NCBI GenBank assembly: GCA_030037315.1
Contig: JASHRM010000048.1
Span: 748-64,747, forward strand
Reading direction: 5' to 3'
DNA: 64,000 bases
DNA from: Candidatus Acidiferrales bacterium
Lineage (GTDB): Bacteria > Acidobacteriota > Terriglobia > Acidiferrales > UBA7541
In this document: positions 1 through 64,000 of the stretch, piece after piece
Layout: each line of letters begins with the position of its first letter
How positions within the stretch are numbered: the first letter of the stretch is position 1
Program-made: the position numbers and the translations under genes
The notes under the pieces: model-generated
Databases searched by the model: none
What the model saw: only the letters and a program-made list of their open reading frames with translations
Told to the model about the DNA's origin: nothing

Positions 1-1
1 C

Positions 2-958
2 GATAAGTGCCCCGAGACCTGGAAAACCATTACGATCCTGAGTTTACTTGCCCAAACAGATGGAATTCTTGACAGAAAGATTGAGACCGGTGATCAGGAG
101 CGGTTAGTGAGTGAACTTGAGGCCGCTCCGATTGAATCGAAACCTGGGAAATTTCGTTACACCAATTCAGGTTACGAGTTGCTGGCGACAGTCATCCATA
201 AGATCTCGGGCGAGCCCTACGAGAAGTATTTGCAGGAAGAAATTTTCCAGCCTAGTGGTATGACGGATACCGGCAAAACGCTGAAGCCCCCCTCGGAAGA
301 TCGCCCAGCAGTTGCTATTACGCCGAGTGACGGCAAGCTATCGGAAGAATACAGTTTCGGCCGTATCACCTCCACCGTCGACGATCTTTATCGCTGGGAG
401 CGGGCGCTCGATGGTAGTGGCCTTCTCTCGAGAGAGTCGATTACTAAAATGTTTACACCCTATAGCGCCGGACACGGATTTGGCTGGGTTATGCTCGAAG
501 AGTACAACCGGCAGGCTTATACGCAGGGTTACGGAATCTATCTCTTTGCGGCGTCAATACGGCGCTATCCGAAGGACGACGTCTGCGTAGTGGTCTTAAG
601 CGATGATGCGGACAGCGGAAGAATCAGCCGGGACCTCGGTGCAATGGTATTCGGCGTGGAGTACGCGACTCCTAAGCCAGCGGTAACAATCGACATGAAT
701 TCGGTGATTTACGATTCCTATGTCGGTAATTATCGTCTGGCACCCGATTTCATCCTACATGTTGTAAGAAGCGGAAAACGCCTGTTCGCTCAGAGTCCAA
801 ACCTGCCTGCAGTCGAAATCTATCCGAAAACGCAGACGCAGTTCTTTGCGAAAGGGTCCGATACTGTTCTTAATTTTGTAAAGAATGGATCAGAAAAAGC
901 GACCGAGGTGGTAGTTCAGATGGGCGGGGCCGATATTCCGGGGATGCGGGTCAACTAA
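2..958 (+). CDS. Serine hydrolase / beta-lactamase-family protein, 5'-truncated by window edge
   Basis: The frame of ORF 107..958 stays open back to nt 2 (DKCPETWKTITILSLLAQTDG...). It contains FRYTNSGYELLATVIHKISG (the Y-x-N region typical of class-C beta-lactamase-like serine hydrolases). It is convergent with the glycan locus. Confidence 0.7.
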   Translation, partial: DKCPETWKTITILSLLAQTDGILDRKIETGDQERLVSELEAAPIESKPGKFRYTNSGYELLATVIHKISGEPYEKYLQEEIFQPSGMTDTGKTLKPPSEDRPAVAITPSDGKLSEEYSFGRITSTVDDLYRWERALDGSGLLSRESITKMFTPYSAGHGFGWVMLEEYNRQAYTQGYGIYLFAASIRRYPKDDVCVVVLSDDADSGRISRDLGAMVFGVEYATPKPAVTIDMNSVIYDSYVGNYRLAPDFILHVVRSGKRLFAQSPNLPAVEIYPKTQTQFFAKGSDTVLNFVKNGSEKATEVVVQMGGADIPGMRVN

Positions 959-1032
959 GTGCTGACTAAAAGAAGAGAGATGGTTCTCAGGACAGACAGC
1001 TACGGAGGCTAATGACCGTGAAAGGTCAGCAG

Positions 1033-1959
1033 CTATTGGGATGCGACCTTGAAGTTATCGACCTTTTTGAAATTGAGTAGAGACCCAAAAATGCCACGAA
1101 GCTTAGACATCTGTTCTTTGCGGTGAAACTTCATAAGCTCTTTAGAAATGGGCCTTTTTTGGCGAGTGATCGTCGCCCAGGCGAAGCCCAAGCCGAGCGC
1201 AAGCCCTTCGACAAGATAAGGCTTCTTGGTCGCGCGATAGGCAACGCGGAAGAATTCCCAAACGGGGCTACCGCCCAAGTAATAGTCTTTTTCCCCATAA
1301 GAAAATGCTGCCGCGAAGGCGCTTCGCCCCGCAGTTCCAAGATGCCTGTGATGGTAAAACGATTTTTCACGGAAGGAACGAGTCCGCCAACCCATCATCC
1401 TGGCCGCGGTGACGGCTATCCAATCGATCCCCCCGGCTTTATTGGGAAGATATCCTCCGATTTCTTCGAAGCACTCCCGGCGAAAAATCTGGCATTGGCC
1501 TGAAACATGATTTTCGCCCTCGAAGCTGTCGGTCTCGGAGTTGTAACCTTCTTCCTTGAAGATTGTGCCCGCGACGCCAAGCTTTGGGTCTTCTGCGAAT
1601 CTGCGTAGTAGGAATTCGAAATGATCGTCATCGAAAGACGTGTCCGCATCCAGATTGCCGATAATTTCGTAAGAGGCGCCCTTTAGCCGCTCACGCCCTG
1701 CGTTAAACGCATGAACTTTCGCGGCGAAATGACGCTCCTGGCGAACAGGGAGATCCACTACTTCAATCCATTCCTGTCCAGCAGTACGCTGCGCGGCTAT
1801 CGAGCCTGTAGCATCCGTCGAGCCGTCGTTCACGATGACCCATTTGATGGGCCGTACAGTTTGCCGCATCATCGAATCAATCGTCTTTTCGATGAACGCT
1901 GCCTCGTTGCGGGCCGGCGTGATGAGAACGTATGAGGGTAGGACTACCGCTTCATCCAT
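1033..1959 (-). CDS. Family-2 glycosyltransferase (GT-A fold)
   Basis: N-terminal signature VLITPARNEAAFIEKTIDSMMRQTVRPIKWVIVNDGSTDATG and the DxD-type motif NLDADTSF. Confidence 0.85.
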   Translation of the reverse strand: MDEAVVLPSYVLITPARNEAAFIEKTIDSMMRQTVRPIKWVIVNDGSTDATGSIAAQRTAGQEWIEVVDLPVRQERHFAAKVHAFNAGRERLKGASYEIIGNLDADTSFDDDHFEFLLRRFAEDPKLGVAGTIFKEEGYNSETDSFEGENHVSGQCQIFRRECFEEIGGYLPNKAGGIDWIAVTAARMMGWRTRSFREKSFYHHRHLGTAGRSAFAAAFSYGEKDYYLGGSPVWEFFRVAYRATKKPYLVEGLALGLGFAWATITRQKRPISKELMKFHRKEQMSKLRGIFGSLLNFKKVDNFKVASQ

Positions 1960-2027
1960 GCTGCTACCGTCCTTTTTGGTCCCGTCTCACTTCGTATTGT
2001 CACTGGTTGATCGGATGAAAATAGCTG

Positions 2028-3788
2028 CTAAATTTTAGGCTGGGTCCAGATCGATACTGAGGCATCCAGCCAGCGATCTGGGCTCTCGGTATACGGCCGA
2101 ACTACGCGGAAATGACGGGTCAGCCAGCTGAACCATTGCGGAGCGGGCGAGGGCTTGTAAAAGCACACCAGGTCTTCAGGCCGGCGGTAAATGCTTGCCT
2201 GGACGCTCGAAGCCCTGTCATCAGAAAGCACGATCACGATATCTCCGGGAAGAGGCGAAGTGGCGGCGTGACAAACGATCGACTGATAATCCACGCATGG
2301 CCCATCCTGTGCCAGGCTGGCGGCGGCGACAGTTACTCGCAGCCCTCCATGTGTGGCTGCAGGCGAACCCTCCACTGGCACACCGATATGACTTAGATAT
2401 GCCGAAAGCTCCATCACCAACCAAGGGCTGGCATAGGGAAAAAACAGACGCGAGGCGCGCGCTGGATCTGCGTCGTGTTGTCGTCTAATGGCCTCGGCGA
2501 TTTGCGCCTTACCGTACATCAGATTTTTGTCCTCAAAAAACCAGCACGCAGAAAACGTTAATTCCACGAGCAAAATCGCCACAATCCCGGCCGCTGCGAC
2601 CGTTCTGGCAGCACGACTAAGACACCGCCAAGACAGGACCACAGTCCGGCCAAGGTACAGAATCGCGATCATGTCTGCAGGGGCAAGAAAATATACCTTA
2701 AACATCCGCAAGGCGAGATACGACACGAAGTAAATCGAGCCCCCAAAGGCCAGCGAATCCCACAATAAAGACGGATCGGCTTTGCCCCGGATGATTCGAT
2801 AGCCCTTCACGCAAGTTACGATCAACAGAAGCCACGGAAGCGGGTCCGCTCCCAAGTAGAGACGAATCGTCTCGAATAATGAAGAGTGACTTTCGTCGGC
2901 GTAATGCATGTTGGGCTGATGCAGAAGGATCGTCGCATAGTAGAGAAGGAAAACCACCGTAACGCCCACGAAAGACAAGTCCAGTCGACCTTCCGGCCCG
3001 TTCAGCCAGCTGGGAATCCAGCTTAGAACACTTTGTTTTCTGCAACGCAGCAATAGCCGTGCGCCAGCAAAGCCTAATAGCAAGAGAAATGCAGTCTCTT
3101 TGTAATATGCGATGAATTGCGCTGCAACGACACCGAGAATCGCCCACTTGGCAGAGTGCGTCTTTTCAAACTGCCTCACCGCGATAGCGAGCACGGCAAT
3201 CCACAATACGACGTTTCGTTCGGTGAAAATCAGTTCTCCAAAGCTCATGAAAACCGAAGGCACGCAAAGAACGCTTATCGCTAGCGCAAATCGCTCCGCG
3301 AGACTCAGTGCTGGATCAAGCGCAAGCAACAGACAAAACAGAATGACGACTTCAAGGAGGGAGAACGACAGGTAGCCTTGAATGGTATGCGTGAAATGAC
3401 GGATGACGTTGAATTCCTGGTGGGCCAACGGGAAAAAGCGGCCCTGTCCTGCCCAGATGGGCGGAAGTATATCCCGGCCCTCTAGCGTCTGCAGGGTAAA
3501 CATATAGTTGTCGTAATATGTGAAGTAACTCCACTTGAGGATGGCGGCAGCATAACCGACTCCAAAAAGCATCGTCAGAAGAATCACAATCGGGATATGC
3601 CAGCGTGCGGTGTTGCCGGACGACTTGCTTCCTGAATTCCAAGAATGATCGTAGCAACCGGTTGGAGCATTCCTCACCGCCCATGCGGCCAGGATGGCAG
3701 CGGAGGCGGTGATGCCAAACCAAACGGCGACGAAATGCTCCTCGCGTGCCCGCCAAACTATTTTCATTATGTGGATAGCAGAAGACAC
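2028..3788 (-). CDS. Large polytopic membrane protein, possible GT-C-type glycosyltransferase
   Basis: 586 aa with many hydrophobic segments and a soluble C-terminal tail of roughly 130 aa. I can name no diagnostic motif. The GT-C suggestion comes only from its neighbour, a polyprenyl-phosphate sugar synthase. Confidence 0.45.
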   Translation of the reverse strand: MSSAIHIMKIVWRAREEHFVAVWFGITASAAILAAWAVRNAPTGCYDHSWNSGSKSSGNTARWHIPIVILLTMLFGVGYAAAILKWSYFTYYDNYMFTLQTLEGRDILPPIWAGQGRFFPLAHQEFNVIRHFTHTIQGYLSFSLLEVVILFCLLLALDPALSLAERFALAISVLCVPSVFMSFGELIFTERNVVLWIAVLAIAVRQFEKTHSAKWAILGVVAAQFIAYYKETAFLLLLGFAGARLLLRCRKQSVLSWIPSWLNGPEGRLDLSFVGVTVVFLLYYATILLHQPNMHYADESHSSLFETIRLYLGADPLPWLLLIVTCVKGYRIIRGKADPSLLWDSLAFGGSIYFVSYLALRMFKVYFLAPADMIAILYLGRTVVLSWRCLSRAARTVAAAGIVAILLVELTFSACWFFEDKNLMYGKAQIAEAIRRQHDADPARASRLFFPYASPWLVMELSAYLSHIGVPVEGSPAATHGGLRVTVAAASLAQDGPCVDYQSIVCHAATSPLPGDIVIVLSDDRASSVQASIYRRPEDLVCFYKPSPAPQWFSWLTRHFRVVRPYTESPDRWLDASVSIWTQPKI

Positions 3789-3818
3789 TAGGTTGCTCGA
3801 AAAAAGCTGAGTTCGACT

Positions 3819-4025
3819 CTAGTTGGGCAAGCAAGCGTACTCAGTTTTTCCGTCGAAATCGTCCCAGCTGAGATGACTACCTTGCGGACAGCCGAGTCGC
3901 CGCAGGGCTGGATCATACAGCCGTCGGTATTCGCGCGGCCTCGCGCTTGTGACAATCGCGCCGCCGAAAACGGCAGCAATAAAGCCTAACGCAAAGCCGA
4001 GCGCCAATATCGCAAGGTATTTCAT
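3819..4025 (-). CDS. Small single-pass membrane protein (hypothetical)
   Basis: 68 aa. N-terminal TM segment MKYLAILALGFALGFIAAVFGGAIV followed by a polar tail with 2 Cys. Same strand as the operon. No recognisable family. Confidence 0.3.
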   Translation of the reverse strand: MKYLAILALGFALGFIAAVFGGAIVTSARPREYRRLYDPALRRLGCPQGSHLSWDDFDGKTEYACLPN

Positions 4026-4245
4026 CTGTTGTCTTTTCCTCGCGTGCCTCGTCGGAGGGTTCGTTGACCTTTGTGCAGAAGATGAGCGCCGGAGAAGACC
4101 GGCAGATGGAAAGAGAGCGACCGTAGCGGCCGGAACGCCTGAAATGGCGCCTGCCAGTCAAACGTAGAGGGCTGCGAAGCTAGCGGCCCAGTCCGGATGC
4201 GGGCTGGCTCATGCCGAGCGAAGCCGATACGAACCGGTGACAACA

Positions 4246-5325
4246 TCAGCGGCTAATCTTAACGACTTCGACAGGGCTCCGAACCGGGACATCTTCCGGC
4301 ACCACAAGACTCTCTCGGGCGGCTGGCGTTTGCGCGGTACCGCTAGGAACCTCAACAGTCGTTCTCGGAGCGAAATTCCACGTGTCGGCGACAACATAAA
4401 GTGGCCGCGCCTTGCTCTCTTCAAAAATCTTCGCAACGTACTCTCCGAGGAGACCCACGGCAATCATAAGCGCAGCGTTGCAAAGGCAAATGACTACCAT
4501 GAGAGAGGTCCAGCCGGACACGGTATTGCCCGTGAAATGCTGGACCAACGCGCGCACGGTTTCCTCGATTGCCAGCAGCGTCATGACACCGGCCCCGAAG
4601 AAACTGAGGCGGAGAGGCAACGGGGAGAAAGAGGTTGCGGCAGTCCACGCTAGCCGGATCATTTTCCGAAGAGGATATTTCGTGACGCCGGCGGTCCGGG
4701 CGTGACGTTCGTACGGCACGCAAACTTGCGGATAGCCCACCCAGGCCACCATGCCCCTTAGAAAACGATGAAGCTCGTGCATCGATCGAAGGGTATCGAC
4801 GCATCGACGTGACATCAGCCGGAAGTCGCCGACGTCCGGAGGCAATGATTTCAAAAAGAACACACGCATGCATCGGTAAAAGAACCATGCCGTGAATTTC
4901 TTGAAGGTCCCCTCACCCGAGCGCGCCACGCGCTGCCCGCAAACCACATCGTAGCCGAGGCGGTATTCGTCGACCATGCGATGAATGAGTTGCAGGGGAT
5001 CCTGCAAATCCGCATCGATCAGCACAACCGCATCGCCGGAAGCGAAGTCGACTCCCGCAGTAGAAGCGTACTGATGACCGAAATTCCGCGACAGATTCAC
5101 GACTTTAATGCGGCTATCGGATTGCGACCATTCGACGAGAAGTTCGATCGTGCGATCGGAGCTTCCATCGTTTACCGCGATAACTTCGCAGGCGTAGGGG
5201 GACTCGTCCAGGAATTCTGTCAGGTGCTGCCGCACAGAGGGCAAGATCTCCTCCTCGTTGTAGAACGGCATCACGATGGATAGGAGCCGCGGATTGGGGC
5301 GCGGGGTTAAATAGCCATGAGACAT
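4246..5325 (-). CDS. Polyprenyl-phosphate glycosyltransferase (GT2, GtrB/ArnC/DPM1-like)
   Basis: LSIVMPFYNEEEILPSV, VIAVNDGSSDRT and LIDADLQDP (DxD), plus two C-terminal TM helices, which is the GtrB/ArnC architecture. The ATG at 5325 is preceded by GAGG. The ORF-track start at 5361 is a TTG and seems less likely. Confidence 0.85.
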   Translation of the reverse strand: MSHGYLTPRPNPRLLSIVMPFYNEEEILPSVRQHLTEFLDESPYACEVIAVNDGSSDRTIELLVEWSQSDSRIKVVNLSRNFGHQYASTAGVDFASGDAVVLIDADLQDPLQLIHRMVDEYRLGYDVVCGQRVARSGEGTFKKFTAWFFYRCMRVFFLKSLPPDVGDFRLMSRRCVDTLRSMHELHRFLRGMVAWVGYPQVCVPYERHARTAGVTKYPLRKMIRLAWTAATSFSPLPLRLSFFGAGVMTLLAIEETVRALVQHFTGNTVSGWTSLMVVICLCNAALMIAVGLLGEYVAKIFEESKARPLYVVADTWNFAPRTTVEVPSGTAQTPAARESLVVPEDVPVRSPVEVVKISR

Positions 5326-5380
5326 CGGAACCTCACTTCGAACTGCGATCCTGGCACACAACTACGCCGAAGCGGCGTGA

Positions 5381-7048
5381 TCATTGCGGAGCCACCCGGG
5401 TCGGACACGCAAGGCTTTTCTTCATGAAAACTTGCACATCAACCGGCGCGAAGCGACCCATCGAAAAGTGATATGGACCTCGATAATTAGGATCGGTTGA
5501 AAGACGTTGCACGAATTCCGCGTTGTGCTCATTGTTCTGGTTTTCCTGGCCTTTATAGTCATTGACATACCCAGGCGCCGTAAGGACCATATCGTTCTGC
5601 GCCGCTGTACTCATGACTTGCTGCCAGTCGATCGGACCTTGCTCATAACGCCATAGCCAGGTGACAGTAGGAATCGATAGTGTCGCCGCTCGCGTTGATG
5701 TCGTCCGTCTGATCCACGAGAACTGGATTTGCGGCGGGTTTAGAAATCGCCCGCCACCCAAGAAAGCTATCTCAGGCGCCTGAACATGGCAACTATCGGC
5801 AAGGTCAACAGCGGGCTGCCAGTCCCATTGATCGAACCGCATCATCGTTCGCGTGGGGAGTGTGGCGTTTACGAAACCAACGTCAAGCGGCTCATGATTT
5901 GGGCGAATCACCGGCGAGATCAATAATACTGTTTGAAATGCCAGCAGCACAAAAGATAGGGCTGTTGCCGTCCAAGATCCCAGCCAGCCCGAGGCCGATG
6001 CCCAAACACCCATCACGATAGCCAGCGGAATCATGGACGGCGAAATGTGCCGTAAAAGCTGATTGGTGCCCGAGAGCTGTTCTGCGACGATCGGCAATCC
6101 CGCGCAGGCACATGCCCCGATGCTAGCCCACTGCGCGGTATCGAGCCTCGATCGTTTTCGAAGGGTCCTAATGACGAAGGCCGAAATCACGAGCGCGATT
6201 AGAATCGCAAGTGCGGGCCCCAGAAGGCACCTTACAACTGTCTCGAACCACCTAATCCATGTACCAAGAGATGGCGCACCGAGAGAGTTCCCCGCGAAAC
6301 CACGTGCATAACGTCCGTAGCCAATCGCTTCCTTTATGTTGAGTAACCACCAGGGGCCGGCAATCACGCAAGCGAGAACCGCCGCCTTTCGTTCAGAGAG
6401 CAGGGACGGAATCTTGCCGTGCGTCCAGTAGCTGGTAACAAGCCAAAACACAAGGACCGGAATCGCAATCAGTAAGAAGGATGTTTTCGCCAAGAATCCC
6501 AGCGCAACGGAACAGCCGAGACCGATCCAAGTACTCGTGCTCCGCTCTGTCTCATTCCAAGCGGTGAAGATGTAATACAACATCGAGGCCGTCGCCAGAA
6601 AGAGCGGCGCGTCGGTGCCAAAGAAAATACTTGCGGACAGTACTTCCGGCGAGAGCGCAAAAATCAAAGCGGCAAAAGCACCAGCGATAGGGCCCGCGAT
6701 TCGCCGAGCAGCGAGAAATATGAAGAAAGCCGTCAGTACGAAACAACACAGCGACACGAGACGTGCCTCGGTCGTGTGGTACCCGAAAGCTCCAATGAAT
6801 GGCAACGCAAGTAATCGGTACGCAGGAGGCCGACCTTCCGGTTTGATGAAAATCCTGCCAATCAGCTTGAGTAAGTGTCCCGTTCTCAGACGTTGCCCGT
6901 CAATTTGAATGTCGTCGAGATACTGCGCCTCATCCCAATGGATTCCGAAAGGATGCGTGAGCGACCAGCGAATCGCCGCCGCAGTAAGAATGCCTATTAC
7001 TCCAGCTGCAAAGAGAAACCATGCGTTCGTTTTGGATTTAGTTTCCAA
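5381..7048 (-). CDS. GT-C fold glycosyltransferase (ArnT/PMT-like, GT39/GT83-type)
   Basis: 555 aa, about 12 TM segments. The first-loop motif HWDEAQYLDD resembles that of ArnT/protein-mannosyltransferase-like enzymes. Adjacent to the GtrB-like donor synthase. Confidence 0.7.
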   Translation of the reverse strand: METKSKTNAWFLFAAGVIGILTAAAIRWSLTHPFGIHWDEAQYLDDIQIDGQRLRTGHLLKLIGRIFIKPEGRPPAYRLLALPFIGAFGYHTTEARLVSLCCFVLTAFFIFLAARRIAGPIAGAFAALIFALSPEVLSASIFFGTDAPLFLATASMLYYIFTAWNETERSTSTWIGLGCSVALGFLAKTSFLLIAIPVLVFWLVTSYWTHGKIPSLLSERKAAVLACVIAGPWWLLNIKEAIGYGRYARGFAGNSLGAPSLGTWIRWFETVVRCLLGPALAILIALVISAFVIRTLRKRSRLDTAQWASIGACACAGLPIVAEQLSGTNQLLRHISPSMIPLAIVMGVWASASGWLGSWTATALSFVLLAFQTVLLISPVIRPNHEPLDVGFVNATLPTRTMMRFDQWDWQPAVDLADSCHVQAPEIAFLGGGRFLNPPQIQFSWIRRTTSTRAATLSIPTVTWLWRYEQGPIDWQQVMSTAAQNDMVLTAPGYVNDYKGQENQNNEHNAEFVQRLSTDPNYRGPYHFSMGRFAPVDVQVFMKKSLACPTRVAPQ

Positions 7049-7076
7049 GTGAGGGTGGAAGACTCAGTCGACAGAT

Positions 7077-7748
7077 TTAGACTTTATTGTTAGCAAAGAC
7101 TAAGTTGATTTTGTGGGCGTAGAAGGCCTCTGCATAACCGCTAGGAGCGTTGCACTCCATCCCTCGCAAGCGCATTAGCGAAAGAAACGTTTCCTCTCGA
7201 AACCAGCGTTTCGAGCGTTGCGATTCGAACGCTTCCATCAGGTACCGCACCTTTGCCTGGAACGTTTCTTGTTCGAGAGGCACAAAAAGATTCGGTTGAC
7301 CGAGATCGCCGTCGTATTTGGGGATCTCGTACTCGAGGATCAAGTGATCGCGAAACGTGTTCCAAGTCAATTCTGCAATCAGACGGTGATCCTGATGAGC
7401 GTCTTTGCGGCAGTGGGTAAAGATGATGTCCGGAGACGTTTTTTTCAGGTCTTCGAACGCCGCTTTCACTTCAGAACCAACAAATGGCATGAACCCGTCT
7501 TGAAAGTTCTTGATGATGGGTCCGTTGATCGCGGTTTTTCCGGCAAATAGTTGGGCGGCCCGGTGTGCCTCCGCAATGCGGACTCCGGTAGCACTGAAAA
7601 CGACCCAGTGAAGAGTCGCCTTCGGATACTGGGCAATAACGCGGAGGATCGTGCCGCCACACCCAATCTCGATATCGTCGGAGTGAGCGCCGAGGCATAA
7701 GATGCTCAACGGCGCGGATGTGTCCGGTAACAGACCTAGAGAACGCAT
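7077..7748 (-). CDS. PIG-L/LmbE family deacetylase
   Basis: ILCLGAHSDDIEIGCGGT and HQDHR motifs characteristic of PIG-L zinc deacetylases. Confidence 0.85.
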   Translation of the reverse strand: MRSLGLLPDTSAPLSILCLGAHSDDIEIGCGGTILRVIAQYPKATLHWVVFSATGVRIAEAHRAAQLFAGKTAINGPIIKNFQDGFMPFVGSEVKAAFEDLKKTSPDIIFTHCRKDAHQDHRLIAELTWNTFRDHLILEYEIPKYDGDLGQPNLFVPLEQETFQAKVRYLMEAFESQRSKRWFREETFLSLMRLRGMECNAPSGYAEAFYAHKINLVFANNKV

Positions 7749-7775
7749 CTTGTACTGAGAAACGCGAGACGCGGG

Positions 7776-8573
7776 TTAACGACAGCCATTCTTGCAGCCT
7801 TTCCACACTTCCCAAGGTGCCGTCCCACTTCCCCACAAATTCTCAAGATGTTGCTTGTCTTTGAACGTATCCATACTCGCCCAGAAACCATCGTATGGAT
7901 AGCCGATCAGCTGCTTTTCCTCCATCAGCCTGTGAAATGGGCCGTTGACGAGTTCCTCGCCTTCGTGGATGTAATCAAAAATCTTTTTCTTGAAGACGAA
8001 GAAGCCACCATTGATTCGCATGGTGCCGTCCGAAATCGCGTGGATTCCGGAAACGAGATTGCCATTTCCTTTGTGGAGCGAGACGAGATGATAGCTCAGG
8101 TTCGGACGGACGCAAAGGAAACTGGCTATTTTCCCCTGGCCGCGGAAATGTTCGATTTGTTGCGGCAGAGGCAGGTCAGTCAGTCCGTCACTGTAGTTCG
8201 CCAGGAACTCGTCTTCGCCTTCCAAATACTTCTCGGCGGCCTTAAGTCGCTGTCCGATATTCGAATTGACACCCGTGTCGGCAAACGTGATCCGCCAATC
8301 CTGGATATCGCTATTGAAAAGTTCGAGCCTTTTTCCACCGCCGGATAGAACGAAATCATTCGAAGTGTACTCGCTGTAAGTCAGAAAATAGTTTTTCACG
8401 GCCTCGGCGCGGTGCCCCAGACACAAAATGAAGTCCTTATGCCCGTAATGAGCGTAATACTTCATCACGTGCCAGAGGATCGGCCGGTAGCCGATTTGAA
8501 CCATCGGCTTTGGGACGTCGTCGGCATCCCGGATGCGAAGACCGAGACCGCCGCAAAAAAGTACGACCTTCAT
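7776..8573 (-). CDS. rfbF: Glucose-1-phosphate cytidylyltransferase
   Basis: MKVVLFCGGLGLRIRD...PKPMVQIGYRPILWHVMKYYAHYGHKDFILCLGH matches the RfbF/DdhA-type N-terminus. About 265 aa, as expected. Confidence 0.85.
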   Translation of the reverse strand: MKVVLFCGGLGLRIRDADDVPKPMVQIGYRPILWHVMKYYAHYGHKDFILCLGHRAEAVKNYFLTYSEYTSNDFVLSGGGKRLELFNSDIQDWRITFADTGVNSNIGQRLKAAEKYLEGEDEFLANYSDGLTDLPLPQQIEHFRGQGKIASFLCVRPNLSYHLVSLHKGNGNLVSGIHAISDGTMRINGGFFVFKKKIFDYIHEGEELVNGPFHRLMEEKQLIGYPYDGFWASMDTFKDKQHLENLWGSGTAPWEVWKGCKNGCR

Positions 8574-8635
8574 CTGATTGCTCCTTACCCTCAGAATCTG
8601 TGTCTGGTAAACGAACTACATCGATGGCGCGACGA

Positions 8636-9718
8636 TCATCGAGCCGCGCTTACGACCTCGCGAGCATCTGCTGATACTTTCGGTCCTTCGACCCTTTCCA
8701 GCCAGATCTCGCGCCAATAGCAGTATGTTTCTCGTGGGCAAAACATCCGACACGGGCTGTAGCGCGCGCCGCAAACCACAGACTCGAGAAGAATCGAAGC
8801 AGACTTCATTCGGATCATCTTTCCTGTCTTCTCATCGAGGACGTTGTGAACCCGTTTCGCAACTCGGTACGTCTTTCCGCAATAGGGAACTAGCTCCGCG
8901 TCCCACCAGAGCCCGTGATTCTTGCTACCATCATCCAACGTAGCGAGAATCTCCTTGTGCGACTTCACTCGCACGAGTTCCCCGGGTTGGAGATTCAGGT
9001 CTACCGTCGGCGTCGGCTGCCCGGCAGGTATCGTGCCGCGCTCGCGAAGCCACCGCGTGTCGGGTCCAAGAGGACGAACGACGTTATAGAGCCACCGCAT
9101 TGCCGGCCCGACGCCGATGCCGGCCTGGCTGAGGTTGAAGTAACCCGACCACGTAAATCCACAGATGAATCTCCATAAGCTCACATTTTTTGACCAGTAG
9201 TCCTTCACATACTGGCGGGGATCCCACCAATTCAGAGCTTTCTGATACTGCACTTGAGTGGTCTGGCAAATGAACGTCGGCTCGCTGTTGTTCCCTTCGG
9301 TGGGCGGAGCCTGCGTGCCCTTCCAGACGTCCACTTCCGTGCAGCCCGACGAAGTTCCGTCGTTTACGTCTCCGTTATTCTCGATGGTCGCGAGGGAATC
9401 GTTGGCTTTGCCGGAATTTGCCGGCTTGAGCCAAGCATTCTTCCAGAAAAACACGCATCCGGCCTGGCAGCCGCCATGTGCTTGTCCATCACATCGAGTT
9501 TGTAGATGGACGGCATCAGGAACGCTGCGGCTCTTGAAATCCGGATCGCAGGTCTTGTGGGCGACTTTGCGAACGGGGAAACGCTGGCCACAGAACTGAA
9601 ACATCTCCGGCATAAAGGGCATGCCGTCGAGTTGCCCTTTAGCGTCGAGTGTCCGCAGGATTTCTTCCTTGCTGCGAACCTCAACCCATTCGCCCACGGA
9701 TAGCTTTTGTACCTTCAT
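8636..9718 (-). CDS. Cys-rich cytoplasmic protein of unknown function with internal domain duplication
   Basis: The start was moved to the ATG at 9718 (MKVQKLSVGEWVEV...), because the longer ORF-track form overlaps the upstream flippase by 236 nt. Two repeats are visible: GEWVEVRSKEEILRTLD...FCGQRFPVRKV...C-x7-C-x3-C...FWKNAWL and GELVRVKSHKEILATLD...YCGKTYRVAKR...C-x6-C-x3-C-x5-C...YWREIWL. Confidence 0.6.
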   Translation of the reverse strand: MKVQKLSVGEWVEVRSKEEILRTLDAKGQLDGMPFMPEMFQFCGQRFPVRKVAHKTCDPDFKSRSVPDAVHLQTRCDGQAHGGCQAGCVFFWKNAWLKPANSGKANDSLATIENNGDVNDGTSSGCTEVDVWKGTQAPPTEGNNSEPTFICQTTQVQYQKALNWWDPRQYVKDYWSKNVSLWRFICGFTWSGYFNLSQAGIGVGPAMRWLYNVVRPLGPDTRWLRERGTIPAGQPTPTVDLNLQPGELVRVKSHKEILATLDDGSKNHGLWWDAELVPYCGKTYRVAKRVHNVLDEKTGKMIRMKSASILLESVVCGARYSPCRMFCPRETYCYWREIWLERVEGPKVSADAREVVSAAR

Positions 9719-9770
9719 GAATTGAGACTTTTCTTCAGTTCGGATGAGTGATTCCGTGCGTATCCCCGAA

Positions 9771-11252
9771 TCAGGCGGAAACGAGAGTTTTTTCTTCCGG
9801 GGCCGAGGTTCCCTTCCATCCTCGGAAAAGGTCGAGGAAGAGCGTCTTTTGTCCTGCGACAAAGAGCAACAGCGCAAAATAGGCGGCGAAGAGGATCGCT
9901 GTCTCGACCACCAATCGCAACGGAGTCCACGAAATCGAGTTATAAAAGACCCGCGCGGCAAGAGCGATCGCCGCCGCGCCCAATACAGAGGCCAGTGGGC
10001 GGCCAATGGTCACCGCGAGATCCTTAAGTGAAATCGGCGTTTTGTGAACGGACCACGCGAGGATCGGAACCACCCAGAGGCACATTGCGACCGAATAGGC
10101 AAGAGCGACGCCTGCAGCACCCCGCGACAAACCCAAGGCGTAGCTCGCAATCATAATGGGTGCCAGCACGAGCGCGATTCGCAAAGCTCGTCCGACCAAA
10201 CCGAGCGCCGTGAGCAGCCATCCGACGGGATTTGAGACTGCGAAGACGAAAATCGTCGGAGCCAGCAACCGAAAGATCTGCGCGGCTGCTTTCCACTTCG
10301 GCCCCAGCAGCACAGCAACGACATCATCCGCAAACAATCCGCACGCGAGCGTCACGGGTAGAGTGAGAGAAAGTACCAACGAGTAGCCGCGCAGGAAGTA
10401 CCGCCTCAGGCGCGCTGCTTCGCTCTGTATGCGGGAGAGGGCGGAAAACGCCACTTCGCCGACAGTGCTGTTCAGCGTGTCCGTCGGAATGCGGATCAGT
10501 TGATACGCCCGGCTATAAATACCCGTCACTTCCGGGCCCCAGACGCGGCCGAGAAATACTTTGTCCAAGTTAAAAGTAAGGTAGAACAACACGCTATTGA
10601 GCGTGAGAGCGCTGCCGAACTTCACCATTGATTCCAGGCCGATTTGACGCCGCGGCATCCCGGGAATCCACCCCGTAGTGACCCACAAGCCGATCGTACC
10701 GACAAGGGGAAGCGAAGCAGTCATAGCCACCAAAGACCAATATCCGTAGTTCTTGTAAGCCATTCCGATCGCGAGGGCGGTACTGATGACCAGCGCAATG
10801 ACATCAACGGTTGCCAATGCCGTAAATCGCATCGCGCGCTGCAGCAGAGCCGTGTGCTGTACGCCCAAGCCGTTAAAAAAGAAACTCGCGGCAATGCCTC
10901 GAGTAACCCAAACGAGTTCGGGCTGACGGTAAAAGTCGCCAAGCAGGCCCGCGGAGAAGAACGTAATAGCCGCCAGAATGCCACCTACCAGCACGTTGAT
11001 CCAGAAGAGCGTCGAACTTTGATCTTCTGTCACGTGCTCGCGTTGAACTGCTGCTGCTGAGAGACCAAAATCTCGAAACAGGCTCAGGACGCCGGTGAAA
11101 GCCGTCGTCATTCCGATCAAGCCGAAGTCCTTTGGGTCGAGGAGCCTCGACAAAAACATCATCGAAACGAGACGAACCAGAATGCTGAGACCTAACGCAC
11201 AGACTCTCGCCGCACCTCCTCGAATTGTTTTGGCTTTTAGGTCGGTCGTCAT
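9771..11252 (-). CDS. MOP/PST-family polysaccharide flippase (Wzx-like), copy 1
   Basis: 493 aa, 12-14 TM segments. N-terminus KAKTIRGGAARV...LSRLLDPKDFGLIGM is typical of Wzx/PST transporters. Confidence 0.85.
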   Translation of the reverse strand: MTTDLKAKTIRGGAARVCALGLSILVRLVSMMFLSRLLDPKDFGLIGMTTAFTGVLSLFRDFGLSAAAVQREHVTEDQSSTLFWINVLVGGILAAITFFSAGLLGDFYRQPELVWVTRGIAASFFFNGLGVQHTALLQRAMRFTALATVDVIALVISTALAIGMAYKNYGYWSLVAMTASLPLVGTIGLWVTTGWIPGMPRRQIGLESMVKFGSALTLNSVLFYLTFNLDKVFLGRVWGPEVTGIYSRAYQLIRIPTDTLNSTVGEVAFSALSRIQSEAARLRRYFLRGYSLVLSLTLPVTLACGLFADDVVAVLLGPKWKAAAQIFRLLAPTIFVFAVSNPVGWLLTALGLVGRALRIALVLAPIMIASYALGLSRGAAGVALAYSVAMCLWVVPILAWSVHKTPISLKDLAVTIGRPLASVLGAAAIALAARVFYNSISWTPLRLVVETAILFAAYFALLLFVAGQKTLFLDLFRGWKGTSAPEEKTLVSA

Positions 11253-11300
11253 TTTCCGGCTACATCGTTCACCTCAAAGAGTGAGCGATGCAATGTAGCT

Positions 11301-12335
11301 CTAGGAGTTGCCAACCGCGGCAGTCGGGCGACTGACCGCATCGGAAGACGGTGCGGGCTTGCGTCTGCGTAGAATTCTTCCGACCGTTTCCTTAGGATTG
11401 AAAGCAAGGTCTGCGACTTTCGCACAAACCGCGGCTGCCAAGCGTCCGCGATGCAGTGGATGACCCACTTCCTGAAGACGCTTCTTATGATAGTTCCAGA
11501 ACTTGTCGTTCCGGAAATTCACTACAGCGATGGCCAGAAACCTATAGTAGTCATCGAGCAACTCCTCGGTGCGCGCGGCAATTTCAGCGGACGTAAGAAA
11601 ATACGAACCGTAGTTCCGTAAGTCGCTTAACTTCGAGCTCAAATACGCGTTGAATCCCTGTGATGTCTTCGTAATCTGGCCGGCGTGAAGCCTTTCGCAC
11701 GAACAAACCTGATGCACAAAACCGAAGTCGGAGTCTTTCAAGCAATTGTAGATGGCGCTGACGTCCGCTTCGGCGCTCTCATTCGGGAAAAAGTCACAGT
11801 TCCGTCGGACCAAATCCGAGCGATAGAAATTCGAGGTCGGATTCCCGAGAACGTTGAGTTTCCCGAGCAGCGACTTGCGGCCAATCTCACGGCCGGAAAA
11901 CGAATCGGTGGGGTATGGCAGTCCATCCGTTCTCAGATACCACTTGTCGCATCCACCGCTCAACTGATATGAGCCGACAACGCCGACCGAAGGATTTGCT
12001 TCGGCAACGGTTACCATCCGCTCCAGACACTCCGGCAAAATCCAGTCGTCCGCCGACACATCCTTGCAGTATTTGCTGGCCGGCGAAATCATGCTGAATG
12101 CCTTGTTATGGTTCGCGATGATGTCAAGAAAGGTGTCGTTTGTGTGAACTTTAATGCGCTTGTCCGTCTGTGCATATTTTTCGGCAAGCGCGCGAGTTCC
12201 GTCCTTGCTGACGTTGTCGACGATCGTATATTCCCAGTTGGAATACGTTTGGCTCAACACGCTCTCGATACATTCAGCGAGATACTCCTCGCCGTTGTAT
12301 ACAGGCGTGACGACGCTAACCAGAGGCTGATTCAC
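11301..12335 (-). CDS. Family-2 glycosyltransferase
   Basis: VSVVTPVYNGEEYLAECIESVLSQTYSNWEYTIVDNVSKDGT, plus a DxD-like SADDW. Confidence 0.85.
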   Translation of the reverse strand: MNQPLVSVVTPVYNGEEYLAECIESVLSQTYSNWEYTIVDNVSKDGTRALAEKYAQTDKRIKVHTNDTFLDIIANHNKAFSMISPASKYCKDVSADDWILPECLERMVTVAEANPSVGVVGSYQLSGGCDKWYLRTDGLPYPTDSFSGREIGRKSLLGKLNVLGNPTSNFYRSDLVRRNCDFFPNESAEADVSAIYNCLKDSDFGFVHQVCSCERLHAGQITKTSQGFNAYLSSKLSDLRNYGSYFLTSAEIAARTEELLDDYYRFLAIAVVNFRNDKFWNYHKKRLQEVGHPLHRGRLAAAVCAKVADLAFNPKETVGRILRRRKPAPSSDAVSRPTAAVGNS

Positions 12336-12366
12336 AAATTTTCTCCTTAGGAAGCTCCGGTCTGGG

Positions 12367-13692
12367 TTACCGATGCGCCATCGATTGCTTCAGTGCACGC
12401 TCGGCGGCGAGCTCGCCGCTTTTGAAGCTTTCGTCCGTCCACATGTAACCCCAATCGCCGTAACGGCCACAGTAGGCGATACCGAGATCATCGAGGTATC
12501 CATGAACGATCTTGAGCGCCTCGGCGCGCTCCAGATCGAAAATGATGTTCGCATACTTCAACAATTGGGCGTTACGGAACACGATACGATCGCTCTCGCG
12601 AAGCAACCCACAACGATGGAGGTCCCTGATCACCGGTTCAATCCAATCCTGTGGCGAACCGGTGAGAGGCTTGTATTTGGCAGAAAAATAAACCTCCGCT
12701 TGAATGCTGCCTGCACCGCTCGGAACATTGTTGGGCGAAAGCATGTGCGGGAAACTGAGGCGAGTGAAGCAAATGTCCTCATCGTAAAAATAGCTGAGAT
12801 GAGTTGGCGAAATATCCTCGCGATCCACGCCGACGTTGACGATAACGCACGTTGAGCAGGCCAGTTTGCGAGCGGCGGCGGCTACATCCTCAGGCGCTCC
12901 CTTGATCATCGGGATCAGCTCCGGCAGAGGAACCGATGAGATGAGCGATTCGTATTGCGTTACATGTCCGTTTGAGAAACGGAGTTGCCTCGCCTTGGGA
13001 TCAATGGATGTCAACTCGTGACCGAGCCTGAGATTGCCCATCGGCACGAACTTATTGAGATAGGTCACGAAACCGCCGTTCGTCGGATACCGGAACTGCG
13101 TGATGTAATGCATGTTCGGAGCGGAATCTGAAATCGCTCCTTTCAGTACTTCTTCGAGGTTCGGCCGGTAGATACGAGGCCCGAGCCAGTCCGTGCTCAT
13201 GTTTTCGGCAGTGGTCAGGTGATACTTACGTGTGTACTGCATCGGAAAGAGCTCGGCGAAGGTGCGGCCGAAGCTTGCGAGCAGCCAGTCCGCATAATTC
13301 TTGATCGGTTTTTCGGGCGCCTGCCGCTGCTCAACGAAGTCCGCGATCACTTTGACGATCACGTCTTCCGGTAGGCCGTGCAAATGGAGCTGCACCGGGT
13401 GCAACGGCCAGTAGCCACGCCAATAGTTGTTCAACTTGAGCGGCTTTGTTTCGAATTGCTGGTTCACACTGTCGGCAAAAAGTTCCTGAATGCGCGTGTC
13501 TTTGGTGAAAGAAATGTGAGGGCCCAAATCGAAAAGAAAGCCACCGTCGTGGCGAAACGAAGACGTATGACCGCCGTGATGACCGTTCTTGTCGTACATG
13601 ACGGGCGCAATACCTTCACCGTGCAAACGAAAAGCAGCACCGAACCCTGCCATTCCGCTTCCCAAGATCACAATATTTGACATGAAGAACAA
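12367..13692 (-). CDS. FAD/NAD(P)-binding oxidoreductase (amine-oxidase / protoporphyrinogen-oxidase-like fold)
   Basis: N-terminal dinucleotide-binding motif IVILGSGMAGFGAAFRL...YDKNGHHGGH. Substrate unknown. Confidence 0.65.
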   Translation of the reverse strand: MFFMSNIVILGSGMAGFGAAFRLHGEGIAPVMYDKNGHHGGHTSSFRHDGGFLFDLGPHISFTKDTRIQELFADSVNQQFETKPLKLNNYWRGYWPLHPVQLHLHGLPEDVIVKVIADFVEQRQAPEKPIKNYADWLLASFGRTFAELFPMQYTRKYHLTTAENMSTDWLGPRIYRPNLEEVLKGAISDSAPNMHYITQFRYPTNGGFVTYLNKFVPMGNLRLGHELTSIDPKARQLRFSNGHVTQYESLISSVPLPELIPMIKGAPEDVAAAARKLACSTCVIVNVGVDREDISPTHLSYFYDEDICFTRLSFPHMLSPNNVPSGAGSIQAEVYFSAKYKPLTGSPQDWIEPVIRDLHRCGLLRESDRIVFRNAQLLKYANIIFDLERAEALKIVHGYLDDLGIAYCGRYGDWGYMWTDESFKSGELAAERALKQSMAHR

Positions 13693-13785
13693 TTCTCCTG
13701 GCGTTTCGTCTTTGGATTCCGCTTACGAGCGGCTAAATGGGACCGTCCGTTCACCCGTGGAGCGCTGTTCGAGATTCCTTTTTAT

Positions 13786-15126
13786 TCAGAGAGAAACGGG
13801 AACCGCAGAGCGCTCTCGGGTTTCTTGCCTTATGAGCCGCCAACGCGCAGCCTGCTCTTTCCAGAGCTCGCCTGCGAGTCTGCCCTGAGGTACATCGACG
13901 TCATCGAACGAAATGACGCTGTCTTTCGAAATATCGCGGCGCAATATGCAACCTTCAGAAAGACTGATCGGCAGGGCGGAAACTTCTCGAGCGGCCGACG
14001 CATTGTCGATCAAGCCATATCCACAGAATCCGCCGACACCATCGAGTGTCTCTCGAGCCTTAAGATCACGCTTGGCCATCGTGACGACCTCGCAGACCGG
14101 TCCATCCATCGGCGCCACCGTCGGATCCTTGTGAATCGCGGCCCGGGCAATCGTCGAAGCAATCTGGATGTATGGGAGGTGGAACGGTGTATAGAAAACA
14201 AAGAACGGGCCGTCACCAAGCCTGTAGTAGGTGAGCTGAGCACGCTTGAGTGGCACTTCTTCATGAACCACCACCCATGCACCGGTATGTGGCACAGCTC
14301 CCAGCGAGTAGTCGACAAGGCCGGTCGCGAGCATTTGATCGGCGGGGAGCAGGTTCGCAAGCTCGCGAACATTGCCGCACGGGAAGCCGTACATGCCGCG
14401 TCGCCCAGCACGGAAACCGGTCGCATTCGCCAAAACCGTCGTTTCCATCGAAAGTTTCGTCGCGTCGGCAAACGACGTGACCTTGCGGACGTCCTGGTCG
14501 TATTTCTCGGCGAATCCTTTCTGCGTTTCGGGAGTGCGGTAGTAATCGACCATGCCCTTGATGTTTCCTGCGGCAACCGTGCGCAAACCGATCGAGCGGA
14601 GGTAGCGCAAAAGCGTCATGGCAACACCAGGTTCGTCGCCGTCCGTGTTTGTCACGACCACGCCAGCTTGGTCAGCCTTCACCTTGAGGATCGGGCCAAG
14701 CAGCGAATCCAACTCCGCATTCACGAGAATCACATGCTTTCCGTGAGCGAAGGAGTCGAGCGTGACGCGAAGAGCTGGCTCCACGCTGCCGGTTACTTCC
14801 ACAATTACGTCAAGGGCGTCGCACGTTGTTAACGCAGAAGGATCATCGGTTAAAACTGTGACGCCGCGTTCGATCGAAGCCTCCACAGCGCGCGCCGAAT
14901 CCGCATCTGCCCATTCGTCGACGCCTGCCTCGCGAAGTGCGCGCTCGCTGTGCGAGCGTGTTCTATTGGCGATTGCAGCAAGACGAATCCCGGGTACTGG
15001 AGTTGCAAGCTGCAAAGCGATCGCGCGGCCGGTTGCACCTGCTCCGATCATGCCGACGCGAATGGGCTTGCCTTTGGCTTCGCGCTCCAACAACGCGGTG
15101 TCTGTGATCAACGACGGCGTAAGCAT
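13786..15126 (-). CDS. NAD(P)-binding dehydrogenase, homoserine-dehydrogenase-like with a C-terminal SAF-like domain
   Basis: Rossmann motif IRVGMIGAGATGRAIALQL. The overall length and C-terminal region resemble the COG4091-type family. Assigned from memory of the family only. Confidence 0.5.
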   Translation of the reverse strand: MLTPSLITDTALLEREAKGKPIRVGMIGAGATGRAIALQLATPVPGIRLAAIANRTRSHSERALREAGVDEWADADSARAVEASIERGVTVLTDDPSALTTCDALDVIVEVTGSVEPALRVTLDSFAHGKHVILVNAELDSLLGPILKVKADQAGVVVTNTDGDEPGVAMTLLRYLRSIGLRTVAAGNIKGMVDYYRTPETQKGFAEKYDQDVRKVTSFADATKLSMETTVLANATGFRAGRRGMYGFPCGNVRELANLLPADQMLATGLVDYSLGAVPHTGAWVVVHEEVPLKRAQLTYYRLGDGPFFVFYTPFHLPYIQIASTIARAAIHKDPTVAPMDGPVCEVVTMAKRDLKARETLDGVGGFCGYGLIDNASAAREVSALPISLSEGCILRRDISKDSVISFDDVDVPQGRLAGELWKEQAARWRLIRQETRERSAVPVSL

Positions 15127-15141
15127 GACTGTAAGGTCCTC

Positions 15142-15675
15142 CTACCGTTGCCCGAGCAACGGCCAACTGCGATCTTGTTCGGAAATGACGGTTGCGGCAA
15201 GAGGCCATTGGATTCCGAATGCAGGATCGTCGTAGCGAACTCCAGAAGCCGACTCGGCGTTATAGAACTTCGATGTGTGATAATTCATTTCCGTGTTGTC
15301 CGCTAGGGTCATATAGCCTTGTGCGAACCCGTCGGGGACGTAAATCATCCAGCTATTTTCTTCCGTGAGCTCAACCCCAAACCATCGCTTGTACGTGGGA
15401 GATTCGGGTCGCAAGTCCACAATCGTGTCGAACATTGCCCCTCTCGTACAGCGGACAATTTTGACTTCCGCGTGCGGAGCTTTCTGGAAGTGGAGACCCC
15501 TCAGGGTTCCCTTTCGAAGGCTGAACCCGACATTCGATTGAGTAATCTCGCCCTTGAGGCCCTGCTGCTCGAGTTCCCTCTTGCACCAAGCGCGCGCGAA
15601 GTATCCGCGCTCATCGGTGATTTTCTGCGGCTCGATAACATAGGCGCCCGGTAGCGTCGTTTCTCGGAAAATCAA
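15142..15675 (-). CDS. NDP-4-keto-6-deoxyhexose 3,5-epimerase (RmlC/RfbC-like cupin)
   Basis: LPGAYVIEPQKITDERGYFARAW...RGLHFQ...KIVRCTRGAMFDTIVDLR, a typical RmlC-family pattern. Confidence 0.85.
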   Translation of the reverse strand: MIFRETTLPGAYVIEPQKITDERGYFARAWCKRELEQQGLKGEITQSNVGFSLRKGTLRGLHFQKAPHAEVKIVRCTRGAMFDTIVDLRPESPTYKRWFGVELTEENSWMIYVPDGFAQGYMTLADNTEMNYHTSKFYNAESASGVRYDDPAFGIQWPLAATVISEQDRSWPLLGQR

Positions 15676-15697
15676 TCCATTTCTCTCCCGCTCACCG

Positions 15698-16762
15698 TTA
15701 CGCGGACAAGGAATACAGTTGGCGGCTCACGCCATGCCCGTTCCGCCACCGCAAATTCTCATCCAGCTCGCCCGTGCTCAGAAGCTGTTTGATTTGTGCG
15801 ATACGCTTGTACTTCGGGCCCTCGTATTCGTCTTTCTGCAATCCGACGCTTCGATACGAATCGTAGATTTGCTTCACGCCGCGCGGCACGCTCCAGCGCA
15901 AGGGATGATTCGGAAATAACCTTGTATATTTCCCGAAGTCCACGCGGTAGTTACGCTTGTCCGGCTCCGCGCCATCCGCGAACTTTACTTCGCAATTGGG
16001 CACCGTCGCCTTGACGAATTCGGCCAACTGGAACACCTGATAGTTCTCAGAATTCATCCCGACGTTGATCGCCTGGTTATGGATGACCTCTCTCGGAGCC
16101 GCCAGAGCGGCGATTACTGCGAGACTAATGTCCTCGATGTGCACGAGCGGCCGCCACGGTGTTCCGTCACTCTTGAGCAAAATATGGCCGGTGGTGTAGG
16201 CCCATGCCGTCAGATTGTTGACGACCAAATCAAAACGCATTCTCGGCGATACACCGTAGGCCGTGCTGTTCCGCATGAAGACTGGACTGAAGCGATCACT
16301 CGCCAGTTCCTTTACATCGCGCTCGACAAGAACCTTGGAGATTGCATATGCCGTTACGGGATTCAAGGTGGCGTTCTCATCTTGCAGACCGTCGCTGGCC
16401 GCTCCGTAGTTACTGCAGGAAGAAGCAAAAACGAATCTCGAAATGCCCAACTCCTTGGCCATTGCGGCAAGGCGAACAGAGGCGATGTGGTTGATCGCGT
16501 AAGTCAGATCGGGATTGAGGTCGCCAAGCAGATCGTTCGACAGACCTGCGAGATGGACAATCGCGTCCACGCCAGCTAAGTCCGATTTTTCGATGTCGCG
16601 TACATCCTTGATGATCTCAGGAATTTCGGGAATACCATCGCAATATGTACTGTTCCTATATAGGTCGCTGTCTAGCCCCACGACAGAATGGCCGGTACTC
16701 TGAAGCATCGGAACCATAACGGTACCGATGTATCCCTTATGCCCCGTGACTAGCACTCGCAT
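15698..16762 (-). CDS. NAD-dependent sugar epimerase/dehydratase (extended SDR)
   Basis: MRVLVTGHKGYIGTVMVPML glycine-rich motif and YAISK (YxxxK). Confidence 0.85.
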   Translation of the reverse strand: MRVLVTGHKGYIGTVMVPMLQSTGHSVVGLDSDLYRNSTYCDGIPEIPEIIKDVRDIEKSDLAGVDAIVHLAGLSNDLLGDLNPDLTYAINHIASVRLAAMAKELGISRFVFASSCSNYGAASDGLQDENATLNPVTAYAISKVLVERDVKELASDRFSPVFMRNSTAYGVSPRMRFDLVVNNLTAWAYTTGHILLKSDGTPWRPLVHIEDISLAVIAALAAPREVIHNQAINVGMNSENYQVFQLAEFVKATVPNCEVKFADGAEPDKRNYRVDFGKYTRLFPNHPLRWSVPRGVKQIYDSYRSVGLQKDEYEGPKYKRIAQIKQLLSTGELDENLRWRNGHGVSRQLYSLSA

Positions 16763-16915
16763 CGCTAGGTTTTCCCTCCTGTTCCCTGAAGACTTACGCG
16801 GCGCGAAGCCACTTCAAGAACCGCGAGAGACAATCCAATCAAGCGCTAGGAAGGCCGAGATGCAGGCCGGGCGGGCTACCGCCATTCACGTCGAAGCCAG
16901 CGCCATCCTAAATAC

Positions 16916-16931
16916 TGCAATCAAGGTACCA
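16916..16931 (-). promoter_or_regulatory. Candidate sigma-54 (-24/-12) promoter for the distal sub-operon (16762 downwards)
   Basis: The minus-strand sequence reads TGGTACCTTGATTGCA, against the consensus TGGCACG-N4-TTGCW. The GG and GC dinucleotides have correct spacing. It lies in the 391-bp gap, about 150 nt upstream of the SDR start at 16762. Confidence 0.55.
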
Positions 16932-17153
16932 GCTCCACCCACTCCGCAGAAACAGCCGCCCACTGTGAACATCGCAAAACACTGTTTATGAATGACTTAG
17001 AAGAAAAGCCACGATTGATTGCGAGATGGATCCTCGAAAACTCAGCGACAGGGAAAATTCTTGCCACTATATAGCCGCGCGGCTTCCCTCAGATGCCATA
17101 GAGCAGCTCGTTCTTTCTAAGTCTATCAGAATCATAGAGTTACAAATAGGCCG

Positions 17154-18203
17154 CTAATTGGTTGGTATTGTTCGCTTTAGTTCGGTCCGCTGGAGCCAAA
17201 TGAGAAGAAGCGCCATGGGTACGAGGGCGATTAGGAAGAAGACGATGCCGCCGCGGCGGTGCAGATTCCCATATAGAAAACCGGGGTTTACGTAGACGGC
17301 CAGGGTCGAAAGAGTGGCAATACGGAGCCCATTCTTGAGAATCGCCAGGGGAAGGATGACGGCACAGAGAAGCAGCCTTTTCCAAGTCGTTCGCAGATAG
17401 AGGTAGCTTGCGAGCACCGTGGTGATGAGCAGAGCGAGGCTAGATCGAATGCCGCTGCATTCCTCCGCCACGCGAATCGCGACCCCCGGCAAGCGGAAGA
17501 TCAGTCCCTGGCGAAGATACGGAACGCCCGCCAACTGAAAGAACCACGCCGCGGCGTTCGCACTTTGGTTCTGCAAAAATCCAATGATGTAGGACAGAAT
17601 CGGCTCCGGTATCGGAACGCAGAAAAACATGAATAGTATGGGGAATTGCGCCTTTTGGAACGCACGCGTTCCGAAGAAGGAGATGAAAGCTCCGAGCCAC
17701 ACCAGTAGAACACTAAATACGAAGAGTGCGCCCTGATTTTCAGGCCCAAGACTCCCATGGTGCACCCGCGTCGCAAATAAACATAGCAGTCCGGGAACGA
17801 TTAGGGCGGCGCCGAGAATCCAGGCGTAAGAAATCTCGGAAAAAACCCTTTTGCGCCCTTCGTAAATGAAAAACAGACTTACAAACGGGATAACGAGAAT
17901 CTGCGAAAAACTATCCACTGTCCAAACAAGCGATGCGACTGCTTTGGTTAAGTCCCACGCGACCGCGAACGGTAGAAGGCAAACGACAACGCATCCGCCG
18001 ACCCGAGACCATCGCAGCGGTTTGGTGGCGAGGGCGGCTCGGCTGACTTTTATATCTTTGGCTGTGGAATGCACGGACCTAGGAACGCACACCGTTGGGG
18101 ATAAGGGCCTCGCTAACTTCGTATTGCATTCGATCGCCATCGAGAACTGCGTAGGCGATCCGAGCTCTTTCCTTCTCCGCTCCTTCGATTTCCCACTTTC
18201 CAT
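17154..18203 (-). CDS. Exosortase (EpsH/Xrt family transpeptidase)
   Basis: Polytopic. Hallmark motifs are VAEECSGIRSSLALL (catalytic Cys), ILKNGLRIATL (conserved Arg) and GNLHRRGGIVFF (conserved His). The start is uncertain: the ORF-track start overlaps the upstream gene by 125 nt. Alternatives are the ATG at 18140 or the GTG at 18074, which is 5 nt past the upstream stop. Confidence 0.85.
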   Translation of the reverse strand: MESGKSKERRRKELGSPTQFSMAIECNTKLARPLSPTVCVPRSVHSTAKDIKVSRAALATKPLRWSRVGGCVVVCLLPFAVAWDLTKAVASLVWTVDSFSQILVIPFVSLFFIYEGRKRVFSEISYAWILGAALIVPGLLCLFATRVHHGSLGPENQGALFVFSVLLVWLGAFISFFGTRAFQKAQFPILFMFFCVPIPEPILSYIIGFLQNQSANAAAWFFQLAGVPYLRQGLIFRLPGVAIRVAEECSGIRSSLALLITTVLASYLYLRTTWKRLLLCAVILPLAILKNGLRIATLSTLAVYVNPGFLYGNLHRRGGIVFFLIALVPMALLLIWLQRTELKRTIPTN

Positions 18204-19452
18204 CTTTCTGCACCAGTTTCATTTCATTTCTGGCCCGCCACCAACGGTCAACTTCCGTGGGAAGCGGCGCCCAGACCTTCTCCGCGACAATCATGCCCCG
18301 CAAATAATCGAGCAATTCCTCATAGACCTTTCTCGCTTTGGGCTCGATCAAGTAATCGGGATGGGCGATGAAGCTCATTAACCCGTGCCTTTGGCGTATC
18401 AGTTCGAGTTGGACTTTCCACAGATCGATCGAGTAATCCCCAAGAATGTGGAAGAGCGAATAGTCCTGGATCGTTGTTAGGGGAAGTTCCAAAATCCTGC
18501 CGATGAAAAAGGGCATTACGCTGCAACAACCACCGCGCTTCGGTTCCAGATGTGCGACGTTTGGAAGCGACATGTCGTAAGAAAATTCAAAGGCGTCGTA
18601 CCAATCGAGGTTTCGGTACATCGCGCCCGCACGAAAACCTTCAGCGTGATATCTGCGCGCGCATTCGTTGATCGTGGCGGCGCGGCGAAGAAACTCCTCA
18701 CGTTCCTGATACAGGCGACCATCGTGATTCAAGTCGTGAATGTTGAATTCAAAGCCGCGGCTCCTAATCTGGCTGACGTATTGATCGGTTACGTCATACC
18801 GCATTTCCGGTATGACCTGAAACGATGCGGAAATCCCATATTGTTCATCGATATCCATGAGGCCAGATGTGAAGTCGCGGCCCACGGCCGTCTCGACATC
18901 GTGGGTCATCACGAGACAGCTTTGCGACGCTTCCGGCCAGAACCAGATGAATGGCAATTTCTGTATCCCGGAGGCCTGCATGGATAACTTCAGAAGTTCT
19001 TCGTGAAGGAGATCGACGGTGAAATCTACCGGCCAAGCAGGGAAGGGTCTTTTGCGCCAATCGCTGAAATAGATCCGCTGAAGGTGACGGCGTATCGAAA
19101 TCGGCAGACCTTCGCGAATCGAATAATATGCTTTGAGCAGCCATTCCTGCGTTACGATCCGCTCTCGGTCGGGAATCAGCGTCTCGACGTAGCGTTCTCG
19201 TCGCAGGTTGTCGATCGTTTGCGCGGGACTGAAGCTTAATCGAACCTCACCATTGTGGAAGAAAACGGCTTTGCTTGCGTCGTAAAAAGACGAGGAGCCA
19301 ATTCCCGCAGCCACTCCGGAGTTGGATTGTCCGTAGCAGGTCACATGGGGGCCAAATCGGAAGTATCCCGTGCGCCCTGAAAGCTCAGGTTCGACAAACT
19401 TGCCGAGCAGCCGATTTGGGATTCTGTAGTAATCCGAGAGTGCCTGAATCAC
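18079..19452 (-). CDS. CE4-like (polysaccharide-deacetylase-fold) protein, paralog A
   Basis: LVMTHDVETAVG (a TFDD-like motif 1), NIHDLNHDG, FRAGAMY, ILELPLTT and FIAHPDY. Collinear with the 37401..39065 protein. GTG start. Confidence 0.6.
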   Translation of the reverse strand: MIQALSDYYRIPNRLLGKFVEPELSGRTGYFRFGPHVTCYGQSNSGVAAGIGSSSFYDASKAVFFHNGEVRLSFSPAQTIDNLRRERYVETLIPDRERIVTQEWLLKAYYSIREGLPISIRRHLQRIYFSDWRKRPFPAWPVDFTVDLLHEELLKLSMQASGIQKLPFIWFWPEASQSCLVMTHDVETAVGRDFTSGLMDIDEQYGISASFQVIPEMRYDVTDQYVSQIRSRGFEFNIHDLNHDGRLYQEREEFLRRAATINECARRYHAEGFRAGAMYRNLDWYDAFEFSYDMSLPNVAHLEPKRGGCCSVMPFFIGRILELPLTTIQDYSLFHILGDYSIDLWKVQLELIRQRHGLMSFIAHPDYLIEPKARKVYEELLDYLRGMIVAEKVWAPLPTEVDRWWRARNEMKLVQKDGKWEIEGAEKERARIAYAVLDGDRMQYEVSEALIPNGVRS

Positions 19453-19639
19453 AAGTTTGCTTCGCCCGCCTCCTCTTAGAACATTACCTCGAAAAAAAAG
19501 AGGTTGAGACTCCGTACCAATGCGGGGCCGCGTACCTGATACCCTCAGCAGTCAATCACCATCGCGAGTGACTTCGTGACTTTGATCCGTTTTCGGGCTG
19601 GGAACCGATTTGGATGTTCGCAATGCCGCTCGCTAGAGT

Positions 19640-20779
19640 CTACCCTATATGCCGGTAAAGCACTTTGCCCGCAAACGAGAGCATTTTCCCGGGCATGTGC
19701 GAGAAGACCTGTTTTGCAATCTTCATATGCCAACCGTTGTGCGCCCTGAGCGCTGGAACGTCCGGATATGCCCAATAAACGATTGACAGGGGCTGATTCG
19801 ACCAGTGATTCTTGAACGTGAGCAATCCGATATGATCTTCCTGTGTTCGCCCCATATCGAAGATACGCGCACCCGTAGCTTTTCCCGCTGAAACGACTTT
19901 CCATAAAAGCCAAGGAGTTGCCCCGAGATTGTTGAAGTGCTCGTCCGAGCAACCGTACTTGTAATAGAGTTTGTCTCGGAAGCGGAGAGAGAAAACGGCC
20001 GCAATCGGTTTGTTTTCGTGCTCGGCGACGCGAATCTCAGCAGCTTCGCCGGCACACTCCAGTAAATTCTGGAACCACGTGTAAGGTATCGGCGGCAATT
20101 GCTGCCGGCCACGCGTGCCAACAAACAGATCGTAGAACTGCTCCAATAACTGCCGGGATCGCCCCGTTTTCTGCGCCAGTCCCGCTCGATCCGCGCGCTG
20201 AATTCTGCGCTGAACGGAATCCCTATCAAGTGTCCGGAAAATCTCGCCGAGCTCAGGGCGGAGATCAACGATGTGCAGGAAGTAGCGAACGGAATGCCGT
20301 TGGGCTTCTGCTGAACAATAGTTTCGCGCGTTCGGCATCTCGCTTACCGACCGAATTTCCAAGAATTTCAGATTGTCGTGCTCGAGTACCGTCTGCAGGT
20401 AGCGAACAAGAAAACTCAATTCCTCTGGGGAATCGCACAGTGGCTCGCAGTGATCCGAGAACGGTAGCGAAACCAAACGCGATCCCATGAGCCAGCTCTT
20501 AACCCTACAGAATACGATCCCATTTTTTAGGGGACCGGTCGGCGGTGACGTTGTGAACGCCACCGGCTCGTACCCGTATGTTCGCTTGAGCGCCTCGAGC
20601 CAGCCGACCGAATGAAAAATGGAGGCATCTGGGTGGCGATCCACGAGCTCCATCCATCTGGGATCCTTTGTCGGATCCAGTTGATAACAACAAAGCCGCG
20701 AGACGTGCGCTGTTTCAGAAGTTGAGGTCGAGGTCATCACGTTCTTAGGCAGAGATTGTTTAGGTACATTGAGATTCAA
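19640..20779 (-). CDS. FemAB-family / GNAT-fold acyltransferase (PEP-CTERM-locus FemAB-related type)
   Basis: DPRWMELVDRHPDASIFHSVGWLEALKRTYGYEPV, about 350 aa, with YYKYG and FDMGR motifs as in FemAB-related / BioF2-like acetyltransferase proteins found next to exosortases. Confidence 0.7.
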   Translation of the reverse strand: MNLNVPKQSLPKNVMTSTSTSETAHVSRLCCYQLDPTKDPRWMELVDRHPDASIFHSVGWLEALKRTYGYEPVAFTTSPPTGPLKNGIVFCRVKSWLMGSRLVSLPFSDHCEPLCDSPEELSFLVRYLQTVLEHDNLKFLEIRSVSEMPNARNYCSAEAQRHSVRYFLHIVDLRPELGEIFRTLDRDSVQRRIQRADRAGLAQKTGRSRQLLEQFYDLFVGTRGRQQLPPIPYTWFQNLLECAGEAAEIRVAEHENKPIAAVFSLRFRDKLYYKYGCSDEHFNNLGATPWLLWKVVSAGKATGARIFDMGRTQEDHIGLLTFKNHWSNQPLSIVYWAYPDVPALRAHNGWHMKIAKQVFSHMPGKMLSFAGKVLYRHIG

Positions 20780-20786
20780 TTGGTGT

Positions 20787-22664
20787 CTAGATCGCCTTCC
20801 GAAGAGCGGTCTTCAGACGTCGGGTCGGTGCATTCAGGAATCGGTTCGTAAGCAGATATTCGTCCCGCAGTTCAGAAAAAATTCTGCGCAAAGCCACCGA
20901 GGCCCTGAAACGCAAAGATCGATGAATTTCCCTGGAGGCGTCCTCTCGATAGACGACTCGAATAAGTATTTCAGTGTGAGGAGGTATTGCGACATCAAAA
21001 AAATCGTGTTCCGAAGCATTTTTCCAGCGAACCTTCGTTTGGTCGCAGAGTATTTCGGCAATGCAATCTCCGGGGCTCTTTCGCTTTCTGACTGTCACTT
21101 GAATTCGCTGGCCAGTGTCGTTTTTTAACAGAAGTTCGTTCCCGTACATTTCGACTTCCTCAAAGCCCGGACGAACCAGCCGTCGGCGGCATGCCCTTCG
21201 GAGAACCGCGCCGAGCGACCGCCACTGGACTGCACACCCCAGCGATTCAATGCTTGTCACCAGATCTATCAACTCCAGGCCGCCGTCTTTGAAGAAATCG
21301 TGGTGAGCGACGATCAGACAGGGCTTGCCGAGAAGAAGGTCGAATGCAAAATTCGCGAGACCATGGGATGCATATCTTCGGGTAAAGATCGGGAAGCCAT
21401 CGTAGGACATGATTGCGATGTCCCACACATCACGTATTCTCGTGCGGGAATTTTGCAAATCCGATGGATTGACTTCCGTGTTCACCGCAGCCAAGAAATT
21501 GGCGCGTTGTAAGACGCCCGGGCACGCAGAGGAAAAGACACCCTGCGGAAAGACCATCACTGGATCGTGCTCAACACCGGTTCGCCGGCGGTGACCGTGC
21601 ATCCTTTCTTTGGCGGTGTGAGCGGCCGCGCGGAGCGCGTCAACGGATGTCGCACCGAACTCGCCGCTGGTATGATCGCAGCCGTGAATCGACACCGAGA
21701 AAAAGTTCGGGTCGTTCCTGAACAGATCGCTTGATTCCTTCGACGTTCGCCGCCAGTTCCAAGGGATGAAAGCGATATTCGTAGTGAATCCATACCTGCG
21801 CATAAGGTCGCGCATCTGGGGAAAATTGCAAAACCCGTAGCGGGGTTTTAGTAGGGGATCGTCGATGATCAGGCAACCGCCTACCTCTTGCGCCCTCCAG
21901 GCGACTTCTGAAAACAGAAAGCGGATAAACATGACGAGCGGGACCGCGGAGCAGAAATGGTCTCTGACATCGCAAAAGCCTCGAGTTACCGGCTGATCGA
22001 GATCGACAATCTCAGAGCAGCCACTAAAAAATACTGGAACACCCCTGTGGATCGAACGGACGAAAACTGACGCGTTTCCCGCCGAGATTACGGAGCATAA
22101 TGCGTCTTCCCTGTCAACGTATCCTTCCAACAAGCCGTCTTCGCTGCGCAACCGCACGGACACATCGAGCCCCCCCATCGGACCAACCAGAGCGGGAATT
22201 TCTTGAGAGACATGCAGCGATGTCGTATTCGCCGTGCTTCTGCGAAGCTCGACACCAACATCTCCAAAGAGAGTACGTACTCCGCTACGGCTAGGATCGG
22301 AAATTTCGCTCGGGTATGCGAAGCAGGCTTCCGGTTGAGAAACCTTTGCGCCGTTTTGGTTTAAAGCCGATGCAACGAGATGGGCGGAGCCGAAGACCGC
22401 GCAATCCGACCAGCCCTTTGAGACCGGATCCAGACCGGTAAGGGCAACCAATTGGCAGGGTACTCCGAAGAAATCCAAGACGCGGCCAAGCCGCACCTCC
22501 CTGGAACTCGGAGTTCCCTCGTACAGGATGATGGCTTTTTTCGCCAAGAGGCCCGTCGGTTTCCGGCCATTCCTTGAGCTTAGGCCGGCTTGCGCGCAAC
22601 AACGAGCGAGCGCATGGCACGGCTCCCAGCCACAACGCTGAGGAATGGGCCGACCATTCGGCAC
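20787..22664 (-). CDS. Two-domain protein with a C-terminal CE4/DUF2334-like deacetylase-fold domain
   Basis: CLIIDDPLL (Asp-Asp), SIHGCDHTSGEF (H-x-x-H) and VMVFPQG. The annotated start overlaps the upstream methyltransferase by 85 nt and there is no nearby in-frame ATG downstream of it, so the true start may be the TTG near 22547. Confidence 0.5.
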   Translation of the reverse strand: MPNGRPIPQRCGWEPCHALARCCAQAGLSSRNGRKPTGLLAKKAIILYEGTPSSREVRLGRVLDFFGVPCQLVALTGLDPVSKGWSDCAVFGSAHLVASALNQNGAKVSQPEACFAYPSEISDPSRSGVRTLFGDVGVELRRSTANTTSLHVSQEIPALVGPMGGLDVSVRLRSEDGLLEGYVDREDALCSVISAGNASVFVRSIHRGVPVFFSGCSEIVDLDQPVTRGFCDVRDHFCSAVPLVMFIRFLFSEVAWRAQEVGGCLIIDDPLLKPRYGFCNFPQMRDLMRRYGFTTNIAFIPWNWRRTSKESSDLFRNDPNFFSVSIHGCDHTSGEFGATSVDALRAAAHTAKERMHGHRRRTGVEHDPVMVFPQGVFSSACPGVLQRANFLAAVNTEVNPSDLQNSRTRIRDVWDIAIMSYDGFPIFTRRYASHGLANFAFDLLLGKPCLIVAHHDFFKDGGLELIDLVTSIESLGCAVQWRSLGAVLRRACRRRLVRPGFEEVEMYGNELLLKNDTGQRIQVTVRKRKSPGDCIAEILCDQTKVRWKNASEHDFFDVAIPPHTEILIRVVYREDASREIHRSLRFRASVALRRIFSELRDEYLLTNRFLNAPTRRLKTALRKAI

Positions 22665-23410
22665 GCGAGCGTCAGCCCGCGCCCTGCCGAGTGCGGAATC
22701 CAGCAGAAATTCTTCTTTTTCTTCAGATCAAAGCCGGCCATCTTGAAGGGCGAAGCATACTCATCCAGGGTCGGAAGATAGGCTTCGGCGGGATCTTCAA
22801 CCGTATGCTTCAACTTGCTACGAAATGCCGGGAACTTGTTGTTCATATCGATGTTGACGCACACGCCGCCAGGCCGGAGCATCCGGAAAATGTCATCCGC
22901 GCACTCGCGCGACTTGCCAAGACGGTGGCAATAGCGAAACGTGTTCACGCCTATGATGAGATCAAAGAAGCCCTCAAAATCATCGGGGCGTTTGCCAGCG
23001 GCTTTGGCCAAATCCTCATTAAGCTTTTCGTTTCGGGCGACGCAGAACGTCAACTTCACATTCTGAGCCGGCGCAAGGCCGGTCTTTGCCTGCTGTGTGG
23101 CTGATTCGACCAAACGCGGCGAAAAATCGGTGCCGTACGCGCACTCTACGGGAACGGCGCTTTTCTCCAACACGGAGACGAGAGTAATGATGTTCATCCC
23201 CGCACCGCAGCCGAATTCGAGCACTCGCAACGGCCGTTGCGGCGACGTTCGCAGATACGAATCCACGGCGTCCATGTAAATTTTGGCGTAGTCGTGATGC
23301 AGCAGATAGTTGATGCCGAAGCCTGCTGTTTCAGTGCTGTACTTGCGTACTGCATCCTCCGAGACGTACTCCTCGAAGAATTTTTCGTTGATCTGTTCAG
23401 TCGTTTGCAT
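22580..23410 (-). CDS. Class I SAM-dependent methyltransferase
   Basis: Motif I VLEFGCGAGMNIITL and post-I GTDFSP. Confidence 0.85.
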   Translation of the reverse strand: MQTTEQINEKFFEEYVSEDAVRKYSTETAGFGINYLLHHDYAKIYMDAVDSYLRTSPQRPLRVLEFGCGAGMNIITLVSVLEKSAVPVECAYGTDFSPRLVESATQQAKTGLAPAQNVKLTFCVARNEKLNEDLAKAAGKRPDDFEGFFDLIIGVNTFRYCHRLGKSRECADDIFRMLRPGGVCVNIDMNNKFPAFRSKLKHTVEDPAEAYLPTLDEYASPFKMAGFDLKKKKNFCWIPHSAGRGLTLACRMVGPFLSVVAGSRAMRSLVVARKPA

Positions 23411-23522
23411 CGTTTCTCTCTCTCGCTTCCTTAATAATTAGAGGCCTGATTGTCGGCCTGCCGGTCGCCTTTCTTACCAAGCAAGAACTTCCCTGGCACT
23501 CCTCGCAACTCATATCCCCGTT

Positions 23523-24497
23523 CTATCCGGATTTCATCGTGCCCCCGATAGTGACGGTATGGTGATTCGAATCCTTAGCGCTCGGTGCAACGTGACAGTA
23601 GCCGGCAATCTGGCCAGCCAGGTTCCAGACGTTGAGCTTGCATGTGAACCTTCTTTTCGAATGGATGGCGAGTATCCAGCGAAGCGTCCATCCTGTGATT
23701 CTACGGAGCAAGAACAGCGGAACGCCGCCAACTGTCCAAGCGTTCTCCTTCTCAAGCGCCCCGGTTTCCATCACGTCGGCGCGGCCCTTCCCGAACCACC
23801 AGGCGAGCAGGTATTTTTTTGTCAGCCGGTTTTCTGCAACGGGGTGCCGCATGACCGCCGATGGCTCGTAACGCAGCCTTCGGCCAGCGGCGAGGAGCCT
23901 TCGTCCAAACTCCGTGTCTTCGTTACTCATCAAGTTGTCGGCGGAACGCCCGAGGTCTGTTCGAAAGCCTCCATGACGTTCGAAAACTTCCCGACGAAAA
24001 GCCATGTTCGCGCCGAAAGGTGACTCGTCCAGAGGAATCGCCTCCGAGCCCCGGTCAAACGCGACGAAGGGACCCGACATATGGGGACTCTCGATCGGCA
24101 GCCACTCCGGAGGCGAACACTCCCATAGCGGCAAAATACGACCTCCAACACCGGACCATTCGCCGCCGTGCAGCGATTTCGTCAGATTCCAGAGCCACTG
24201 AGGGTCCACGGTGACGTCATCATCCATGAATGCGATTACATCGCTGCTCGACTCGCGAATTCCCGCGTTGCGGGCATAGGAGACTCCTTGCTGTTGCTCG
24301 AGCAAATATTTGAATTTCCCGGGATATTTCGTGCAGAAACTCTGGACAACCTCGCGAGTTTTGTCCGTGGAATTGTTATCGACAACCAGCACTTCCCACC
24401 GGACTGACTGCGGCACCACGGAAGCAGCGACGCTATTCAAAGCGTTCTTTAATGTGGCCGAACGGTTGTAGGTACACAGGATTACTGTTATAGACAA
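23523..24497 (-). CDS. Family-2 glycosyltransferase
   Basis: ITVILCTYNRSATLKNALNSV...VLVVDNNSTDKTREV and FMDDDV (DxD). Confidence 0.85.
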   Translation of the reverse strand: MSITVILCTYNRSATLKNALNSVAASVVPQSVRWEVLVVDNNSTDKTREVVQSFCTKYPGKFKYLLEQQQGVSYARNAGIRESSSDVIAFMDDDVTVDPQWLWNLTKSLHGGEWSGVGGRILPLWECSPPEWLPIESPHMSGPFVAFDRGSEAIPLDESPFGANMAFRREVFERHGGFRTDLGRSADNLMSNEDTEFGRRLLAAGRRLRYEPSAVMRHPVAENRLTKKYLLAWWFGKGRADVMETGALEKENAWTVGGVPLFLLRRITGWTLRWILAIHSKRRFTCKLNVWNLAGQIAGYCHVAPSAKDSNHHTVTIGGTMKSG

Positions 24498-24536
24498 GCT
24501 GATAGTCTCCTATGCGGCCTACGATGTCCCCGAATT

Positions 24537-26051
24537 TCAAACCGCATCAGCAGCTCCCAATGGCTTGGCGAATGTTTTTGCCGTCAACACTTTTTTCACT
24601 ACATCGAGATCTCGCCTTCGAAGCTCGCCGACAATTGCCAATACGCCAAGATACACAACGGTTCCGGCAGCAACGGACGCCGTCAAAGCAGATATTCCCC
24701 AGTGAGAAAAATAAACAACGTACACCACCGGTGCCAGCGCAACCAGAGCCGCCAAATAGATCCGAAACGTTGTTCTCCAGGGGAAACGGACTTGGACGTG
24801 GCGAAGGGTGTACAAGGATCCACCCAATACGCCTGCAATTTGGGCCACACAGTTTGCAACCGCAGCGCCGAGAGCTGCGTACCTTGGAATAAGAATGAAA
24901 TCCAACAGGATGTTAACGATGGCTACGACTGTTCCATACTTGGCGATGAAGCCTTGTTTTTCGATGCCATAAAGCAGCGGGGATGTAACCACTCCGATGC
25001 TCGTGATGGGCACGCACGCGATCAGGACCTGCAACGGAACCGCTACCGCTAGGAATTGAACCCCATAAATGAGTCGGACCAAAGGAACCGCGAGCACGAC
25101 TCCTAAGAAACACACGGGAACCATGAGCATCTCTAGGTACTTCACTGCGTTTACGAACATCAGCCCGACTTCCTGGAGGCCGCTTCGACCATAGCTTTCC
25201 GAATACAGAGGCATCAAGGTTGTCGAAAAAGTGCTCGTGACATCGTTCAGCTTCGAAGCCATCGAATAGGCGAGTGTATAAAAACCGATCTGAGCAATCG
25301 TCGAATAGGACTTGAGAAAAAGAATCTCTGACCTCTGCCACACAACGGCATCGATCAAAAGAATGTAGGAAACCGTAAGCGAGAACTTGCGAATGCGATG
25401 AAAAGGATCTTCGACTTGCGGTCCGGCACTCGCGGCAGGCTCTAGTTTAACTAGGAACTTGTCGATATCGCGGTAATACAGAACGGTGGCGATGATTAAT
25501 CCAGTAAGCGTCGCCCACAGCATTCCAGCAACCCCGGCATGCAGGAAGCCCGCGATTCCAACAGACGCCACTGATGAGAGAGAGACGTAAACACTGATTC
25601 GCGTCAGTCGGTCGAATCGCTGGATCCCGGCTAATACCGAACCCAGGCTCTGCTGGAGAGCCTGAGCAAAGAGAAGAATCGCAGCAACACCGATGATGTT
25701 GCGGTAGGGACTCTTGAATAACATGAAGCAAGCGGTCAGCACGGCGACGGCTGCAGCGACGATGACTTGCAACCGCAGCAGTCTCTTACTGACACGAATC
25801 GCCGTCCCAACTTGACCACTTCCAAGATATTCCGCCACATATTTCGTAAGGGCGCTGGGCAACCCGATGCTCGCTAGGACTCCGAGGGTGCCAACGATCC
25901 ACATGGCGTAACCGTAGACACCCATGTCAAGCGGACCCAAGCTTCGCGCGATGATCGCCGATGTCAGAACAGTTCCCCCCATGGTGATTGCCAATCGACC
26001 ACCATTGAAGAGAAAGTTCCTTACCGCCTTGCTGGAGATATCACTGCTCAT
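24537..26051 (-). CDS. MOP/PST-family oligosaccharide flippase (Wzx-like), copy 2
   Basis: 504 aa, about 14 TM segments, polar N-terminus then LTSAIIARSLGPLDMGVYGY. 4-nt overlap with the upstream GT4. Confidence 0.8.
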   Translation of the reverse strand: MSSDISSKAVRNFLFNGGRLAITMGGTVLTSAIIARSLGPLDMGVYGYAMWIVGTLGVLASIGLPSALTKYVAEYLGSGQVGTAIRVSKRLLRLQVIVAAAVAVLTACFMLFKSPYRNIIGVAAILLFAQALQQSLGSVLAGIQRFDRLTRISVYVSLSSVASVGIAGFLHAGVAGMLWATLTGLIIATVLYYRDIDKFLVKLEPAASAGPQVEDPFHRIRKFSLTVSYILLIDAVVWQRSEILFLKSYSTIAQIGFYTLAYSMASKLNDVTSTFSTTLMPLYSESYGRSGLQEVGLMFVNAVKYLEMLMVPVCFLGVVLAVPLVRLIYGVQFLAVAVPLQVLIACVPITSIGVVTSPLLYGIEKQGFIAKYGTVVAIVNILLDFILIPRYAALGAAVANCVAQIAGVLGGSLYTLRHVQVRFPWRTTFRIYLAALVALAPVVYVVYFSHWGISALTASVAAGTVVYLGVLAIVGELRRRDLDVVKKVLTAKTFAKPLGAADAV

Positions 26052-27352
26052 TGCCGCTCGTGTCCCTCGAAGGATCCGGTTTTTGAGCGAGATTCGACAT
26101 CCTTCATCGAACTCCGATAAACCTGAAGCATCGATTTCGCGATGACAGTCGCATGGAAATTCGAACGCGCTCTCTCCCGAGCTGCCGTCCCAAGCCCGTC
26201 TCTTAGGACTGGATTGTTAATCAGTTGTATGAGCGCGTCTGATAAAGCTTCCGGATCCTCCGCTTTTACGATGATGCCCGTTTCCGCGTTGGATAGAAGC
26301 TCAGAGAATCCAAGAATGTCCGTTGCGACAATGGCTTTCCCGCGGGCCATCGCTTCCAAACAAACCATGGGCAATCCTTCATACCGTGAAGGGAATACGC
26401 AGATCGTCGCCTGACGTACGGCATCTTCCAGCTGTGGAGCCGTGAGATGACCGCAAAATTCCACGTGCGACCTGGCGTTATGCGGCAACAAGCCCATCAA
26501 ATAGGCGCCCATCGAGCCGCCACCCGGCGCCGTCGCGGTATCAACTCCAGCCAGTCGAAAGAGCGTATCCGGGCATCGCTTGAGAACCTCTGGTACGGCC
26601 CGCATGAGAAGATCGGGGCCTTTTCGCCACTCCAGGCGGCCGACGAAAAGAACGACTGGGCTGACGTTTGAACCGATGTTCCCGATAGGAGAAAAAGCAG
26701 AATCATGGACTGAGTTCGGAACAACCTTGAAATCTCGTTTCGAAAAACTCAGAGCTTTTGTAGTTTGCGCGCCAATCGCCTTAGAACAGGCGGTAACGAC
26801 GTCGGCTGTCGAAATGGCTAGTTTCTCGACGGCATCCGTCCGGCGCCATGCCAGATTTTCTCTAAAGGACGCGGCCCTCAATTTGTTCACCTTTCGGATG
26901 ATTGCTGAGCAGGTATGCAGTCTGACGACGACTCGCAGATCTTTGGGCTTTGTGAGATGCAAGAATGCCGTTAATCCGAGCCACTCGGGAGCCTCCAGAA
27001 CATCGAGGCGCAGTTTTTTCGACATGGCTGCTACAGCACGAGCGAAGGCAATGCTCGCATCTCCGCCGAGCGGCCACGGCAACCGGGCTGCCAGTGCTGA
27101 GAGATGGAACCTGTACACGGGTATCACGCCATCGAACGTGACCTCTTCTTCTTCAGAAGAATCACTTAGCAACACAAATGGAGCGTGACCCAGGTCAGCC
27201 AGAGAACTGGCCATCTGGCGCACGTAAGAGCCAATCCCGCCCGTATATCGCTGCGTGGGATATTCAGGCGTCAGAAAGCCTATCCGAAGCGGGCGCTCCC
27301 GCGCCCCTTCTGCAACGATGGCCGATGCGCCGGTTTCGGTGTCGACTGGCAT
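26048..27352 (-). CDS. GT4 (GT-B fold) glycosyltransferase
   Basis: RIGFLTPEYP...GGIGSYV at the N-terminus and SRYEGLPMVCLEAMARGKAIVATDILGFSELL (E-x7-E region). Confidence 0.85.
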   Translation of the reverse strand: MPVDTETGASAIVAEGARERPLRIGFLTPEYPTQRYTGGIGSYVRQMASSLADLGHAPFVLLSDSSEEEEVTFDGVIPVYRFHLSALAARLPWPLGGDASIAFARAVAAMSKKLRLDVLEAPEWLGLTAFLHLTKPKDLRVVVRLHTCSAIIRKVNKLRAASFRENLAWRRTDAVEKLAISTADVVTACSKAIGAQTTKALSFSKRDFKVVPNSVHDSAFSPIGNIGSNVSPVVLFVGRLEWRKGPDLLMRAVPEVLKRCPDTLFRLAGVDTATAPGGGSMGAYLMGLLPHNARSHVEFCGHLTAPQLEDAVRQATICVFPSRYEGLPMVCLEAMARGKAIVATDILGFSELLSNAETGIIVKAEDPEALSDALIQLINNPVLRDGLGTAARERARSNFHATVIAKSMLQVYRSSMKDVESRSKTGSFEGHERQ

Positions 27353-27413
27353 TTCACTCGAACGGAGATGCTTCCTTTAGTGGTTCGATGCGAGGCGCAA
27401 CCGATCGTGATCT

Positions 27414-28709
27414 CTACGAAGGAACATTCGAAGTCTGTCCGTCGGGAAGGGGCGTTGTCACGTTCGCTCGCAACAAGCGTGCATACGTGTCCATCGTGAT
27501 GTCGGCGACCACATCCCATGAATATCGTTCCCTGGCGAATTCTTGAATCGCGGAACGCCGTAAATCCAAGTGTTTATATAGGTGGCTGCCGAAATATCGG
27601 TCGATAGCTTTCGCCAAGTCAGCGGGGTCAGCAGGCTTAAATGAAAATCCCGTCTGCCCTTCAACGATGTGCTCCTTCAACGAACCGACATCCGAAACCA
27701 GTACCGGGACTCCAAAGCTGTAGCCGAGAACTAAAACGCCGCTTTGATAAATATCCGTGTAGGGCAGAACCAGAACGTCAGCGGCTTTGAAATAAATTTC
27801 AATGTCCTTATCTGGAACAAATTCCATTTTGAATAGAGCTCTTCCTTCGCGCACGTCATCTCGAATCGCTTGATCGATTGCGGCGTTATAGGTTGGATCG
27901 TTGAATGGGTCGAAGCTCCCTACTACCAGAAGGCGATATTCGTTCGTTCTTGGCAGTCGATGAAAGGCGGCGATCAGGTGCTCCAGTCCCTTATAGGGCT
28001 TAATTCTGCCGAAAAACAGAATCGCCTTTTCGGTGCTGCGAACTTCGAGCTGCTTTCGCGCCTCACTCTGAGTTAGGTCCGTATTCGGAACAGAATTGTT
28101 TATCCCGAACGGGATCACGGTCACCTGCGACTCCTTGACTCCAAACTGTTCGACGAGTTGGCCCTTCATCTTTTCTGTGTGGACAAAAATGCCATCAGAA
28201 AGATGATATTGAATCCACAAAGTCAGCCGATTTAGAAGCGAGTCTTTACCGTCGCGTGTGGCGATATTTACGTTGTGCGCGGTGATTACGATTTTCTTTC
28301 TCAGCAGCTTGTAGTAAAGCATCAACAGCGTTCGATCGAAAGTCTCAAACCGGCTGTTCCAGAGAATATGGAAGATTCTGGGTTTTGCCGTCGCAGCGTA
28401 TCTCATGAGCTTCGCGTAATAGCTGGCGATTCGCGACATCTTTCGTGCAAAGCCTACGTCGAATCGCTGATCTCCCCGTAGGTTTAGAAACTTGGTGCCC
28501 GGTCGGCTGTGAATCTCTGGATCATCGAGTTCATCGCTGCCAATCAATTCCAACTCCGCACCTTTGGACGAAAGCGCCCCTGTTAAGCCATAGACGTAAG
28601 GCCTATCGCTTCCCCCTGTCAGCAGAGAAACCTCAATGGGTTGAGAGCCAGCAGAACTCATTGGATTGACGAGACCCTGTCGGCGCCTATTCTCGGAATC
28701 TGTCTTCAT
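27414..28709 (-). CDS. GT4 (GT-B fold) glycosyltransferase
   Basis: FFGRIKPYKGLEHLIAAF and LPYTDIYQSGVLVLGYSFGVPVLVSDVGSLKEHIVEGQTG. Confidence 0.8.
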   Translation of the reverse strand: MKTDSENRRRQGLVNPMSSAGSQPIEVSLLTGGSDRPYVYGLTGALSSKGAELELIGSDELDDPEIHSRPGTKFLNLRGDQRFDVGFARKMSRIASYYAKLMRYAATAKPRIFHILWNSRFETFDRTLLMLYYKLLRKKIVITAHNVNIATRDGKDSLLNRLTLWIQYHLSDGIFVHTEKMKGQLVEQFGVKESQVTVIPFGINNSVPNTDLTQSEARKQLEVRSTEKAILFFGRIKPYKGLEHLIAAFHRLPRTNEYRLLVVGSFDPFNDPTYNAAIDQAIRDDVREGRALFKMEFVPDKDIEIYFKAADVLVLPYTDIYQSGVLVLGYSFGVPVLVSDVGSLKEHIVEGQTGFSFKPADPADLAKAIDRYFGSHLYKHLDLRRSAIQEFARERYSWDVVADITMDTYARLLRANVTTPLPDGQTSNVPS

Positions 28710-28734
28710 TGGTAGCTAGAATCGTACCCGAGCA

Positions 28735-29355
28735 CTATTCGGTTTCGGAGAGTCTGTCTTCGAGCAATTCACAGATCGCATGACCGATGGTGATATGCAT
28801 TTCCTGAATTCGCGCGGTCGACTCGGTGGGAGCGCACAGGCACAGGTCGCAAATCCCTCGCATCTTTCCGCCCGACTCGCCGGTCAATCCTATGACGCTC
28901 ACTTTCACTTCTCGCGCCGCTTCGATCGCTCGCAGAATATTCTTGCTGTTGCCGCTCGTGGAGATTGCCAGGAGCACGTCACCAGGTCGGGCGTGCGCGG
29001 AAAGCTCCCGAGCAAACACATGCTCGTATCCGTAATCATTCCCAATCGCGGTCAGAGCCGATGTATTGGCGTGCAGGGCCATCGCGCGCAGCGGCCGACG
29101 TTCTTTGAGGAATCGTCCCGTAAGCTCGGCCGTGATGTGCTGGGCATCCGCTGCAGATCCGCCATTACCCGCAATCATCAGGAGGCCGCCCGCGGACAGG
29201 GAGGCGGCGATCATGTCAACCGCATCGGAAACTGCAGGCGCGAGTTCGAAAAGCGCCTTGGCGGCGGTCAAATGCTGATTCCAGATTTCGGCGATGCGGT
29301 CCACTTGCCTGATTGTGGTTGGCATGCTCCAAAACTCCGTTAGAAAATCTCGCAA
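28735..29355 (-). CDS. gmhA: D-sedoheptulose-7-phosphate isomerase (SIS domain)
   Basis: IAGNGGSAADAQHITAEL and ISTSGNSKNI motifs, about 195-205 aa. Confidence 0.85.
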   Translation of the reverse strand: MRDFLTEFWSMPTTIRQVDRIAEIWNQHLTAAKALFELAPAVSDAVDMIAASLSAGGLLMIAGNGGSAADAQHITAELTGRFLKERRPLRAMALHANTSALTAIGNDYGYEHVFARELSAHARPGDVLLAISTSGNSKNILRAIEAAREVKVSVIGLTGESGGKMRGICDLCLCAPTESTARIQEMHITIGHAICELLEDRLSETE

Positions 29356-29358
29356 AAA

Positions 29359-30393
29359 CTAGTGCGTTGGCGCGTTAGCGGAAGACGCTCCACCCTCGAA
29401 CCGGTACATCGCCTTATCCCAACTTCGAATCATCGAGCTTTTTACTTGCGGCAGAACCATCTGCGCCTTTCGCGCAGTTTCAAACCCGAAAATCGGCTTC
29501 ATCCACGCGTACTTCCAGCGCAGCTTAGGCATCTCGAGCCGGCCGTTAAGGTGTTCGGCCAGGCCCTGCAACTCCGCTACGATGTCCGGTCTCTCAGGAT
29601 AAAAACTGTCGAGCCAAGTTTGCATGTAAGTCAAACAGGCCTTTCGAACGCGGTCGCTATCCTCAAGGGAGAGGAGATACCGAATGTGCAGCTTCATCGA
29701 GACGAGCATCGCGTCTTTTCGCTTGTCTGAGGTGCCGATGTAGCTCCAACGATTGGAAGAAACGACCCTGTAAAACACCTTTGCCTCCGGTACGAAGCGA
29801 GTGCCTTCCGATGCCAAGAGGACGCGACAGTAATATTCTCCGTCATCGTCTCCAATCAAACGAGTGTCCCATGGGCCTGCAGCTTCACAAAGCTCGCGGC
29901 TCGTAAGCCAGGTCGCCGTCTGCATATGAAGGTTCTCGCCCATTTTTCGCAAAAGCCATTCAACAGGGGAAAGGTCATGCCAAAGAGAGGTCTGAACAAA
30001 TCGCGCACGATTCGTTCGGTAGCGGAAAAAAGCCCAAGGAGATGACAACAGAATTTTCCGTTCGTTTGGGGCACCTTTCAACCCTGCCAACTGCCGTTCG
30101 ACCTTGTCCGGCGCAAGAACATCATCCGCATCCAGCCATTGAATATAATCTCCTTGGCTTAGGCGATAGGCCTCATTACGAGCAGCTGCGGCCCCTTCAT
30201 TTTTCTTGCTGACGACCCTGACCCCCTTGGACGCAAACTGGCGCGCCACGTCGGCCGTTCGATCTCTCGAACCATCGTCCACGACAATGATCTCTTTACG
30301 GTCCCAGGTCTGGGTGACGGCAGATTCAAGCGTCTCGGTGACCCATTCCTCGGCGTTGTACGCAGGAATCAGAATTGACACAAGCGGCTTCAT
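29359..30393 (-). CDS. Family-2 glycosyltransferase
   Basis: The start was moved to the ATG at 30393, which is preceded by GAGGAGA. MKPLVSILIPAYNAEEWVTETLESAVTQTW...IIVVDDGSRDRT and LDADD. Confidence 0.85.
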   Translation of the reverse strand: MKPLVSILIPAYNAEEWVTETLESAVTQTWDRKEIIVVDDGSRDRTADVARQFASKGVRVVSKKNEGAAAARNEAYRLSQGDYIQWLDADDVLAPDKVERQLAGLKGAPNERKILLSSPWAFFRYRTNRARFVQTSLWHDLSPVEWLLRKMGENLHMQTATWLTSRELCEAAGPWDTRLIGDDDGEYYCRVLLASEGTRFVPEAKVFYRVVSSNRWSYIGTSDKRKDAMLVSMKLHIRYLLSLEDSDRVRKACLTYMQTWLDSFYPERPDIVAELQGLAEHLNGRLEMPKLRWKYAWMKPIFGFETARKAQMVLPQVKSSMIRSWDKAMYRFEGGASSANAPTH

Positions 30394-30651
30394 TTGGAGT
30401 TTCTCCTCAAAAATATTGACCGGTGCGTCTGTTTTTGAGTGTCCGGAGCCCAGCTTATCACGCTCTAGAATGTCATCGAGTAGGCCGAACGTACCGAATG
30501 CCACTGGTACCTGTGGGTGCCTTCAAAAAGCAAAGGGACCGCTGTCCCAAGACTGACCGCGCGTACAGGTGATTTCCCCATTGGGGCCGGGCAAAATGCC
30601 TTCGAGAAGCAAAAGCCCAAAATCGGCGAACTTTTAATTAGGATGGTATCC

Positions 30652-32379
30652 ATGACTGGAATCAGGAAATTCTGCATGCTGGCTATTCTCATCGCAATCT
30701 CTGGCCCTGCCCTGCGCGCCCAGCAGACCAATGCCGCCAGCTGCAATTCGTCAGATGTTCAGACGGCTATCAATTCCGCCCAAGAAGGCGGTACCGTGCT
30801 GGTGCCGGCCGGGACGTGTACGTGGACCAGCGGAGTGAACATTTCCGGTAAAGGCATTACCCTGCAAGGTGCTGGCGGAGGCCGGGTCATCGCCGTAGAC
30901 GTCGAGTCCTCGGCCGTCAGCATTGGTACGGGAACCAAGACGTTCTCCAATGTGACAAATGATCAGGGCGCGACGGCCTATCTCAACGCGACTGCTCCGG
31001 GAATCACCGTCGGCGAAACATTGCGTATTTACGAGAACGGCTTCCTCGGGAACTACATGCAAGGCACCGTCGCGAGTTCTTCGGGTTCGACGCTCACCAT
31101 GAACATTACTGGCACAAGCGGTTCGTGCGGCGCTTCAGCGCCGGCAAATACGATGCAGAGCAACTGCAAGCGGTGGCTCATCAGCACTCTACCCTCGACG
31201 ACTATCGTCGACAATCTCAGTTCGGGAGCGATGATCAGCGTCACCGAAGATACGAGCTACGATACGACGATCACCGGAATCCAGTTCGCTCAAGGGAGCG
31301 GCGGTGGTGGCGCGGGAGAGTCTATTGATCTCAACCGCAACAATCCTAGCGGTGTCGCCGTGCTGATCCACGACAATTTCTTCGAGTCAAATGCTGCAGA
31401 CATCATCGACGGGGACACAAATCGCGGGGTCATTTGGAACAACTCGTTTGTATTTTCTCCGTTCAGCGAAGGCCAATATGCAGCAATTCGCATCAAAGAT
31501 GCAAATAACACGGCCTTGGCATACTCCTGGTCCAGCCCGTCAACCATGGGGACGGCGGATACCACCGGGCAAAGCAATCTATATTTTGAGACGAACGATG
31601 TCCATGCAGATGGCGACTTCACGGATTTCGATGACAACTCGAGGGCAGTAGTTCGTTACAACGTTTTAGACAATGCCGGCGCAGCTACGCACGGAGCAGA
31701 TACTTCCGCGATTGGGCTCCGCCATTTCGAATATTACAACAATGCTGGGATCTTTGAGAGTTACGGAGATGGCACAACGGCCAACATGAATTGGTGGATG
31801 TTCGTTCGCGGTGGAACTTTCGTTTGGCACGACAATACACTTCCAGCCATCAGTTCTCAGGATTGGGGCAGCAAGTCGGACATAAATCTAACCGTGATGA
31901 CCCTTCAGCGTGAGGACGAATATGCCTGCTGGGGCTCAGGTTTTTCAACTCCTGGACAATACTATCCAGCTCCGCGGCAAGTTGGCTTTGGCTACGTTAC
32001 TGGAAACGGGACGCTGAATTGGCCAGCCGGGGGTTTCAGTAACGTGGCCTCAACCACTAATTCGTCCGCATATGTGGGCTCCATTTACGGCGGAGACAGT
32101 GAACCTGTGTACATTTGGAACAACAATCGTACGATGAATGTCGGCATTTCAGATTATGGTCTCAATAACGGTTCGACGAGTTGCCCCAGCACGCCGACTC
32201 CGGATAGCACGGCAAATTATCTCGTCTCTGGGCGCGACTACTTCAATGGCACAGCCAAGCCCGGATACAGCCCCTATGTTTACCCGCATCCTCTTACGAC
32301 TGGCAGTCAGAGCACGACCGGCAGTCAGAGTTCAGGAGTGCCTGCCGCTCCAACGAATCTGACGGCGACCGTCGAATGA
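30652..32379 (+). CDS. Secreted right-handed beta-helix protein (candidate polysaccharide lyase/hydrolase)
   Basis: Signal peptide MTGIRKFCMLAILIAISGPALRAQ (ATG at 30652; alternative at 30643). DVQTAINSAQEGGTVLVPAGTCTWTSGVNISGKGITLQGAG is the usual start of pectate-lyase-fold proteins. Asn/Gly-rich repeats follow. The C-terminus carries a TGSQS-T-TGSQS tandem and ends at PAAPTNLTATVE. Confidence 0.65.
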   Translation: MTGIRKFCMLAILIAISGPALRAQQTNAASCNSSDVQTAINSAQEGGTVLVPAGTCTWTSGVNISGKGITLQGAGGGRVIAVDVESSAVSIGTGTKTFSNVTNDQGATAYLNATAPGITVGETLRIYENGFLGNYMQGTVASSSGSTLTMNITGTSGSCGASAPANTMQSNCKRWLISTLPSTTIVDNLSSGAMISVTEDTSYDTTITGIQFAQGSGGGGAGESIDLNRNNPSGVAVLIHDNFFESNAADIIDGDTNRGVIWNNSFVFSPFSEGQYAAIRIKDANNTALAYSWSSPSTMGTADTTGQSNLYFETNDVHADGDFTDFDDNSRAVVRYNVLDNAGAATHGADTSAIGLRHFEYYNNAGIFESYGDGTTANMNWWMFVRGGTFVWHDNTLPAISSQDWGSKSDINLTVMTLQREDEYACWGSGFSTPGQYYPAPRQVGFGYVTGNGTLNWPAGGFSNVASTTNSSAYVGSIYGGDSEPVYIWNNNRTMNVGISDYGLNNGSTSCPSTPTPDSTANYLVSGRDYFNGTAKPGYSPYVYPHPLTTGSQSTTGSQSSGVPAAPTNLTATVE

Positions 32380-32394
32380 CCGGCAGCGCAAGAT

Positions 32395-34215
32395 TTAGAG
32401 TCGCGAAGCAAGAAGAGTGGAATGGATCAGTTCGATCGTCAACATCTTGTTGACTTCGTTCAAGTAATTGCCGGTCCCTGCAGCATGCCGCATGACCACT
32501 CTTTGCGAAGCTGCTTTGTCAAAGAACTCGACAAAACGAGCGCTGGGATTGAGCAACGTGTCTTGAATAAAATCGGCGAAGTGAGTCTTGAACCAAATCC
32601 TGTAACCCTCGTACTTTTGGCGACCCGCCAAGATCTTCTCAAGATGTAATCTTTCAAATTTGCGGTCAAACCGCGTGAACCAATGCGGAGCGGCGTACAG
32701 ATAAGTGAACTCAGCTTTGAAGAGCGCCCAGAACGGAAGGTACGTTAGCCGGCTCAAAAGCTGATTGCCAGAGCGAATGACGTCCATATTCGTCGGCAAT
32801 GAGGCTAACTTCCCGCCCTGCTGCTGCACGACGTATTCGGCTTGAAGTCGGCGAGAAGCTCGAACCTCTATCGGTGCGCGGTACATCAGCTCAACGATTC
32901 TGTTATCCATGTAGGGTGTGCGCAGGACGACCGCGGATTGCTCGACTGCGACCCGACCGTATTCGTACCAAGGAATTTCCTGTGAAACGACGCGTGTCAG
33001 TGGGTGAGTTTTCGATCCGACCTGCTCGAATGTTGGTACTTGCTCCAACTTTTCCGCAAACCCGGGCTGCAGAAGATGGCGTGGAAATTCGCCGGGCCTG
33101 ATCAACCTCCTGATCCTCACAACTTCGCTGCCGAACTTACCCGTGAGGCGGAAGGGAGCAATCTTTCGGGCAATCTCATTGAAAAATATGTCGTGCGCGC
33201 CACACGCGTCCAGTGTTCCGTCGGAGATGTAGACGCTCTTTTGGGCGAGGCTCGGGAAACTGTGCAGGAATTCATCATTCAGCTTGATAGCCGTAAATGG
33301 CTGATTGCACAGCGTTGCGAGCTTCCGCCCCAAGCTGATGTCAAATGTCTCGCCCCACATCCCACCGAATGTGTAGCACGGAAGAATGCGCTTTTGACCA
33401 TTGCAAGCCGCTAGGATCGCTCGGGTGTCGAGGCCTGCTGTCATTGATAATGCAACCGGCTGGGGAGCCTCCATGTATGAGGGAAAGACACGGTTAGCCG
33501 TCTCCTCGAACCGTTGATAGAACTCCTCAACATCGAGTACCGGTTGTGCTTCCCACTCTCCAAAATCAAAGTAGGTCTTCTTTTGCTGGATCCGGGCGCC
33601 GTCGAAAGACCACGAGGAAGCAGCCGGGAGCAAGGAGATGTCCTTGAACAAGGTGCTGTTGCCGATCGTGCAGTTGAATCGGAGGTATTGCGCTAGACCC
33701 TTCGGGTCGATTTTGCGCAAGGCAGGCCTGGCTCGCAGGATCGCTTTTGCCTCGGATGCAAAAACGAACTCTTCCTGCCCTTCGTATACGTAAACGCGGC
33801 CCATGCCGTAGCGGTCATTAAACAGTGTCGTCCGGCGAGAATCGAGATCGATCAGGACTCCGCAAAACCACCCGTTCAGTTCCTTCAAAATCGAATCGCC
33901 GAGTTCCTCAAAAAGAGGGAGAAGATCGCGCCCGTGGCGGTCACCATTGTTCTTACTCGCTGGCCCGTCGACTCGATGATCGAAATGCTCGCCAATCAGG
34001 ATGAGCATGCGTCGTCGATCGGCGGTGATTAGGGGCATGCATTTCGCAATCGAGCAAGAGTGCCCTGCCCAACCTAAGTAAATTCCCATTTCCGCGTTGC
34101 TGTAGGTCCCATGAGCGTAGTCCTTCTCATGAACCATGGAATCGACCATAGACTTCACGTCCGCGTCGATCCCTTCGGACGGCTCGCGTCTGATGATCCC
34201 TGCTATTCCCGGCAT
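32395..34215 (-). CDS. Asparagine-synthetase-family (AsnB-like) protein lacking the N-terminal nucleophile Cys
   Basis: It begins MPGIAGII where canonical enzymes have MCGI(A/C)G. The PP-loop is TAGLDT instead of SGGLDS. Length and collinearity fit AsnB-type enzymes. Confidence 0.8.
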   Translation of the reverse strand: MPGIAGIIRREPSEGIDADVKSMVDSMVHEKDYAHGTYSNAEMGIYLGWAGHSCSIAKCMPLITADRRRMLILIGEHFDHRVDGPASKNNGDRHGRDLLPLFEELGDSILKELNGWFCGVLIDLDSRRTTLFNDRYGMGRVYVYEGQEEFVFASEAKAILRARPALRKIDPKGLAQYLRFNCTIGNSTLFKDISLLPAASSWSFDGARIQQKKTYFDFGEWEAQPVLDVEEFYQRFEETANRVFPSYMEAPQPVALSMTAGLDTRAILAACNGQKRILPCYTFGGMWGETFDISLGRKLATLCNQPFTAIKLNDEFLHSFPSLAQKSVYISDGTLDACGAHDIFFNEIARKIAPFRLTGKFGSEVVRIRRLIRPGEFPRHLLQPGFAEKLEQVPTFEQVGSKTHPLTRVVSQEIPWYEYGRVAVEQSAVVLRTPYMDNRIVELMYRAPIEVRASRRLQAEYVVQQQGGKLASLPTNMDVIRSGNQLLSRLTYLPFWALFKAEFTYLYAAPHWFTRFDRKFERLHLEKILAGRQKYEGYRIWFKTHFADFIQDTLLNPSARFVEFFDKAASQRVVMRHAAGTGNYLNEVNKMLTIELIHSTLLASRL

Positions 34216-34239
34216 TCTAATCTCATCTTTCCGTAAGGG

Positions 34240-35016
34240 TTAGGATCGTATTCGTGCCTTGATAATCAGCTCGGCCCCGTGCTGCCGCACCATCCGATTT
34301 CGGAAAATGAAATCGTCGTGATGTTTCACTTCGAAGGCTCGAATCCGCGAGGCAGCCTTTCGAGGCAGGATGTCCAACAGCATCAGATTGAATGAGTCAT
34401 AAGCGAGCACACTACAGCCGACCGACCGCAGTTCATCGATATACCAGCCGAAAGGCCGAACGTACTCAATTTGTCTTTTTCCTGCGAAAAGAGCCTTCAC
34501 TTTTTTCGCGGGCAGGAGCGTCAGCCAATAAAGGGATGAGCGGTTTTTGACGTGGAGAATGAGGGTGCCGCCTGGCTTTAGAACTCTGACGAACTCAAAT
34601 AGCGCACGTCGGACTTCCTCCGCGCTCAAGTATTGCAGGACGCTCATGCACAGCACCTTGTCGACTGATCTGTCCGCGACAGGAATCGCGGTGACACTCG
34701 CTTTGGAGGCCTGGGCATTGCCGATGCAATTCTCTCGAATTTTTGCCTTGCAGCGATCCAATGACCCAGCCGAGTAATCGATTGCAATTACGCCCCGGAC
34801 TTTCTTGTGCAAACGCAATATGTTGACGCCTGTCCCGCAACCGGCATCGAGCACTGTCTCAGATGCGAGCGGATCGATGAACCTTATGAGAGCCTGTTCG
34901 GCGAGGTGTTCCGTACGCGCGTCTTGCGGGGGCGTGCCACGATCCAGCTGGAAATCGGAACTGGCACGAACTGCTCGTTCTTCCCACACCCGCTTCCAGT
35001 CTACGGCATTGTTCAT
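34240..35016 (-). CDS. Class I SAM-dependent methyltransferase
   Basis: Motif I VLDAGCGTGVNILRL, AIDYS and LKPGGTLIL. Confidence 0.85.
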   Translation of the reverse strand: MNNAVDWKRVWEERAVRASSDFQLDRGTPPQDARTEHLAEQALIRFIDPLASETVLDAGCGTGVNILRLHKKVRGVIAIDYSAGSLDRCKAKIRENCIGNAQASKASVTAIPVADRSVDKVLCMSVLQYLSAEEVRRALFEFVRVLKPGGTLILHVKNRSSLYWLTLLPAKKVKALFAGKRQIEYVRPFGWYIDELRSVGCSVLAYDSFNLMLLDILPRKAASRIRAFEVKHHDDFIFRNRMVRQHGAELIIKARIRS

Positions 35017-35945
35017 GCGTTCCTCTGAATGGCCCCGCGGGCGTCATTCTGCTGAGACACCATTTTGCCGGGGAATTTTTTCTCGTACCAGGAGGCTCGC
35101 ATTCTGCGGTACGTGGCGATAACGGGGGCCGGTACGATTTCGATCATGCCGCGATGCAAGCCCAGCCGAAGAGCCAGCCGACCGGGAATCGTCAGGGGAA
35201 CGTAATAGCGAGGAATCTCGACACGCTGAAATCCGTTGTGGATTTTAAACTCTGCCAGAGTATCACGCTGCTTTTTGCCATATGTAATTTGCGCATACCA
35301 CAGATAGGGGATCGAGCGTTCCGCACACGATCTCACCGATTGTGCAATCAGCGCGTTCTGAACTGCTTTATCACGGACTGAAATCATCGACACAACTTGC
35401 ATCAAACCGGCTTGGGTGCGGGTCTCGTTAGTGACAAGTTTGACGAAACCCACTAAGTTATCTTCGAAGTAAGCGCCAATGAAAATGCTGTGGTCGAGAA
35501 ACGTCGAGTTGATGCGGCGAACGTATTCAAGGTCTTTGCCGTAATGCCAAAATCGGCGTCCCTGACGGATGGGTGCCTCATTGTAGACGTTTTGAATGCC
35601 TTTTACGAAGTTGTCGTCGAACGCCGTTTCACGCACAGCGATGCCGTTTTTCGCGGCCTTGCGAACCTTGTTGCGTACCTTGAAGTCGATCTGATTCTTC
35701 ATCCAATGGTCGAAGGTTGAGACCGGCAGCACCGCCATGTTGTCCCACTCCATAGGATAGGAGTATCTCGGAGTAAGGTCCGACAGGCTTTGAGTGAAGG
35801 TAAAAAGGTCGACCCGCTTGCCAGCTTCGCGTATGACTCTCAAAGCTGCTTCCGGCTCGTCCAAGAATTGGTAACCCTCAGCGTCGAGATGGGCAATCCG
35901 GACGAGACCTGACCTGATTCGAATCTCTTTATCAAATACGTGCAA
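35013..35945 (-). CDS. GNAT/FemAB-superfamily-like acyltransferase (tentative)
   Basis: 310 aa. IFIGAYFEDNLVGFVKLV...QAGLMQV resembles a GNAT core. 4-nt overlap with the downstream methyltransferase. Weak assignment. Confidence 0.45.
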   Translation of the reverse strand: MHVFDKEIRIRSGLVRIAHLDAEGYQFLDEPEAALRVIREAGKRVDLFTFTQSLSDLTPRYSYPMEWDNMAVLPVSTFDHWMKNQIDFKVRNKVRKAAKNGIAVRETAFDDNFVKGIQNVYNEAPIRQGRRFWHYGKDLEYVRRINSTFLDHSIFIGAYFEDNLVGFVKLVTNETRTQAGLMQVVSMISVRDKAVQNALIAQSVRSCAERSIPYLWYAQITYGKKQRDTLAEFKIHNGFQRVEIPRYYVPLTIPGRLALRLGLHRGMIEIVPAPVIATYRRMRASWYEKKFPGKMVSQQNDARGAIQRNA

Positions 35946-35964
35946 AAGCCACCTTCCCTTCCGC

Positions 35965-37377
35965 CTAAGACGACGGGATCGTACGGGAGTCAGGCACGCG
36001 CGCTGGATGGAACGAGCGATTCGTGGAATCGCTGATCGGAAATTTCACCACTATCCGGCCCGGTACCTCGGCGCGCCGCCGGACATCGAGTCCGATCATC
36101 AGAAAAACAAGCCACATCATGCCGCTCCGAAAACTCGCCTCAGTGATCGTGAAAAACAGCATCACAGTCCAAATTGCCAGGCTGAGCGACGCGATGCCGG
36201 GGGCAAGACGGAACCGTCGGCAAATTACTATGAAAGCGCCAATCAGGATGCCGATGGCAAGCGCGACTCCGATGAGTCCCAAGTTCAAATACACTTCAAG
36301 ATATCCGTTATGGGCCTCGTTGATTCCAACGAGGGCGTTTCGCCAAAAGTACTCGAGGCGAGGTCCCATCCAAAAGCTCGCATATCCGGTCCCCAGTAGT
36401 GGATTGGTATGCATGCCTAGAACAACGGACCAAATCTTGGTTCTGTCAGTGAGTGTGGGATCTTTTCCGACAGCGGCTGCCATATTCCCGCTCATTCCCA
36501 ACCCAAATGCGAGAATGAGATATGCGAGATAAATCAAAGGGATCGACGTTTTGAGCAGCCACGAGCGCTTCTGAAGAAAATGGCTATGTGCTCCCAAAAT
36601 GACAAGACAACCCATAATCATGCAAATACGGCATGTCGCACTATTGGCGGAAATTAGCAGAGACAGGGACATTACAAAGAATGGAATATCTACAAGAATC
36701 ATACGTTTTGTGCGGCTGTTTTTGCGGTCGCCCCACAGTGCTACCAGGTCCCAAAAGAAGAAAAGTCCGCAGAGCAACGCGAGCAAGCCAAGGAGGTTCT
36801 TACCCGTCGTGGGCCCTACGAACATGACAGCACCCGTCCAAACGGCATACGTCCGACTGAGAGCCGGAAAATACTTGTCCAACAGGATTGAGAGGGGAAT
36901 CAGCAGATAGCCTAGTCGCCGGAGAACCCACACCATGGCTTCCTCAGGGCGAGGATCGGAAAGCACTACAAGAACTACCAGATAGTCGCCAAAGTCTCGG
37001 ACCCAGTGTTTGAAGGAAACGAACGAAAAATCGGACCAGAAAACACTCGCAAGAGCGAATGAGAGGTACAACGTGAGGGCTATATTACGTCCGAGAAATC
37101 CTCCCCAATCGAATTGCCGCGATATCAAAACCATCACAGCGAGGCCGATCAGGATCAAGTCGACGGTTCGATCTATCGGATTCCCGTTTAGCAGAGCTTC
37201 AGCAGCCTGGCCGACATGACCACCAATCCACTGCGAAGGCAGCCGGGTTGCAGAGAAAAATATCCAGATCACTGGAATCCAGAGGGCCGGAGAGACTCCT
37301 TTCACTTTGGCAGGATCAAACCACAAGAGCGCCAAAAGAAGAACGAGCCAGAGAATGAGTGCTAGAAAGGGTGGCAT
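35965..37377 (-). CDS. O-antigen ligase/polymerase-family membrane protein (Wzy_C-type)
   Basis: 470 aa, polytopic, with the INEAHNGYLEVYLNLGLIG motif typical of the O-antigen ligase/Wzy family. Confidence 0.8.
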   Translation of the reverse strand: MPPFLALILWLVLLLALLWFDPAKVKGVSPALWIPVIWIFFSATRLPSQWIGGHVGQAAEALLNGNPIDRTVDLILIGLAVMVLISRQFDWGGFLGRNIALTLYLSFALASVFWSDFSFVSFKHWVRDFGDYLVVLVVLSDPRPEEAMVWVLRRLGYLLIPLSILLDKYFPALSRTYAVWTGAVMFVGPTTGKNLLGLLALLCGLFFFWDLVALWGDRKNSRTKRMILVDIPFFVMSLSLLISANSATCRICMIMGCLVILGAHSHFLQKRSWLLKTSIPLIYLAYLILAFGLGMSGNMAAAVGKDPTLTDRTKIWSVVLGMHTNPLLGTGYASFWMGPRLEYFWRNALVGINEAHNGYLEVYLNLGLIGVALAIGILIGAFIVICRRFRLAPGIASLSLAIWTVMLFFTITEASFRSGMMWLVFLMIGLDVRRRAEVPGRIVVKFPISDSTNRSFHPARVPDSRTIPSS

Positions 37378-37400
37378 TTGTTAGTCAAGAACGGCAGGAA

Positions 37401-39065
37401 CTATCGCGTATCGCTAGCTGGTACGCGCGAATCTGTGTGTTCGCCAACACGCGAGTCCTCCCAGAGCTGAGCAGGTCTTTTGTTGTCGCCATTTTTCGCA
37501 TTGTGAACTCGCAGCCGGAGGCCCGGAGTAAAAGAGGCTTCTTTCCCATTCGCTTGCTTCGCGCCAAATCCACCCGACTGGGCAGGATCGGCCTCAAAAC
37601 AAACTGCTCGGCGCTTACGGAACCAAGCCGCTGCTTCGCCCATCGTGGCGAACCACGCCCCGTGCGATTTCAAGTCCTCAATTAATTCGCGATAGTTCCG
37701 GACCCACAGTCTTTCCGGAGCCAGGCTTCGATCGTGCCAATTCACCGTCATGCAACCGCCGTTTTCGGCGACGTTCTTCACTAACTGTTTTAGGCGCTCG
37801 GCAGCTTCGTCTGGAGAAAGGCCGAGGTAGCTCAAATAAAATAGGGCCGTATCCATCGCGTGCAGCGGGATTTCAAGCAGCGATTCCGCACCCAGCGGCT
37901 TGAATGCCTGCGTGGTGCCGGCTCGATAGCCAACAGTTTCGTTATAGCCGCTCGTTGAGTCGTAGGTGGCGCCTGCTTTTTCCAGAGTCGCGGGCGAATT
38001 CTCGTCGAAATAGAGCCAGTGCATTCGGACGCCCGCCCCGGAATCTCCTGTCAACCACCGTATCTCATTGAGTTCGACTTGGCCTGAAGACGCATCCATC
38101 CATGCATCGATGCCGTGGAGCCCGATCTCACAACCTGCCGCCTGCAAATGATGGATCGTGCTGGCGATTTCACGCGCTTCATACTTCGACGCGCGCAGGG
38201 CCGCAGCCCGGGCGTCTACACCTTTTCCCGAGTGGCCCTTGCGCGCTATCACGAAAAAAGTCGAGGGCAGCCCTTGCTCGATCGCCAGATAACTCTCATC
38301 GAAATCGCCCCAGAAATCTTTGGCCAGATTCAGGTACACAAAAGGCAATGTAAAAGCCGCCCATAAGCTTCGTGCCGCGTCACTGAAGCTCATACGCCCT
38401 CGAAACGCGTCGATCCAGCATCCCGCAAAGGCACGGAAAAGGAATCCGACGATCGTATGATCCAACCCATAGAGGCGCAGCGACGGATGGTCGACATCAT
38501 GCGTTAGGCACGCGACGAACTGAAATCCTTCAGGTACCGGCGGAATTTCAACGAATGAAATCCCGGCTTCGATCATCAGATTTCGGAGCACCGAAATGTG
38601 AAGATCGAGAGTGGGTATACTGGCATTCGATTTCGGCTGTCCCGTTGTCAACAAACTTCGCGCTTCGGCAAACAGGTCATAGCCGATCCGCGCGAGCGAC
38701 GCTCCACCGCAAGTTTCCAGGTAAGCTGCACACTCATTCGTCCGCTCCTCTGCCAGAAAGCAACCACCTTCGTGATCGAACATCGTCACCTCGCCATAAA
38801 CGGGAATGCGATTGCCGCGGTACGAGAGCAAGGTGGATTCGGTGGTGCGAGGAAATGTGGAGCGTGCTAGGTTTTCGCGCCTGGCAGTTCTTCCTGAGGA
38901 GTAGTTCACAATCAAACGTGCCCGAGCGTCACACCCTCCCCCGTCGTCGCACACGATGACGTCGTACCGGCTGTTTGCTTGATAAAACTCCCAAGGGGTT
39001 TTGAACAGCTCAAAGAACTCGCGGACAACATCGTGGTCCGCCGCGTTTGCGATGACGCCGATCAT
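37401..39065 (-). CDS. CE4-like (polysaccharide-deacetylase-fold) protein, paralog B
   Basis: The start was moved to the ATG at 39065, because the ORF-track form overlaps asnB by 233 nt. FVACLTHDVDH, EIGLHGIDAW, YRAGTTQ, LLEIPLHA and VNWHDRS are collinear with the 18079..19452 protein. Confidence 0.6.
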   Translation of the reverse strand: MIGVIANAADHDVVREFFELFKTPWEFYQANSRYDVIVCDDGGGCDARARLIVNYSSGRTARRENLARSTFPRTTESTLLSYRGNRIPVYGEVTMFDHEGGCFLAEERTNECAAYLETCGGASLARIGYDLFAEARSLLTTGQPKSNASIPTLDLHISVLRNLMIEAGISFVEIPPVPEGFQFVACLTHDVDHPSLRLYGLDHTIVGFLFRAFAGCWIDAFRGRMSFSDAARSLWAAFTLPFVYLNLAKDFWGDFDESYLAIEQGLPSTFFVIARKGHSGKGVDARAAALRASKYEAREIASTIHHLQAAGCEIGLHGIDAWMDASSGQVELNEIRWLTGDSGAGVRMHWLYFDENSPATLEKAGATYDSTSGYNETVGYRAGTTQAFKPLGAESLLEIPLHAMDTALFYLSYLGLSPDEAAERLKQLVKNVAENGGCMTVNWHDRSLAPERLWVRNYRELIEDLKSHGAWFATMGEAAAWFRKRRAVCFEADPAQSGGFGAKQANGKEASFTPGLRLRVHNAKNGDNKRPAQLWEDSRVGEHTDSRVPASDTR

Positions 39066-39075
39066 CCCTTCGCTC

Positions 39076-40965
39076 TCAACTCGCAACCGCAACCGGCTCT
39101 TCGTGCATTCGGAGCCATTCTTCGAAGAGGACGAGGCTGAACAGGATTTTGTGGTTGTCGTTCCGTCCGGAAGCATGCTGTTCGAAGAGTTCACGAACAG
39201 GAGCGGGGCGGAGATATTGATAGATTTTCGAACTGCTATCCAAGAGCGTCTCCGCCATCTTTCCGTCAATCGTGCCCCGGAACCAGTCGTCCACGACGTT
39301 GACGCCAAAACCGCGCTTCGGTCGCTTTAGGATTATTTCTGGGAGGTAAGTCCTGCAAACCTGCCTGTGGAGCCACTTACGCGAGCCGTTCCTCACTTTC
39401 AGATTTGCAGGAAGTCTCTCAACGTACTCTACGATCTCTTTATCGACATACGGCACGCGAAGTTCGAGTCCATGAGCCATCGATAGCTTGTCCGCGTACA
39501 TCAGCAGCTCGTCAGGCAGTGTTGACCGTACTTCGAGAAATTGCAGGCCTCCGAGTTCGTCGGTTTCCGTCATCAATTCGGCCATGTCTTCCCAGCATCC
39601 CAGAATGCTATCTCCCGAGTTTGGCTCCAAAAGCCCGTCCTGGAAGAGCTCATCCACCTGCGGGCCGGGCAGCAGAGAGAGCACGTTTTGATATCGTCGC
39701 ATCCGGTCCGTTGTCGCCAGTGACTGCACGCCGCGCTTCAGCATTTCGTTTCTCGGCAACGCCGTCACGGTCGACGAAATCGGCCCGCGCATCCAAGCTG
39801 GCAACTTCGCCCAAAGCGCTCCGTAACGCACGCCGAGATGGCGCTTGTAGCCCCCGAAAAGCTCGTCGGGGCCTTGCCCCACGAGCGCAACTTTAACGTC
39901 TTGGCGCGCGCGCTGGCAGACGAAATACATCGGCACGATCGAAGACGCCGCGATCGGCTCTTCTAGTGAGGCTACGATCTTGGGTAGCGCCTCTTCAAAG
40001 ATGGCCTTTGTGATAGTTATGCTGCTGTGATTTGCTCCGAGAATCCGTGCGGTCTCAGCTGCGTCCGACAGTTCATCGTCCGCGAAACCCGATCCGTATC
40101 CTACCGTGTAGGTTGGCCATGAACTCCGATTGAGATTCATCAAGGCAAGCAGGAGTCCGGAATCAAGGCCGCCGCTCAGAAGCAGGCCCACTGGCACGTC
40201 ACTGATCAGTTGACGTTTGATCGCGGCCTTGTAGAGTTCCAGCAGCTCCTCCCGCGCGTCCTCCAGCGATCTGGCCGGCTCGAAGGGCGTTGGTTTGAAG
40301 CGATACCACCGGCTCACTTCGTATCGTCCATCCTGCACCGTGAGTTTGGTGCCGGGCGCAAGCTTGTGCACTCCCTTGAGAATTGTGTACGGGGAAGGCG
40401 TGAAGCGGTTGCGGAGAAAGAGATTGAGGGACGTCGGGTCGATTTCCGCTCTGTCCTGCATCGCGGCTCGCACGGCGCGCATCTCCGAGCCGAAATACAG
40501 CCGCCCGCTATCGATTCGGTAATAGATCAGCTTGATCCCGAACGCGTCCCGCGCGATCACCAACCGTTTCTTCCTGACGTCCCAAATGGCGAGACCAAAC
40601 ATGCCATTGAGACGGTTGAGTACGTCGTCGCCCCACTGCTTGTAGCCGTGAATGATTACTTCGGTGTCAGATTTGGTTCGAAAGACATGGCCGTATCCTT
40701 CGAGCTCTCGCCGGAGTTGCGGGAAGTTGTAGATTTCGCCGTTGAAGACAACCCAGACAGTTTCGTCCTGATCGGACATCGGCTGGTGCCCGCCCGATAA
40801 GTCGATAATCGAGAGCCGGCGAAAACCCAAGCCCAATGGTCCGGAGATGTAGAATCCGTCATCGTCAGGGCCGCGATGTGCGATGGATTGGGCCATCGCT
40901 TCCACGTCCGGTCGCCGAACCGACTCTCCGGTGCCAAAGTTATATTGTCCGCAGATTCCGCACAT
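39076..40965 (-). CDS. Asparagine synthase (glutamine-hydrolysing) family amidotransferase (exosortase-locus EpsI/amidotransferase-1-like)
   Basis: MCGICGQ N-terminal nucleophile, the canonical PP-loop LLSGGLDSGLLLAL, 629 aa. Confidence 0.9.
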   Translation of the reverse strand: MCGICGQYNFGTGESVRRPDVEAMAQSIAHRGPDDDGFYISGPLGLGFRRLSIIDLSGGHQPMSDQDETVWVVFNGEIYNFPQLRRELEGYGHVFRTKSDTEVIIHGYKQWGDDVLNRLNGMFGLAIWDVRKKRLVIARDAFGIKLIYYRIDSGRLYFGSEMRAVRAAMQDRAEIDPTSLNLFLRNRFTPSPYTILKGVHKLAPGTKLTVQDGRYEVSRWYRFKPTPFEPARSLEDAREELLELYKAAIKRQLISDVPVGLLLSGGLDSGLLLALMNLNRSSWPTYTVGYGSGFADDELSDAAETARILGANHSSITITKAIFEEALPKIVASLEEPIAASSIVPMYFVCQRARQDVKVALVGQGPDELFGGYKRHLGVRYGALWAKLPAWMRGPISSTVTALPRNEMLKRGVQSLATTDRMRRYQNVLSLLPGPQVDELFQDGLLEPNSGDSILGCWEDMAELMTETDELGGLQFLEVRSTLPDELLMYADKLSMAHGLELRVPYVDKEIVEYVERLPANLKVRNGSRKWLHRQVCRTYLPEIILKRPKRGFGVNVVDDWFRGTIDGKMAETLLDSSSKIYQYLRPAPVRELFEQHASGRNDNHKILFSLVLFEEWLRMHEEPVAVAS

Positions 40966-40972
40966 GGTGTCG

Positions 40973-42235
40973 TTAGCTTGTCACTTTCGCGTTCAACAAT
41001 AGTTCTGAACCCTCGCCATACTTGGCGCTCTGCTGCCGGGAAAGCAGCAAACACAGGCTCCGAAATATTTGCGACTGCGCCCATCGGTGCATCGGGACAT
41101 TGTCCCAGCCAACAAACAGCTCGCGGGCGCGAAAAGAACCATTGTCTCTCTGCCAGCGCGCGAAAAGATCAGCAACCACGGCTGAGAGAACTTGATCTAG
41201 TTTTTCGAACCGCCCGTCCAGCAGCACGGCGAGGTTGATGCACTCTGCGTAGTCGTAAAGCTCTCTCCGATAGACGGTCAACCGCGGCCGCTTTGAAAAC
41301 GGCCGGGGAAGGCCTTCCGTATCGACCAGATTATTCGTGTAGTATGCGATCCCTTTCTCGATTGCGCTCCACGTCTTCCGGCAATCCGTCATTTGATGGA
41401 TTTTCACGAGCGCTTTAAGCACGAAACACGTATGAAAATGGTCGACGAAATCTCGCGTTCCATCAATCGAGTAGAACCACGAGCCATCTGCGTTTTGACA
41501 AGTAAGGACGAAATTAAGGTTCCTCTTCGCTGTCTCCATATAACGCGGCTCCGAGAGTTCAATGGAGGCCTTCGTCAAAAGGAACGCCCTATACGCACTG
41601 GCGTTCAACACGCCGCAGGGATCGTCCGGCGCAGTCGTATAGCCGCAGCTTGCTGTCCCCGGCGCTATTTCCAGATCGCGGTACGCTTCATAACCATGCT
41701 TTGCGATCGACTGCATCACGCGCAACCATCCAGGATCATGGTCAATCGCGTAAACTGCCGAAAAGGCCTCATAGATATAGGGCAGCGACGTGATCAATGG
41801 CGTGCCCTCTCGAATCGTTCCTCCTCGTGTCACCCAGTCGAAAGGGTAGCCCCAGCAGTAATCATCGTTGTTTGGACAGCGGCTTTCCTGGAGCGCTTCA
41901 AGAAAATGAACAGCTCGCCTATAGTACTTCTCTTCCCCGTGCAGCCCCGCCAGAAGAGCAAATCCCATGGCGTAGTGAGCATCAGCGATCGGAAAGCGCA
42001 TCGGCTTCCAGAAAAGCCTCCGCGCCGCTGGCACGAATGCTTCGCAAAAGATCATCGGCGCCACCGCGGCCGTACCCAACAGCGGCATCTTGTAATAAAG
42101 CGCTTTGGCTTTGCGACCGACACCGCCGGCGAAAAAGCTTTGGTGATCGTAAGAAACTTCGCCGTAGCGATCGAGCCAATCATTAAAGCGCTCGATACCC
42201 GCTTGGATCTTCATAGCTTGAATCTCGTCCATCAA
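40973..42235 (-). CDS. Hypothetical protein, possibly alpha/alpha-toroid fold
   Basis: 420 aa, soluble. NADGSWFYS, DHFHTCFVLKAL and YCWGYPFDW are reminiscent of (alpha/alpha)6-barrel enzymes. No confident family. Confidence 0.4.
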   Translation of the reverse strand: MMDEIQAMKIQAGIERFNDWLDRYGEVSYDHQSFFAGGVGRKAKALYYKMPLLGTAAVAPMIFCEAFVPAARRLFWKPMRFPIADAHYAMGFALLAGLHGEEKYYRRAVHFLEALQESRCPNNDDYCWGYPFDWVTRGGTIREGTPLITSLPYIYEAFSAVYAIDHDPGWLRVMQSIAKHGYEAYRDLEIAPGTASCGYTTAPDDPCGVLNASAYRAFLLTKASIELSEPRYMETAKRNLNFVLTCQNADGSWFYSIDGTRDFVDHFHTCFVLKALVKIHQMTDCRKTWSAIEKGIAYYTNNLVDTEGLPRPFSKRPRLTVYRRELYDYAECINLAVLLDGRFEKLDQVLSAVVADLFARWQRDNGSFRARELFVGWDNVPMHRWAQSQIFRSLCLLLSRQQSAKYGEGSELLLNAKVTS

Positions 42236-42291
42236 CTCCGGTGGGTCGCTTTTGTGACTTACGACAGGCGGCGCGTGCGTTGGCTCATTTC

Positions 42292-43350
42292 TTAGTCGCG
42301 GTGCGAACCATTGCGAGCGTAGACCTCATTCCGCTCAGTGGCCAAAGACCTGTCGTAGGTTTCCTCGGCCTCGTAAACGACCACGTGGCTTCCTCGGTTC
42401 GAAAAGTTGAAAGGAACACACAGCAGGTTCCTCAGACGCGCCCGCAAGGCCTGCCGCCGATCAGGTGGCACGAAAAACAGCATGAATCCGCCGCCGCCGG
42501 CTCCAAGAAGCTTGCCACCTAATGCGCCGGCGCTTCGCCCTGCATCGTAAATCTCGTCAAGGTGACTGTTCGTGATGTTGCTTGTAAGCCCTCGCTTGAG
42601 CTGCCAGGACTCATGCAGCAGGGAACCAAATTCTTCGAGAGAGCGATTCGGCTTCGTGAGGATCGCTTCCGCTTCGTCGACCATTTGGTAGATCATCTCA
42701 AGCTCACGTTTTCGTTGGTGAGTAAGACGAATCTGCTCCTTGGCAATCTCCGAAGCGGTTCTCGAAAACCCGGTAAAGAAGAGTGCGCAGTGCTGGCGAA
42801 GTTCAGCCAGGCGGTCTGGTGAGACAATCAGCTGGCGGACATCGAAGCTGCCGTCTCTATTGAAATTGATGCGATTGAATCCGCCGAAGGCCGCACTTAT
42901 CTGATCTTGCGAACCAACGGCTTCCTTTAGCACTTCCTGCTCGACGTGAATCGCGTCCCCGGCCAGCTCATGTTTGCTGCGCATTTGGTTCTTCAAACCG
43001 TACAATCCGAGTAACAACCCAACGGTGAAGGCGGAACTCGTGCCCAAGCCAGTCCGCGCAGGCAGGTCGGCGACGTGGTGAATTTCGACACCTTCGTCAA
43101 TACCGAGATATTGAAGACAACCGCGTACAGATGGATGCTCGATCGCGCGATTATCGTCGACGTTTTCGACTTTCGAATAGGACACACGGCTGTGAAATTC
43201 GAAAAAAGGTGGTAAACGCCGGCAGGTGATGTAGCAGCACTTATCGATCGCGGTCGAGAGTACCGCTCCGCCGAACTCTCGATACCAGACTGGATAATCC
43301 GTGCCGCCGCCGAAGAATGAAATTCTCAGTGGAGTTCGAGTGATGATCAT
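42292..43350 (-). CDS. hddA: GHMP-family sugar kinase (D-glycero-alpha-D-manno-heptose-7-phosphate kinase-like)
   Basis: MIITRTPLRISFFGGGTDYP N-terminus, the GHMP motif LPARTGLGTSSAF, and GKLLGAGGGGF. Confidence 0.8.
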   Translation of the reverse strand: MIITRTPLRISFFGGGTDYPVWYREFGGAVLSTAIDKCCYITCRRLPPFFEFHSRVSYSKVENVDDNRAIEHPSVRGCLQYLGIDEGVEIHHVADLPARTGLGTSSAFTVGLLLGLYGLKNQMRSKHELAGDAIHVEQEVLKEAVGSQDQISAAFGGFNRINFNRDGSFDVRQLIVSPDRLAELRQHCALFFTGFSRTASEIAKEQIRLTHQRKRELEMIYQMVDEAEAILTKPNRSLEEFGSLLHESWQLKRGLTSNITNSHLDEIYDAGRSAGALGGKLLGAGGGGFMLFFVPPDRRQALRARLRNLLCVPFNFSNRGSHVVVYEAEETYDRSLATERNEVYARNGSHRD

Positions 43351-43365
43351 GTGCGTTTCTTTTTG

Positions 43366-43926
43366 TTAACCGCGGGTCATTACTGATGGTTTCGAGATTC
43401 TGCCGACCATTTTTTGAATCGCGTCCAGAAGCGAATGGGCAATGATATCCGCCGAGCTTTCGGATGCCTGAACGTCTGCCGCCGTAAGAAGTGCTGTCTT
43501 GCATCGTGCGTTCTTGCCAGTTAAGACATCGATGTCAGAATCGCCGACCATCCACGAGACATTCAAATCGATGTTGTGGTCGCGTGCCGCGTCCAACAAC
43601 ATTCCAGGTGCGGGTTTGCGGCAACGGCAAACCGGTGTCAGTTCGTGTGGACAGCAGTAAACCGCATCGACCCTGGCTCCATGCTGTGCGAGAAAATCGG
43701 TCATTTTTTCATGAAGCTTTGCTACTTCAGCAGCGGAAACCAGGCTTTTCGCAACGCAACGTTGGTTGGTCGCTACGATTACGCAGAAACCTGCTTGATT
43801 TAGGATGGCGATGCTTTCGAATACTCCGGGAAGCACATGAAAATCTTCCCAGCGCGTTATATAGCCGCCTTCGGGCGCCTTTCGGTTAATAACTCCGTCG
43901 CGATCTAGAAACACCGCTCGATTCAA
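43366..43926 (-). CDS. gmhB: D,D-heptose-1,7-bisphosphate phosphatase (HAD-IIIA)
   Basis: AVFLDRDGVIN, ATNQ and MVGDSDID motifs, with a Cys cluster CCPHELTPVCRCRKP (the zinc site of GmhB). Confidence 0.8.
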   Translation of the reverse strand: MNRAVFLDRDGVINRKAPEGGYITRWEDFHVLPGVFESIAILNQAGFCVIVATNQRCVAKSLVSAAEVAKLHEKMTDFLAQHGARVDAVYCCPHELTPVCRCRKPAPGMLLDAARDHNIDLNVSWMVGDSDIDVLTGKNARCKTALLTAADVQASESSADIIAHSLLDAIQKMVGRISKPSVMTRG

Positions 43927-44717
43927 AGATTCTGCCCCTGACCGCCGCCTAGTCCACGAACTGCGTGATGGAGATTCCGGCTTAACTCTTGAGCATGCGC
44001 GTAATCTTCCGGAGTCCCAATGTCGATGAACATACCTTCCTGCTCGATCGCGTACATGCCTGATTCAAGGAGACGCGGGAACAAATCTTTTTCGAGGCTC
44101 GACCTACCGTCTGGAATATGTTGCAGAGCGGCCCGGCTAAACACGTACACACCCGCGTTAATCAAACCGGGGGTTTTTGTACCGGTCTTTTCCACGAACC
44201 GGACGACTCTATTTTCTTTGTCCAGATCGAGAGTTCCGTATCGCCTGGCGTCCGGAACTCGGCAGGCAGCCATTGTAACAACACTCTTGCGCGCGTGATG
44301 AAATCGGATGAGCTTGCCAAAATCAATTTCCAAAAATGAGTCGCCGTTCATGACCAGGACATCTGGAGCTTGTCCGATGTGCTTTTCGGCGAATTTCAGT
44401 GCGCCTCCGGTACCAAGCGGCTCGTTTTCCCTAGAGTATGCGATATCGACATCCCATTTCTGCCCGTCCCTAAAATGCTCTTGAATCTGTTCGGCCAGAT
44501 GACCAGTGCTCATCACCAGGCGCCTGATTCCTTGCGCCCGCAGCTGCAGGACGAGTAGCTCAAGAAAAGGAGTGCCTCCTACGCGAGCCAGCGGTTTGGC
44601 AGTCAAAGGAACCGCGGATTGCAGCCGCGTGCCAAACCCTCCGACGAGCAGCACTGCCGGCATGGCCTTATCCACACGCCGCTGGACTGGAGCGTCAGGC
44701 CGCGACATCACGTTCAT
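43923..44717 (-). CDS. hddC: Sugar-1-phosphate nucleotidyltransferase (heptose-1-phosphate guanylyltransferase-like)
   Basis: AVLLVGGFGTRLQ...KPLARVGG signature. 4-nt overlaps on both sides with gmhB and the SDR. Confidence 0.75.
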   Translation of the reverse strand: MNVMSRPDAPVQRRVDKAMPAVLLVGGFGTRLQSAVPLTAKPLARVGGTPFLELLVLQLRAQGIRRLVMSTGHLAEQIQEHFRDGQKWDVDIAYSRENEPLGTGGALKFAEKHIGQAPDVLVMNGDSFLEIDFGKLIRFHHARKSVVTMAACRVPDARRYGTLDLDKENRVVRFVEKTGTKTPGLINAGVYVFSRAALQHIPDGRSSLEKDLFPRLLESGMYAIEQEGMFIDIGTPEDYAHAQELSRNLHHAVRGLGGGQGQNL

Positions 44718-45661
44718 GACACCCCATTCCAGTAATCCAACATCGACTTCAGGGTGTGCTCAAGGGACATCAGCGGTTTCCATCCGGTGTCCTTGCGCAT
44801 CTTTTCTGTACTGCCAAAAATGATTCGCTCGTCGGATGGACGCATCAAGCGCGCGACTTGGCGAACCTGTGCCTTCACACCCGACAACCGAATGGCGGTG
44901 TTCAGTAGCTCGCTCATTTTGTAAGTGCGGGTGGCACACAGGTTGTATGATTCGCCCCGCTTACCCTTGGCAGCCGCGAGGTAGAAGCCACGCACGGTAT
45001 CTTTCACGTCGAGAAACGCCCGGCGAGGTCTGAGATTTCCAACTTCGATGACTGGTGACTGCTTTCCTTTCCGGATGGCCACGAGTTGTCTCACGAAATC
45101 GGAGGGTGCATCGCTCGTCTTCCCGGGGCCGGTAGTGTTGAAGAGCCGCACATTAACGGCGGGAATCTTGTAGTCGAGGAAATATTCGCGTGCAAGCAAG
45201 TCCAGGCAGACTTTACTGATGCCGTAGGGGTGCAACGGTTTGAGCGATTGGTTTTCCTTCACCGGAATTGCGGATTCCGGCACATGGCCGTACTCGGCGC
45301 TCGAACATGCGGAAACCACCACGGGTCGGCGCCGCATATGTCGCACCGCTTCAAAAATATGCAGCGATCCCATGATATTGCTTTCGAACGTCGTCGTCGG
45401 ATCCGCCCAAGAAACGGTCGGGAGGCTCTGAGCCGCAAAATGAAAGATGTGGGTCGGCTGATACTCGTGAACGATTTGACTTACACGCTGCCCATTTCGT
45501 AGATCGCAGGGTACGAAACATACATTCGGCAGTTTGCCTGCGAATCTAGGCAGAGCTGCAAGATGCGATCCGATCACATGCCACCCCTTCGACTGCAGGA
45601 AAGAGACCATGTGAGATCCGATAAAGCCTTCAGCTCCTGTGACGAGTGCTCTGTTCGTCAT
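44714..45661 (-). CDS. NAD-dependent NDP-sugar epimerase/dehydratase (extended SDR)
   Basis: ALVTGAEGFIGSHMV and YGISK (YxxxK). The start is set at the ATG at 45661 (MTNRALVTG) to avoid a 34-nt overlap. The ORF-track start at 45709 remains possible. Confidence 0.8.
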   Translation of the reverse strand: MTNRALVTGAEGFIGSHMVSFLQSKGWHVIGSHLAALPRFAGKLPNVCFVPCDLRNGQRVSQIVHEYQPTHIFHFAAQSLPTVSWADPTTTFESNIMGSLHIFEAVRHMRRRPVVVSACSSAEYGHVPESAIPVKENQSLKPLHPYGISKVCLDLLAREYFLDYKIPAVNVRLFNTTGPGKTSDAPSDFVRQLVAIRKGKQSPVIEVGNLRPRRAFLDVKDTVRGFYLAAAKGKRGESYNLCATRTYKMSELLNTAIRLSGVKAQVRQVARLMRPSDERIIFGSTEKMRKDTGWKPLMSLEHTLKSMLDYWNGVS

Positions 45662-45675
45662 TCGAGGCCCCGGGC

Positions 45676-46947
45676 TCACGCCTTTGCCGAAAGAATCCCA
45701 TCTATGCAATCGAGCAAAGTTTCACGTTCACGCGTCCAAGTATGCTTGCTGTAGACCATCTGTCCCTTCTGGACAGTCTCAAAACATTCATTCGGGTGCG
45801 AAAAAGCGTATTCGATTTGTCGCGCCAAATCCCCCGCGTCGCCCGATTCGAAAAACAGAAGTGACCCGGCGTCAAAGTAGTCCGTTATTCCCGGAGTCGA
45901 CGGCGCGATCACAGGTTTGCCCAAAGATAAGTATTCAAAGATTCGGGTTGGCGTGTTGATATCCGTAAACGCGTTACGCTGATTGGGGATAACTCCCAGA
46001 TCGCAAGCGGCAATCTCATTCACGAGATCTTCGTGCCGCCTAGGTCCGAAAAAGTGAACGATGTCTTGTACATTCTTTTCTTTAGCGAATTCCATCATGC
46101 GTTCGAGAAAAGAGGTCTTGGCTCCGAAAACTCGCAATTCCGCAGCGGGAACTTTATGGCGCACGCGTGCGAGTGCATCGATTGCCAGTTCCAAGCCGTT
46201 TCGCTCAACCAGCGAACCGTGATACATGATGACGAACCGATTTTGGGCGGGCCGATTCGCGACGCCATCCAAGCTGGCTGGACAGTATGGAAAGATGCGA
46301 TCGTCGGGTGAATTCATCACGACCGCGATTTTCTCCGCGGGACAACTGCGGCTCGAGAAGATTCGCTTGCACGCAATATTAACCGTAATCGTCAAATCAG
46401 AGCGCGCGATGCTGAATTTCTCGACGCGCTTGAGCAGTTGAACATTCTTGCTGGCGTCAGGGACGTTAAAAATCGTCTTCATCAATTCAGGCATCGGATC
46501 ATGCAGATCGAGAACGACCTTGGCGCCCAGTGCTTTCGGTATCATTGCGCTCAAGACTAGAATGTCGGGCATGTTATGGACGTACACCAAGTCATAGCGG
46601 CGCACCAGAGCACGCAAGGCAAAAACGACCGATGAAATCAGAATAAAAGCGGAATAGCGGTATGCATATTGAAACTTACCACGCCGGTCATGATTGATAG
46701 GAATACGGAGAATATTGAGTCCCTTGGCCCTTTCACGGCACGGGGCGTCTCCGCTTGCCAAGCAAATGAGATCGATCGCCGCTCCTTCGCTTACAAGTGC
46801 GTCGATTGCGCGACGTGGCCGAGAGTCAAACGGATACAGAGAAAATGTGACCATCGCCACACGCTTCCCGGCTAACCGATTACCGCTGGGAGTCGAAGCG
46901 GGATGTGCCGAAGACGCCTGATCTCGACTGGCCATCATCACCGACAT
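45676..46947 (-). CDS. GT4 (GT-B fold) glycosyltransferase
   Basis: RVAMVTFSLYPFDSRPRR N-terminal half, and FTDINTPTRIFEYLSLGKPVIAPSTPGITDYF in the C-terminal half. Confidence 0.8.
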   Translation of the reverse strand: MSVMMASRDQASSAHPASTPSGNRLAGKRVAMVTFSLYPFDSRPRRAIDALVSEGAAIDLICLASGDAPCRERAKGLNILRIPINHDRRGKFQYAYRYSAFILISSVVFALRALVRRYDLVYVHNMPDILVLSAMIPKALGAKVVLDLHDPMPELMKTIFNVPDASKNVQLLKRVEKFSIARSDLTITVNIACKRIFSSRSCPAEKIAVVMNSPDDRIFPYCPASLDGVANRPAQNRFVIMYHGSLVERNGLELAIDALARVRHKVPAAELRVFGAKTSFLERMMEFAKEKNVQDIVHFFGPRRHEDLVNEIAACDLGVIPNQRNAFTDINTPTRIFEYLSLGKPVIAPSTPGITDYFDAGSLLFFESGDAGDLARQIEYAFSHPNECFETVQKGQMVYSKHTWTRERETLLDCIDGILSAKA

Positions 46948-46952
46948 GGTCG

Positions 46953-47792
46953 TTACTTGCCTTTCATCAGTGGCTGAACTGCCGCCTCAGTCGATTGGTT
47001 TGATATCAAGCCGTGACCGTTCGGCAACGAACTCTCTTTCCGCTCGCGTTCGATCTTTGCCGTATTGGAGCTCTCGATCGCCTTCAGAAGCGGCGAATCG
47101 TCGAATTTCCGGAGGATCTTTATATTGGGCATGACGCAGTGCCCGCCAATCACGCCAGGGAAGTACTTCGTGGAAGGGAAAAAGGAGATCTCCTCGTAGA
47201 AGGCGATTACATCGCTGTAGTGCAGATTCGCCCGATCGCAGTACCTTTCCACCTCTTGCGCCCAAGCGATCATCAAACCGAAGTATGTCGTCTCGGTTAG
47301 CTTTGCAACCTCTGTCGCCTCCGGAGAGGGCAATACTTTTGTCTTCATCCCCGCTCCTTGGAAATGTCGTGCGACATGCTCGCCAACTGCCAGATCTGTG
47401 GCACCGATGAACTTCGTGTACTTTGCGAGTTCTTCCTGCATTCGGACGTGTTTTCCGCGAACAGGGCTGTTGACGACAGGCGTCCCGGTGCGATCGGCAA
47501 CCGCCCGTGTCGTCCCAACTCCCACGGTGCTATTGATGACAGCCACCGCAGGCTTGAACCGAGCGATATAGCGCGCCGTCTCGCCGATGAAATCTTTGAT
47601 TTCAAACGGATAACAAACGTGCAACACGTCAACTTCTCCGACAGGTTCAGCAGGCAGCGTGATGTCGACTCCGACAACGCGATAGTGTGCAGAGAGAAGC
47701 TGTAGCAACGGTCGCCCGACTTCACCAAGTCCCACCACGACCACGCTCTTCGCTGTGTCTGTTGTAGGGAACTCACTCTCGTTTCTGGTCAT
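46953..47792 (-). CDS. Short UDP-glucose/GDP-mannose-dehydrogenase-family-like protein lacking the C-terminal nucleotide-sugar domain
   Basis: VVVVGLGEVGRPLL (Rossmann), NSTVGVGTT, EATEVAKLTETTYFGLMIAWAQEV, and VIGGHCVMPN (compare the GFGGxCxPKD catalytic Cys). It ends about 45 aa after the Cys motif, at 279 aa in total. Confidence 0.5.
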   Translation of the reverse strand: MTRNESEFPTTDTAKSVVVVGLGEVGRPLLQLLSAHYRVVGVDITLPAEPVGEVDVLHVCYPFEIKDFIGETARYIARFKPAVAVINSTVGVGTTRAVADRTGTPVVNSPVRGKHVRMQEELAKYTKFIGATDLAVGEHVARHFQGAGMKTKVLPSPEATEVAKLTETTYFGLMIAWAQEVERYCDRANLHYSDVIAFYEEISFFPSTKYFPGVIGGHCVMPNIKILRKFDDSPLLKAIESSNTAKIERERKESSLPNGHGLISNQSTEAAVQPLMKGK

Positions 47793-47853
47793 CTTATTGT
47801 CTTCCTTCCGAACAGGTTTTTCGGACGCTTACGTCAGTGAAACTTTTCGGTTC

Positions 47854-49032
47854 TTACGCCGTCGCCCCAGCACTGACCGTCTTGGGCAACCCAAATCTGC
47901 CGAAAGCGTAGAGGAGCCATCCAAAGTGGTCCGATCGCGCCTCATATCGAACTTCGAGGTCCATCATGGCCGCACGGGATGAGGGACTCAGAAAACCTCT
48001 GAACATCGCCCAGTACCTTGCAAAACGTCCCCGGAGTCTAATCGAGTCCCATATGAAAGCCGGATCAACATTCCGAAGGTCATTCGCGAGTTCGTTTGCT
48101 CCTGCGATCCAGTTCAGACCCTTGAGGATCTCGTTCTCAAAGCTCTGCCCTGTTGCTTCTCCCAAGGCAAGCAGCCCGAACGGAGCCGTCCCATACTGAT
48201 GCAGTGAGACAACCGGATATCGATTCACGACCTTACAGGTGCGTTTGTCATATAAGAACCACCACTGCCCCAGCTCCCCTTGCAGCGCGCAAACGGAGTT
48301 GGCACACGCCAACGCCGACTCGAGCGGCTCCTCGATCTGGAATGCGCGTGCGAACATCGAAAGCGCATAGATGGCGCAGATTTGGTCCGTAAATGTTCCA
48401 AGCCGTCTATACGAAGTCCGTCTGGGAAAGCTCGCGGCCCCAGCGTGGCCAAAGATCCCCTGCTGACTTTGGTTGTCCCGTAGCATGCGGTAAGCGTCGG
48501 CCGCAATGTCCGTCAGATACGATGAGGATTCCGGAGATGCCATGCATACATGGGCAACGCCGGCCAGAAACCATGCGAGACCTTCGGTTTGGGCTTCCCG
48601 CCCATCGACGTATTTCGTCAGCGCGTGCTCGAAATCGAATTCGTTGAGAAGGAAGACGATTTCTTCTGGTCGATAGATCGCGGTAAACCAGCTGAGTAAT
48701 CCAAGGTCTCCTAAACTTTTGACCCAGCTTCGATCTTGAGCCACGGCGCCCTGTATGGCAGCGAGATTGAAGGGCTCGACGCCTTGCTCCGCGAGGCGAT
48801 GCAAGCCGAGCAAAGCAACGATCGTGTGCTTTCGCGAAGCCGGGTCGCGCCGGACGCCGTTTTTCCCCCAAACAACTCTCCGCGAGAAGAGCTGCTGTTC
48901 TTCATCGAAAAGCAGAGTCAGCGACCGCACCGCGATCGAGTTGAGCGTTAACACGCTCGTCGATAGAAAACTTCGTCGATCCGCACTCGCGCTAGGAGCA
49001 GAAGAATGAGAATGCACAGAACTGTTTTTCAT
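47854..49032 (-). CDS. Hypothetical protein (helical, possibly alpha/alpha-barrel)
   Basis: 392-aa ORF in operon frame and strand. No motif I can assign. Confidence 0.4.
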   Translation of the reverse strand: MKNSSVHSHSSAPSASADRRSFLSTSVLTLNSIAVRSLTLLFDEEQQLFSRRVVWGKNGVRRDPASRKHTIVALLGLHRLAEQGVEPFNLAAIQGAVAQDRSWVKSLGDLGLLSWFTAIYRPEEIVFLLNEFDFEHALTKYVDGREAQTEGLAWFLAGVAHVCMASPESSSYLTDIAADAYRMLRDNQSQQGIFGHAGAASFPRRTSYRRLGTFTDQICAIYALSMFARAFQIEEPLESALACANSVCALQGELGQWWFLYDKRTCKVVNRYPVVSLHQYGTAPFGLLALGEATGQSFENEILKGLNWIAGANELANDLRNVDPAFIWDSIRLRGRFARYWAMFRGFLSPSSRAAMMDLEVRYEARSDHFGWLLYAFGRFGLPKTVSAGATA

Positions 49033-49085
49033 GGAAAGAACGCGCTGTCTGGTTTGCTGCGCCGGCTTGGCTTCGGGTCCCTCAA

Positions 49086-50291
49086 TCAGCGCGTGGCGAA
49101 GGAAGCCGCGAACTCCGAGATGGCTTCCGTCACGAGCTTTTGTTGATCGAGGGTGAGGCCCGCGAACATGGGTAGAGAGAGAATTTGCTCCGCAGCCCCT
49201 TCGGCTTCAGGAAAATCACCTTTTGCCCATGCCATTGCGCTGTAGGCTTTTTGCAGATGCAGTGGAACTGGGTAATGAATGCCGGTGCCGATACCAGCAT
49301 TGGTTAAATGTTTTTGCAGTTCATCTCGGAAGGGAGTGCGGACAACGTAGAGGTGATATACGGCCTTCGAGTAGCTCGCTTGAGTGGGCGCACTAACGCT
49401 GCCCTTCATGGGTTTAAGCAACTCGTCATAGATGCGCGCCGCTGCACGGCGTTGTTCATTCCAATCCGCCAGATGTTTCAGCTTTATGCGCAACATGCCG
49501 GCTTGAATCGAATCGAGGCGGCCGTTGTAGCCTTCGACCTCGTGGTAATACTTCTTTGCCGACCCGTGGTCGCGAAGCACAGCGCTCCTGCGAGCAACCT
49601 CCGGATCATTCGTAGTTATCGCGCCCCCCTCACCACAGGCTCCAAGATTCTTACCCGGGTAGAAACTGAAAGCAGCAGCGCGTCCCACGGAACCGGCCTT
49701 GAGCCAGCGATTTTGCTTCTTCGAAAAATATTCAGCGCCATGGGCCTGGCAAGCATCTTCGATGACGATCAGGTGGTATTTCTCGGCGAGTTCAAGAATC
49801 GGATCCATATCGGCCATTTGACCGAACAGATGAACCGGGACGATCGCTGTGACCGGCTGATTCAGAGCTTTCTGAATGCAACGCCCAGTTTTTGCGTCAA
49901 AAACGCACTGGGTTTCGAGATAGCTCTGTAGCTTTCGGCTATCAATGTTAAATGTAATCGGGTCGATATCGACAAAATCGGGACGCGCGCCAGCCTGGGA
50001 AATTGCTTCTGTGGTTGCGATAAAAGTATTCGGCACAGTGATCACAATATCGCCTGGCTGAACACCGGCAGCTGTAAGCGCGAAACGAAGCGCATCCGTA
50101 CCACTGTTTACTCCCACGCAATATTCGGCTTCGCAAAATTGCGCGAATTCCTTCTCGAGTCCTTCAACCTCAGGGCCCCCGATGAAACCGGCTGTCTCAA
50201 TCACTCTCTTGCAGACCTGCAGTAATTCGGGTTCGATGGCCCGATGAAGAGAAACCAGATCAACAAATGGGATTTTTGCGTTCTGTGTCAT
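49086..50291 (-). CDS. DegT/DnrJ/EryC1/StrS-family PLP sugar aminotransferase (WbpE-like)
   Basis: IPFVDL...EFAQFCEAEYCVGVNSGTDAL, VPVHLFG, FSFYPGKNLGACGEGG (Lys in the YPGKN context). Confidence 0.9.
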   Translation of the reverse strand: MTQNAKIPFVDLVSLHRAIEPELLQVCKRVIETAGFIGGPEVEGLEKEFAQFCEAEYCVGVNSGTDALRFALTAAGVQPGDIVITVPNTFIATTEAISQAGARPDFVDIDPITFNIDSRKLQSYLETQCVFDAKTGRCIQKALNQPVTAIVPVHLFGQMADMDPILELAEKYHLIVIEDACQAHGAEYFSKKQNRWLKAGSVGRAAAFSFYPGKNLGACGEGGAITTNDPEVARRSAVLRDHGSAKKYYHEVEGYNGRLDSIQAGMLRIKLKHLADWNEQRRAAARIYDELLKPMKGSVSAPTQASYSKAVYHLYVVRTPFRDELQKHLTNAGIGTGIHYPVPLHLQKAYSAMAWAKGDFPEAEGAAEQILSLPMFAGLTLDQQKLVTEAISEFAASFATR

Positions 50292-50797
50292 CCGTTCACC
50301 TTTGATGGAGTTGAAGCTTCTATGGATCGCAGAACCTTTGCCGGATTACCGGCGACAATCGTGTTTGCGGGAACATCGCGGGTGACTACGCTGCCGGCGC
50401 CCACAATCGCATTTTCACCGATAACGACGTTCGAGAGGATCGTGGATCCCGATCCGATCGAGGCGCCCCGCTTTATGAGAGTGGTTTCAACGCGCCAATC
50501 GCTTTCCGTCTGCAGCCCGCCTTCCGGTGTCGTTGCTCGTGGATAGGAATCGTTGATGAATGTCACGCCATGGCCTACAAAAACGTTGTCCTCAATCGTT
50601 ACGCCCTCGCAAACGAAAGTATGGCTGGAAATCTTGCAGCGGCGGCCCACGGTGGAATTTTTCTGAATTTCCACGAAGGCACCGATCTTCGTTTCATCGC
50701 CGATCGAACAGCCGTAAAGATTGATGAACTTGGAAAGCTTCACCGAACGGCCCAGCTTTACGCTCGGCGCGATCGAGCAAAATTCGTGTTCGGTCAC
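50288..50797 (-). CDS. Hexapeptide-repeat (left-handed beta-helix) sugar N-acetyltransferase (WbpD-like)
   Basis: Repeated [LIV]-G-x4 units (IGDETKIGAFVEIQKNSTVGRRCKISSHTFV...IGENAIVGAGSVV). Confidence 0.85.
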   Translation of the reverse strand: MTEHEFCSIAPSVKLGRSVKLSKFINLYGCSIGDETKIGAFVEIQKNSTVGRRCKISSHTFVCEGVTIEDNVFVGHGVTFINDSYPRATTPEGGLQTESDWRVETTLIKRGASIGSGSTILSNVVIGENAIVGAGSVVTRDVPANTIVAGNPAKVLRSIEASTPSKVNG

Positions 50798-51795
50798 AGG
50801 CGCACCAACTCTCCTCTTTTGTGAATGGAAGCTTCTGCCGCTTCCAGCATCTTCACAATGCGCAAACCAGCCTCGCCATCATTGAACGGCGTCTGGTCGT
50901 TCTTAATGCAGTCAGCGAAGTAGCCGAGCTCCACGTGAAGGGCTTCTAGCTGCTCAACCTGTGGGGCCCACATATCGCCTGTGCGGTAACTCACCAGCAC
51001 GTCGCGAATGCCTTCGCCCGAAGCGATCTTGACTCCCTTGTCATAGACGCGGATCTTTTCATCGGCGACGAGATCATTCCATACCAGCATTTTCTTTTGA
51101 CCGCCGATTAATGTGGTCCGGATCTTCACTGGCGAGAGCCAGTTGACGTTGATGTGGGCGATCACGTTATGCGGGAAGTAAATCGTCATAAACGCGACGT
51201 CTTCCACGCCGTTGAGGTGCCGCTCGCCAGTTGCCACAACTGCTTCCGGCTCGCCCTTAATGATGTAATCCATGATCGAGAGATCGTGCGGAGCCAGGTC
51301 CCAGATCACGCTCACGTCGTGTTGGAAGAGTCCGAGGTTAACACGCAGGGAATCGTAGTAGTAGAGGTCGCCAAGGGCGCCGCTTTCCGTCAATTCACGG
51401 ATTTTCTTGACGGCCCCAGTGAACAAGAACGTATGATCCACCATGATTTTGAGCTTCTTGCGGGCTGCGAGCTCAATCAACTCTTGGGCTTGCTCTGTGT
51501 TCGAAGTAAACGGCTTCTCGACGAAAACGTGCTTTCCGTTTTCGAGCGCTTTCTTCGCCAGTTCGTAATGGGTCCAAACAGGAGTGATCACTGCCACCGC
51601 GTCGATCGACGACGATGTCAGAATTTCCGAAGGGTCGGAACACGTCGCAATTGTCGGATAGACTTTTCTGACCCGCCCGAGCGCGCTGGAGCTTTTATCG
51701 CACACCATTTCGACGCAAGTAGAATCCAGCCCTTGCAGATTCCTAACTATATTGGGACCCCAGTAACCGTATCCAACCACACCGACTCGAATCAT
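50794..51795 (-). CDS. Gfo/Idh/MocA-family NAD-dependent sugar oxidoreductase (WbpB-like)
   Basis: MIRVGVVGYGYWGPN, EKPF motif (HVFVEKPFT). Confidence 0.85.
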   Translation of the reverse strand: MIRVGVVGYGYWGPNIVRNLQGLDSTCVEMVCDKSSSALGRVRKVYPTIATCSDPSEILTSSSIDAVAVITPVWTHYELAKKALENGKHVFVEKPFTSNTEQAQELIELAARKKLKIMVDHTFLFTGAVKKIRELTESGALGDLYYYDSLRVNLGLFQHDVSVIWDLAPHDLSIMDYIIKGEPEAVVATGERHLNGVEDVAFMTIYFPHNVIAHINVNWLSPVKIRTTLIGGQKKMLVWNDLVADEKIRVYDKGVKIASGEGIRDVLVSYRTGDMWAPQVEQLEALHVELGYFADCIKNDQTPFNDGEAGLRIVKMLEAAEASIHKRGELVRL

Positions 51796-51947
51796 CGTTC
51801 CTCTATACTCTGCGGAGACATCTAGCGGTTAGAAATAAAATCGCTCACTGTAGCAATTTGTCGCGGGTTCCTCAGAACCTTAACCCGGACCGTAAGGAGG
51901 CCAAGTCGAAGAGAACAACGAACGGGAGAAAGCCAATATCTAGTGTT

Positions 51948-53120
51948 TCAGAACGCGCCATCGCCTGTGAGCACAGCCCAGGGCGTCGCAAGTAGGATCT
52001 TAAGATCCAACCACAACGACCACGACTGCGAATAGCGAAGGTCGAGCCGGACCATGTCGTTGAAACTGGTGCGACTGCGCCCACTGATTTGCCATAGCCC
52101 CGTGACACCGGGCTTCAGCTCATGCACACGGCGGCGGTGCCAGAAATCGTATTGCTCGAACTCATAAGGAACCGGAGGACGGGGGCCGACAAGGGACATC
52201 TCGCCCCGTAGCACGTTCAAAAATTGCGGGAATTCGTCCAAGCTCGTCCGGCGCAGAAATCTTCCGATCGGAGTTATTCTCGGATCGTTGGTGATCTTGT
52301 AGATCGGTTCGTCTTCACCTTGTGGATTCCGGCCATTTTGGCCCGCAATAAACTGCTGAACGAACTCGCGATGAATCTTGGGATCACTATCGACGTACAT
52401 CGTCCGGAATTTGAAGCACTTGAAGCTTTTTCCGAATTGGCCCAAGCGCTCCTGGGCGAAAATCACAGGGCCCTTTGAAGTCAACTTGATGATAACGGCA
52501 ATCACAGCCAATGCTGGCGATAGGAGCATCAGAAGAATCGCGCTTCCCGCTATATCGATAGCGCGTTTTGCAGCAGTCGTCGATTGCTTCTTTTTCGAGA
52601 CTTTCGCAGAAATATCGGGATAGAGCTTTATATCGGCAATTCTGTCTGTGCCGTTGTCATGCCAACTCTCCGGATACAAGTGGAGAGTCACGATCAACCT
52701 CGATGCGATCTCGGGCTCAAGATTCTCACGTATCGCACGAATCACTTTGGAGTGGAGAACGTCAGTCACCAGACTTGGCGCCTCCATATTGATCTCAGTA
52801 AAAATAATCGCGAGAGTGTCGTTCTCTTCGTACCAGCCGATCATGTCGCTCTCGCGAGTTGCGCCGCACACGACCGACGTCAACCGTTGCAGGAAGTCCG
52901 CTGCCTTTCCATTTTTGGGCAGCGCATGGGCGTCTACCAGCATTAGCGCGAACGGCTTACGTGATCGCTCGGCGCGCCTGCGCTCAAGGGCCAGCATCGC
53001 GTGGAAGATATCCTGACGCAGCACGCAATCGAGCCTGTCAGAAATTCGATCGACGCCCGACAGCATGTAGCTGTTATCGATTCGTCCTAGTTTCGATTCC
53101 TTCGTCGCCGTCGCTCTCAC
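51948..53120 (-). CDS. Priming polyprenyl-phosphate phosphoglycosyltransferase (bacterial sugar transferase) with an N-terminal degenerate GGDEF-like domain
   Basis: The C-terminal half reads RAIDIAGSAILLMLLSPALAVIAVIIKLTSKGPVIFAQERLG...FKFRTM...DEFPQFLNVLRGEMSLVGPRP...KPGVTGLWQ. The N-terminal ~185 aa are soluble and align by eye with the GGDEF fold (RESD-MIGWY-EENDT). Confidence 0.85.
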   Translation of the reverse strand: MRATATKESKLGRIDNSYMLSGVDRISDRLDCVLRQDIFHAMLALERRRAERSRKPFALMLVDAHALPKNGKAADFLQRLTSVVCGATRESDMIGWYEENDTLAIIFTEINMEAPSLVTDVLHSKVIRAIRENLEPEIASRLIVTLHLYPESWHDNGTDRIADIKLYPDISAKVSKKKQSTTAAKRAIDIAGSAILLMLLSPALAVIAVIIKLTSKGPVIFAQERLGQFGKSFKCFKFRTMYVDSDPKIHREFVQQFIAGQNGRNPQGEDEPIYKITNDPRITPIGRFLRRTSLDEFPQFLNVLRGEMSLVGPRPPVPYEFEQYDFWHRRRVHELKPGVTGLWQISGRSRTSFNDMVRLDLRYSQSWSLWLDLKILLATPWAVLTGDGAF

Positions 53121-53193
53121 AGGATTACTCGCAGCCCTTATCTTACGTTCTAAGAACCTAGTCTATTTGCAGATCATTCCGTATTGCAGTCGC

Positions 53194-53760
53194 TTATGCC
53201 ATTCCACCCTGCAACAGAACTCGTGTTGCTGCAGTTTGAATCCTGTGGTTCTCTTGAACCGGCTTTATACACGCCCGGTCTATTTCGAGAGCGACCGACC
53301 GACGCAACAGCGAGATGGAAACCACAACTCGGTACCCACCCTTGAAATTGATTAATATTCCTTCTAACCCGTGAAAAGAATCCTGTTCGATCCTGATTTT
53401 CTGACCTATTTCCAGGTAAGGCCAGGGCTCTACATGTATGCCTGAGGACACCGCGGATTGAATGGAGGCGATCTCGCTGTCCTCGACGGGTTGCGGAACT
53501 CGGCCCTGGCCCACGACTGCGATCACTCCAGGCGTGACCAATATCGGCAACCTTTTCTGGGCTTCAAACTGGCAAAACACGTAACCAGGAAAGAGCGCGG
53601 CTCTGGCTTCTCGAAATTTTCCGTTTGATCGCTTGTGAACTTTATAGGTCGGAAGAAAAGTCTGGTAACCCTTGCCGGAAAGAAGCAATGCGGTTGAGCT
53701 TTCCCAACGCGTTCTCACTTGTAAGGCAAACCATCTCGCGCTGCCAGATTCGACGCTCAT
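53194..53760 (-). CDS. NusG-family paralog (RfaH/UpxY-like operon-specific antiterminator)
   Basis: NGN domain WFALQVRTRWESSTALLLSGKGYQTFLPTY...LFPGYVFCQF and KOW-like IGQKIRIEQDSFHGLEGIL. First gene after a 459-bp gap. Confidence 0.8.
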   Translation of the reverse strand: MSVESGSARWFALQVRTRWESSTALLLSGKGYQTFLPTYKVHKRSNGKFREARAALFPGYVFCQFEAQKRLPILVTPGVIAVVGQGRVPQPVEDSEIASIQSAVSSGIHVEPWPYLEIGQKIRIEQDSFHGLEGILINFKGGYRVVVSISLLRRSVALEIDRACIKPVQENHRIQTAATRVLLQGGMA

Positions 53761-53835
53761 CGGGTCCCAAAACTTTCCCGCCGTGATGACGTGTGTAGGC
53801 TACCGCCATTGACGGCGCACCGCACGAGGATATGT

Positions 53836-53851
53836 CGCAACCTGCGTGCCA
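53836..53851 (-). promoter_or_regulatory. Candidate sigma-54 (-24/-12) promoter for the long biosynthetic operon
   Basis: The minus-strand sequence is TGGCACGCAGGTTGCG, i.e. TGGCACG-N4-TTGC, a near-perfect match to the consensus TGGCACG-N4-TTGCW. It is 76-91 nt upstream of the NusG-like ATG (53760). Confidence 0.65.
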
Positions 53852-53891
53852 GACGGTACCGTCTTTGTTCTTGGCGTGCAATACCCCAAAT

Positions 53892-53903
53892 CTTACATGT
53901 AAG
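53892..53903. promoter_or_regulatory. Perfect 12-bp palindrome CTTACATGTAAG (candidate operator/UAS)
   Basis: Read directly from the sequence. It lies in an AT-rich patch 41 nt upstream of the -24 element. A related AAATGTCTTACAT occurs at 54160..54172. Confidence 0.35.
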
Positions 53904-54219
53904 TATAGGATAATGAGGTAGTTAGTTTACAATTCGAATGTCGCCGTTTTTCGTCGTACTACGCTTGCTGGTCAGCATTCAGGGGAACGAGTGAAAAGTG
54001 TTACCACCATTTGCCAAGACATTTCCGCACGGGCTCGGCGATCGCACTGGTCATAAGGTATTTGGTTACAACAATATACAGGAGATCAACTATGTGTTCA
54101 TCCACAAGGCAGGTTGCTCGTAGGATTTACGGCGATTGCCAACCGTAAGTGGACGATTCGAAATGTCTTACATTGAGACGCGGACGTACCATGGGGGTAG
54201 AGCAAACCGAAGCGGCAGC

Positions 54220-55164
54220 CTAAGGCGTCTGATCCGTTTCGTCTAACTCGCTCTCGGTCCCGTAGGCTCGATAGTAATATGAGCCGTACATTCCTGCTTC
54301 GTCGACGGCATTCAATACCACGCCCACGAGATTATGAGCTTGTAGCTCTTGCCGAGCCCGCTCTGCAACCGAACTCGGAGTGGACCCGGCTTTCACAACT
54401 AAGAGTACACCGTCACAAAGTTCGGCCAGGATAGAAGCGTCGGCGACAGGTAGACAGGGTGGGGAATCGAGTATGACCCAGTCAAAAACAGGCGAAACTC
54501 GATCAAGCAATTTCTTGAAGGCTCCGTTGGACAGCAGTTCGCTCGGATTCGCCGCTTCACTTCCACCAGGAATGAAGCAGAGATCGTCCTGCTGGCTGTA
54601 CTGAATAATTGACAATTCGTCGGCGTCGCCTCGGAGATAATCGGTCAGTCCAGGAGAAGAAGGGGCACCAAGCAAAGTGTGTACCCGGGCGCAACGCAAG
54701 TCCGCGTCGATAATCAACGCTCGCCGGTCCGGTTGTCGCACAATTGCCTGGGCAAGGTTTGCAGCAACGAACGTCTTACCCTCGCCGGGTACCGAGCTGG
54801 TTACGAGCACACTCTTGATCGGCTGATTTCCGCGAAGCTGATACAACCGCGAGCGAAGCGTGCGGAACTGCTCGGCCCCGTGAACGCTGAGACCAGGGTT
54901 AAAAAATACGTTCATATTTGGATCAAGCTGCCACTCGGCATGCGAGGATCGCGTGCGTAAATCGTCAAAACGCAGATAGCCGGGCGTGGCCGACGCAATG
55001 GGCAGAGCGCCGACGGGGGTCTCCATGGATCCGACCGCGGGGGTATCAGCACTCCAGGCGGGCGCGGCGGTTTGGGTTTCCATCGGGGGTGCAACAATCT
55101 CTGTGATTTGGCTCGGCGTGCGCTCTTGTTCCGCTTTTTTCAGGGCATCGTGAATGCGACTCAT
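54220..55164 (-). CDS. BY-kinase (CpsD/CapB/EpsG-type tyrosine autokinase)
   Basis: MSRIHDALKKAEQE N-terminus, Walker A SSVPGEGKTFVAANLA, Walker A' LIIDADLR, and the C-terminal Tyr cluster GMYGSYYYRAYG. Confidence 0.85.
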   Translation of the reverse strand: MSRIHDALKKAEQERTPSQITEIVAPPMETQTAAPAWSADTPAVGSMETPVGALPIASATPGYLRFDDLRTRSSHAEWQLDPNMNVFFNPGLSVHGAEQFRTLRSRLYQLRGNQPIKSVLVTSSVPGEGKTFVAANLAQAIVRQPDRRALIIDADLRCARVHTLLGAPSSPGLTDYLRGDADELSIIQYSQQDDLCFIPGGSEAANPSELLSNGAFKKLLDRVSPVFDWVILDSPPCLPVADASILAELCDGVLLVVKAGSTPSSVAERARQELQAHNLVGVVLNAVDEAGMYGSYYYRAYGTESELDETDQTP

Positions 55165-56111
55165 GGTTTCCTTTCGCGCGACGGCACAGCACTGAGGTGT
55201 CGAAGGCGCACAAGTAGTTCGTCAAGATTTTCAAGCAAAGCCTGTGTATTCGCCGTCTGTTGAGCCGCAGCAGTCGATGTACCGGAAGCAACTGGCGCAA
55301 CCTCATCAAGCTGAAACTCTCTCGCAACTTCCTCGACCAGATTGCCCGGTACAGGACGCACGCTGTCCACATATGCGTTGATCATCGAATGTTCGCAGAG
55401 CAAATTGACAACTCTGGGGATACCGCGCGAGTACGTGTGTACGGCCTCGATAGCTTCCTTAGAAAAGATCGGGGTGCCGTTTGCCCCAGCAATGCGCAAT
55501 CGCTCCGCAATGTATCCAAACGTTTCGTCAAGGTTCAGCGGGGCGGTGCGGCATCGGAGCGTAATTCGTTGCCGAAGTTGCCGAAGCTCCGGGAGCTTTA
55601 GTTTTTCCTCAAGTTCCGGCTGGCCCGTCAGCACGATCTGAAGTAGCTTTTCCGTGGCCGTTTCGAGATTTGTAAGCAGACGAATTTCTTCCAAGACTTC
55701 TGCGCCGAGGTTTTGGGCCTCGTCGACTATCAGCACGGCAGTCTCACCCGCCCGATAGCGCTCTAACAACCACTGGTTGAGCCGAAGCAGGACTTGGCTC
55801 TTTTCTCGCGAGTCGAAGGGAATTTCAAAATCAGCCATCATGAAATCGAAGAGATGGTTGACTTCAAGGCGAGAATTGAAGATGTACGCCGTCGCCACGC
55901 GTTGCCCACGCAACCAATCGAGCAGTCGGTTTAGAAGAGTCGTTTTCCCAGTCCCCACCTCACCCGTCAGCAAAATGAAGCCCTTGCGATTTTGAATTCC
56001 ATAGGTGAGACCGGCCAAGGCTTCCTGAATCTGCCGCGTCATGTACAAATAACGCGGGTCAGGATTCACGTTGAACGGGCTCTCTCGAAGCCCAAAGAAT
56101 CTCTGATACAT
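55161..56111 (-). CDS. ExeA-like AAA ATPase (PEP-CTERM-locus putative secretion ATPase type)
   Basis: MYQRFFGLRESPFNVNPDPRYLY...FILLTGEVGTGKTTLL...VLIVDEAQNL. Confidence 0.85.
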   Translation of the reverse strand: MYQRFFGLRESPFNVNPDPRYLYMTRQIQEALAGLTYGIQNRKGFILLTGEVGTGKTTLLNRLLDWLRGQRVATAYIFNSRLEVNHLFDFMMADFEIPFDSREKSQVLLRLNQWLLERYRAGETAVLIVDEAQNLGAEVLEEIRLLTNLETATEKLLQIVLTGQPELEEKLKLPELRQLRQRITLRCRTAPLNLDETFGYIAERLRIAGANGTPIFSKEAIEAVHTYSRGIPRVVNLLCEHSMINAYVDSVRPVPGNLVEEVAREFQLDEVAPVASGTSTAAAQQTANTQALLENLDELLVRLRHLSAVPSRERKP

Positions 56112-56116
56112 CTTAA

Positions 56117-57649
56117 TTAGGCTCCTCGAGACAATCCGAGACTGGAACTGGACTCCGGCAAATTCGATTTCTTGAGAGGTTTTCGGCTCGAAATCGGCCC
56201 AATGGCCGGGACCATCGCTAGCACAGGCAGCCGCAGGGCAAATTCCACATCACGCTCTGTCCGGAGCGATTTGTCCTGCATTTCTAAAACGAAAGCGATG
56301 CCCACTCCCAAAGCCAACCCTCCGCCAAATCCTCCCAAGAGGAAATTAAGCCCATTCGGAAATGAAGGGCTGTCAGGCAAGTTCGCGGGATCCAGAATCG
56401 TAAATTGCTCGCTCTGCTGTTGTGATTGCAGATCACCTGCCATCTTGGCTTCCTCTCGCTTTTTCAAGAGGTCATTGTAGGAATCGAGCGCTGTCTGATA
56501 GCCGCGCGTCAGCTCCTTATATTGTTCTTCCACAGCGGGACTAGTTTGAATCCGGCCCTGGTAAACTTGGATTTCTTTCTTGATCTCTTCCTGCTCCCTA
56601 CTTTTCTCTGCGATCACTTGTTCAGCGGTGTGAATTTGGCTGCGGTACTGCGTGATCTGTGCGGGCTCAACGGTTGACTTCTGTGACGGAGCAACGGGAG
56701 TTTTCGCATCGTTCGATTCCGCGATCCTCTTTTGAAGAACCGCGATATCGGCTTTGGCCTTAATCACGTCCGGATAATCATCCGTATAACGAGCCTGAAG
56801 GCTTGCCAGCTGTGTTTGTAATGCAACAAGCTGCTGTTGCAACGTTTCCGGGTTGTGCCCTGTCTGGGATTCCTGCCAAGCCGCAAGCTGCTGCGTCAGC
56901 ATCGACTCGGCGAAGCTCTTATCCTGCTGCGCGCGCGCCAGGGCCTGGCTCGCTGCATCCAGTTGCGTAGTCAAATCGGTGAGCAGGTTCAGGTTTCTTG
57001 TTTCATCCTCCGGTAACGAGCCGATGTAGTGGCTCTTGAACGCGGCGAGCTTTGCATCCTGTTGATCGAGATTCGCCTTCGCATCCGCCAATTGCTGGGT
57101 AAGAAATCGGGTCGTTTGTTCGGAATGTTGTTCGCGCAATTCGGAGTCTTCGGAGATAAACATCGACGTGATGGTCGTGCAAACGCCTTGCGCGGCGCGC
57201 GGATTATCCAGCGTCACGGAGATGATGAATCCTGGCAGATCTCTCGCTCCCGTTTCAGCCATTGGTTCGATCGGCGTGATGTCGATCGCCTTCTGCAGCC
57301 GCGCGACTAAGTCTTCCATCGGCCGCTTATCGATATCGTCTCGATACAGGCCGAATTGACGGATGACGGGTTCCAGCCTAGTTCTGCTGAGAATCTGCTG
57401 CTGCATACTCGCCAATTGTTGACTGATGGATGTGACATCGATCTGCGGAACGATTTGGTCCGAAACCGTCGGAGGCTGCACCAGAACAACCGTCTGTGAC
57501 TTATATCGAGCCGGAAGAAATATGGAAACGCCGTAAGCCAGCGGGCCTCCGACGAGGGTGAGCAACAAAATCGGCACCCAGCGTCGCCGCAGCATGGCGA
57601 CGTAATCTTCAAAAGTAAGTTCACGCTGATGTTGTTCGTCCACTGCCAT
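56117..57649 (-). CDS. Polysaccharide chain-length determinant / co-polymerase (Wzz/GumC-like, PCP family)
   Basis: N-terminal TM then YKSQTVVLV, a long coiled-coil middle section, a second TM near the C-terminus (LLGGFGGGLALGVGIAFVLE), 510 aa. Confidence 0.85.
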   Translation of the reverse strand: MAVDEQHQRELTFEDYVAMLRRRWVPILLLTLVGGPLAYGVSIFLPARYKSQTVVLVQPPTVSDQIVPQIDVTSISQQLASMQQQILSRTRLEPVIRQFGLYRDDIDKRPMEDLVARLQKAIDITPIEPMAETGARDLPGFIISVTLDNPRAAQGVCTTITSMFISEDSELREQHSEQTTRFLTQQLADAKANLDQQDAKLAAFKSHYIGSLPEDETRNLNLLTDLTTQLDAASQALARAQQDKSFAESMLTQQLAAWQESQTGHNPETLQQQLVALQTQLASLQARYTDDYPDVIKAKADIAVLQKRIAESNDAKTPVAPSQKSTVEPAQITQYRSQIHTAEQVIAEKSREQEEIKKEIQVYQGRIQTSPAVEEQYKELTRGYQTALDSYNDLLKKREEAKMAGDLQSQQQSEQFTILDPANLPDSPSFPNGLNFLLGGFGGGLALGVGIAFVLEMQDKSLRTERDVEFALRLPVLAMVPAIGPISSRKPLKKSNLPESSSSLGLSRGA

Positions 57650-57668
57650 CTCCTATCGATCAGCTCTT

Positions 57669-59168
57669 TTAGAACGGAAGCGGCCGTGATAGCCAGCCGA
57701 TCCCAACTGTGACCGAATTGCGTATGATGTTCGTGCCGCACGTAGGCAAACAGAAATTCTCATTCGAATCCTGGTACTGAAACTCATAGGCGACCGAAAG
57801 CCGCAACGTGCGCCCAATCGGGTGCGTCAGATTCGCGCTCGTAAACCAATAATCGTAATTCTGAGGCGCCACACTATCCGAAATGATCGTTGTGCCAGCA
57901 CTGCGCGAAAATCCCGCATTCACGTTGCCGGAAAGTGTCCGCGTTATTTGGCGGCTGAAAAACCCGGTAGCCATGTCGTTTACCGAACCCGCTAACACGC
58001 CGGATCCAGCGTAGACGCCGTGATCAAAGGAGACACCCAACTGCGAGCGTTCGAACGCATAGGTAAGAGATGTGTTCAGCGCCCACGTAACCTGCGAAAA
58101 CGAAGTGATGGTCGGCGGCTCACCCGTCGTTCCCTGATTCAGAGTGATCGGAAACCTTGAGAAAATGAATTGCGGGCCTGCCGCAATTTGGAACGCGAGC
58201 CTACCGGTGACGCGCCGCGCGTAGGACAACTGCACGGTATGTGTATTGATCGACTGATCGAAACCGCTATATCGGATACCATTGTACGTATAAAAGACCG
58301 CGACCGTATCCTTTCGCGTCGCCTGGTAATTATATCCGGCGCGCGCGATCACATCGCCAGATGTCAGCAGACTGCTGCTGAAGTAATCAAGCAACGTGTA
58401 TCCTCCGGCGAATGTCAGCGACGACCGGCGGCTGAGATAACGGTCGACTTCCAGGAAAGATGAATTCGACAAATTCTGACCGAAACCCGTCAGCAGGGAT
58501 TGACCGGATGTAAACCCTGCACCCAGCCCGGATGCACCGCCACCAGGCAAGGAAATACCGCCGTTCCCAAATCCGAACGATGATTCGGGCAAGTAACTCA
58601 GCTGATCGAATAGTCCGACGCTCCATCGCCGGAAATTCAATCTGTCAGAAAAACCTAACTCCTGGACAATGCCGTTGCCAACATCGCTCTGGTTGGAGAA
58701 CATTCCACCGGCTAGATAACTTAGAGACAGCATCGAATTCGACGAATTTCGAACTAGATCTACACCGCCGTAAACCGCAGCCCATGCTCCCCAGCCCGTA
58801 CTTCCAGCCGTCTCTTGGGGATTCGAATCGGCCGTGGCTGTTAGATCCACATATGGCTGCCAATAGCTATGGTTCATCGGAATGCCTAGCGACAAGTTCT
58901 GAACGCCGGAAAGCGGCCTGTTATCTGGAGCCAATTCCTGCGTCTCTTGGCCAGTTCCATTGTCAGCCGCAGCCGCCATCGGCGAGCGATAAGCTGGAAT
59001 CGGGGGTGTGCTTTGGACTGGCCCCTGATTCGAGTTTTGGTCGCCGCCTTGACTGTTGTTTTGTCCGTTGTTTTGATCTTGAGGCTGCTGCTGAGCGCGG
59101 GAAGGCAGTACGCACACCACGGCGAACAAGAGAGAGAGAAAAGCAGCTCGATGTAATGTACGTTTCAT
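57669..59168 (-). CDS. Predicted outer-membrane beta-barrel protein (PEP-CTERM-locus associated type)
   Basis: Signal peptide MKRTLHRAAFLSLLFAVVCVLPSRAQ from the ATG at 59168. A Q/N/G-rich linker is followed by alternating-hydrophobicity strands. It ends in ...GIGWLSRPLPF (terminal Phe). Confidence 0.6.
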   Translation of the reverse strand: MKRTLHRAAFLSLLFAVVCVLPSRAQQQPQDQNNGQNNSQGGDQNSNQGPVQSTPPIPAYRSPMAAAADNGTGQETQELAPDNRPLSGVQNLSLGIPMNHSYWQPYVDLTATADSNPQETAGSTGWGAWAAVYGGVDLVRNSSNSMLSLSYLAGGMFSNQSDVGNGIVQELGFSDRLNFRRWSVGLFDQLSYLPESSFGFGNGGISLPGGGASGLGAGFTSGQSLLTGFGQNLSNSSFLEVDRYLSRRSSLTFAGGYTLLDYFSSSLLTSGDVIARAGYNYQATRKDTVAVFYTYNGIRYSGFDQSINTHTVQLSYARRVTGRLAFQIAAGPQFIFSRFPITLNQGTTGEPPTITSFSQVTWALNTSLTYAFERSQLGVSFDHGVYAGSGVLAGSVNDMATGFFSRQITRTLSGNVNAGFSRSAGTTIISDSVAPQNYDYWFTSANLTHPIGRTLRLSVAYEFQYQDSNENFCLPTCGTNIIRNSVTVGIGWLSRPLPF

Positions 59169-59172
59169 GGCG

Positions 59173-59790
59173 CTATGGGACAACAATCGTGTCTCCCGCT
59201 TTGAGGCTCACGTTCTCGTCAGGACGTTTCCCGTTAACTACATCTTTGTAGTTGAACGGATATTTCACCTGTTTGCCATTTTCCATTCGAAACATGTAAA
59301 TCTTCTTCAAATTTGCGAATTGCGTGAAACCGCCCGCACTCGACAAGGCCTGGAGAAAGGTCATATTAGGCAGCAAGGGATATGCTCCCGCCCGCGATAC
59401 TTCACCCATGATGTAAACGCGCTGACTATTGATTTGACTCACGATTACGGTTACTTGAGGATCGGTAACAAATTTTTTGAGATCAGTCGTGATCTGGGCT
59501 GCCAGCTGCGTCGGAGTCAAGCCTGCGGCTTGCACGTCATTGAGCAACGGTAAAGAAATCTTTCCATCCGGCCGCACGGGAACCGTGCGAGTTAGCTCAG
59601 GCTCCTTCCAAACGCTGATGTCCAGAATGTCCTGTGCACCAATCGTGTAGTTCGGATCACTAGCTGCCTGTTTCGGTGTCTCGGACTGGGCCGCATTTGT
59701 TTGGGCCTGCGTCAGCGCCGGTAAGAGCGCGATTGCCAGGGCCGTCAGTACCCAAGCTTGTAATCGTCGATGCATTGACTTCGCTCCCAT
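59173..59790 (-). CDS. Polysaccharide export protein (Wza/EpsE-like: Poly_export + SLBB)
   Basis: Signal peptide, YTIGAQDILDISVW, PVRPDGKISLPLL and VYIMGEV motifs. 205 aa. Confidence 0.85.
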   Translation of the reverse strand: MGAKSMHRRLQAWVLTALAIALLPALTQAQTNAAQSETPKQAASDPNYTIGAQDILDISVWKEPELTRTVPVRPDGKISLPLLNDVQAAGLTPTQLAAQITTDLKKFVTDPQVTVIVSQINSQRVYIMGEVSRAGAYPLLPNMTFLQALSSAGGFTQFANLKKIYMFRMENGKQVKYPFNYKDVVNGKRPDENVSLKAGDTIVVP

Positions 59791-59791
59791 C

Positions 59792-60736
59792 TCAGTGGCT
59801 CACCTCATCCACACCAATTTGTTTCAATTTGTACAGCAAGGATTTGTAGCTGATCTGTAATTCGCGCGCCGCCCGCTTGCGGTTCCACCGCGTGCGCGAT
59901 AGAGCCTTTAATATCAGCTCCCGCTCCGCCTCTCGCGAGGCTGCTCGTGCGGCCGCCTTCAGCGAATAGGTTTCAGAGGTCTTGTCCCTTGCAGAAATCG
60001 CCATTTGTTCTTCGATTCCGGCTAGGGCCAGCTTCTCGTCGCCAAGCGCGACGAGTTTTCTCGCAACATTTTCAAGTTCTCGAATGTTCCCAGGCCACGA
60101 ATAATCGATTAGCGACTGGAGCGCCTCCGCGCTGAAGTCCGGGCGTGGCCTGCCGAGTTCTCCCGCGTGCTTTGTCAGGAAAAATTCGAGCAGAGAGGGA
60201 ATATCTTCTTTGCGCTCGCGAAGAGGCGGCAGCCTCAAACAGATGCAACTAATCCTGTAATAAAGATCGCTGCGAAAACGGCCGGCGCGCATCTCCTGAT
60301 CCAGATTCCGGCTCGTTGTTGAAATGAGCCTCACATTGAAAGCGCTGCGGCACGATTCTCCTTCACCGTCAGGCAGAGCGCATAACAAATCACGCTGGCA
60401 GGAAACATCCAAATCCGCAATCTCGTCCAGAAAGAGTGTCCGAGTGCCGTTGAATTCCTGTCCTCGAGAATTCGATCCGATTTCAGAGAACAAGTCGTTG
60501 GATCGGATCGAACCGCAAGAGACTCGTATGAGGGGTGCCGTTGCATGCCGCGAAAGACGGTGCGCCCGTCGAGCAAACATCTCTTTTCCAGTGCCGCTCT
60601 CGCCAACGAAAAGAATCGGAATATTCGTGGGCGCAATTTCCGAAAGAACTCCCTCCAATGTTAGCGTGGCGCGGCTGACACCTGTGAACCATCCAAGCGG
60701 CGGCGAGGCCAACTCAGTTGTATTGTCGATTGTCAT
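59792..60736 (-). CDS. AAA+ enhancer-binding-protein-like transcriptional regulator without a sensory domain or the GAFTGA loop
   Basis: Walker A VGESGTGKEMFA, Walker B TLFLDEI, FRSDLYYRI, LPPLRERKEDIP, WPGNIRELEN, and the Fis-type HTH RKRAARELQISYKSLLYKLKQ. Only 12 aa lie between SEIG and TLFLDEI, where canonical bEBPs have about 23 including GAFTGA. Confidence 0.85.
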   Translation of the reverse strand: MTIDNTTELASPPLGWFTGVSRATLTLEGVLSEIAPTNIPILFVGESGTGKEMFARRAHRLSRHATAPLIRVSCGSIRSNDLFSEIGSNSRGQEFNGTRTLFLDEIADLDVSCQRDLLCALPDGEGESCRSAFNVRLISTTSRNLDQEMRAGRFRSDLYYRISCICLRLPPLRERKEDIPSLLEFFLTKHAGELGRPRPDFSAEALQSLIDYSWPGNIRELENVARKLVALGDEKLALAGIEEQMAISARDKTSETYSLKAAARAASREAERELILKALSRTRWNRKRAARELQISYKSLLYKLKQIGVDEVSH

Positions 60737-60901
60737 AGAGCAAGTTGTCGTGCGGCGCTAACTCTCTGGTGAGATCAGGACGCAGCGATCACGGCGCCTT
60801 CGGCGCGATTTGAGATGAACCCCTTTGCTTTCCGTAAGATGGAAAGAATCTATCGCTCTCCACTTTTTCAGCACATTAACCTACCGTCGGCACTGGTATA
60901 G

Positions 60902-60916
60902 GCAATCGGGCTGCCC
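60902..60916 (-). promoter_or_regulatory. Weaker candidate sigma-54-type promoter upstream of the regulator/export operon
   Basis: The minus strand reads GGGCAGCCCGATTGC. GG and GC are at the correct spacing but flanking positions deviate. It lies 166-180 nt upstream of the ATG at 60736. Confidence 0.3.
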
Positions 60917-61193
60917 TTGAATCCTTGGCTGAGCCCCTGTCAGTAAAGCGATTGTTTTAATGGACTTCCGGTTGGTCAGCTCTGCAGACCTGAGGATTAG
61001 GTGGTAGGCAACGGGCAGAAGGTGGAAAATCTCTTCCACTCCCTCCCATCTAGAACTTGCTCTTCGCGGCTAGGCGACGCCCCCGTCAGCTTTCAACGGG
61101 TGTCCCTACATCATCGACTATGCTGGTAACAAACGACTTAGTATGTAGCCCGCGTTCGAGCCAGGCTTCGGGACTCACAATTGCAACATTCAC

Positions 61194-61214
61194 AGAATCT
61201 GCGAAGAATCTGCG
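61194..61214 (+). repeat. Tandem direct repeat AGAATCTGCG-A-AGAATCTGCG (11-bp period) upstream of the TPR gene
   Basis: Read directly. It lies 33-53 nt upstream of the ATG at 61247 and overlaps the left arm of the inverted repeat CTGCGC(61210-61215)/GCGCAG(61228-61233). Confidence 0.4.
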
Positions 61215-61246
61215 CGATCACGATGTTGCGCAGAAATCGAGGCGCT

Positions 61247-63526
61247 ATGTTTCGTAAGTTATTGATTATAATTGATATAGTTTTAATACTCGCGACGGCC
61301 GGCTGCGCAAGAAACTCGGAGGCCCGGAAAAGGCACTACATAGACAGGGGAAGTTCCTACCTTCAGCAAGGTAAGTATCAAGAAGCAATCATCGAATATG
61401 AAAACGCGGTCCAAATCGACCCTAGGAATAGCGATGCCCACTACGGGCTCGCACAGTGCCTCATTAAGGAGGGCGACTGGACACACGCTTACCAAGAGCT
61501 GATGTCCGCAGTCGAGTTCGCGCCCAACAATTGGAAGGCGCAGTTGACGTTAGGCAACCTGTTGCTCGCAGGCCACCATGTCGCGGAAGCACGCGATAGG
61601 GCGCAAACGGTACTGCGGGCCGATCCGGGCAATGCGCAAGCGGAAGTTCTCTTGGCTGCATCAGACGCGGCTGCCGGCGATTTAAATAAGGGAATCTCTG
61701 AAGGACAGCAAGCGGTCCAAATGAACCCCAGCCGCTCGGACAGTTATCTCTTCCTCGCCGAAGCGGAAGAGAAAAATAAAGATTTCCTATCCGCCGAAAG
61801 AGATTACCGAAAGGCCAGCAGTCTAAATCCCAAGTCAGCGCCGCTAATGTTGAGATTGGGTGAATTTCTCGCTCGACAGAAACGCTATTCCGACGCGGAA
61901 CAGGAGTTCAAGCTGGCATCTACCTCCGCCCCGACGGACCCCGCCCCGCGGGCGGCGCTCGCGCAGCTGTACTTCACCCAAGGTCAGAAGGAGATGGCGG
62001 AAAAGGTCTTGCGAGACGCCAGCACCTCCTTGAAAGATAATCCGCGAGCATATCGAATGCTCGCCGACTACTACCTGAGCCAGAAGCAGATGGACAAAGC
62101 GTTGACTGAATTCGCCTCGCTTCATTCCGAGCATCCCAAGGATATTACCGTCACGAAAACATATATCGGGATACTCATAGACCAAAATCGCTTGGATGAC
62201 GCGTCGAAGCTTACCGATGAAATTCTCCAAAGCTCAAGTTCCGACACAGATGCACTTATCTTTCGCGGAGAAATTTTGATCCGGCAAGGGAAAGCGAGTG
62301 ATGCGATTCCCATACTGGCGTCGGCCGCGAAAAATGCGCCGAACAATCCGATCGCCCATTACCAACTAGGCGTTGCGCATGCCGAAACTTCAGACGATGC
62401 AGAAGCGCAATCCGAATGGGAAAAAGCCGCGACCCTGGCGCCGAACATGGTCGACAGCGAACGCGCCCTGGCATTGCTGGCAGTCCGCAAGTCGGACGCA
62501 AGCTTGCTGACTTCCAGCAGCGAGCAGTTGATGCGAATTGAACCTCATGCCGCTGAGGGCTACATATGGAATGCCAAAGCTTTCTTACTAAAGGGCAATG
62601 AAAATGACGCAATAGAAGATCTCAAGAAAGCCATGGAAGCGGCCCCGCAGGATTCGGCCCCGCTTGCTCGAATGGCGGATCTGCGATTCGCCCACAAACA
62701 ATACGACGATGCCGCGAAGCTATATTCCCAAGCGCTGGCGCTTAATCCGAACGCAGTGGATGCGCTCGTCGGCCTTGTCAACATAGACCTGGTTCGAAAG
62801 CAGCCCGCTGAAGCGTTGAAGCGCGTGCAAGAGCAAATTGCGCGCATTCCGGATAATACAAACTTATATGTGCTGCTCGGTCAGGCAGAACTGCGCAACC
62901 AGGACTCGGCGAAGGCTGAACAGGCATTCCAAAAAGCCATCGACTTGAACAAAAACAACGTCAACGCATTTCTAATGCTGGCCAGTACGGAAGTAGCGCG
63001 CGGCTCGGTAGATCAAGCCATCACAAATTATCAACAAGCCCTCCAAACTAATCCGCGCGACGTACGTCTTCACGCCGGGTTGGGAATGCTGCTCGAAATG
63101 CGAGGCGATTGGCAAAAGGCAGAGGATTCCTACCAGAGAGCTTTGGATATTCAGCCTGATTATCCGCTAGCCGCGAACAACCTCGCGTACCTAATGTTGG
63201 AGCATGGAGGGAACGTGAACGTTGCTCTTTCGTTGGCACAAACAGCGCGTCGAGGATTGCCGGATCAGCCCAACGCAGCTGATACACTCGGCTGGGCGTA
63301 TTATCATCAAGGCGCTTATTCCTCCGCGATCGACATGCTGCAACAAGCGGTTAGCGAAAACTCGAAGAACGCGACGTTCCACTATCACCTGGGGATGGCG
63401 TACGAAAAAGCCAGCAAATACGCAATGGCCAAGAAAGAGCTTGAAGACGCGCTACAGATCAATCCGAACTATGCGCAGGCCGATGAGATCCGCAAAGTGC
63501 TGGCCAGCAAGCCCGCGTCAAATTAG
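61247..63526 (+). CDS. TPR-repeat lipoprotein (PrsT-like, PEP-CTERM system associated)
   Basis: MFRKLLIIIDIVLILATAGC is a lipoprotein-type signal with Cys. More than 15 TPR-like units then run throughout (AIIEYENAVQIDPRNSDAHYGLAQC...). Divergent from the regulator/export operon. The ORF-track start at 61181 is probably too long. Confidence 0.75.
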   Translation: MFRKLLIIIDIVLILATAGCARNSEARKRHYIDRGSSYLQQGKYQEAIIEYENAVQIDPRNSDAHYGLAQCLIKEGDWTHAYQELMSAVEFAPNNWKAQLTLGNLLLAGHHVAEARDRAQTVLRADPGNAQAEVLLAASDAAAGDLNKGISEGQQAVQMNPSRSDSYLFLAEAEEKNKDFLSAERDYRKASSLNPKSAPLMLRLGEFLARQKRYSDAEQEFKLASTSAPTDPAPRAALAQLYFTQGQKEMAEKVLRDASTSLKDNPRAYRMLADYYLSQKQMDKALTEFASLHSEHPKDITVTKTYIGILIDQNRLDDASKLTDEILQSSSSDTDALIFRGEILIRQGKASDAIPILASAAKNAPNNPIAHYQLGVAHAETSDDAEAQSEWEKAATLAPNMVDSERALALLAVRKSDASLLTSSSEQLMRIEPHAAEGYIWNAKAFLLKGNENDAIEDLKKAMEAAPQDSAPLARMADLRFAHKQYDDAAKLYSQALALNPNAVDALVGLVNIDLVRKQPAEALKRVQEQIARIPDNTNLYVLLGQAELRNQDSAKAEQAFQKAIDLNKNNVNAFLMLASTEVARGSVDQAITNYQQALQTNPRDVRLHAGLGMLLEMRGDWQKAEDSYQRALDIQPDYPLAANNLAYLMLEHGGNVNVALSLAQTARRGLPDQPNAADTLGWAYYHQGAYSSAIDMLQQAVSENSKNATFHYHLGMAYEKASKYAMAKKELEDALQINPNYAQADEIRKVLASKPASN

Positions 63527-63681
63527 CGGCAGCTCCAGAACGTCGCCGGGCAAATCAACCGGGCCAGACCTACCCGCGTTCGGAGCCGCTTGCGCACCTG
63601 CTCAAATCCAATTTCCGTTCTGCGTTACAGTCTTCTATAATTGATCGGTTTGGTTTCCACGGAAGGCCTTGCCTATATATT

Positions 63682-64000
63682 ATGTTGAAGAGTATCCAGC
63701 AGCGCGATCTTGATCGAAATCGCTGGATCAAGATCACGATGGCCGTAATCTTGGGCCTGATTTGCATCAGTATGGTTGTCACTCTAATCCCAGGCCTCAT
63801 GACTGGGACCACTGACGCGACGAGTCCGGACGCAATCGCCACCGTGGCCGGCCAGAATATATCTGTCGCTGAATTTCAGCAGGAATTCGAGCAGGCTACC
63901 CGCAATCAAGTGATTCCCCAGATGCGGCAGGCCTATGTGCAAACCGTTCTAGACCAGATGATCTTTCAGCGGGCCCTCGACTACGAAGCGAATCGTCTGG
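63682..64000 (+). CDS. PpiD/SurA-N-like periplasmic chaperone (peptidyl-prolyl isomerase family), 3'-truncated by window edge
   Basis: My own translation from the ATG at 63682 is MLKSIQQRDLDRNRWIKITMAVILGLICISMVVTLIPGLM...VAGQNISVAEFQQEFEQATRNQ.... This gives an N-terminal anchor plus a SurA_N-like start, as in PpiD. The frame is open to the window end. It is not in the ORF track. Confidence 0.55.
   Translation, partial: MLKSIQQRDLDRNRWIKITMAVILGLICISMVVTLIPGLMTGTTDATSPDAIATVAGQNISVAEFQQEFEQATRNQVIPQMRQAYVQTVLDQMIFQRALDYEANRL

Follow-up and report, generated by a model that had tools for sequence, protein, structure and literature searches.

The window, the stretch of 64,000 nucleotides of DNA that we analysed, contains a ~60-kb exosortase-associated exopolysaccharide (EPS) cluster, as the preliminary description of this DNA had held. 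Both an exosortase of the EpsH/Xrt family (17154..18203, minus strand; TIGR02602, 106.6 bits against a cut-off of 105.55; TIGR04178, 58.8 against 23) and a PrsT protein (TIGR02917, 355.5 bits against 312.2) scored above the cut-offs of their family models. The best subtype match of the exosortase was XrtC-like, at a score below the cut-off of that subtype, and the genes for the PCP, BY-kinase, OPX, system ATPase and FemAB-like proteins matched XrtA-system models best, with scores somewhat under the equivalog cut-offs. The cluster also encodes a Wzx-type MOP flippase (24537..26051, minus strand) and a Wzy_C polymerase (35965..37377), which together show that the pathway is Wzx/Wzy-dependent.

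On the same minus strand of this cluster as the exosortase lies the gene studied here (51948..53120, minus strand, stop codon included), which starts with GTG and encodes a 390-aa protein in which a degenerate GGDEF-fold domain (hereafter GGDEF*) is fused to a phosphoglycosyl transferase (PGT). Its upstream neighbour (53194..53760, minus strand) is a NusG paralogue (PF02357, E 2.8e-16), whose best NCBIfam match is an UpxY-type antiterminator at a score below the cut-off (NF033644, 93 bits against 100); of the 80 related loci compared, 54 likewise have a NusG paralogue upstream. Further upstream, an export and regulation block (54220..60736, minus strand) codes for a BY-kinase (tyrosine autokinase), a PEP-CTERM-type ATPase, a polysaccharide co-polymerase (PCP, or chain-length determinant), a 505-aa unknown protein, a short outer-membrane polysaccharide export protein (OPX) and a sigma54 activator. 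On the downstream side, Pfam and NCBIfam scans identified a GFO/IDH/MocA oxidoreductase (50794..51795), a hexapeptide acetyltransferase (50288..50797) and a DegT aminotransferase (49086..50291), all on the minus strand; this trio (49086..51795) is WbpB/WbpD/WbpE-like, for an acetamido-amino sugar, and is kept downstream in ~42/80 loci. The fusion protein is the only PGT of the Bac_transf family within the window, a statement that covers Bac_transf alone, and the Pfam/NCBIfam scans of the examined window ORFs gave no match to the polytopic PGT families of the WecA/MraY type.

The exact 390-aa sequence is found in a public protein collection. Direct reading of the DNA confirmed the ORF, strand, coordinates and quoted peptides given previously, including RESD (aa 89-92), EENDT (aa 98-102, 52815-52829) and DAHALPKNGK (aa 63-72). 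The protein begins with a weakly conserved leader that is predicted to be disordered (aa 1-27, 53040..53120; pLDDT below 50 for residues 1-24 or 1-27), followed by GGDEF* (aa 28-172, 52605..53039), which ends near aa 170 at ADIKLYPDI, the counterpart of the canonical AD.ALY.AK helix. All that separates it from the membrane helix of the PGT is a short, basic, Lys-rich linker of 12 residues with low pLDDT, KVSKKKQSTTAA (aa 173-184, 52569..52604). The PGT core (aa 185-384, 51969..52568) occupies the remainder, and all these features lie on the minus strand.

The C-terminal half is a monotopic PGT, as had been claimed, with a near-complete match to the Bac_transf profile (PF02397, aa 185-384, E 1.2e-67, 227.4 bits against a threshold of 27, profile positions 1-178 of 179). 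It also exceeds the cut-off of TIGR03025 (EPS_sugtrans; 300.0 bits against 295.55), where the match covers model positions 217-444 only; the N-terminal half usual in TIGR03025, with its transmembrane (TM) helices and DUF, is absent. Residues K185, R186, D189, P202, D295, E296 and P313-P315 are invariant among 54 full-length homologues. They include the Asp-Glu dyad (D295-E296, 52233..52238, minus strand), a pair with an established catalytic role in PglC, as well as the PRP motif (P313-R314-P315, 52176..52184, minus strand). By direct reading, invariant residues and homology to the N-terminal helix of PglC and WbaP, the re-entrant membrane helix RAIDIAGSAILLMLLSPALAVIAVIIKL (aa 186-213, 52482..52565, minus strand) carries a Ser-Pro break at S201-P202, of which S201 falls outside the invariant and near-invariant columns. 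With dyad, PRP motif and Ser-Pro helix all present, the core looks active. Since the helix is re-entrant with a Ser-Pro break, both domains are placed on the cytoplasmic face of the membrane. The full-length AlphaFold (AF2) model has a pTM of 0.42, with pLDDT values of 50-78 in the PGT half, and a defined coupling between the two domains therefore finds no support in it.

The preliminary description had aligned the first ~185 aa by eye with a diguanylate-cyclase fold, and a GGDEF fold is supported here for aa 1-~175. As a single sequence, the N-terminal domain reached 13.7-14.5 bits (E 0.03-0.05) against Pfam GGDEF (PF00990), whose gathering score is 23.8, and when it was scanned alone against Pfam and NCBIfam, its matches to the GGDEF and SiaD models all stayed below threshold. 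Among its relatives, however, 22 of 29 matched PF00990 at E<=1, the best at 1.6e-6, and a profile of the N-domain family found GGDEF domains as its best matches in the PDB, headed by GcbC (5euh, 5e-7; a c-di-GMP-bound I-site structure) and DosC (4zve, 8.4e-5), then 6khu and 3ign; similarity to the receptor PelD was not found in this profile search. The AF2 model has a core pLDDT of ~90 and shows the expected order of secondary structure (alpha1-beta1-alpha2-beta2-hairpin-beta3-alpha3-beta4). When it was compared to the PDB with Foldseek, all 50 of the 50 best matches were GGDEF domains (best E 3.7e-7; TM 0.71 against 6khu). The search against PF00990 that had been suggested as a check fell short for the single sequence (13.7 against 23.8 bits). 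Significance came only from the family profile against the PDB and from the predicted structure, and the profile reproduced the proposed register; the proposal was to be dropped if profile and structure showed no GGDEF match, and both show one. The resemblance to GGDEF is, by profile and predicted model, real rather than due to chance.

Genome loci that encode the GGDEF* domain number at least 544 and belong almost exclusively to Acidobacteriota, and 1531 clusters match it at E<=1e-10. Across the family the domain is 35-64% identical while its motifs are invariant, and it is joined in frame to a PGT in 75 of the 85 genomic instances examined. Annotation ignores the domain, labelling the fusion family only as "sugar transferase", and small PGTs of ~200 aa such as PglC function on their own, so that one could read the N-terminal region as a decaying relic or the product of a wrong start call, with the functional protein being the small PGT alone. 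The conservation just described, with its many loci and in-frame fusions, runs counter to this, as do the confidently predicted fold and the stop-to-stop frame (51951..53162), which by direct reading is open across the domain boundary. We give such a reading hardly any probability, as the conservation data effectively refute it.

The catalytic (A) site of GGDEF* is dead, as had been noted from the sequence. In place of GG(D/E)EF, the beta2-beta3 hairpin reads EENDTL (aa 98-103, 52812..52829, minus strand), and none of the 237 family proteins compared contains [GAS]G[DE]EF. The hairpin is one residue longer than the canonical one; HMMER therefore pairs the motif with E98-(E99)-N100-D101-T102-L103 rather than with an ungapped E98-T102. 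Of the ungapped register put forward earlier, RxxD followed by five residues and EENDT, the position of RxxD stands while the hairpin needs this extra residue; the motif is destroyed under either alignment. The loop that binds GTP and metal after beta1 (D-x-D-x-F-K-x-x-N-D in the canonical domain) is reduced to the remnant DAHALPKNGK (aa 63-72, 52905..52934, minus strand, which includes the end of beta1), about 6 residues shorter and devoid of the K/N/D residues. Judged by its sequence, GGDEF* thus lacks both the GG(D/E)EF motif and the GTP/metal loop of an active diguanylate cyclase.

D63 of beta1, the counterpart of a metal-binding Asp, is D or E in 84 of 86 sequences, the remainder of the loop motif being lost, and E109 is conserved in 85 of 86. 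It is conceivable on these grounds that GGDEF* senses another nucleotide (for example GTP, UMP or a UDP-sugar) or a cyclic dinucleotide other than c-di-GMP (for example 3'3'-cGAMP), in the manner of the WbaP DUF or of those degenerate GGDEF domains whose A-site binds GTP. I-sites are in general selective for c-di-GMP, which speaks against such a ligand, and so does the variability of the hairpin across the family (EEG, KEG, KKG, RNG and others); the shortened GTP loop and its lost K/N/D residues further make a conserved A-site ligand unlikely. There is a precedent for nucleotide feedback at the PGT step, since the WbaP DUF binds UMP, UDP and UTP and the enzyme is inhibited by UMP (PMC10942596). 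We nevertheless regard another nucleotide as an improbable ligand of GGDEF*.

In contrast to the decayed nucleotide-handling parts, the residues retained in GGDEF* are exactly the canonical binders of c-di-GMP. The primary I-site motif RxxD (RESD, aa 89-92, 52845..52856, minus strand) sits in the canonical register, with 5 residues between it and the former GGDEF hairpin, and the family profile aligns R89xxD92 with the RxxD of GcbC, DosC and 3ign, in agreement with the spacing claimed initially. R89 and D92 are present in 86/86 sequences and in 172/172 diverse domain instances. The invariance reaches past this minimal I-site, to E90, T91, G95, W96 and Y97, giving a family signature of R-[ED]-[TS]-D-x-x-G-W-Y in which GWY (aa 95-97, 52830..52838, minus strand) extends the motif along strand beta2. 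At the end of helix alpha1 (aa 46-56, ERRRAERSRKP, 52953..52985, minus strand, aligned to EWFRAQRSGKP of GcbC), E46, R49, R52 and S53 are conserved in all of the 86 sequences.

WspR R198 and PleD R313 are arginines that a neighbouring GGDEF domain gives to complete an I-site. On the alignment to GcbC and the sequences of WspR and PleD, we take R52 to be the counterpart of WspR R198 and R49 that of PleD R313. PleD has a third residue in its primary I-site, R390, whose place is by alignment presumably taken by the hydrophobic V121; the nearest conserved basic residues, at position 123 (R/H in ~80%) and K125 (K/R in 100%), are 1-4 residues away. The I-site-completing role of WspR R198 has been described (PMC2270323). 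With its RxxD, dead A-site and helix-alpha1 arginines, GGDEF* carries the sequence features of the class of I-site c-di-GMP receptors, of which it would be a predicted member.

GGDEF* also occurs outside the simple fusion. Tandem proteins (2xGGDEF*-PGT) were found in P0066, P0073 and P0086, with RxxD in each copy, and stand-alone GGDEF* genes exist in which all motifs are kept. The latter mostly lie directly upstream of chain-length-determinant and tyrosine-kinase genes: immediately upstream of the PCP/BY-kinase genes in L067, L070, L074 and L038, at a distance of up to ~2.5 kb in L075 and L077, and at a larger one in L061. We considered whether all stand-alone N-domains could be frameshift artefacts, and rejected this, as L075, L061, L067 and L077 are free of any PGT within 8 kb and L070, L074 and L038 have the stand-alone copy besides an intact fusion. 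What looks like a stand-alone N-domain in L013, L032 and L060 is a frameshifted or an adjacent fragment.

The position of the stand-alone genes beside PCP and BY-kinase genes suggests that GGDEF* has a partner other than the PGT. One way to account for this is that the domain is ligand-free and serves in dimerisation or docking, recruiting the PGT to, or assembling it with, further components of the machinery, for example the PCP/BY-kinase complex or the glycosyltransferase that acts next; RxxD-x-x-GWY and the Arg-rich helix would then be a protein interface. Conservation well past the two I-site residues could mark such an interface, and the non-basic counterpart of PleD R390 also fits. The retention of precisely the c-di-GMP-binding residues of canonical GGDEF domains, in their canonical register, while the rest of the nucleotide-handling parts decayed speaks against this. 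RxxD is dispensable for the GGDEF fold, many active cyclases being without it, and upkeep of the fold therefore cannot explain its presence in 172/172 instances. Docking and c-di-GMP binding are in addition compatible rather than mutually exclusive; GcbC itself contacts its effector LapD through the surface of its own GGDEF domain. We consider a purely ligand-free docking role rather unlikely.

The reading that we find most likely can be put as a model in which GGDEF* senses c-di-GMP on behalf of the PGT. R89 and D92 of one GGDEF* would hold an intercalated c-di-GMP dimer, and another GGDEF* would cap this dimer with its R52 or R49; the capping domain may belong to a partner subunit or, where the homologue is a tandem protein, be the second copy of the same chain. 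Bridging of this kind could alter, via the 12-residue linker, the oligomeric state of the PGT cores or their orientation at the membrane, and would thereby switch the transfer by which undecaprenyl phosphate receives its first sugar-phosphate. If other EPS systems are a guide, the PGT step would be turned on when c-di-GMP is high. Starting from the computationally established fold, dead A-site, invariant I-site residues, fusion, cytoplasmic placement, family size and locus context, we infer which ligand is bound, that it bridges two domains and in which direction it acts.

The GGDEF fold, the selective retention of the I-site, the match of R52 to WspR R198, the modularity seen in fused, tandem and stand-alone forms and the active-looking PGT core argue for the model. 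PGTs under the control of an appended domain (the WbaP DUF, PMC10942596) or of a partner (EpsW~P on EpsZ, PMC12802240) provide precedents that also favour it. Speaking against it are V121 at the position of PleD R390, the wider invariance, the undetected similarity to PelD, the pTM of 0.42 and the lack of c-di-GMP-related elements in the window, where no genes making or breaking c-di-GMP were found among the scanned ORFs and an Rfam scan returned neither a c-di-GMP riboswitch nor any other RNA family. Weighing these points, we see about an even chance that c-di-GMP binds GGDEF* and gates the PGT. A broader version, in which an I-site-only GGDEF module found across the Acidobacteriota would act as a c-di-GMP-driven dimerisation switch on the gatekeeper PGT and, as a stand-alone form, possibly on the PCP/BY-kinase, is one that we advance tentatively and judge to be somewhat short of an even chance.

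Several degenerate GGDEF proteins are I-site receptors, including PelD of the Pel system in Pseudomonas aeruginosa, PopA, SgmT, YdaK of B. subtilis and PssE of Listeria. They share with GGDEF*-PGT a GGDEF domain without catalytic function but with RxxD retained, a place at the cytoplasmic membrane face and dedication to one exopolysaccharide machine, and the logic may by analogy be alike, with c-di-GMP at the I-site licensing polysaccharide production. These receptors are, however, separate proteins (PelD with a TM-GAF-GGDEF layout) that serve synthase-dependent systems, transcription or proteolysis, whereas GGDEF* is covalently joined to the PGT that initiates a Wzx/Wzy-dependent pathway; its nearest sequence relatives are active cyclases bearing an I-site (GcbC, DosC) and not PelD.

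On the PGT side, small enzymes of the PglC type resemble the C-terminal 205 aa of the fusion protein, with a complete Bac_transf domain, Ser-Pro helix, DE dyad and PRP, but lack a soluble N-terminal domain. Typical TIGR03025 proteins, WbaP and WcaJ have four TM helices and a Rossmann-like DUF where our protein has GGDEF*. The PGT usual in XrtA/PEP-CTERM systems, TIGR03013 (EpsB_2), belongs to the same catalytic family and the same type of locus (PrsT, PCP, BY-kinase, OPX, ATPase, FemAB-like, exosortase) but has another N-terminal architecture, and the fusion protein scores far under its cut-off (147.4 bits against 393.35). WbaP also has a non-catalytic N-terminal domain before the PGT core, with proposed allosteric gatekeeper regulation and dimerisation (PMC10942596); there the fold is Rossmann-like, the ligand is the product UMP and extra TM helices are present, as opposed to a GGDEF fold and, as we propose, a global second messenger. 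In Myxococcus xanthus, EpsW~P acts directly and post-translationally on EpsZ, the PGT with which a Wzx/Wzy EPS pathway starts (PMC12802240). Both cases would have a signalling domain directed at the initiating PGT; EpsW is a phosphorylated receiver domain on a protein of its own, with its input from a chemosensory kinase, while the GGDEF-fold domain is fused and, in some loci, stand-alone.

Undecaprenyl phosphate, which is scarce, and nucleotide sugars, which are costly, become committed at the PGT step, and the control of this step in Wzx/Wzy pathways is a recognised gap in knowledge (PMC10942596, PMC12802240). In keeping with what the preliminary description said, the points at which c-di-GMP is known to control polysaccharide synthesis directly are synthases or proteins that partner them, and little is understood of how Wzx/Wzy pathways are controlled post-translationally (PMC12802240). 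O'Toole et al. 2021 (PNAS) surveyed the fusions of monoPGTs and, as summarised in PMC12802240, report fusions to receiver and other regulatory domains. In the literature on PGTs, PF02397 and Acidobacteria we found no prior description of a link between GGDEF* or c-di-GMP and a PGT, although the architecture may be listed by O'Toole et al. 2021. If the switch model is correct, this would be the first post-translational control of a Wzx/Wzy-dependent pathway by c-di-GMP at the step that commits undecaprenyl phosphate, it would define a new class of c-di-GMP effector (enzyme-fused and non-synthase), and second-messenger control would extend to the commonest type of polysaccharide pathway. An I-site receptor fused to a PGT would also provide a simple, purifiable two-domain system for allostery in monotopic membrane enzymes. 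The GGDEF*-PGT family, hidden by standard annotation, is abundant in soil Acidobacteriota, whose EPS affects soil aggregation and carbon storage.

The focal gene (51948..53120, minus strand) opens with a GTG start and encodes 390 aa, and the peptides and coordinates quoted in the preliminary description were all exact, with RESD at aa 89-92 (nt 52845-52856), EENDT at aa 98-102 (nt 52815-52829) and DAHALPKNGK at aa 63-72, all read on the minus strand. The C-terminal half, described there as a sugar transferase, indeed holds a complete Bac_transf domain at aa 185-384 (PF02397, E = 1.2×10−67, profile positions 1-178 of 179). This phosphoglycosyl transferase (PGT) half passes the TIGR03025 cut-off (300 vs 295.55) and fails that of TIGR03013, the model of the usual XrtA-system PGT (147 vs 393). 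It looks functional by its predicted motifs, since it carries the re-entrant helix RAIDIAGSAILLMLLSPALAVIAVIIKL with a Ser-Pro break, an Asp-Glu dyad (D295-E296) and a PRP motif, and since none of 54 full-length homologues deviates at P202, D295, E296 or P313-P315. With a re-entrant PGT helix, the protein can only have its N-terminal domain on the cytoplasmic side.

The N-terminal domain had been proposed to be GGDEF-like. As a single sequence it stays below threshold in PF00990 (13.7 bits, E = 0.052, gathering score 23.8), and its NCBIfam matches fall short of significance (TIGR00254, E = 0.041; SiaD, E = 0.005). By contrast, when a family profile (alignment A2, 29 trimmed domains) was searched against all PDB sequences, the seven best matches were GGDEF domains, including GcbC (5euh, 5×10−7), DosC (4zve, 8.4×10−5), 6khu and 3ign (both 0.025), with the first non-GGDEF match at E = 0.22. 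This alignment reproduced the register originally proposed by eye, pairing helix alpha1 (ERRRAERSRKP) with EWFRAQRSGKP of GcbC, strand beta1 (LMLVD) with LLMID, RESD with RPAD, RSSD or RQSD of the PDB domains, and IIFTE with VILAE. Individually, 22 of the 29 family members match PF00990 at E≤1 (best 1.6×10−6). An AlphaFold2 model of the domain, built from a 43-sequence alignment, showed the structural elements in canonical order with pLDDT of ~85-94 across residues 30-150, and all 50 best Foldseek matches of this model in the PDB were GGDEF domains (best E = 3.7×10−7; TM 0.71 vs 6khu, normalised on the 131 residues of 6khu). As far as computation goes, the GGDEF fold of this domain (aa 28-172, hereafter dGGDEF) is thus established.

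The conservation pattern was examined in 86 domain sequences, comprising the window's own and 85 from the best 80 of at least 544 related genome loci. L43, E46, R49, R52, S53, L59, R89, D92, G95, W96 and P150 are invariant in all 86; R47, E51, F57, L61, E90, Y97, E109 and H147 are 98-99% conserved, and position 125 (K125) is always K or R. The RxxD of the allosteric I-site, whose retention had been proposed, is present in 86/86 domains and again in 172/172 instances from representatives with <50% mutual identity, 171 of which carry the extended signature R-x-x-D-x-x-G-W-[YHF]. The three residues following GWY, at the position of the catalytic GG(D/E)EF hairpin (A-site), vary freely (EEG, KEG, KKG, RNG, ASD and others), [GAS]G[DE]EF was found in none of 237 family proteins, and the post-beta1 loop that carries GTP and metal ligands is ~six residues shorter than in canonical domains, so that the predicted loss of both the A-site and the GTP/metal site was borne out. 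Since RxxD is invariant while the hairpin varies and the GTP loop is shortened, the decay is, judging from these alignments, selective: it has struck the machinery for catalysis and substrate binding and left the I-site residues frozen. A relic domain or a mis-annotated start is essentially excluded by this conservation. That the domain binds a different nucleotide is improbable, because the A-site region is its least conserved part. The main rival is that the domain serves in docking or dimerisation without a ligand; we consider this unlikely, though less so than another nucleotide, and it is suggested by an invariant block wider than the I-site (E90, T91, G95, W96, Y97).

The best-supported reading is that the dGGDEF is a putative c-di-GMP receptor controlling the PGT, for which we put the chances at about even. 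Invariant R49 and R52 presumably correspond to PleD R313 and to WspR R198 (the latter by way of the GcbC alignment), respectively. As a caveat, PleD R390, the third primary-site residue, presumably aligns with the hydrophobic V121, and conserved basic residues come no nearer than position 123 (R or H, ~80%) and K125. In WspR, I-site c-di-GMP touches R242 of RxxD together with R198 from a neighbouring GGDEF domain, and both R242A and R198A proteins are nucleotide-free on purification (PMC2270323). In WspR and PleD, two GGDEF domains are linked by (c-di-GMP)2 held at the I-site (PMC2270323), and such bridging fits the present family because RxxD and the trans-acting alpha1 arginines are jointly invariant, tandem forms exist, and a linker of 12 residues leads to the membrane helix. 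Bound (c-di-GMP)2 would then bridge two dGGDEF domains and dimerise or re-orient the PGT cores; that high c-di-GMP activates the PGT is, by analogy with other EPS systems, our guess as to the sign.

The family is large. At least 544 loci were confirmed when each GTDB species was scanned through a single genome. In an exhaustive HMM search over 1.84 billion cluster representatives, the number of matching clusters was 2848 at E≤1e-3, falling to 1531 at E≤1e-10 and to 169 at E≤1e-30. The best 80 loci come nearly all from Acidobacteriota, Terriglobia or "Acidiferrales" MAGs (up to 64% identity); for two, from MAGs labelled Dormibacterota (L027) and Verrucomicrobiia (L059), mis-binning or horizontal transfer is a possible explanation. 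With aa 1-187 as query, 65 homologues were found, many running on into a PGT domain. Full-length members are publicly named only "sugar transferase", "LPS/colanic/teichoic acid biosynthesis glycosyltransferase" or "polyprenyl glycosylphosphotransferase", and a few fragments bear the JGI name "GGDEF domain-containing protein".

In the best 80 loci, 75 of the 85 copies are fused in frame to the PGT, and three of the ten others are frameshifted or adjacent fragments. Genuine stand-alone genes with no PGT inside 8 kb occur in four loci (L075, 7893-8426; L061, 7869-8435; L067, 7758-8423; L077, 7875-8444), and a stand-alone copy accompanies a fusion in L070 (3242-3961), L074 (3520-4023) and L038 (14332-14859). 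These copies (~170-220 aa) retain all motifs, RxxD-x-x-GWY as well as the Arg-rich helix. Genes for a polysaccharide co-polymerase (PCP) and a tyrosine autokinase (BY-kinase) lie directly downstream in L067, L070, L074 and L038, and within ~2.5 kb in L075 and L077; in L061 the distance is greater. This proximity suggests that control of chain length or polymerisation may be a further target of the module; the same association also suggests a docking role. Tandem proteins with two dGGDEF copies before the PGT (P0066, 628 aa; P0073, 558 aa; P0086, 505 aa) have RxxD-x-x-GWY in each copy. Another homologue, P0099 (905 aa), has an upstream aspartokinase-like region whose fusion may stem from gene calling.

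The focal gene lies within a ~60-kb cluster, almost wholly on the minus strand. Upstream are genes for a PrsT-like TPR protein (plus strand), a sigma54 activator, a short outer-membrane polysaccharide export protein (OPX), a 505-aa protein, a PCP/Wzz, a PEP-CTERM-type ATPase, a BY-kinase and a NusG paralogue, whose best match is an UpxY-type antiterminator, slightly under cut-off. Downstream are a WbpB/WbpD/WbpE-like oxidoreductase, acetyltransferase and aminotransferase trio, many glycosyltransferases, heptose-nucleotide genes, two Asn-synthase-like amidotransferases, a Wzy_C polymerase, two MOP flippases, a FemAB-like protein and an exosortase. Among the best 80 loci, the NusG paralogue precedes the focal-gene homologue in 54 and the three sugar-modifying genes follow it in ~42. 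By gene content, with exosortase, FemAB-like, PCP and BY-kinase genes, this is the exosortase-associated EPS system initially proposed, of the Wzx/Wzy-dependent type. Apart from that of the focal gene, no Bac_transf PGT is encoded in the 64 kb, and family scans of the ORFs examined in the window gave no WecA/MraY-type polytopic PGT. Scans of the window also turned up neither a gene for a c-di-GMP enzyme nor any Rfam family, c-di-GMP riboswitches included.

Degenerate GGDEF domains act as I-site receptors in PelD, PopA, YdaK, PssE and SgmT, to which we liken the dGGDEF with its predicted c-di-GMP binding, although it has no detectable sequence relation to PelD. The logic also resembles that of WbaP with its nucleotide-sensing DUF (PMC10942596) and of M. 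xanthus EpsW~P acting on EpsZ (PMC12802240). Unlike all of these, the I-site module here is joined in one protein to the PGT that initiates a Wzx/Wzy pathway, and it forms a large family of its own, mainly acidobacterial. No description of this architecture was found in the literature searched, whose reach did not extend to a 2021 survey of monoPGT fusions; it is unlikely to be noted there, because Pfam misses most dGGDEF domains.

Several other genes of the cluster, all on the minus strand, deserve mention. The sigma54-dependent activator (59792-60736, 314 aa) begins its AAA+ domain at about residue 20 and has no receiver or sensor domain; the same type of gene lies near the stand-alone dGGDEF in L075 and L077. 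In the region 57669-59790, the OPX gene overlaps the start of the 505-aa ORF; the OPX (205 aa, Poly_export plus SLBB) has pepcterm_export and M. xanthus EpsY as its best matches, neither of which reaches the cut-off, and the ORF has no family besides a weak outer-membrane beta-barrel match (E = 0.0026). Together, the two may make up a composite OPX/beta-barrel translocon similar to EpsY/EpsX. The presence of two MOP-family (Wzx-like) flippase genes (9771-11252 and 24537-26051) and >10 glycosyltransferases against one Bac_transf PGT hints that a single initiating enzyme serves two repeat units or two polymers. Heptose-nucleotide genes embedded in the cluster (GmhA, GHMP kinase, HAD phosphatase and nucleotidyltransferase; 28735-29355 and 42292-44717) suggest a heptose-containing polymer. 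Of the asparagine-synthase-like amidotransferases (32395-34215 and 39076-40965), the former matches the XrtA/PEP-CTERM amidotransferase model over its N-terminal half only (64 bits vs 817). The exosortase (17154-18203) scores best against XrtC (VPDSG-CTERM; 200 bits, cut-off 300) and lower against XrtA (134 vs 208), whereas its neighbouring genes score best against XrtA-system models.

Follow-up and report, generated by a model that had tools for sequence, protein, structure and literature searches.

The leading gene of an exopolysaccharide (EPS) export operon in the window (the whole 64-kb stretch of DNA analyzed here) encodes a homologue of bacterial enhancer-binding proteins (bEBPs) that lacks both a sensory domain and the GAFTGA loop. 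On the current view, sigma-54 promoters cannot work at all unless an activator with this loop is present, and the characterized loop-less homologues have all been reassigned to sigma-70 promoters. The present family breaks this pattern in its context: in more than 330 species, a regulator with neither loop nor sensor has a conserved -24/-12 promoter of its own and is followed by a further one. We put a probability of roughly 45% on the reading that this regulator does not itself remodel sigma-54, acting instead as a nucleotide-dependent oligomer on enhancer DNA that modulates a canonical bEBP encoded elsewhere; this modulation is probably dampening.

Domain architecture and loops of the regulator

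The regulator gene (59792..60736, minus strand) encodes a 314-aa protein in which an AAA+ domain of the sigma-54-interaction type is followed by a Fis-type helix-turn-helix (HTH) domain. Pfam identifies Sigma54_activat (PF00158; aa 23-166, 100.8 bits against a cut-off of 20.2), AAA_lid_14 and HTH_8 (aa 268-306), and no REC, GAF or PAS domain; the N-terminal sensory domain is absent. The layout agrees with that in the initial annotation, namely a 314-aa AAA+ core without a sensory domain that ends in a Fis-type HTH, as does the location of Walker A at aa 45-51, where GESGTGK is found. The complete Walker A motif, GESGTGKE (60581..60604, minus strand; aa 45-52), is invariant in the subfamily. 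The Walker B strand TLFLDE (60422..60439, minus strand; aa 100-105) includes D104 and E105, which are likewise invariant in the subfamily and degenerate in more distant short relatives that keep Walker A. The HTH (59819..59935, minus strand; aa 268-306) carries the near-invariant family signature TRWNRKRAA..LQISYKSLLYKLKQIG.

The sensor residues had been described as retained, which is true in part. The regulator keeps K51, D104/E105, T141, R155, R161 and R219; K51, D104/E105, the arginine fingers (R155 and R161) and the sensor II residue (R219) are invariant in 42 orthologues. However, N64 of PspF, the 'glutamate-switch' Asn, corresponds to Ser73 in the regulator and to S, A, P, G or T across the family, and PspF N149 corresponds to Ser142. 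This mapping onto PspF matches the HMMER alignments to PspF chains from the PDB. A by-eye comparison with the c-di-GMP-binding residues of the FleQ/VpsR type yielded no convincing match in the regulator. PADLOC matches to the RtcR/PspF CARF_AAA_HTH type were rejected, given that they stem only from AAA+ and HTH, the domains in common; CARF is absent, and the surroundings do not suggest defence.

Between ...FSEIG and TLFLDEI, the 12-residue L1 remnant SNSRGQEFNGTR (60440..60475, minus strand; aa 88-99) stands in for the ~23-residue GAFTGA hairpin and helix return. That a 12-residue segment replaces GAFTGA had been proposed by eye and is borne out by two measures: HMMER alignments to ZraR, NifA, DmpR and NtrC1 all contain an 11-13-residue gap at L1, and the spacing between Walker A and Walker B is 56 residues in the regulator (52-60 across 120 orthologues) compared to exactly 68 in ~50 canonical bEBPs. 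The L2, or pre-sensor-I, insertion LPDGEGESCRSAFN (60335..60376, minus strand; aa 121-134) is short as well, as previously noticed: it falls 4-6 residues under the canonical bEBP length and lacks the F.RVGG motif, and the same HMMER alignments show a 4-residue gap in this region.

Both HMMER and MAFFT place RGQEFNG opposite (K/A)GAFTGA, with F95 aligned to PspF F85 and N96 to T86. Formally, by these alignments, the regulator carries a mutated motif and has lost the returning half of the hairpin. However, the likeness to GAFTGA is missing in the closest homologue, P0002 (75% identical), which does not keep even F95, and in the rest of the family. Among more than 120 orthologues, the L1 remnant is hypervariable in both length (11-19 residues) and sequence, whereas the motifs of the ATPase and of the HTH do not vary; the remnant therefore cannot form a conserved interface. 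In the AF2 model (pLDDT 81.5), the L1 hairpin is absent and the remnant is a low-confidence coil. The shortening of L1 and L2 thus characterizes the whole family and does not reflect a lesion.

GAFTGA is needed for sigma-54 contact, single changes in this motif abolish activation in mutational work (PMC3162934), and homologues that lack it do not activate sigma-54 (PMC3162934; bioRxiv 10.1101/2023.06.06.543975). The claim of the initial annotation that the protein probably cannot activate sigma-54 in the normal manner is strengthened by the hypervariable L1, the short L2, the lost glutamate-switch Asn and the lack of a modeled hairpin. The labels that annotation pipelines attach to the family proteins, 'sigma-54-interacting regulator' or 'AtoC', are probably misleading.

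Promoters, gene order and ancestry

A -24/-12 element, GGGCAGCCCGATTGC (GG-N10-GC; 60902..60916, minus strand), is located ~166 nt upstream of the regulator ATG. At the homologous position, about 72 of the 81 related loci contain TGGCA-N6-[T/G]TGC; in the window, the element starts with GGGCA, not TGGCA. An enhancer-like dyad, GTGGAAgagattTTCCAC (61022..61039, minus strand), lies ~123 nt upstream of the -24 element. In the relatives, this module takes the form TCGTGGAA-N11-13-TTCC(A) at -133 to -115, and it is separated from the -24/-12 element of the regulator promoter by an A/T-rich stretch. On the far side of the intergenic region is the divergent prsT gene (61181..63526, plus strand), which encodes an XrtA/PEP-CTERM TPR lipoprotein (TIGR02917, 355.5 bits against a cut-off of 312.2). 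No -24/-12 element precedes prsT in any of the 81 loci, so that this gene must use another type of promoter. A sigma-70 consensus search of 59700-61300, a weak test, found no promoter where about one would be expected.

The ATG of the next gene comes 1 nt after the regulator stop codon, and the two genes are translationally coupled. Behind the regulator, the export operon (remainder 54220..59790, minus strand) encodes a Poly_export/EpsE-like protein (59173-59790), an outer-membrane protein (57669-59186), the XrtA chain-length determinant (56117-57649), the XrtA-associated ATPase (55161-56111) and a tyrosine autokinase (54220-55164). A second -24/-12 promoter, TGGCACGCAGGTTGCG (53836..53851, minus strand), kept in 50 of 52 loci, follows this operon. 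Upstream of it is the enhancer-B element GTGGTAACACTTTTCAC (53991..54007, minus strand), part of a TGGCAA-N4-TGG[CT]AA...TTTTCAC module that is fixed near -150 in 17-19 of 50 loci. The leader contains an ops-like box, GGCGGTAG (53800..53807, minus strand), which is found 29-45 nt past the -12 element in 50 loci and, in the window, is out of frame with the ORF of the NusG paralogue. This UpxY/RfaH-like paralogue (53194-53760, minus strand) and a priming glycosylphosphotransferase (51948-53120, minus strand) open the biosynthesis operon. A third promoter region of the same class (16876..17067, minus strand), downstream of the exosortase gene (17154-18203), combines an enhancer-B element (GTGGCAAGAATTTTCCC, 17051-17067), a -24/-12 element (TGGTACCTTGATTGCA, 16916-16931) and the ops-like box GGCGGTAG (16876-16883).

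A strict scan of the window for TGGCAC-N5-TTGCW gave 30 matches compared to 28.9 expected, with no enrichment over chance; the real -24/-12 sites were told apart only by comparative analysis. Such analysis backs the earlier assignment of sigma-54 promoters to this locus, by conservation for 60902-60916 and 53836-53851 and by shared architecture for 16916-16931 (all minus strand). The enhancer modules are of different kinds, TGGAA-N12-TTCC at the regulator promoter and either of two lineage-specific types, ATTGC-N12-GCAAT or TGGCAA-N4-TGGCAA..TTTTCAC, at the NusG promoter. As weak shared k-mers are the only resemblance, we do not claim one operator common to all promoters, and one protein may not bind all of these modules. 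A crude regular-expression search detected no PEP-CTERM substrate genes in the window.

Orthologues with 55-75% identity to the regulator are encoded in more than 330 Acidobacteriota species genomes, and the signature HTH was found in 336. Complete Acidobacteriota chromosomes with a member of the family include OY969555.1, OY970264.1 and OY969113.1. At least 80 residues are invariant in the orthologues and the HTH is almost invariant; by this measure, the nucleotide-site residues and the HTH appear to be under strong purifying selection. The loop-less regulators apparently constitute a large Acidobacteriota family without earlier description. The gene order REG-EXP-OMP-WZZ-ATPase-TYK is kept in 80 of the 84 loci, and the regulator and prsT are divergent in 72 of these. 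There is no second bEBP-like gene within the 64-kb window, and none within 10 kb of the regulator in 83 related loci. In related loci, the same slot behind -24/-12 elements is held by short relatives that possess GAFTGA (P0213 in L084 and P0233 in L086), and two of four such GAFTGA-positive relatives adjoin a pair consisting of a kinase and a REC-bEBP. The short GAFTGA-positive proteins are placed at the base of the GAFTGA-less group in a crude tree (neighbor joining, Kimura distances, 40 bootstraps) that we take only as a suggestion. Because these relatives occupy the same slot, the loop-less family probably derives from the EPS locus's own sigma-54 activator.

Possible roles at the sigma-54 enhancers

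Given that the loop-less family is located between and under conserved sigma-54 promoters, it probably modulates sigma-54 activation without performing it. The family has lost L1 with GAFTGA and a portion of L2, as well as the Asn through which hydrolysis is coupled to L1. The regulator would still bind ATP, oligomerize and bind enhancer DNA, and by itself would be unable to turn a closed sigma-54 complex into an open one. It could act at the enhancers of the locus with or against a postulated GAFTGA-bearing bEBP encoded elsewhere, either by enhancer occupancy or by co-assembly into mixed rings. As the synthesis of the regulator is itself sigma-54-driven, the simplest circuit would be a negative feedback that caps the expression of EPS export and biosynthesis. 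A role of the opposite sign, as a positively acting, DNA-tethering subunit of a hetero-oligomer, is conceivable, and the sign of regulation is a guess.

The main competitor is the view that the regulator is a sigma-70-type factor in the manner of TyrR, HupR, the NtrC proteins of R. capsulatus and Caulobacter, NtrX, VpsR or DhaR, whose HTH would bind DNA and activate or repress sigma-70 promoters, such as that of prsT or of distant genes. ATP would then serve only oligomerization, and the proximity of sigma-54 promoters would be incidental. We consider this less likely than the modulator reading. All characterized GAFTGA-less bEBP homologues act in this way (PMC3162934; bioRxiv 10.1101/2023.06.06.543975; VpsR, PMC6158489), a fact that also counts against the modulator reading, and the GAFTGA-less NtrX is the top Foldseek match. 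The degenerate Walker B DE and intact Walker A of the distant short relatives fit ATP binding without hydrolysis, and a conserved module lies between the regulator and prsT, whose promoter is not of the -24/-12 type. However, the three conserved promoters of the locus are all of the -24/-12 type, and the module has the spacing from the -24 element (-115 to -160) that is classical for enhancers and is 270-300 nt away from prsT. Furthermore, NtrX, TyrR and DhaR are not orthologous to the regulator, whose loop was apparently lost independently of theirs, and the empty sigma-70 scan, for what so weak a test is worth, points in the same direction. The initial annotation had offered three roles: a sigma-70-type regulator, an anti-activator at the UAS, or a partner of a bEBP encoded elsewhere. 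Because the regulator's own promoter and the next two are conserved -24/-12 promoters with enhancer modules, and because the divergent region has no sigma-70 consensus and no canonical bEBP is encoded nearby, the weight moves to the anti-activator and partner roles.

Partnership could also be obligate and positive: in hexamers shared with a GAFTGA-positive bEBP whose own DNA-binding specificity is not the right one, the regulator would contribute enhancer tethering and ATPase subunits and the partner would contribute L1, in an HrpR/HrpS-like arrangement with one loop-less subunit. The invariant Walker B DE, arginine fingers and sensor II suggest that hydrolysis in the ring is still selected, whereas a simple competitor would not need so hydrolysis-competent-looking a site, which counts against the modulator reading. 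Work on HrpR/HrpS reportedly provides the precedent of short bEBPs without a sensor that form obligate hetero-hexamers, experiments with single-chain PspF reportedly suggest that a functional L1 is not needed in every subunit, and two of the GAFTGA-positive relatives adjoin a second bEBP. Nevertheless, we regard such obligate partnership as improbable: HrpR and HrpS, unlike the regulator, both keep GAFTGA-type loops, no partner is encoded within 10 kb in the 83 loci, and the loss of the glutamate-switch Asn speaks for an ATPase that has become uncoupled from L1 movement. An autonomous, non-canonical activator that uses some other surface than the GAFTGA hairpin to contact sigma-54 is more doubtful still. 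The regulator is the sole bEBP-like gene of the locus, its ATPase residues are intact, it heads operons with a textbook enhancer, IHF-like and -24/-12 architecture, and the window protein has F at the F85-equivalent position; but this F is absent even from the closest homologue, the L1 remnant is hypervariable, L2 is short too, the glutamate-switch Asn is gone, and single GAFTGA changes suffice to abolish activation (PMC3162934). Finally, the loss of the remodeling loops and the further decay of Walker B in distant relatives could be signs of a functionless pseudo-regulator. This is hardly credible for an ORF that more than 330 species retain intact, with 55-75% identity, at least 80 invariant residues, an almost invariant HTH, a fixed operon position and translational coupling to the next gene.

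Overall, we tentatively favor, at somewhat short of even odds, a loop-less bEBP that evolved from the EPS-locus activator in an abundant clade of soil Acidobacteriota and still works at sigma-54 enhancers, as a sigma-54-transcribed anti-activator or as a DNA-tethering subunit of mixed rings. If so, it would be the first bEBP homologue without GAFTGA to have sigma-54, rather than sigma-70, promoters as its physiological targets. Should the regulator act at those enhancers, it would demonstrate how a bEBP can be turned into an inbuilt modulator of the regulon that it formerly controlled, as a natural dominant-negative or hetero-ring subunit. It would also offer a handle on exopolysaccharide control in uncultured, highly abundant soil Acidobacteriota, where exopolysaccharide production bears on soil aggregation and biofilm formation.

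Relation to known regulators

The layout of the regulator, AAA+ followed by a C-terminal Fis-type HTH and not preceded by any sensory domain, is that of the group V proteins PspF and HrpR/HrpS. The AAA+ core is ~36% identical, with a matching fold and with Walker A/B, arginine fingers and sensor II kept. However, the GAFTGA hairpin of L1, the full-length L2 and N64 of PspF give way in the regulator to a 12-residue variable linker, a short L2 and Ser, respectively. The scores against PspF-type models are below both cut-offs (179.3 bits against 443.55 for TIGR02974 and 150.3 against 529 for PRK11608), and no in-trans partner similar to PspA or HrpV is evident.

The NtrC proteins of R. capsulatus and Caulobacter, NtrX, HupR, TyrR, DhaR and VpsR are also homologues of sigma-54 activators with a deleted or mutated L1, and they generally cannot activate sigma-54. 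NtrX is the best Foldseek match of the regulator, and VpsR, similarly to the present family, is linked to an exopolysaccharide locus, which it regulates. In contrast to the regulator family, all of these proteins have REC or a ligand-sensing domain at the N terminus that controls their activity, and their targets are sigma-70 promoters, whereas the family is transcribed from, and flanked by, -24/-12 promoters. The regulator misses the NCBIfam orthology cut-offs for NtrX (172.4 against 600), TyrR (143.6 against 576) and DhaR (141.6 against 551), and its match to ZraR in the PDB (E-value 5.5e-47) is stronger than those to NtrX (3.7e-37) and VpsR (2.3e-31).

PrsR, of the PrsK/PrsR/PrsT system, is likewise a bEBP-type regulator whose gene is associated with an EPS locus of the exosortase/PEP-CTERM kind that has sigma-54 promoters (PMC1569441). 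As in that system, the regulator adjoins a true PrsT, and the window contains an exosortase and XrtA-associated genes. However, the regulator has neither REC nor GAFTGA and scores 173.2 bits against a cut-off of 502.6 for PrsR (TIGR02915); its immediate neighbours are non-kinases, with no adjacent PrsK seen, and PrsR activates its sigma-54 sites, which the regulator probably cannot do. An origin from PrsR was rejected, with the nearest canonical representatives and the REC-bEBPs beside the GAFTGA-positive relatives all below the PrsR cut-off. The suggestion of the initial annotation that PrsR could be the partner is not supported as such: no protein seen, including those REC-type bEBPs, reaches this cut-off.

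The closest resemblance is to the short GAFTGA-positive bEBPs of EPS loci (such as P0213 and P0233), proteins of 330-340 aa with the same architecture and ~43% identity to the regulator. They share its HTH (WNRK.A...ISY..LLYKLK) and are encoded ahead of Poly_export/OMP/Wzz genes with a -24/-12 element upstream; next to some of them is a sensor kinase, either alone or together with a bEBP of the REC type. Unlike the regulator, these proteins retain GAFTGA, a spacing of 68 residues between Walker A and Walker B, and L2 in full. Because these GAFTGA-positive EPS-locus proteins are the nearest relatives of the family, its loop was apparently lost independently of the NtrX/TyrR-type homologues.

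The loop-less regulator and its family

The regulator ORF (59792..60736, minus strand; 314 aa), transcribed here identically to the initial annotation, encodes a sigma-54-interaction AAA+ domain (PF00158, residues 23-166, 100.8 bits), an AAA lid and a Fis-type HTH (268-306). Pfam detected no REC, GAF or PAS domain, and Walker A begins at residue 45, in agreement with the initial claim that a sensory domain is missing. In HMMER alignments with every solved bacterial enhancer-binding protein (bEBP) aligned, including ZraR (E-value 5.5e-47), NifA, DmpR, NtrC1, PspF and others, the regulator shows a gap of 11-13 residues between ...SEIG and TLFLDEI, and another of 4 residues in L2, the pre-sensor-I insertion. 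Walker A and Walker B are separated by 56 residues, compared with exactly 68 in about 50 canonical GAFTGA-bearing bEBPs. In the AlphaFold2 model, built on an alignment of 42 orthologues (mean pLDDT 81.5), helix 79-86 leads through a 12-residue, low-confidence coil into the Walker B strand, with no L1 hairpin, the element that bears GAFTGA; L2 (121-134) is a short coil too. Thus, both the deletion of the GAFTGA loop and the shortening of the segment after TLFLDEI, initially noticed by eye, are borne out. The retention of Walker B holds, and that of the sensors mostly so: relative to PspF, K42 (K51 in the regulator), D107/E108 (D104/E105), T148 (T141), R162 (R155), R168 (R161) and R227 (R219) are kept, whereas N64, the 'glutamate switch' asparagine of PspF, and N149 are replaced by Ser73 and Ser142, respectively. 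The earlier observation of a loop-less, sensor-less bEBP homologue is confirmed, with two small refinements.

A protein search with the regulator yielded about 8,000 matches, the best 120 of which (308-386 aa, 59-75% identity) come from Acidobacteriota metagenome bins (Ca. Acidiferrales/Acidoferrales, Polarisedimenticolia), where they are labelled 'AtoC' or 'sigma 54-interacting regulator'; all 120 lack GAFTGA. In this family, a hypervariable segment of 11-19 residues joins ELG(L)N to GTVFFDEI, and at least 80 positions are invariant, among them Walker A/B, the arginine fingers, the WPGNIRELEN motif that the initial annotation had listed as kept, and nearly the entire HTH (SLKAAARAASREAERELILKAL.RTRWNRKRAA.ELQISYKSLLYKLKQIG). 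Two family-specific HTH peptides matched 336 species-representative genomes, almost all of them Acidobacteriota MAGs; the few other phylum labels may be binning noise. These comparisons indicate that the family as such lacks the loop, and that the regulator has not simply been damaged.

An exhaustive HMMER search of 50%-identity representatives delineated a wider clade of 290-340-aa proteins, with both L1 and L2 truncated. In its remoter members, the Walker B DE is decayed (DG, AE, EE, KE, HN and others), and the Walker A lysine is retained. Short relatives without the Walker B Asp/Glu, including P0125, P0131, P0134, P0146, P0148 and P0157, still head Poly_export-OMP-Wzz operons (loci L088 and L089). 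The result is a graded series, from an activator through a loop-less ATPase to a probable pseudo-ATPase DNA-binding protein.

Probable origin from a GAFTGA-positive activator

The nearest GAFTGA-positive relatives (about 43% identity) include short proteins of the regulator's architecture. P0213 (338 aa) heads a Poly_export-OMP operon, with a histidine kinase gene divergent from it; P0233 (332 aa) heads a Poly_export-GNVR operon downstream of a kinase and REC-type bEBP pair; such a pair also precedes P0246; and P0239 is followed by a Wzz gene. All four have in common the HTH type WNRK.A...ISY..LLYKLK, and three have a -24/-12 element upstream; for P0239, none is present in the 72 nt that its contig holds. 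The same operon is headed by the degenerate, GAFTGA-less P0125 and P0146, with broken Walker motifs, in one case adjoining an exosortase. A crude neighbor-joining tree, computed with the L1/L2 columns removed, recovered a near-pure GAFTGA-positive clade in 36 of 40 bootstraps and, suggestively, placed the GAFTGA-less proteins on the opposite side, where P0258, P0197 and P0213 branch close to their base. Under the simplest history, an autoregulated short sigma-54 activator of an exosortase-type EPS locus would have lost its remodelling loops in one lineage, and the ATPase would have decayed further in some branches after that loss.

In L086 (949-9580) and L087 (1508-6267), the short GAFTGA-positive regulator is directly preceded by genes for a sensor kinase (REC-GAF or GAF-PAS type) and for a full-length REC-AAA+-HTH bEBP, an arrangement that resembles a two-tier sigma-54 cascade controlling EPS genes; L086 carries two tandem modules with Poly_export.

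The EPS locus and its predicted sigma-54 promoters

The regulator is the first gene of its operon, with 1 nt between its stop codon and the next ATG, and is followed by genes for a Poly_export/XrtA-type exporter, an outer-membrane protein, an XrtA chain-length determinant, an XrtA-associated ATPase and a tyrosine autokinase, an order present in 80 of the 84 loci (83 related loci and the window). Divergently upstream lies a true prsT (TIGR02917, 355.5 bits against a cut-off of 312.2; 72/84 loci). After the export operon, a 460-nt gap precedes a NusG paralogue (UpxY/RfaH-like) and a priming glycosylphosphotransferase (60/84), beyond which come a long series of sugar-modifying and glycosyltransferase genes and, further along, a FemAB-type XrtA-associated protein and an exosortase. 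The XrtA/PEP-CTERM-associated ATPase (55161-56111, minus; TIGR03015, AAA_22/ExeA-like) shows much the highest conservation of any protein in the locus, with 79-90% identity among orthologues in the 83 related loci, compared with 55-63% for the regulator and 38-59% for the outer-membrane protein. The sole long plus-strand ORF in this otherwise all-minus cluster of about 60 kb is 30517-32379 (620 aa).

A plain -24/-12 consensus scan of the window showed no enrichment over chance; cross-locus comparison was decisive in picking out the real sites. In about 72 of 81 loci, TGGCA-N6-[T/G]TGC lies some 90-110 nt upstream of the regulator start and is oriented toward it; in the window, this is GGGCAGCCCGATTGC (60902-60916), with the correct GG-N10-GC spacing. 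The comparison also revealed a conserved module, ...GGGAAAGTATTTTGCCCATTCGTGGAA-N11-13-TTCC..., some 115-160 nt upstream of the -24 element; its dyad occurs in 19-21 of 73 loci, compared with 0.4 for shuffles. The window has an enhancer-like dyad, GTGGAA-N6-TTCCAC (61022-61039), and an A/T-rich, IHF-like stretch separates the module from the -24 element. For prsT, no -24/-12 element was found in any of the 81 loci.

The kinase-to-NusG spacer contains a second -24/-12 element (53836-53851 in the window), conserved in 50 of 52 loci, with GGCGGTAG 29-45 nt 3' of it in the leader of the NusG-paralogue operon. Upstream of this promoter, across the related loci, are two lineage-specific, mutually exclusive modules: an ATTGC-N12-GCAAT dyad at about -133 (19/50 loci) and the direct repeat TGGCAA-N4-TGG[CT]AA...TTTTCAC at a fixed position near -150 (about -150 to -165; 17-19/50), which is the type in the window (53991-54040, minus). 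These two forms imply turnover of the enhancer beside a constant -24/-12 element and ops-like box. The third region proposed initially (16932-17153) has the same build, with an enhancer element, GTGGCAAGAATTTTCCC (17051-17067), a -24/-12 element, TGGTACCTTGATTGCA (16916-16931), and GGCGGTAG. The motif GTGGNANNANTTTTCNC is confined, in the whole window, to the enhancer positions of the second and third promoters. The sigma-54 promoters that the initial annotation attributed to the locus therefore stand: it has what look like at least three genuine ones, built in the textbook enhancer-dependent manner, one of which appears to drive the loop-less regulator itself.

The E. coli RfaH ops element, ops12, is GGCGGTAGCGTG (PMC5995543), and GGCGGTAG exactly matches its first 8 nt. 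The boxes in the two leaders (53800-53807 and 16876-16883, minus) have counterparts at homologous positions in 52 of 57 related loci (for example, L001, ~17061; L003, ~16884); gene callers take GGCGGTAG as a start codon in L001 and L003, but the window's copy does not share the reading frame of the NusG-paralogue ORF. This arrangement points to a sigma-54 promoter that leads into an ops-like site, where a locus-specific antiterminator would be recruited. The window has only one more GGCGGTAG, at 1268-1275 (minus, the operon strand); it lies within ORF 1033..1959 (minus), with no evident -24/-12 element upstream, and may be a chance occurrence or an internal re-loading site.

Possible roles of the regulator

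Sigma-54 closed complexes require a bEBP with a GAFTGA-bearing L1 that touches sigma-54 region I; single GAFTGA substitutions abolish activation, and the GAFTGA-less TyrR, DhaR, HupR, VpsR, Rhodobacter and Caulobacter NtrC, and NtrX are not sigma-54 activators (PMC3162934; bioRxiv 10.1101/2023.06.06.543975). Because its L1 remnant is wholly unconserved, the regulator very probably cannot activate sigma-54 alone, as initially proposed; autonomous activation by a non-canonical route, with the ATPase residues largely kept, is accordingly given little credence. Since the promoters have remained of the -24/-12 type across a deep radiation, we infer that they must be fired by a canonical bEBP encoded elsewhere. 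No second bEBP-like gene was found in the 64-kb window, nor within 10 kb in the 83 related loci. PrsR, the partner initially suggested, finds no support as such: the REC-type bEBPs beside the GAFTGA-positive relatives and the nearest canonical representatives score below the PrsR cut-off and are therefore not called PrsR.

The regulator retains the features required to form ATP-dependent rings or oligomers and to bind DNA sequence-specifically, and the most economical role is therefore that of an enhancer-bound modulator of sigma-54 activation, a reading to which we assign a probability of roughly 45%. Such a modulator could occupy the enhancer competitively, or enter mixed rings and either poison or complete them, and, as a product of the promoter on which it would act, would give feedback on that promoter; the sign of the modulation would presumably be negative. 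The analysis shows the anatomy, conservation, synteny, promoter architecture and origin of the regulator, and its DNA targets, oligomerisation, partner and sign of action are inferred. Participation as an obligate positive member of a hetero-ring seems quite improbable. A sigma-70-type regulator, in line with the known GAFTGA-less homologues, is less likely than the modulator and is the strongest of the alternatives; no sigma-70 consensus promoter was detected between prsT and the regulator, a weak test. That the protein is a relic, given the invariant Walker motifs, arginine fingers and HTH of the family, is scarcely believable.

Haft et al. (2006) noted that more regulators of PEP-CTERM systems were still to be found (PMC1569441), and the literature searched yielded no description of the loop-less EPS-locus regulator family. 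The regulator would work most like the known GAFTGA-less bEBP homologues, but is a member of none of those named. Unlike them, it has no sensory domain and is PspF-like in architecture, is embedded in a sigma-54 regulon and, under the simplest history, derives from the activator of its own locus.
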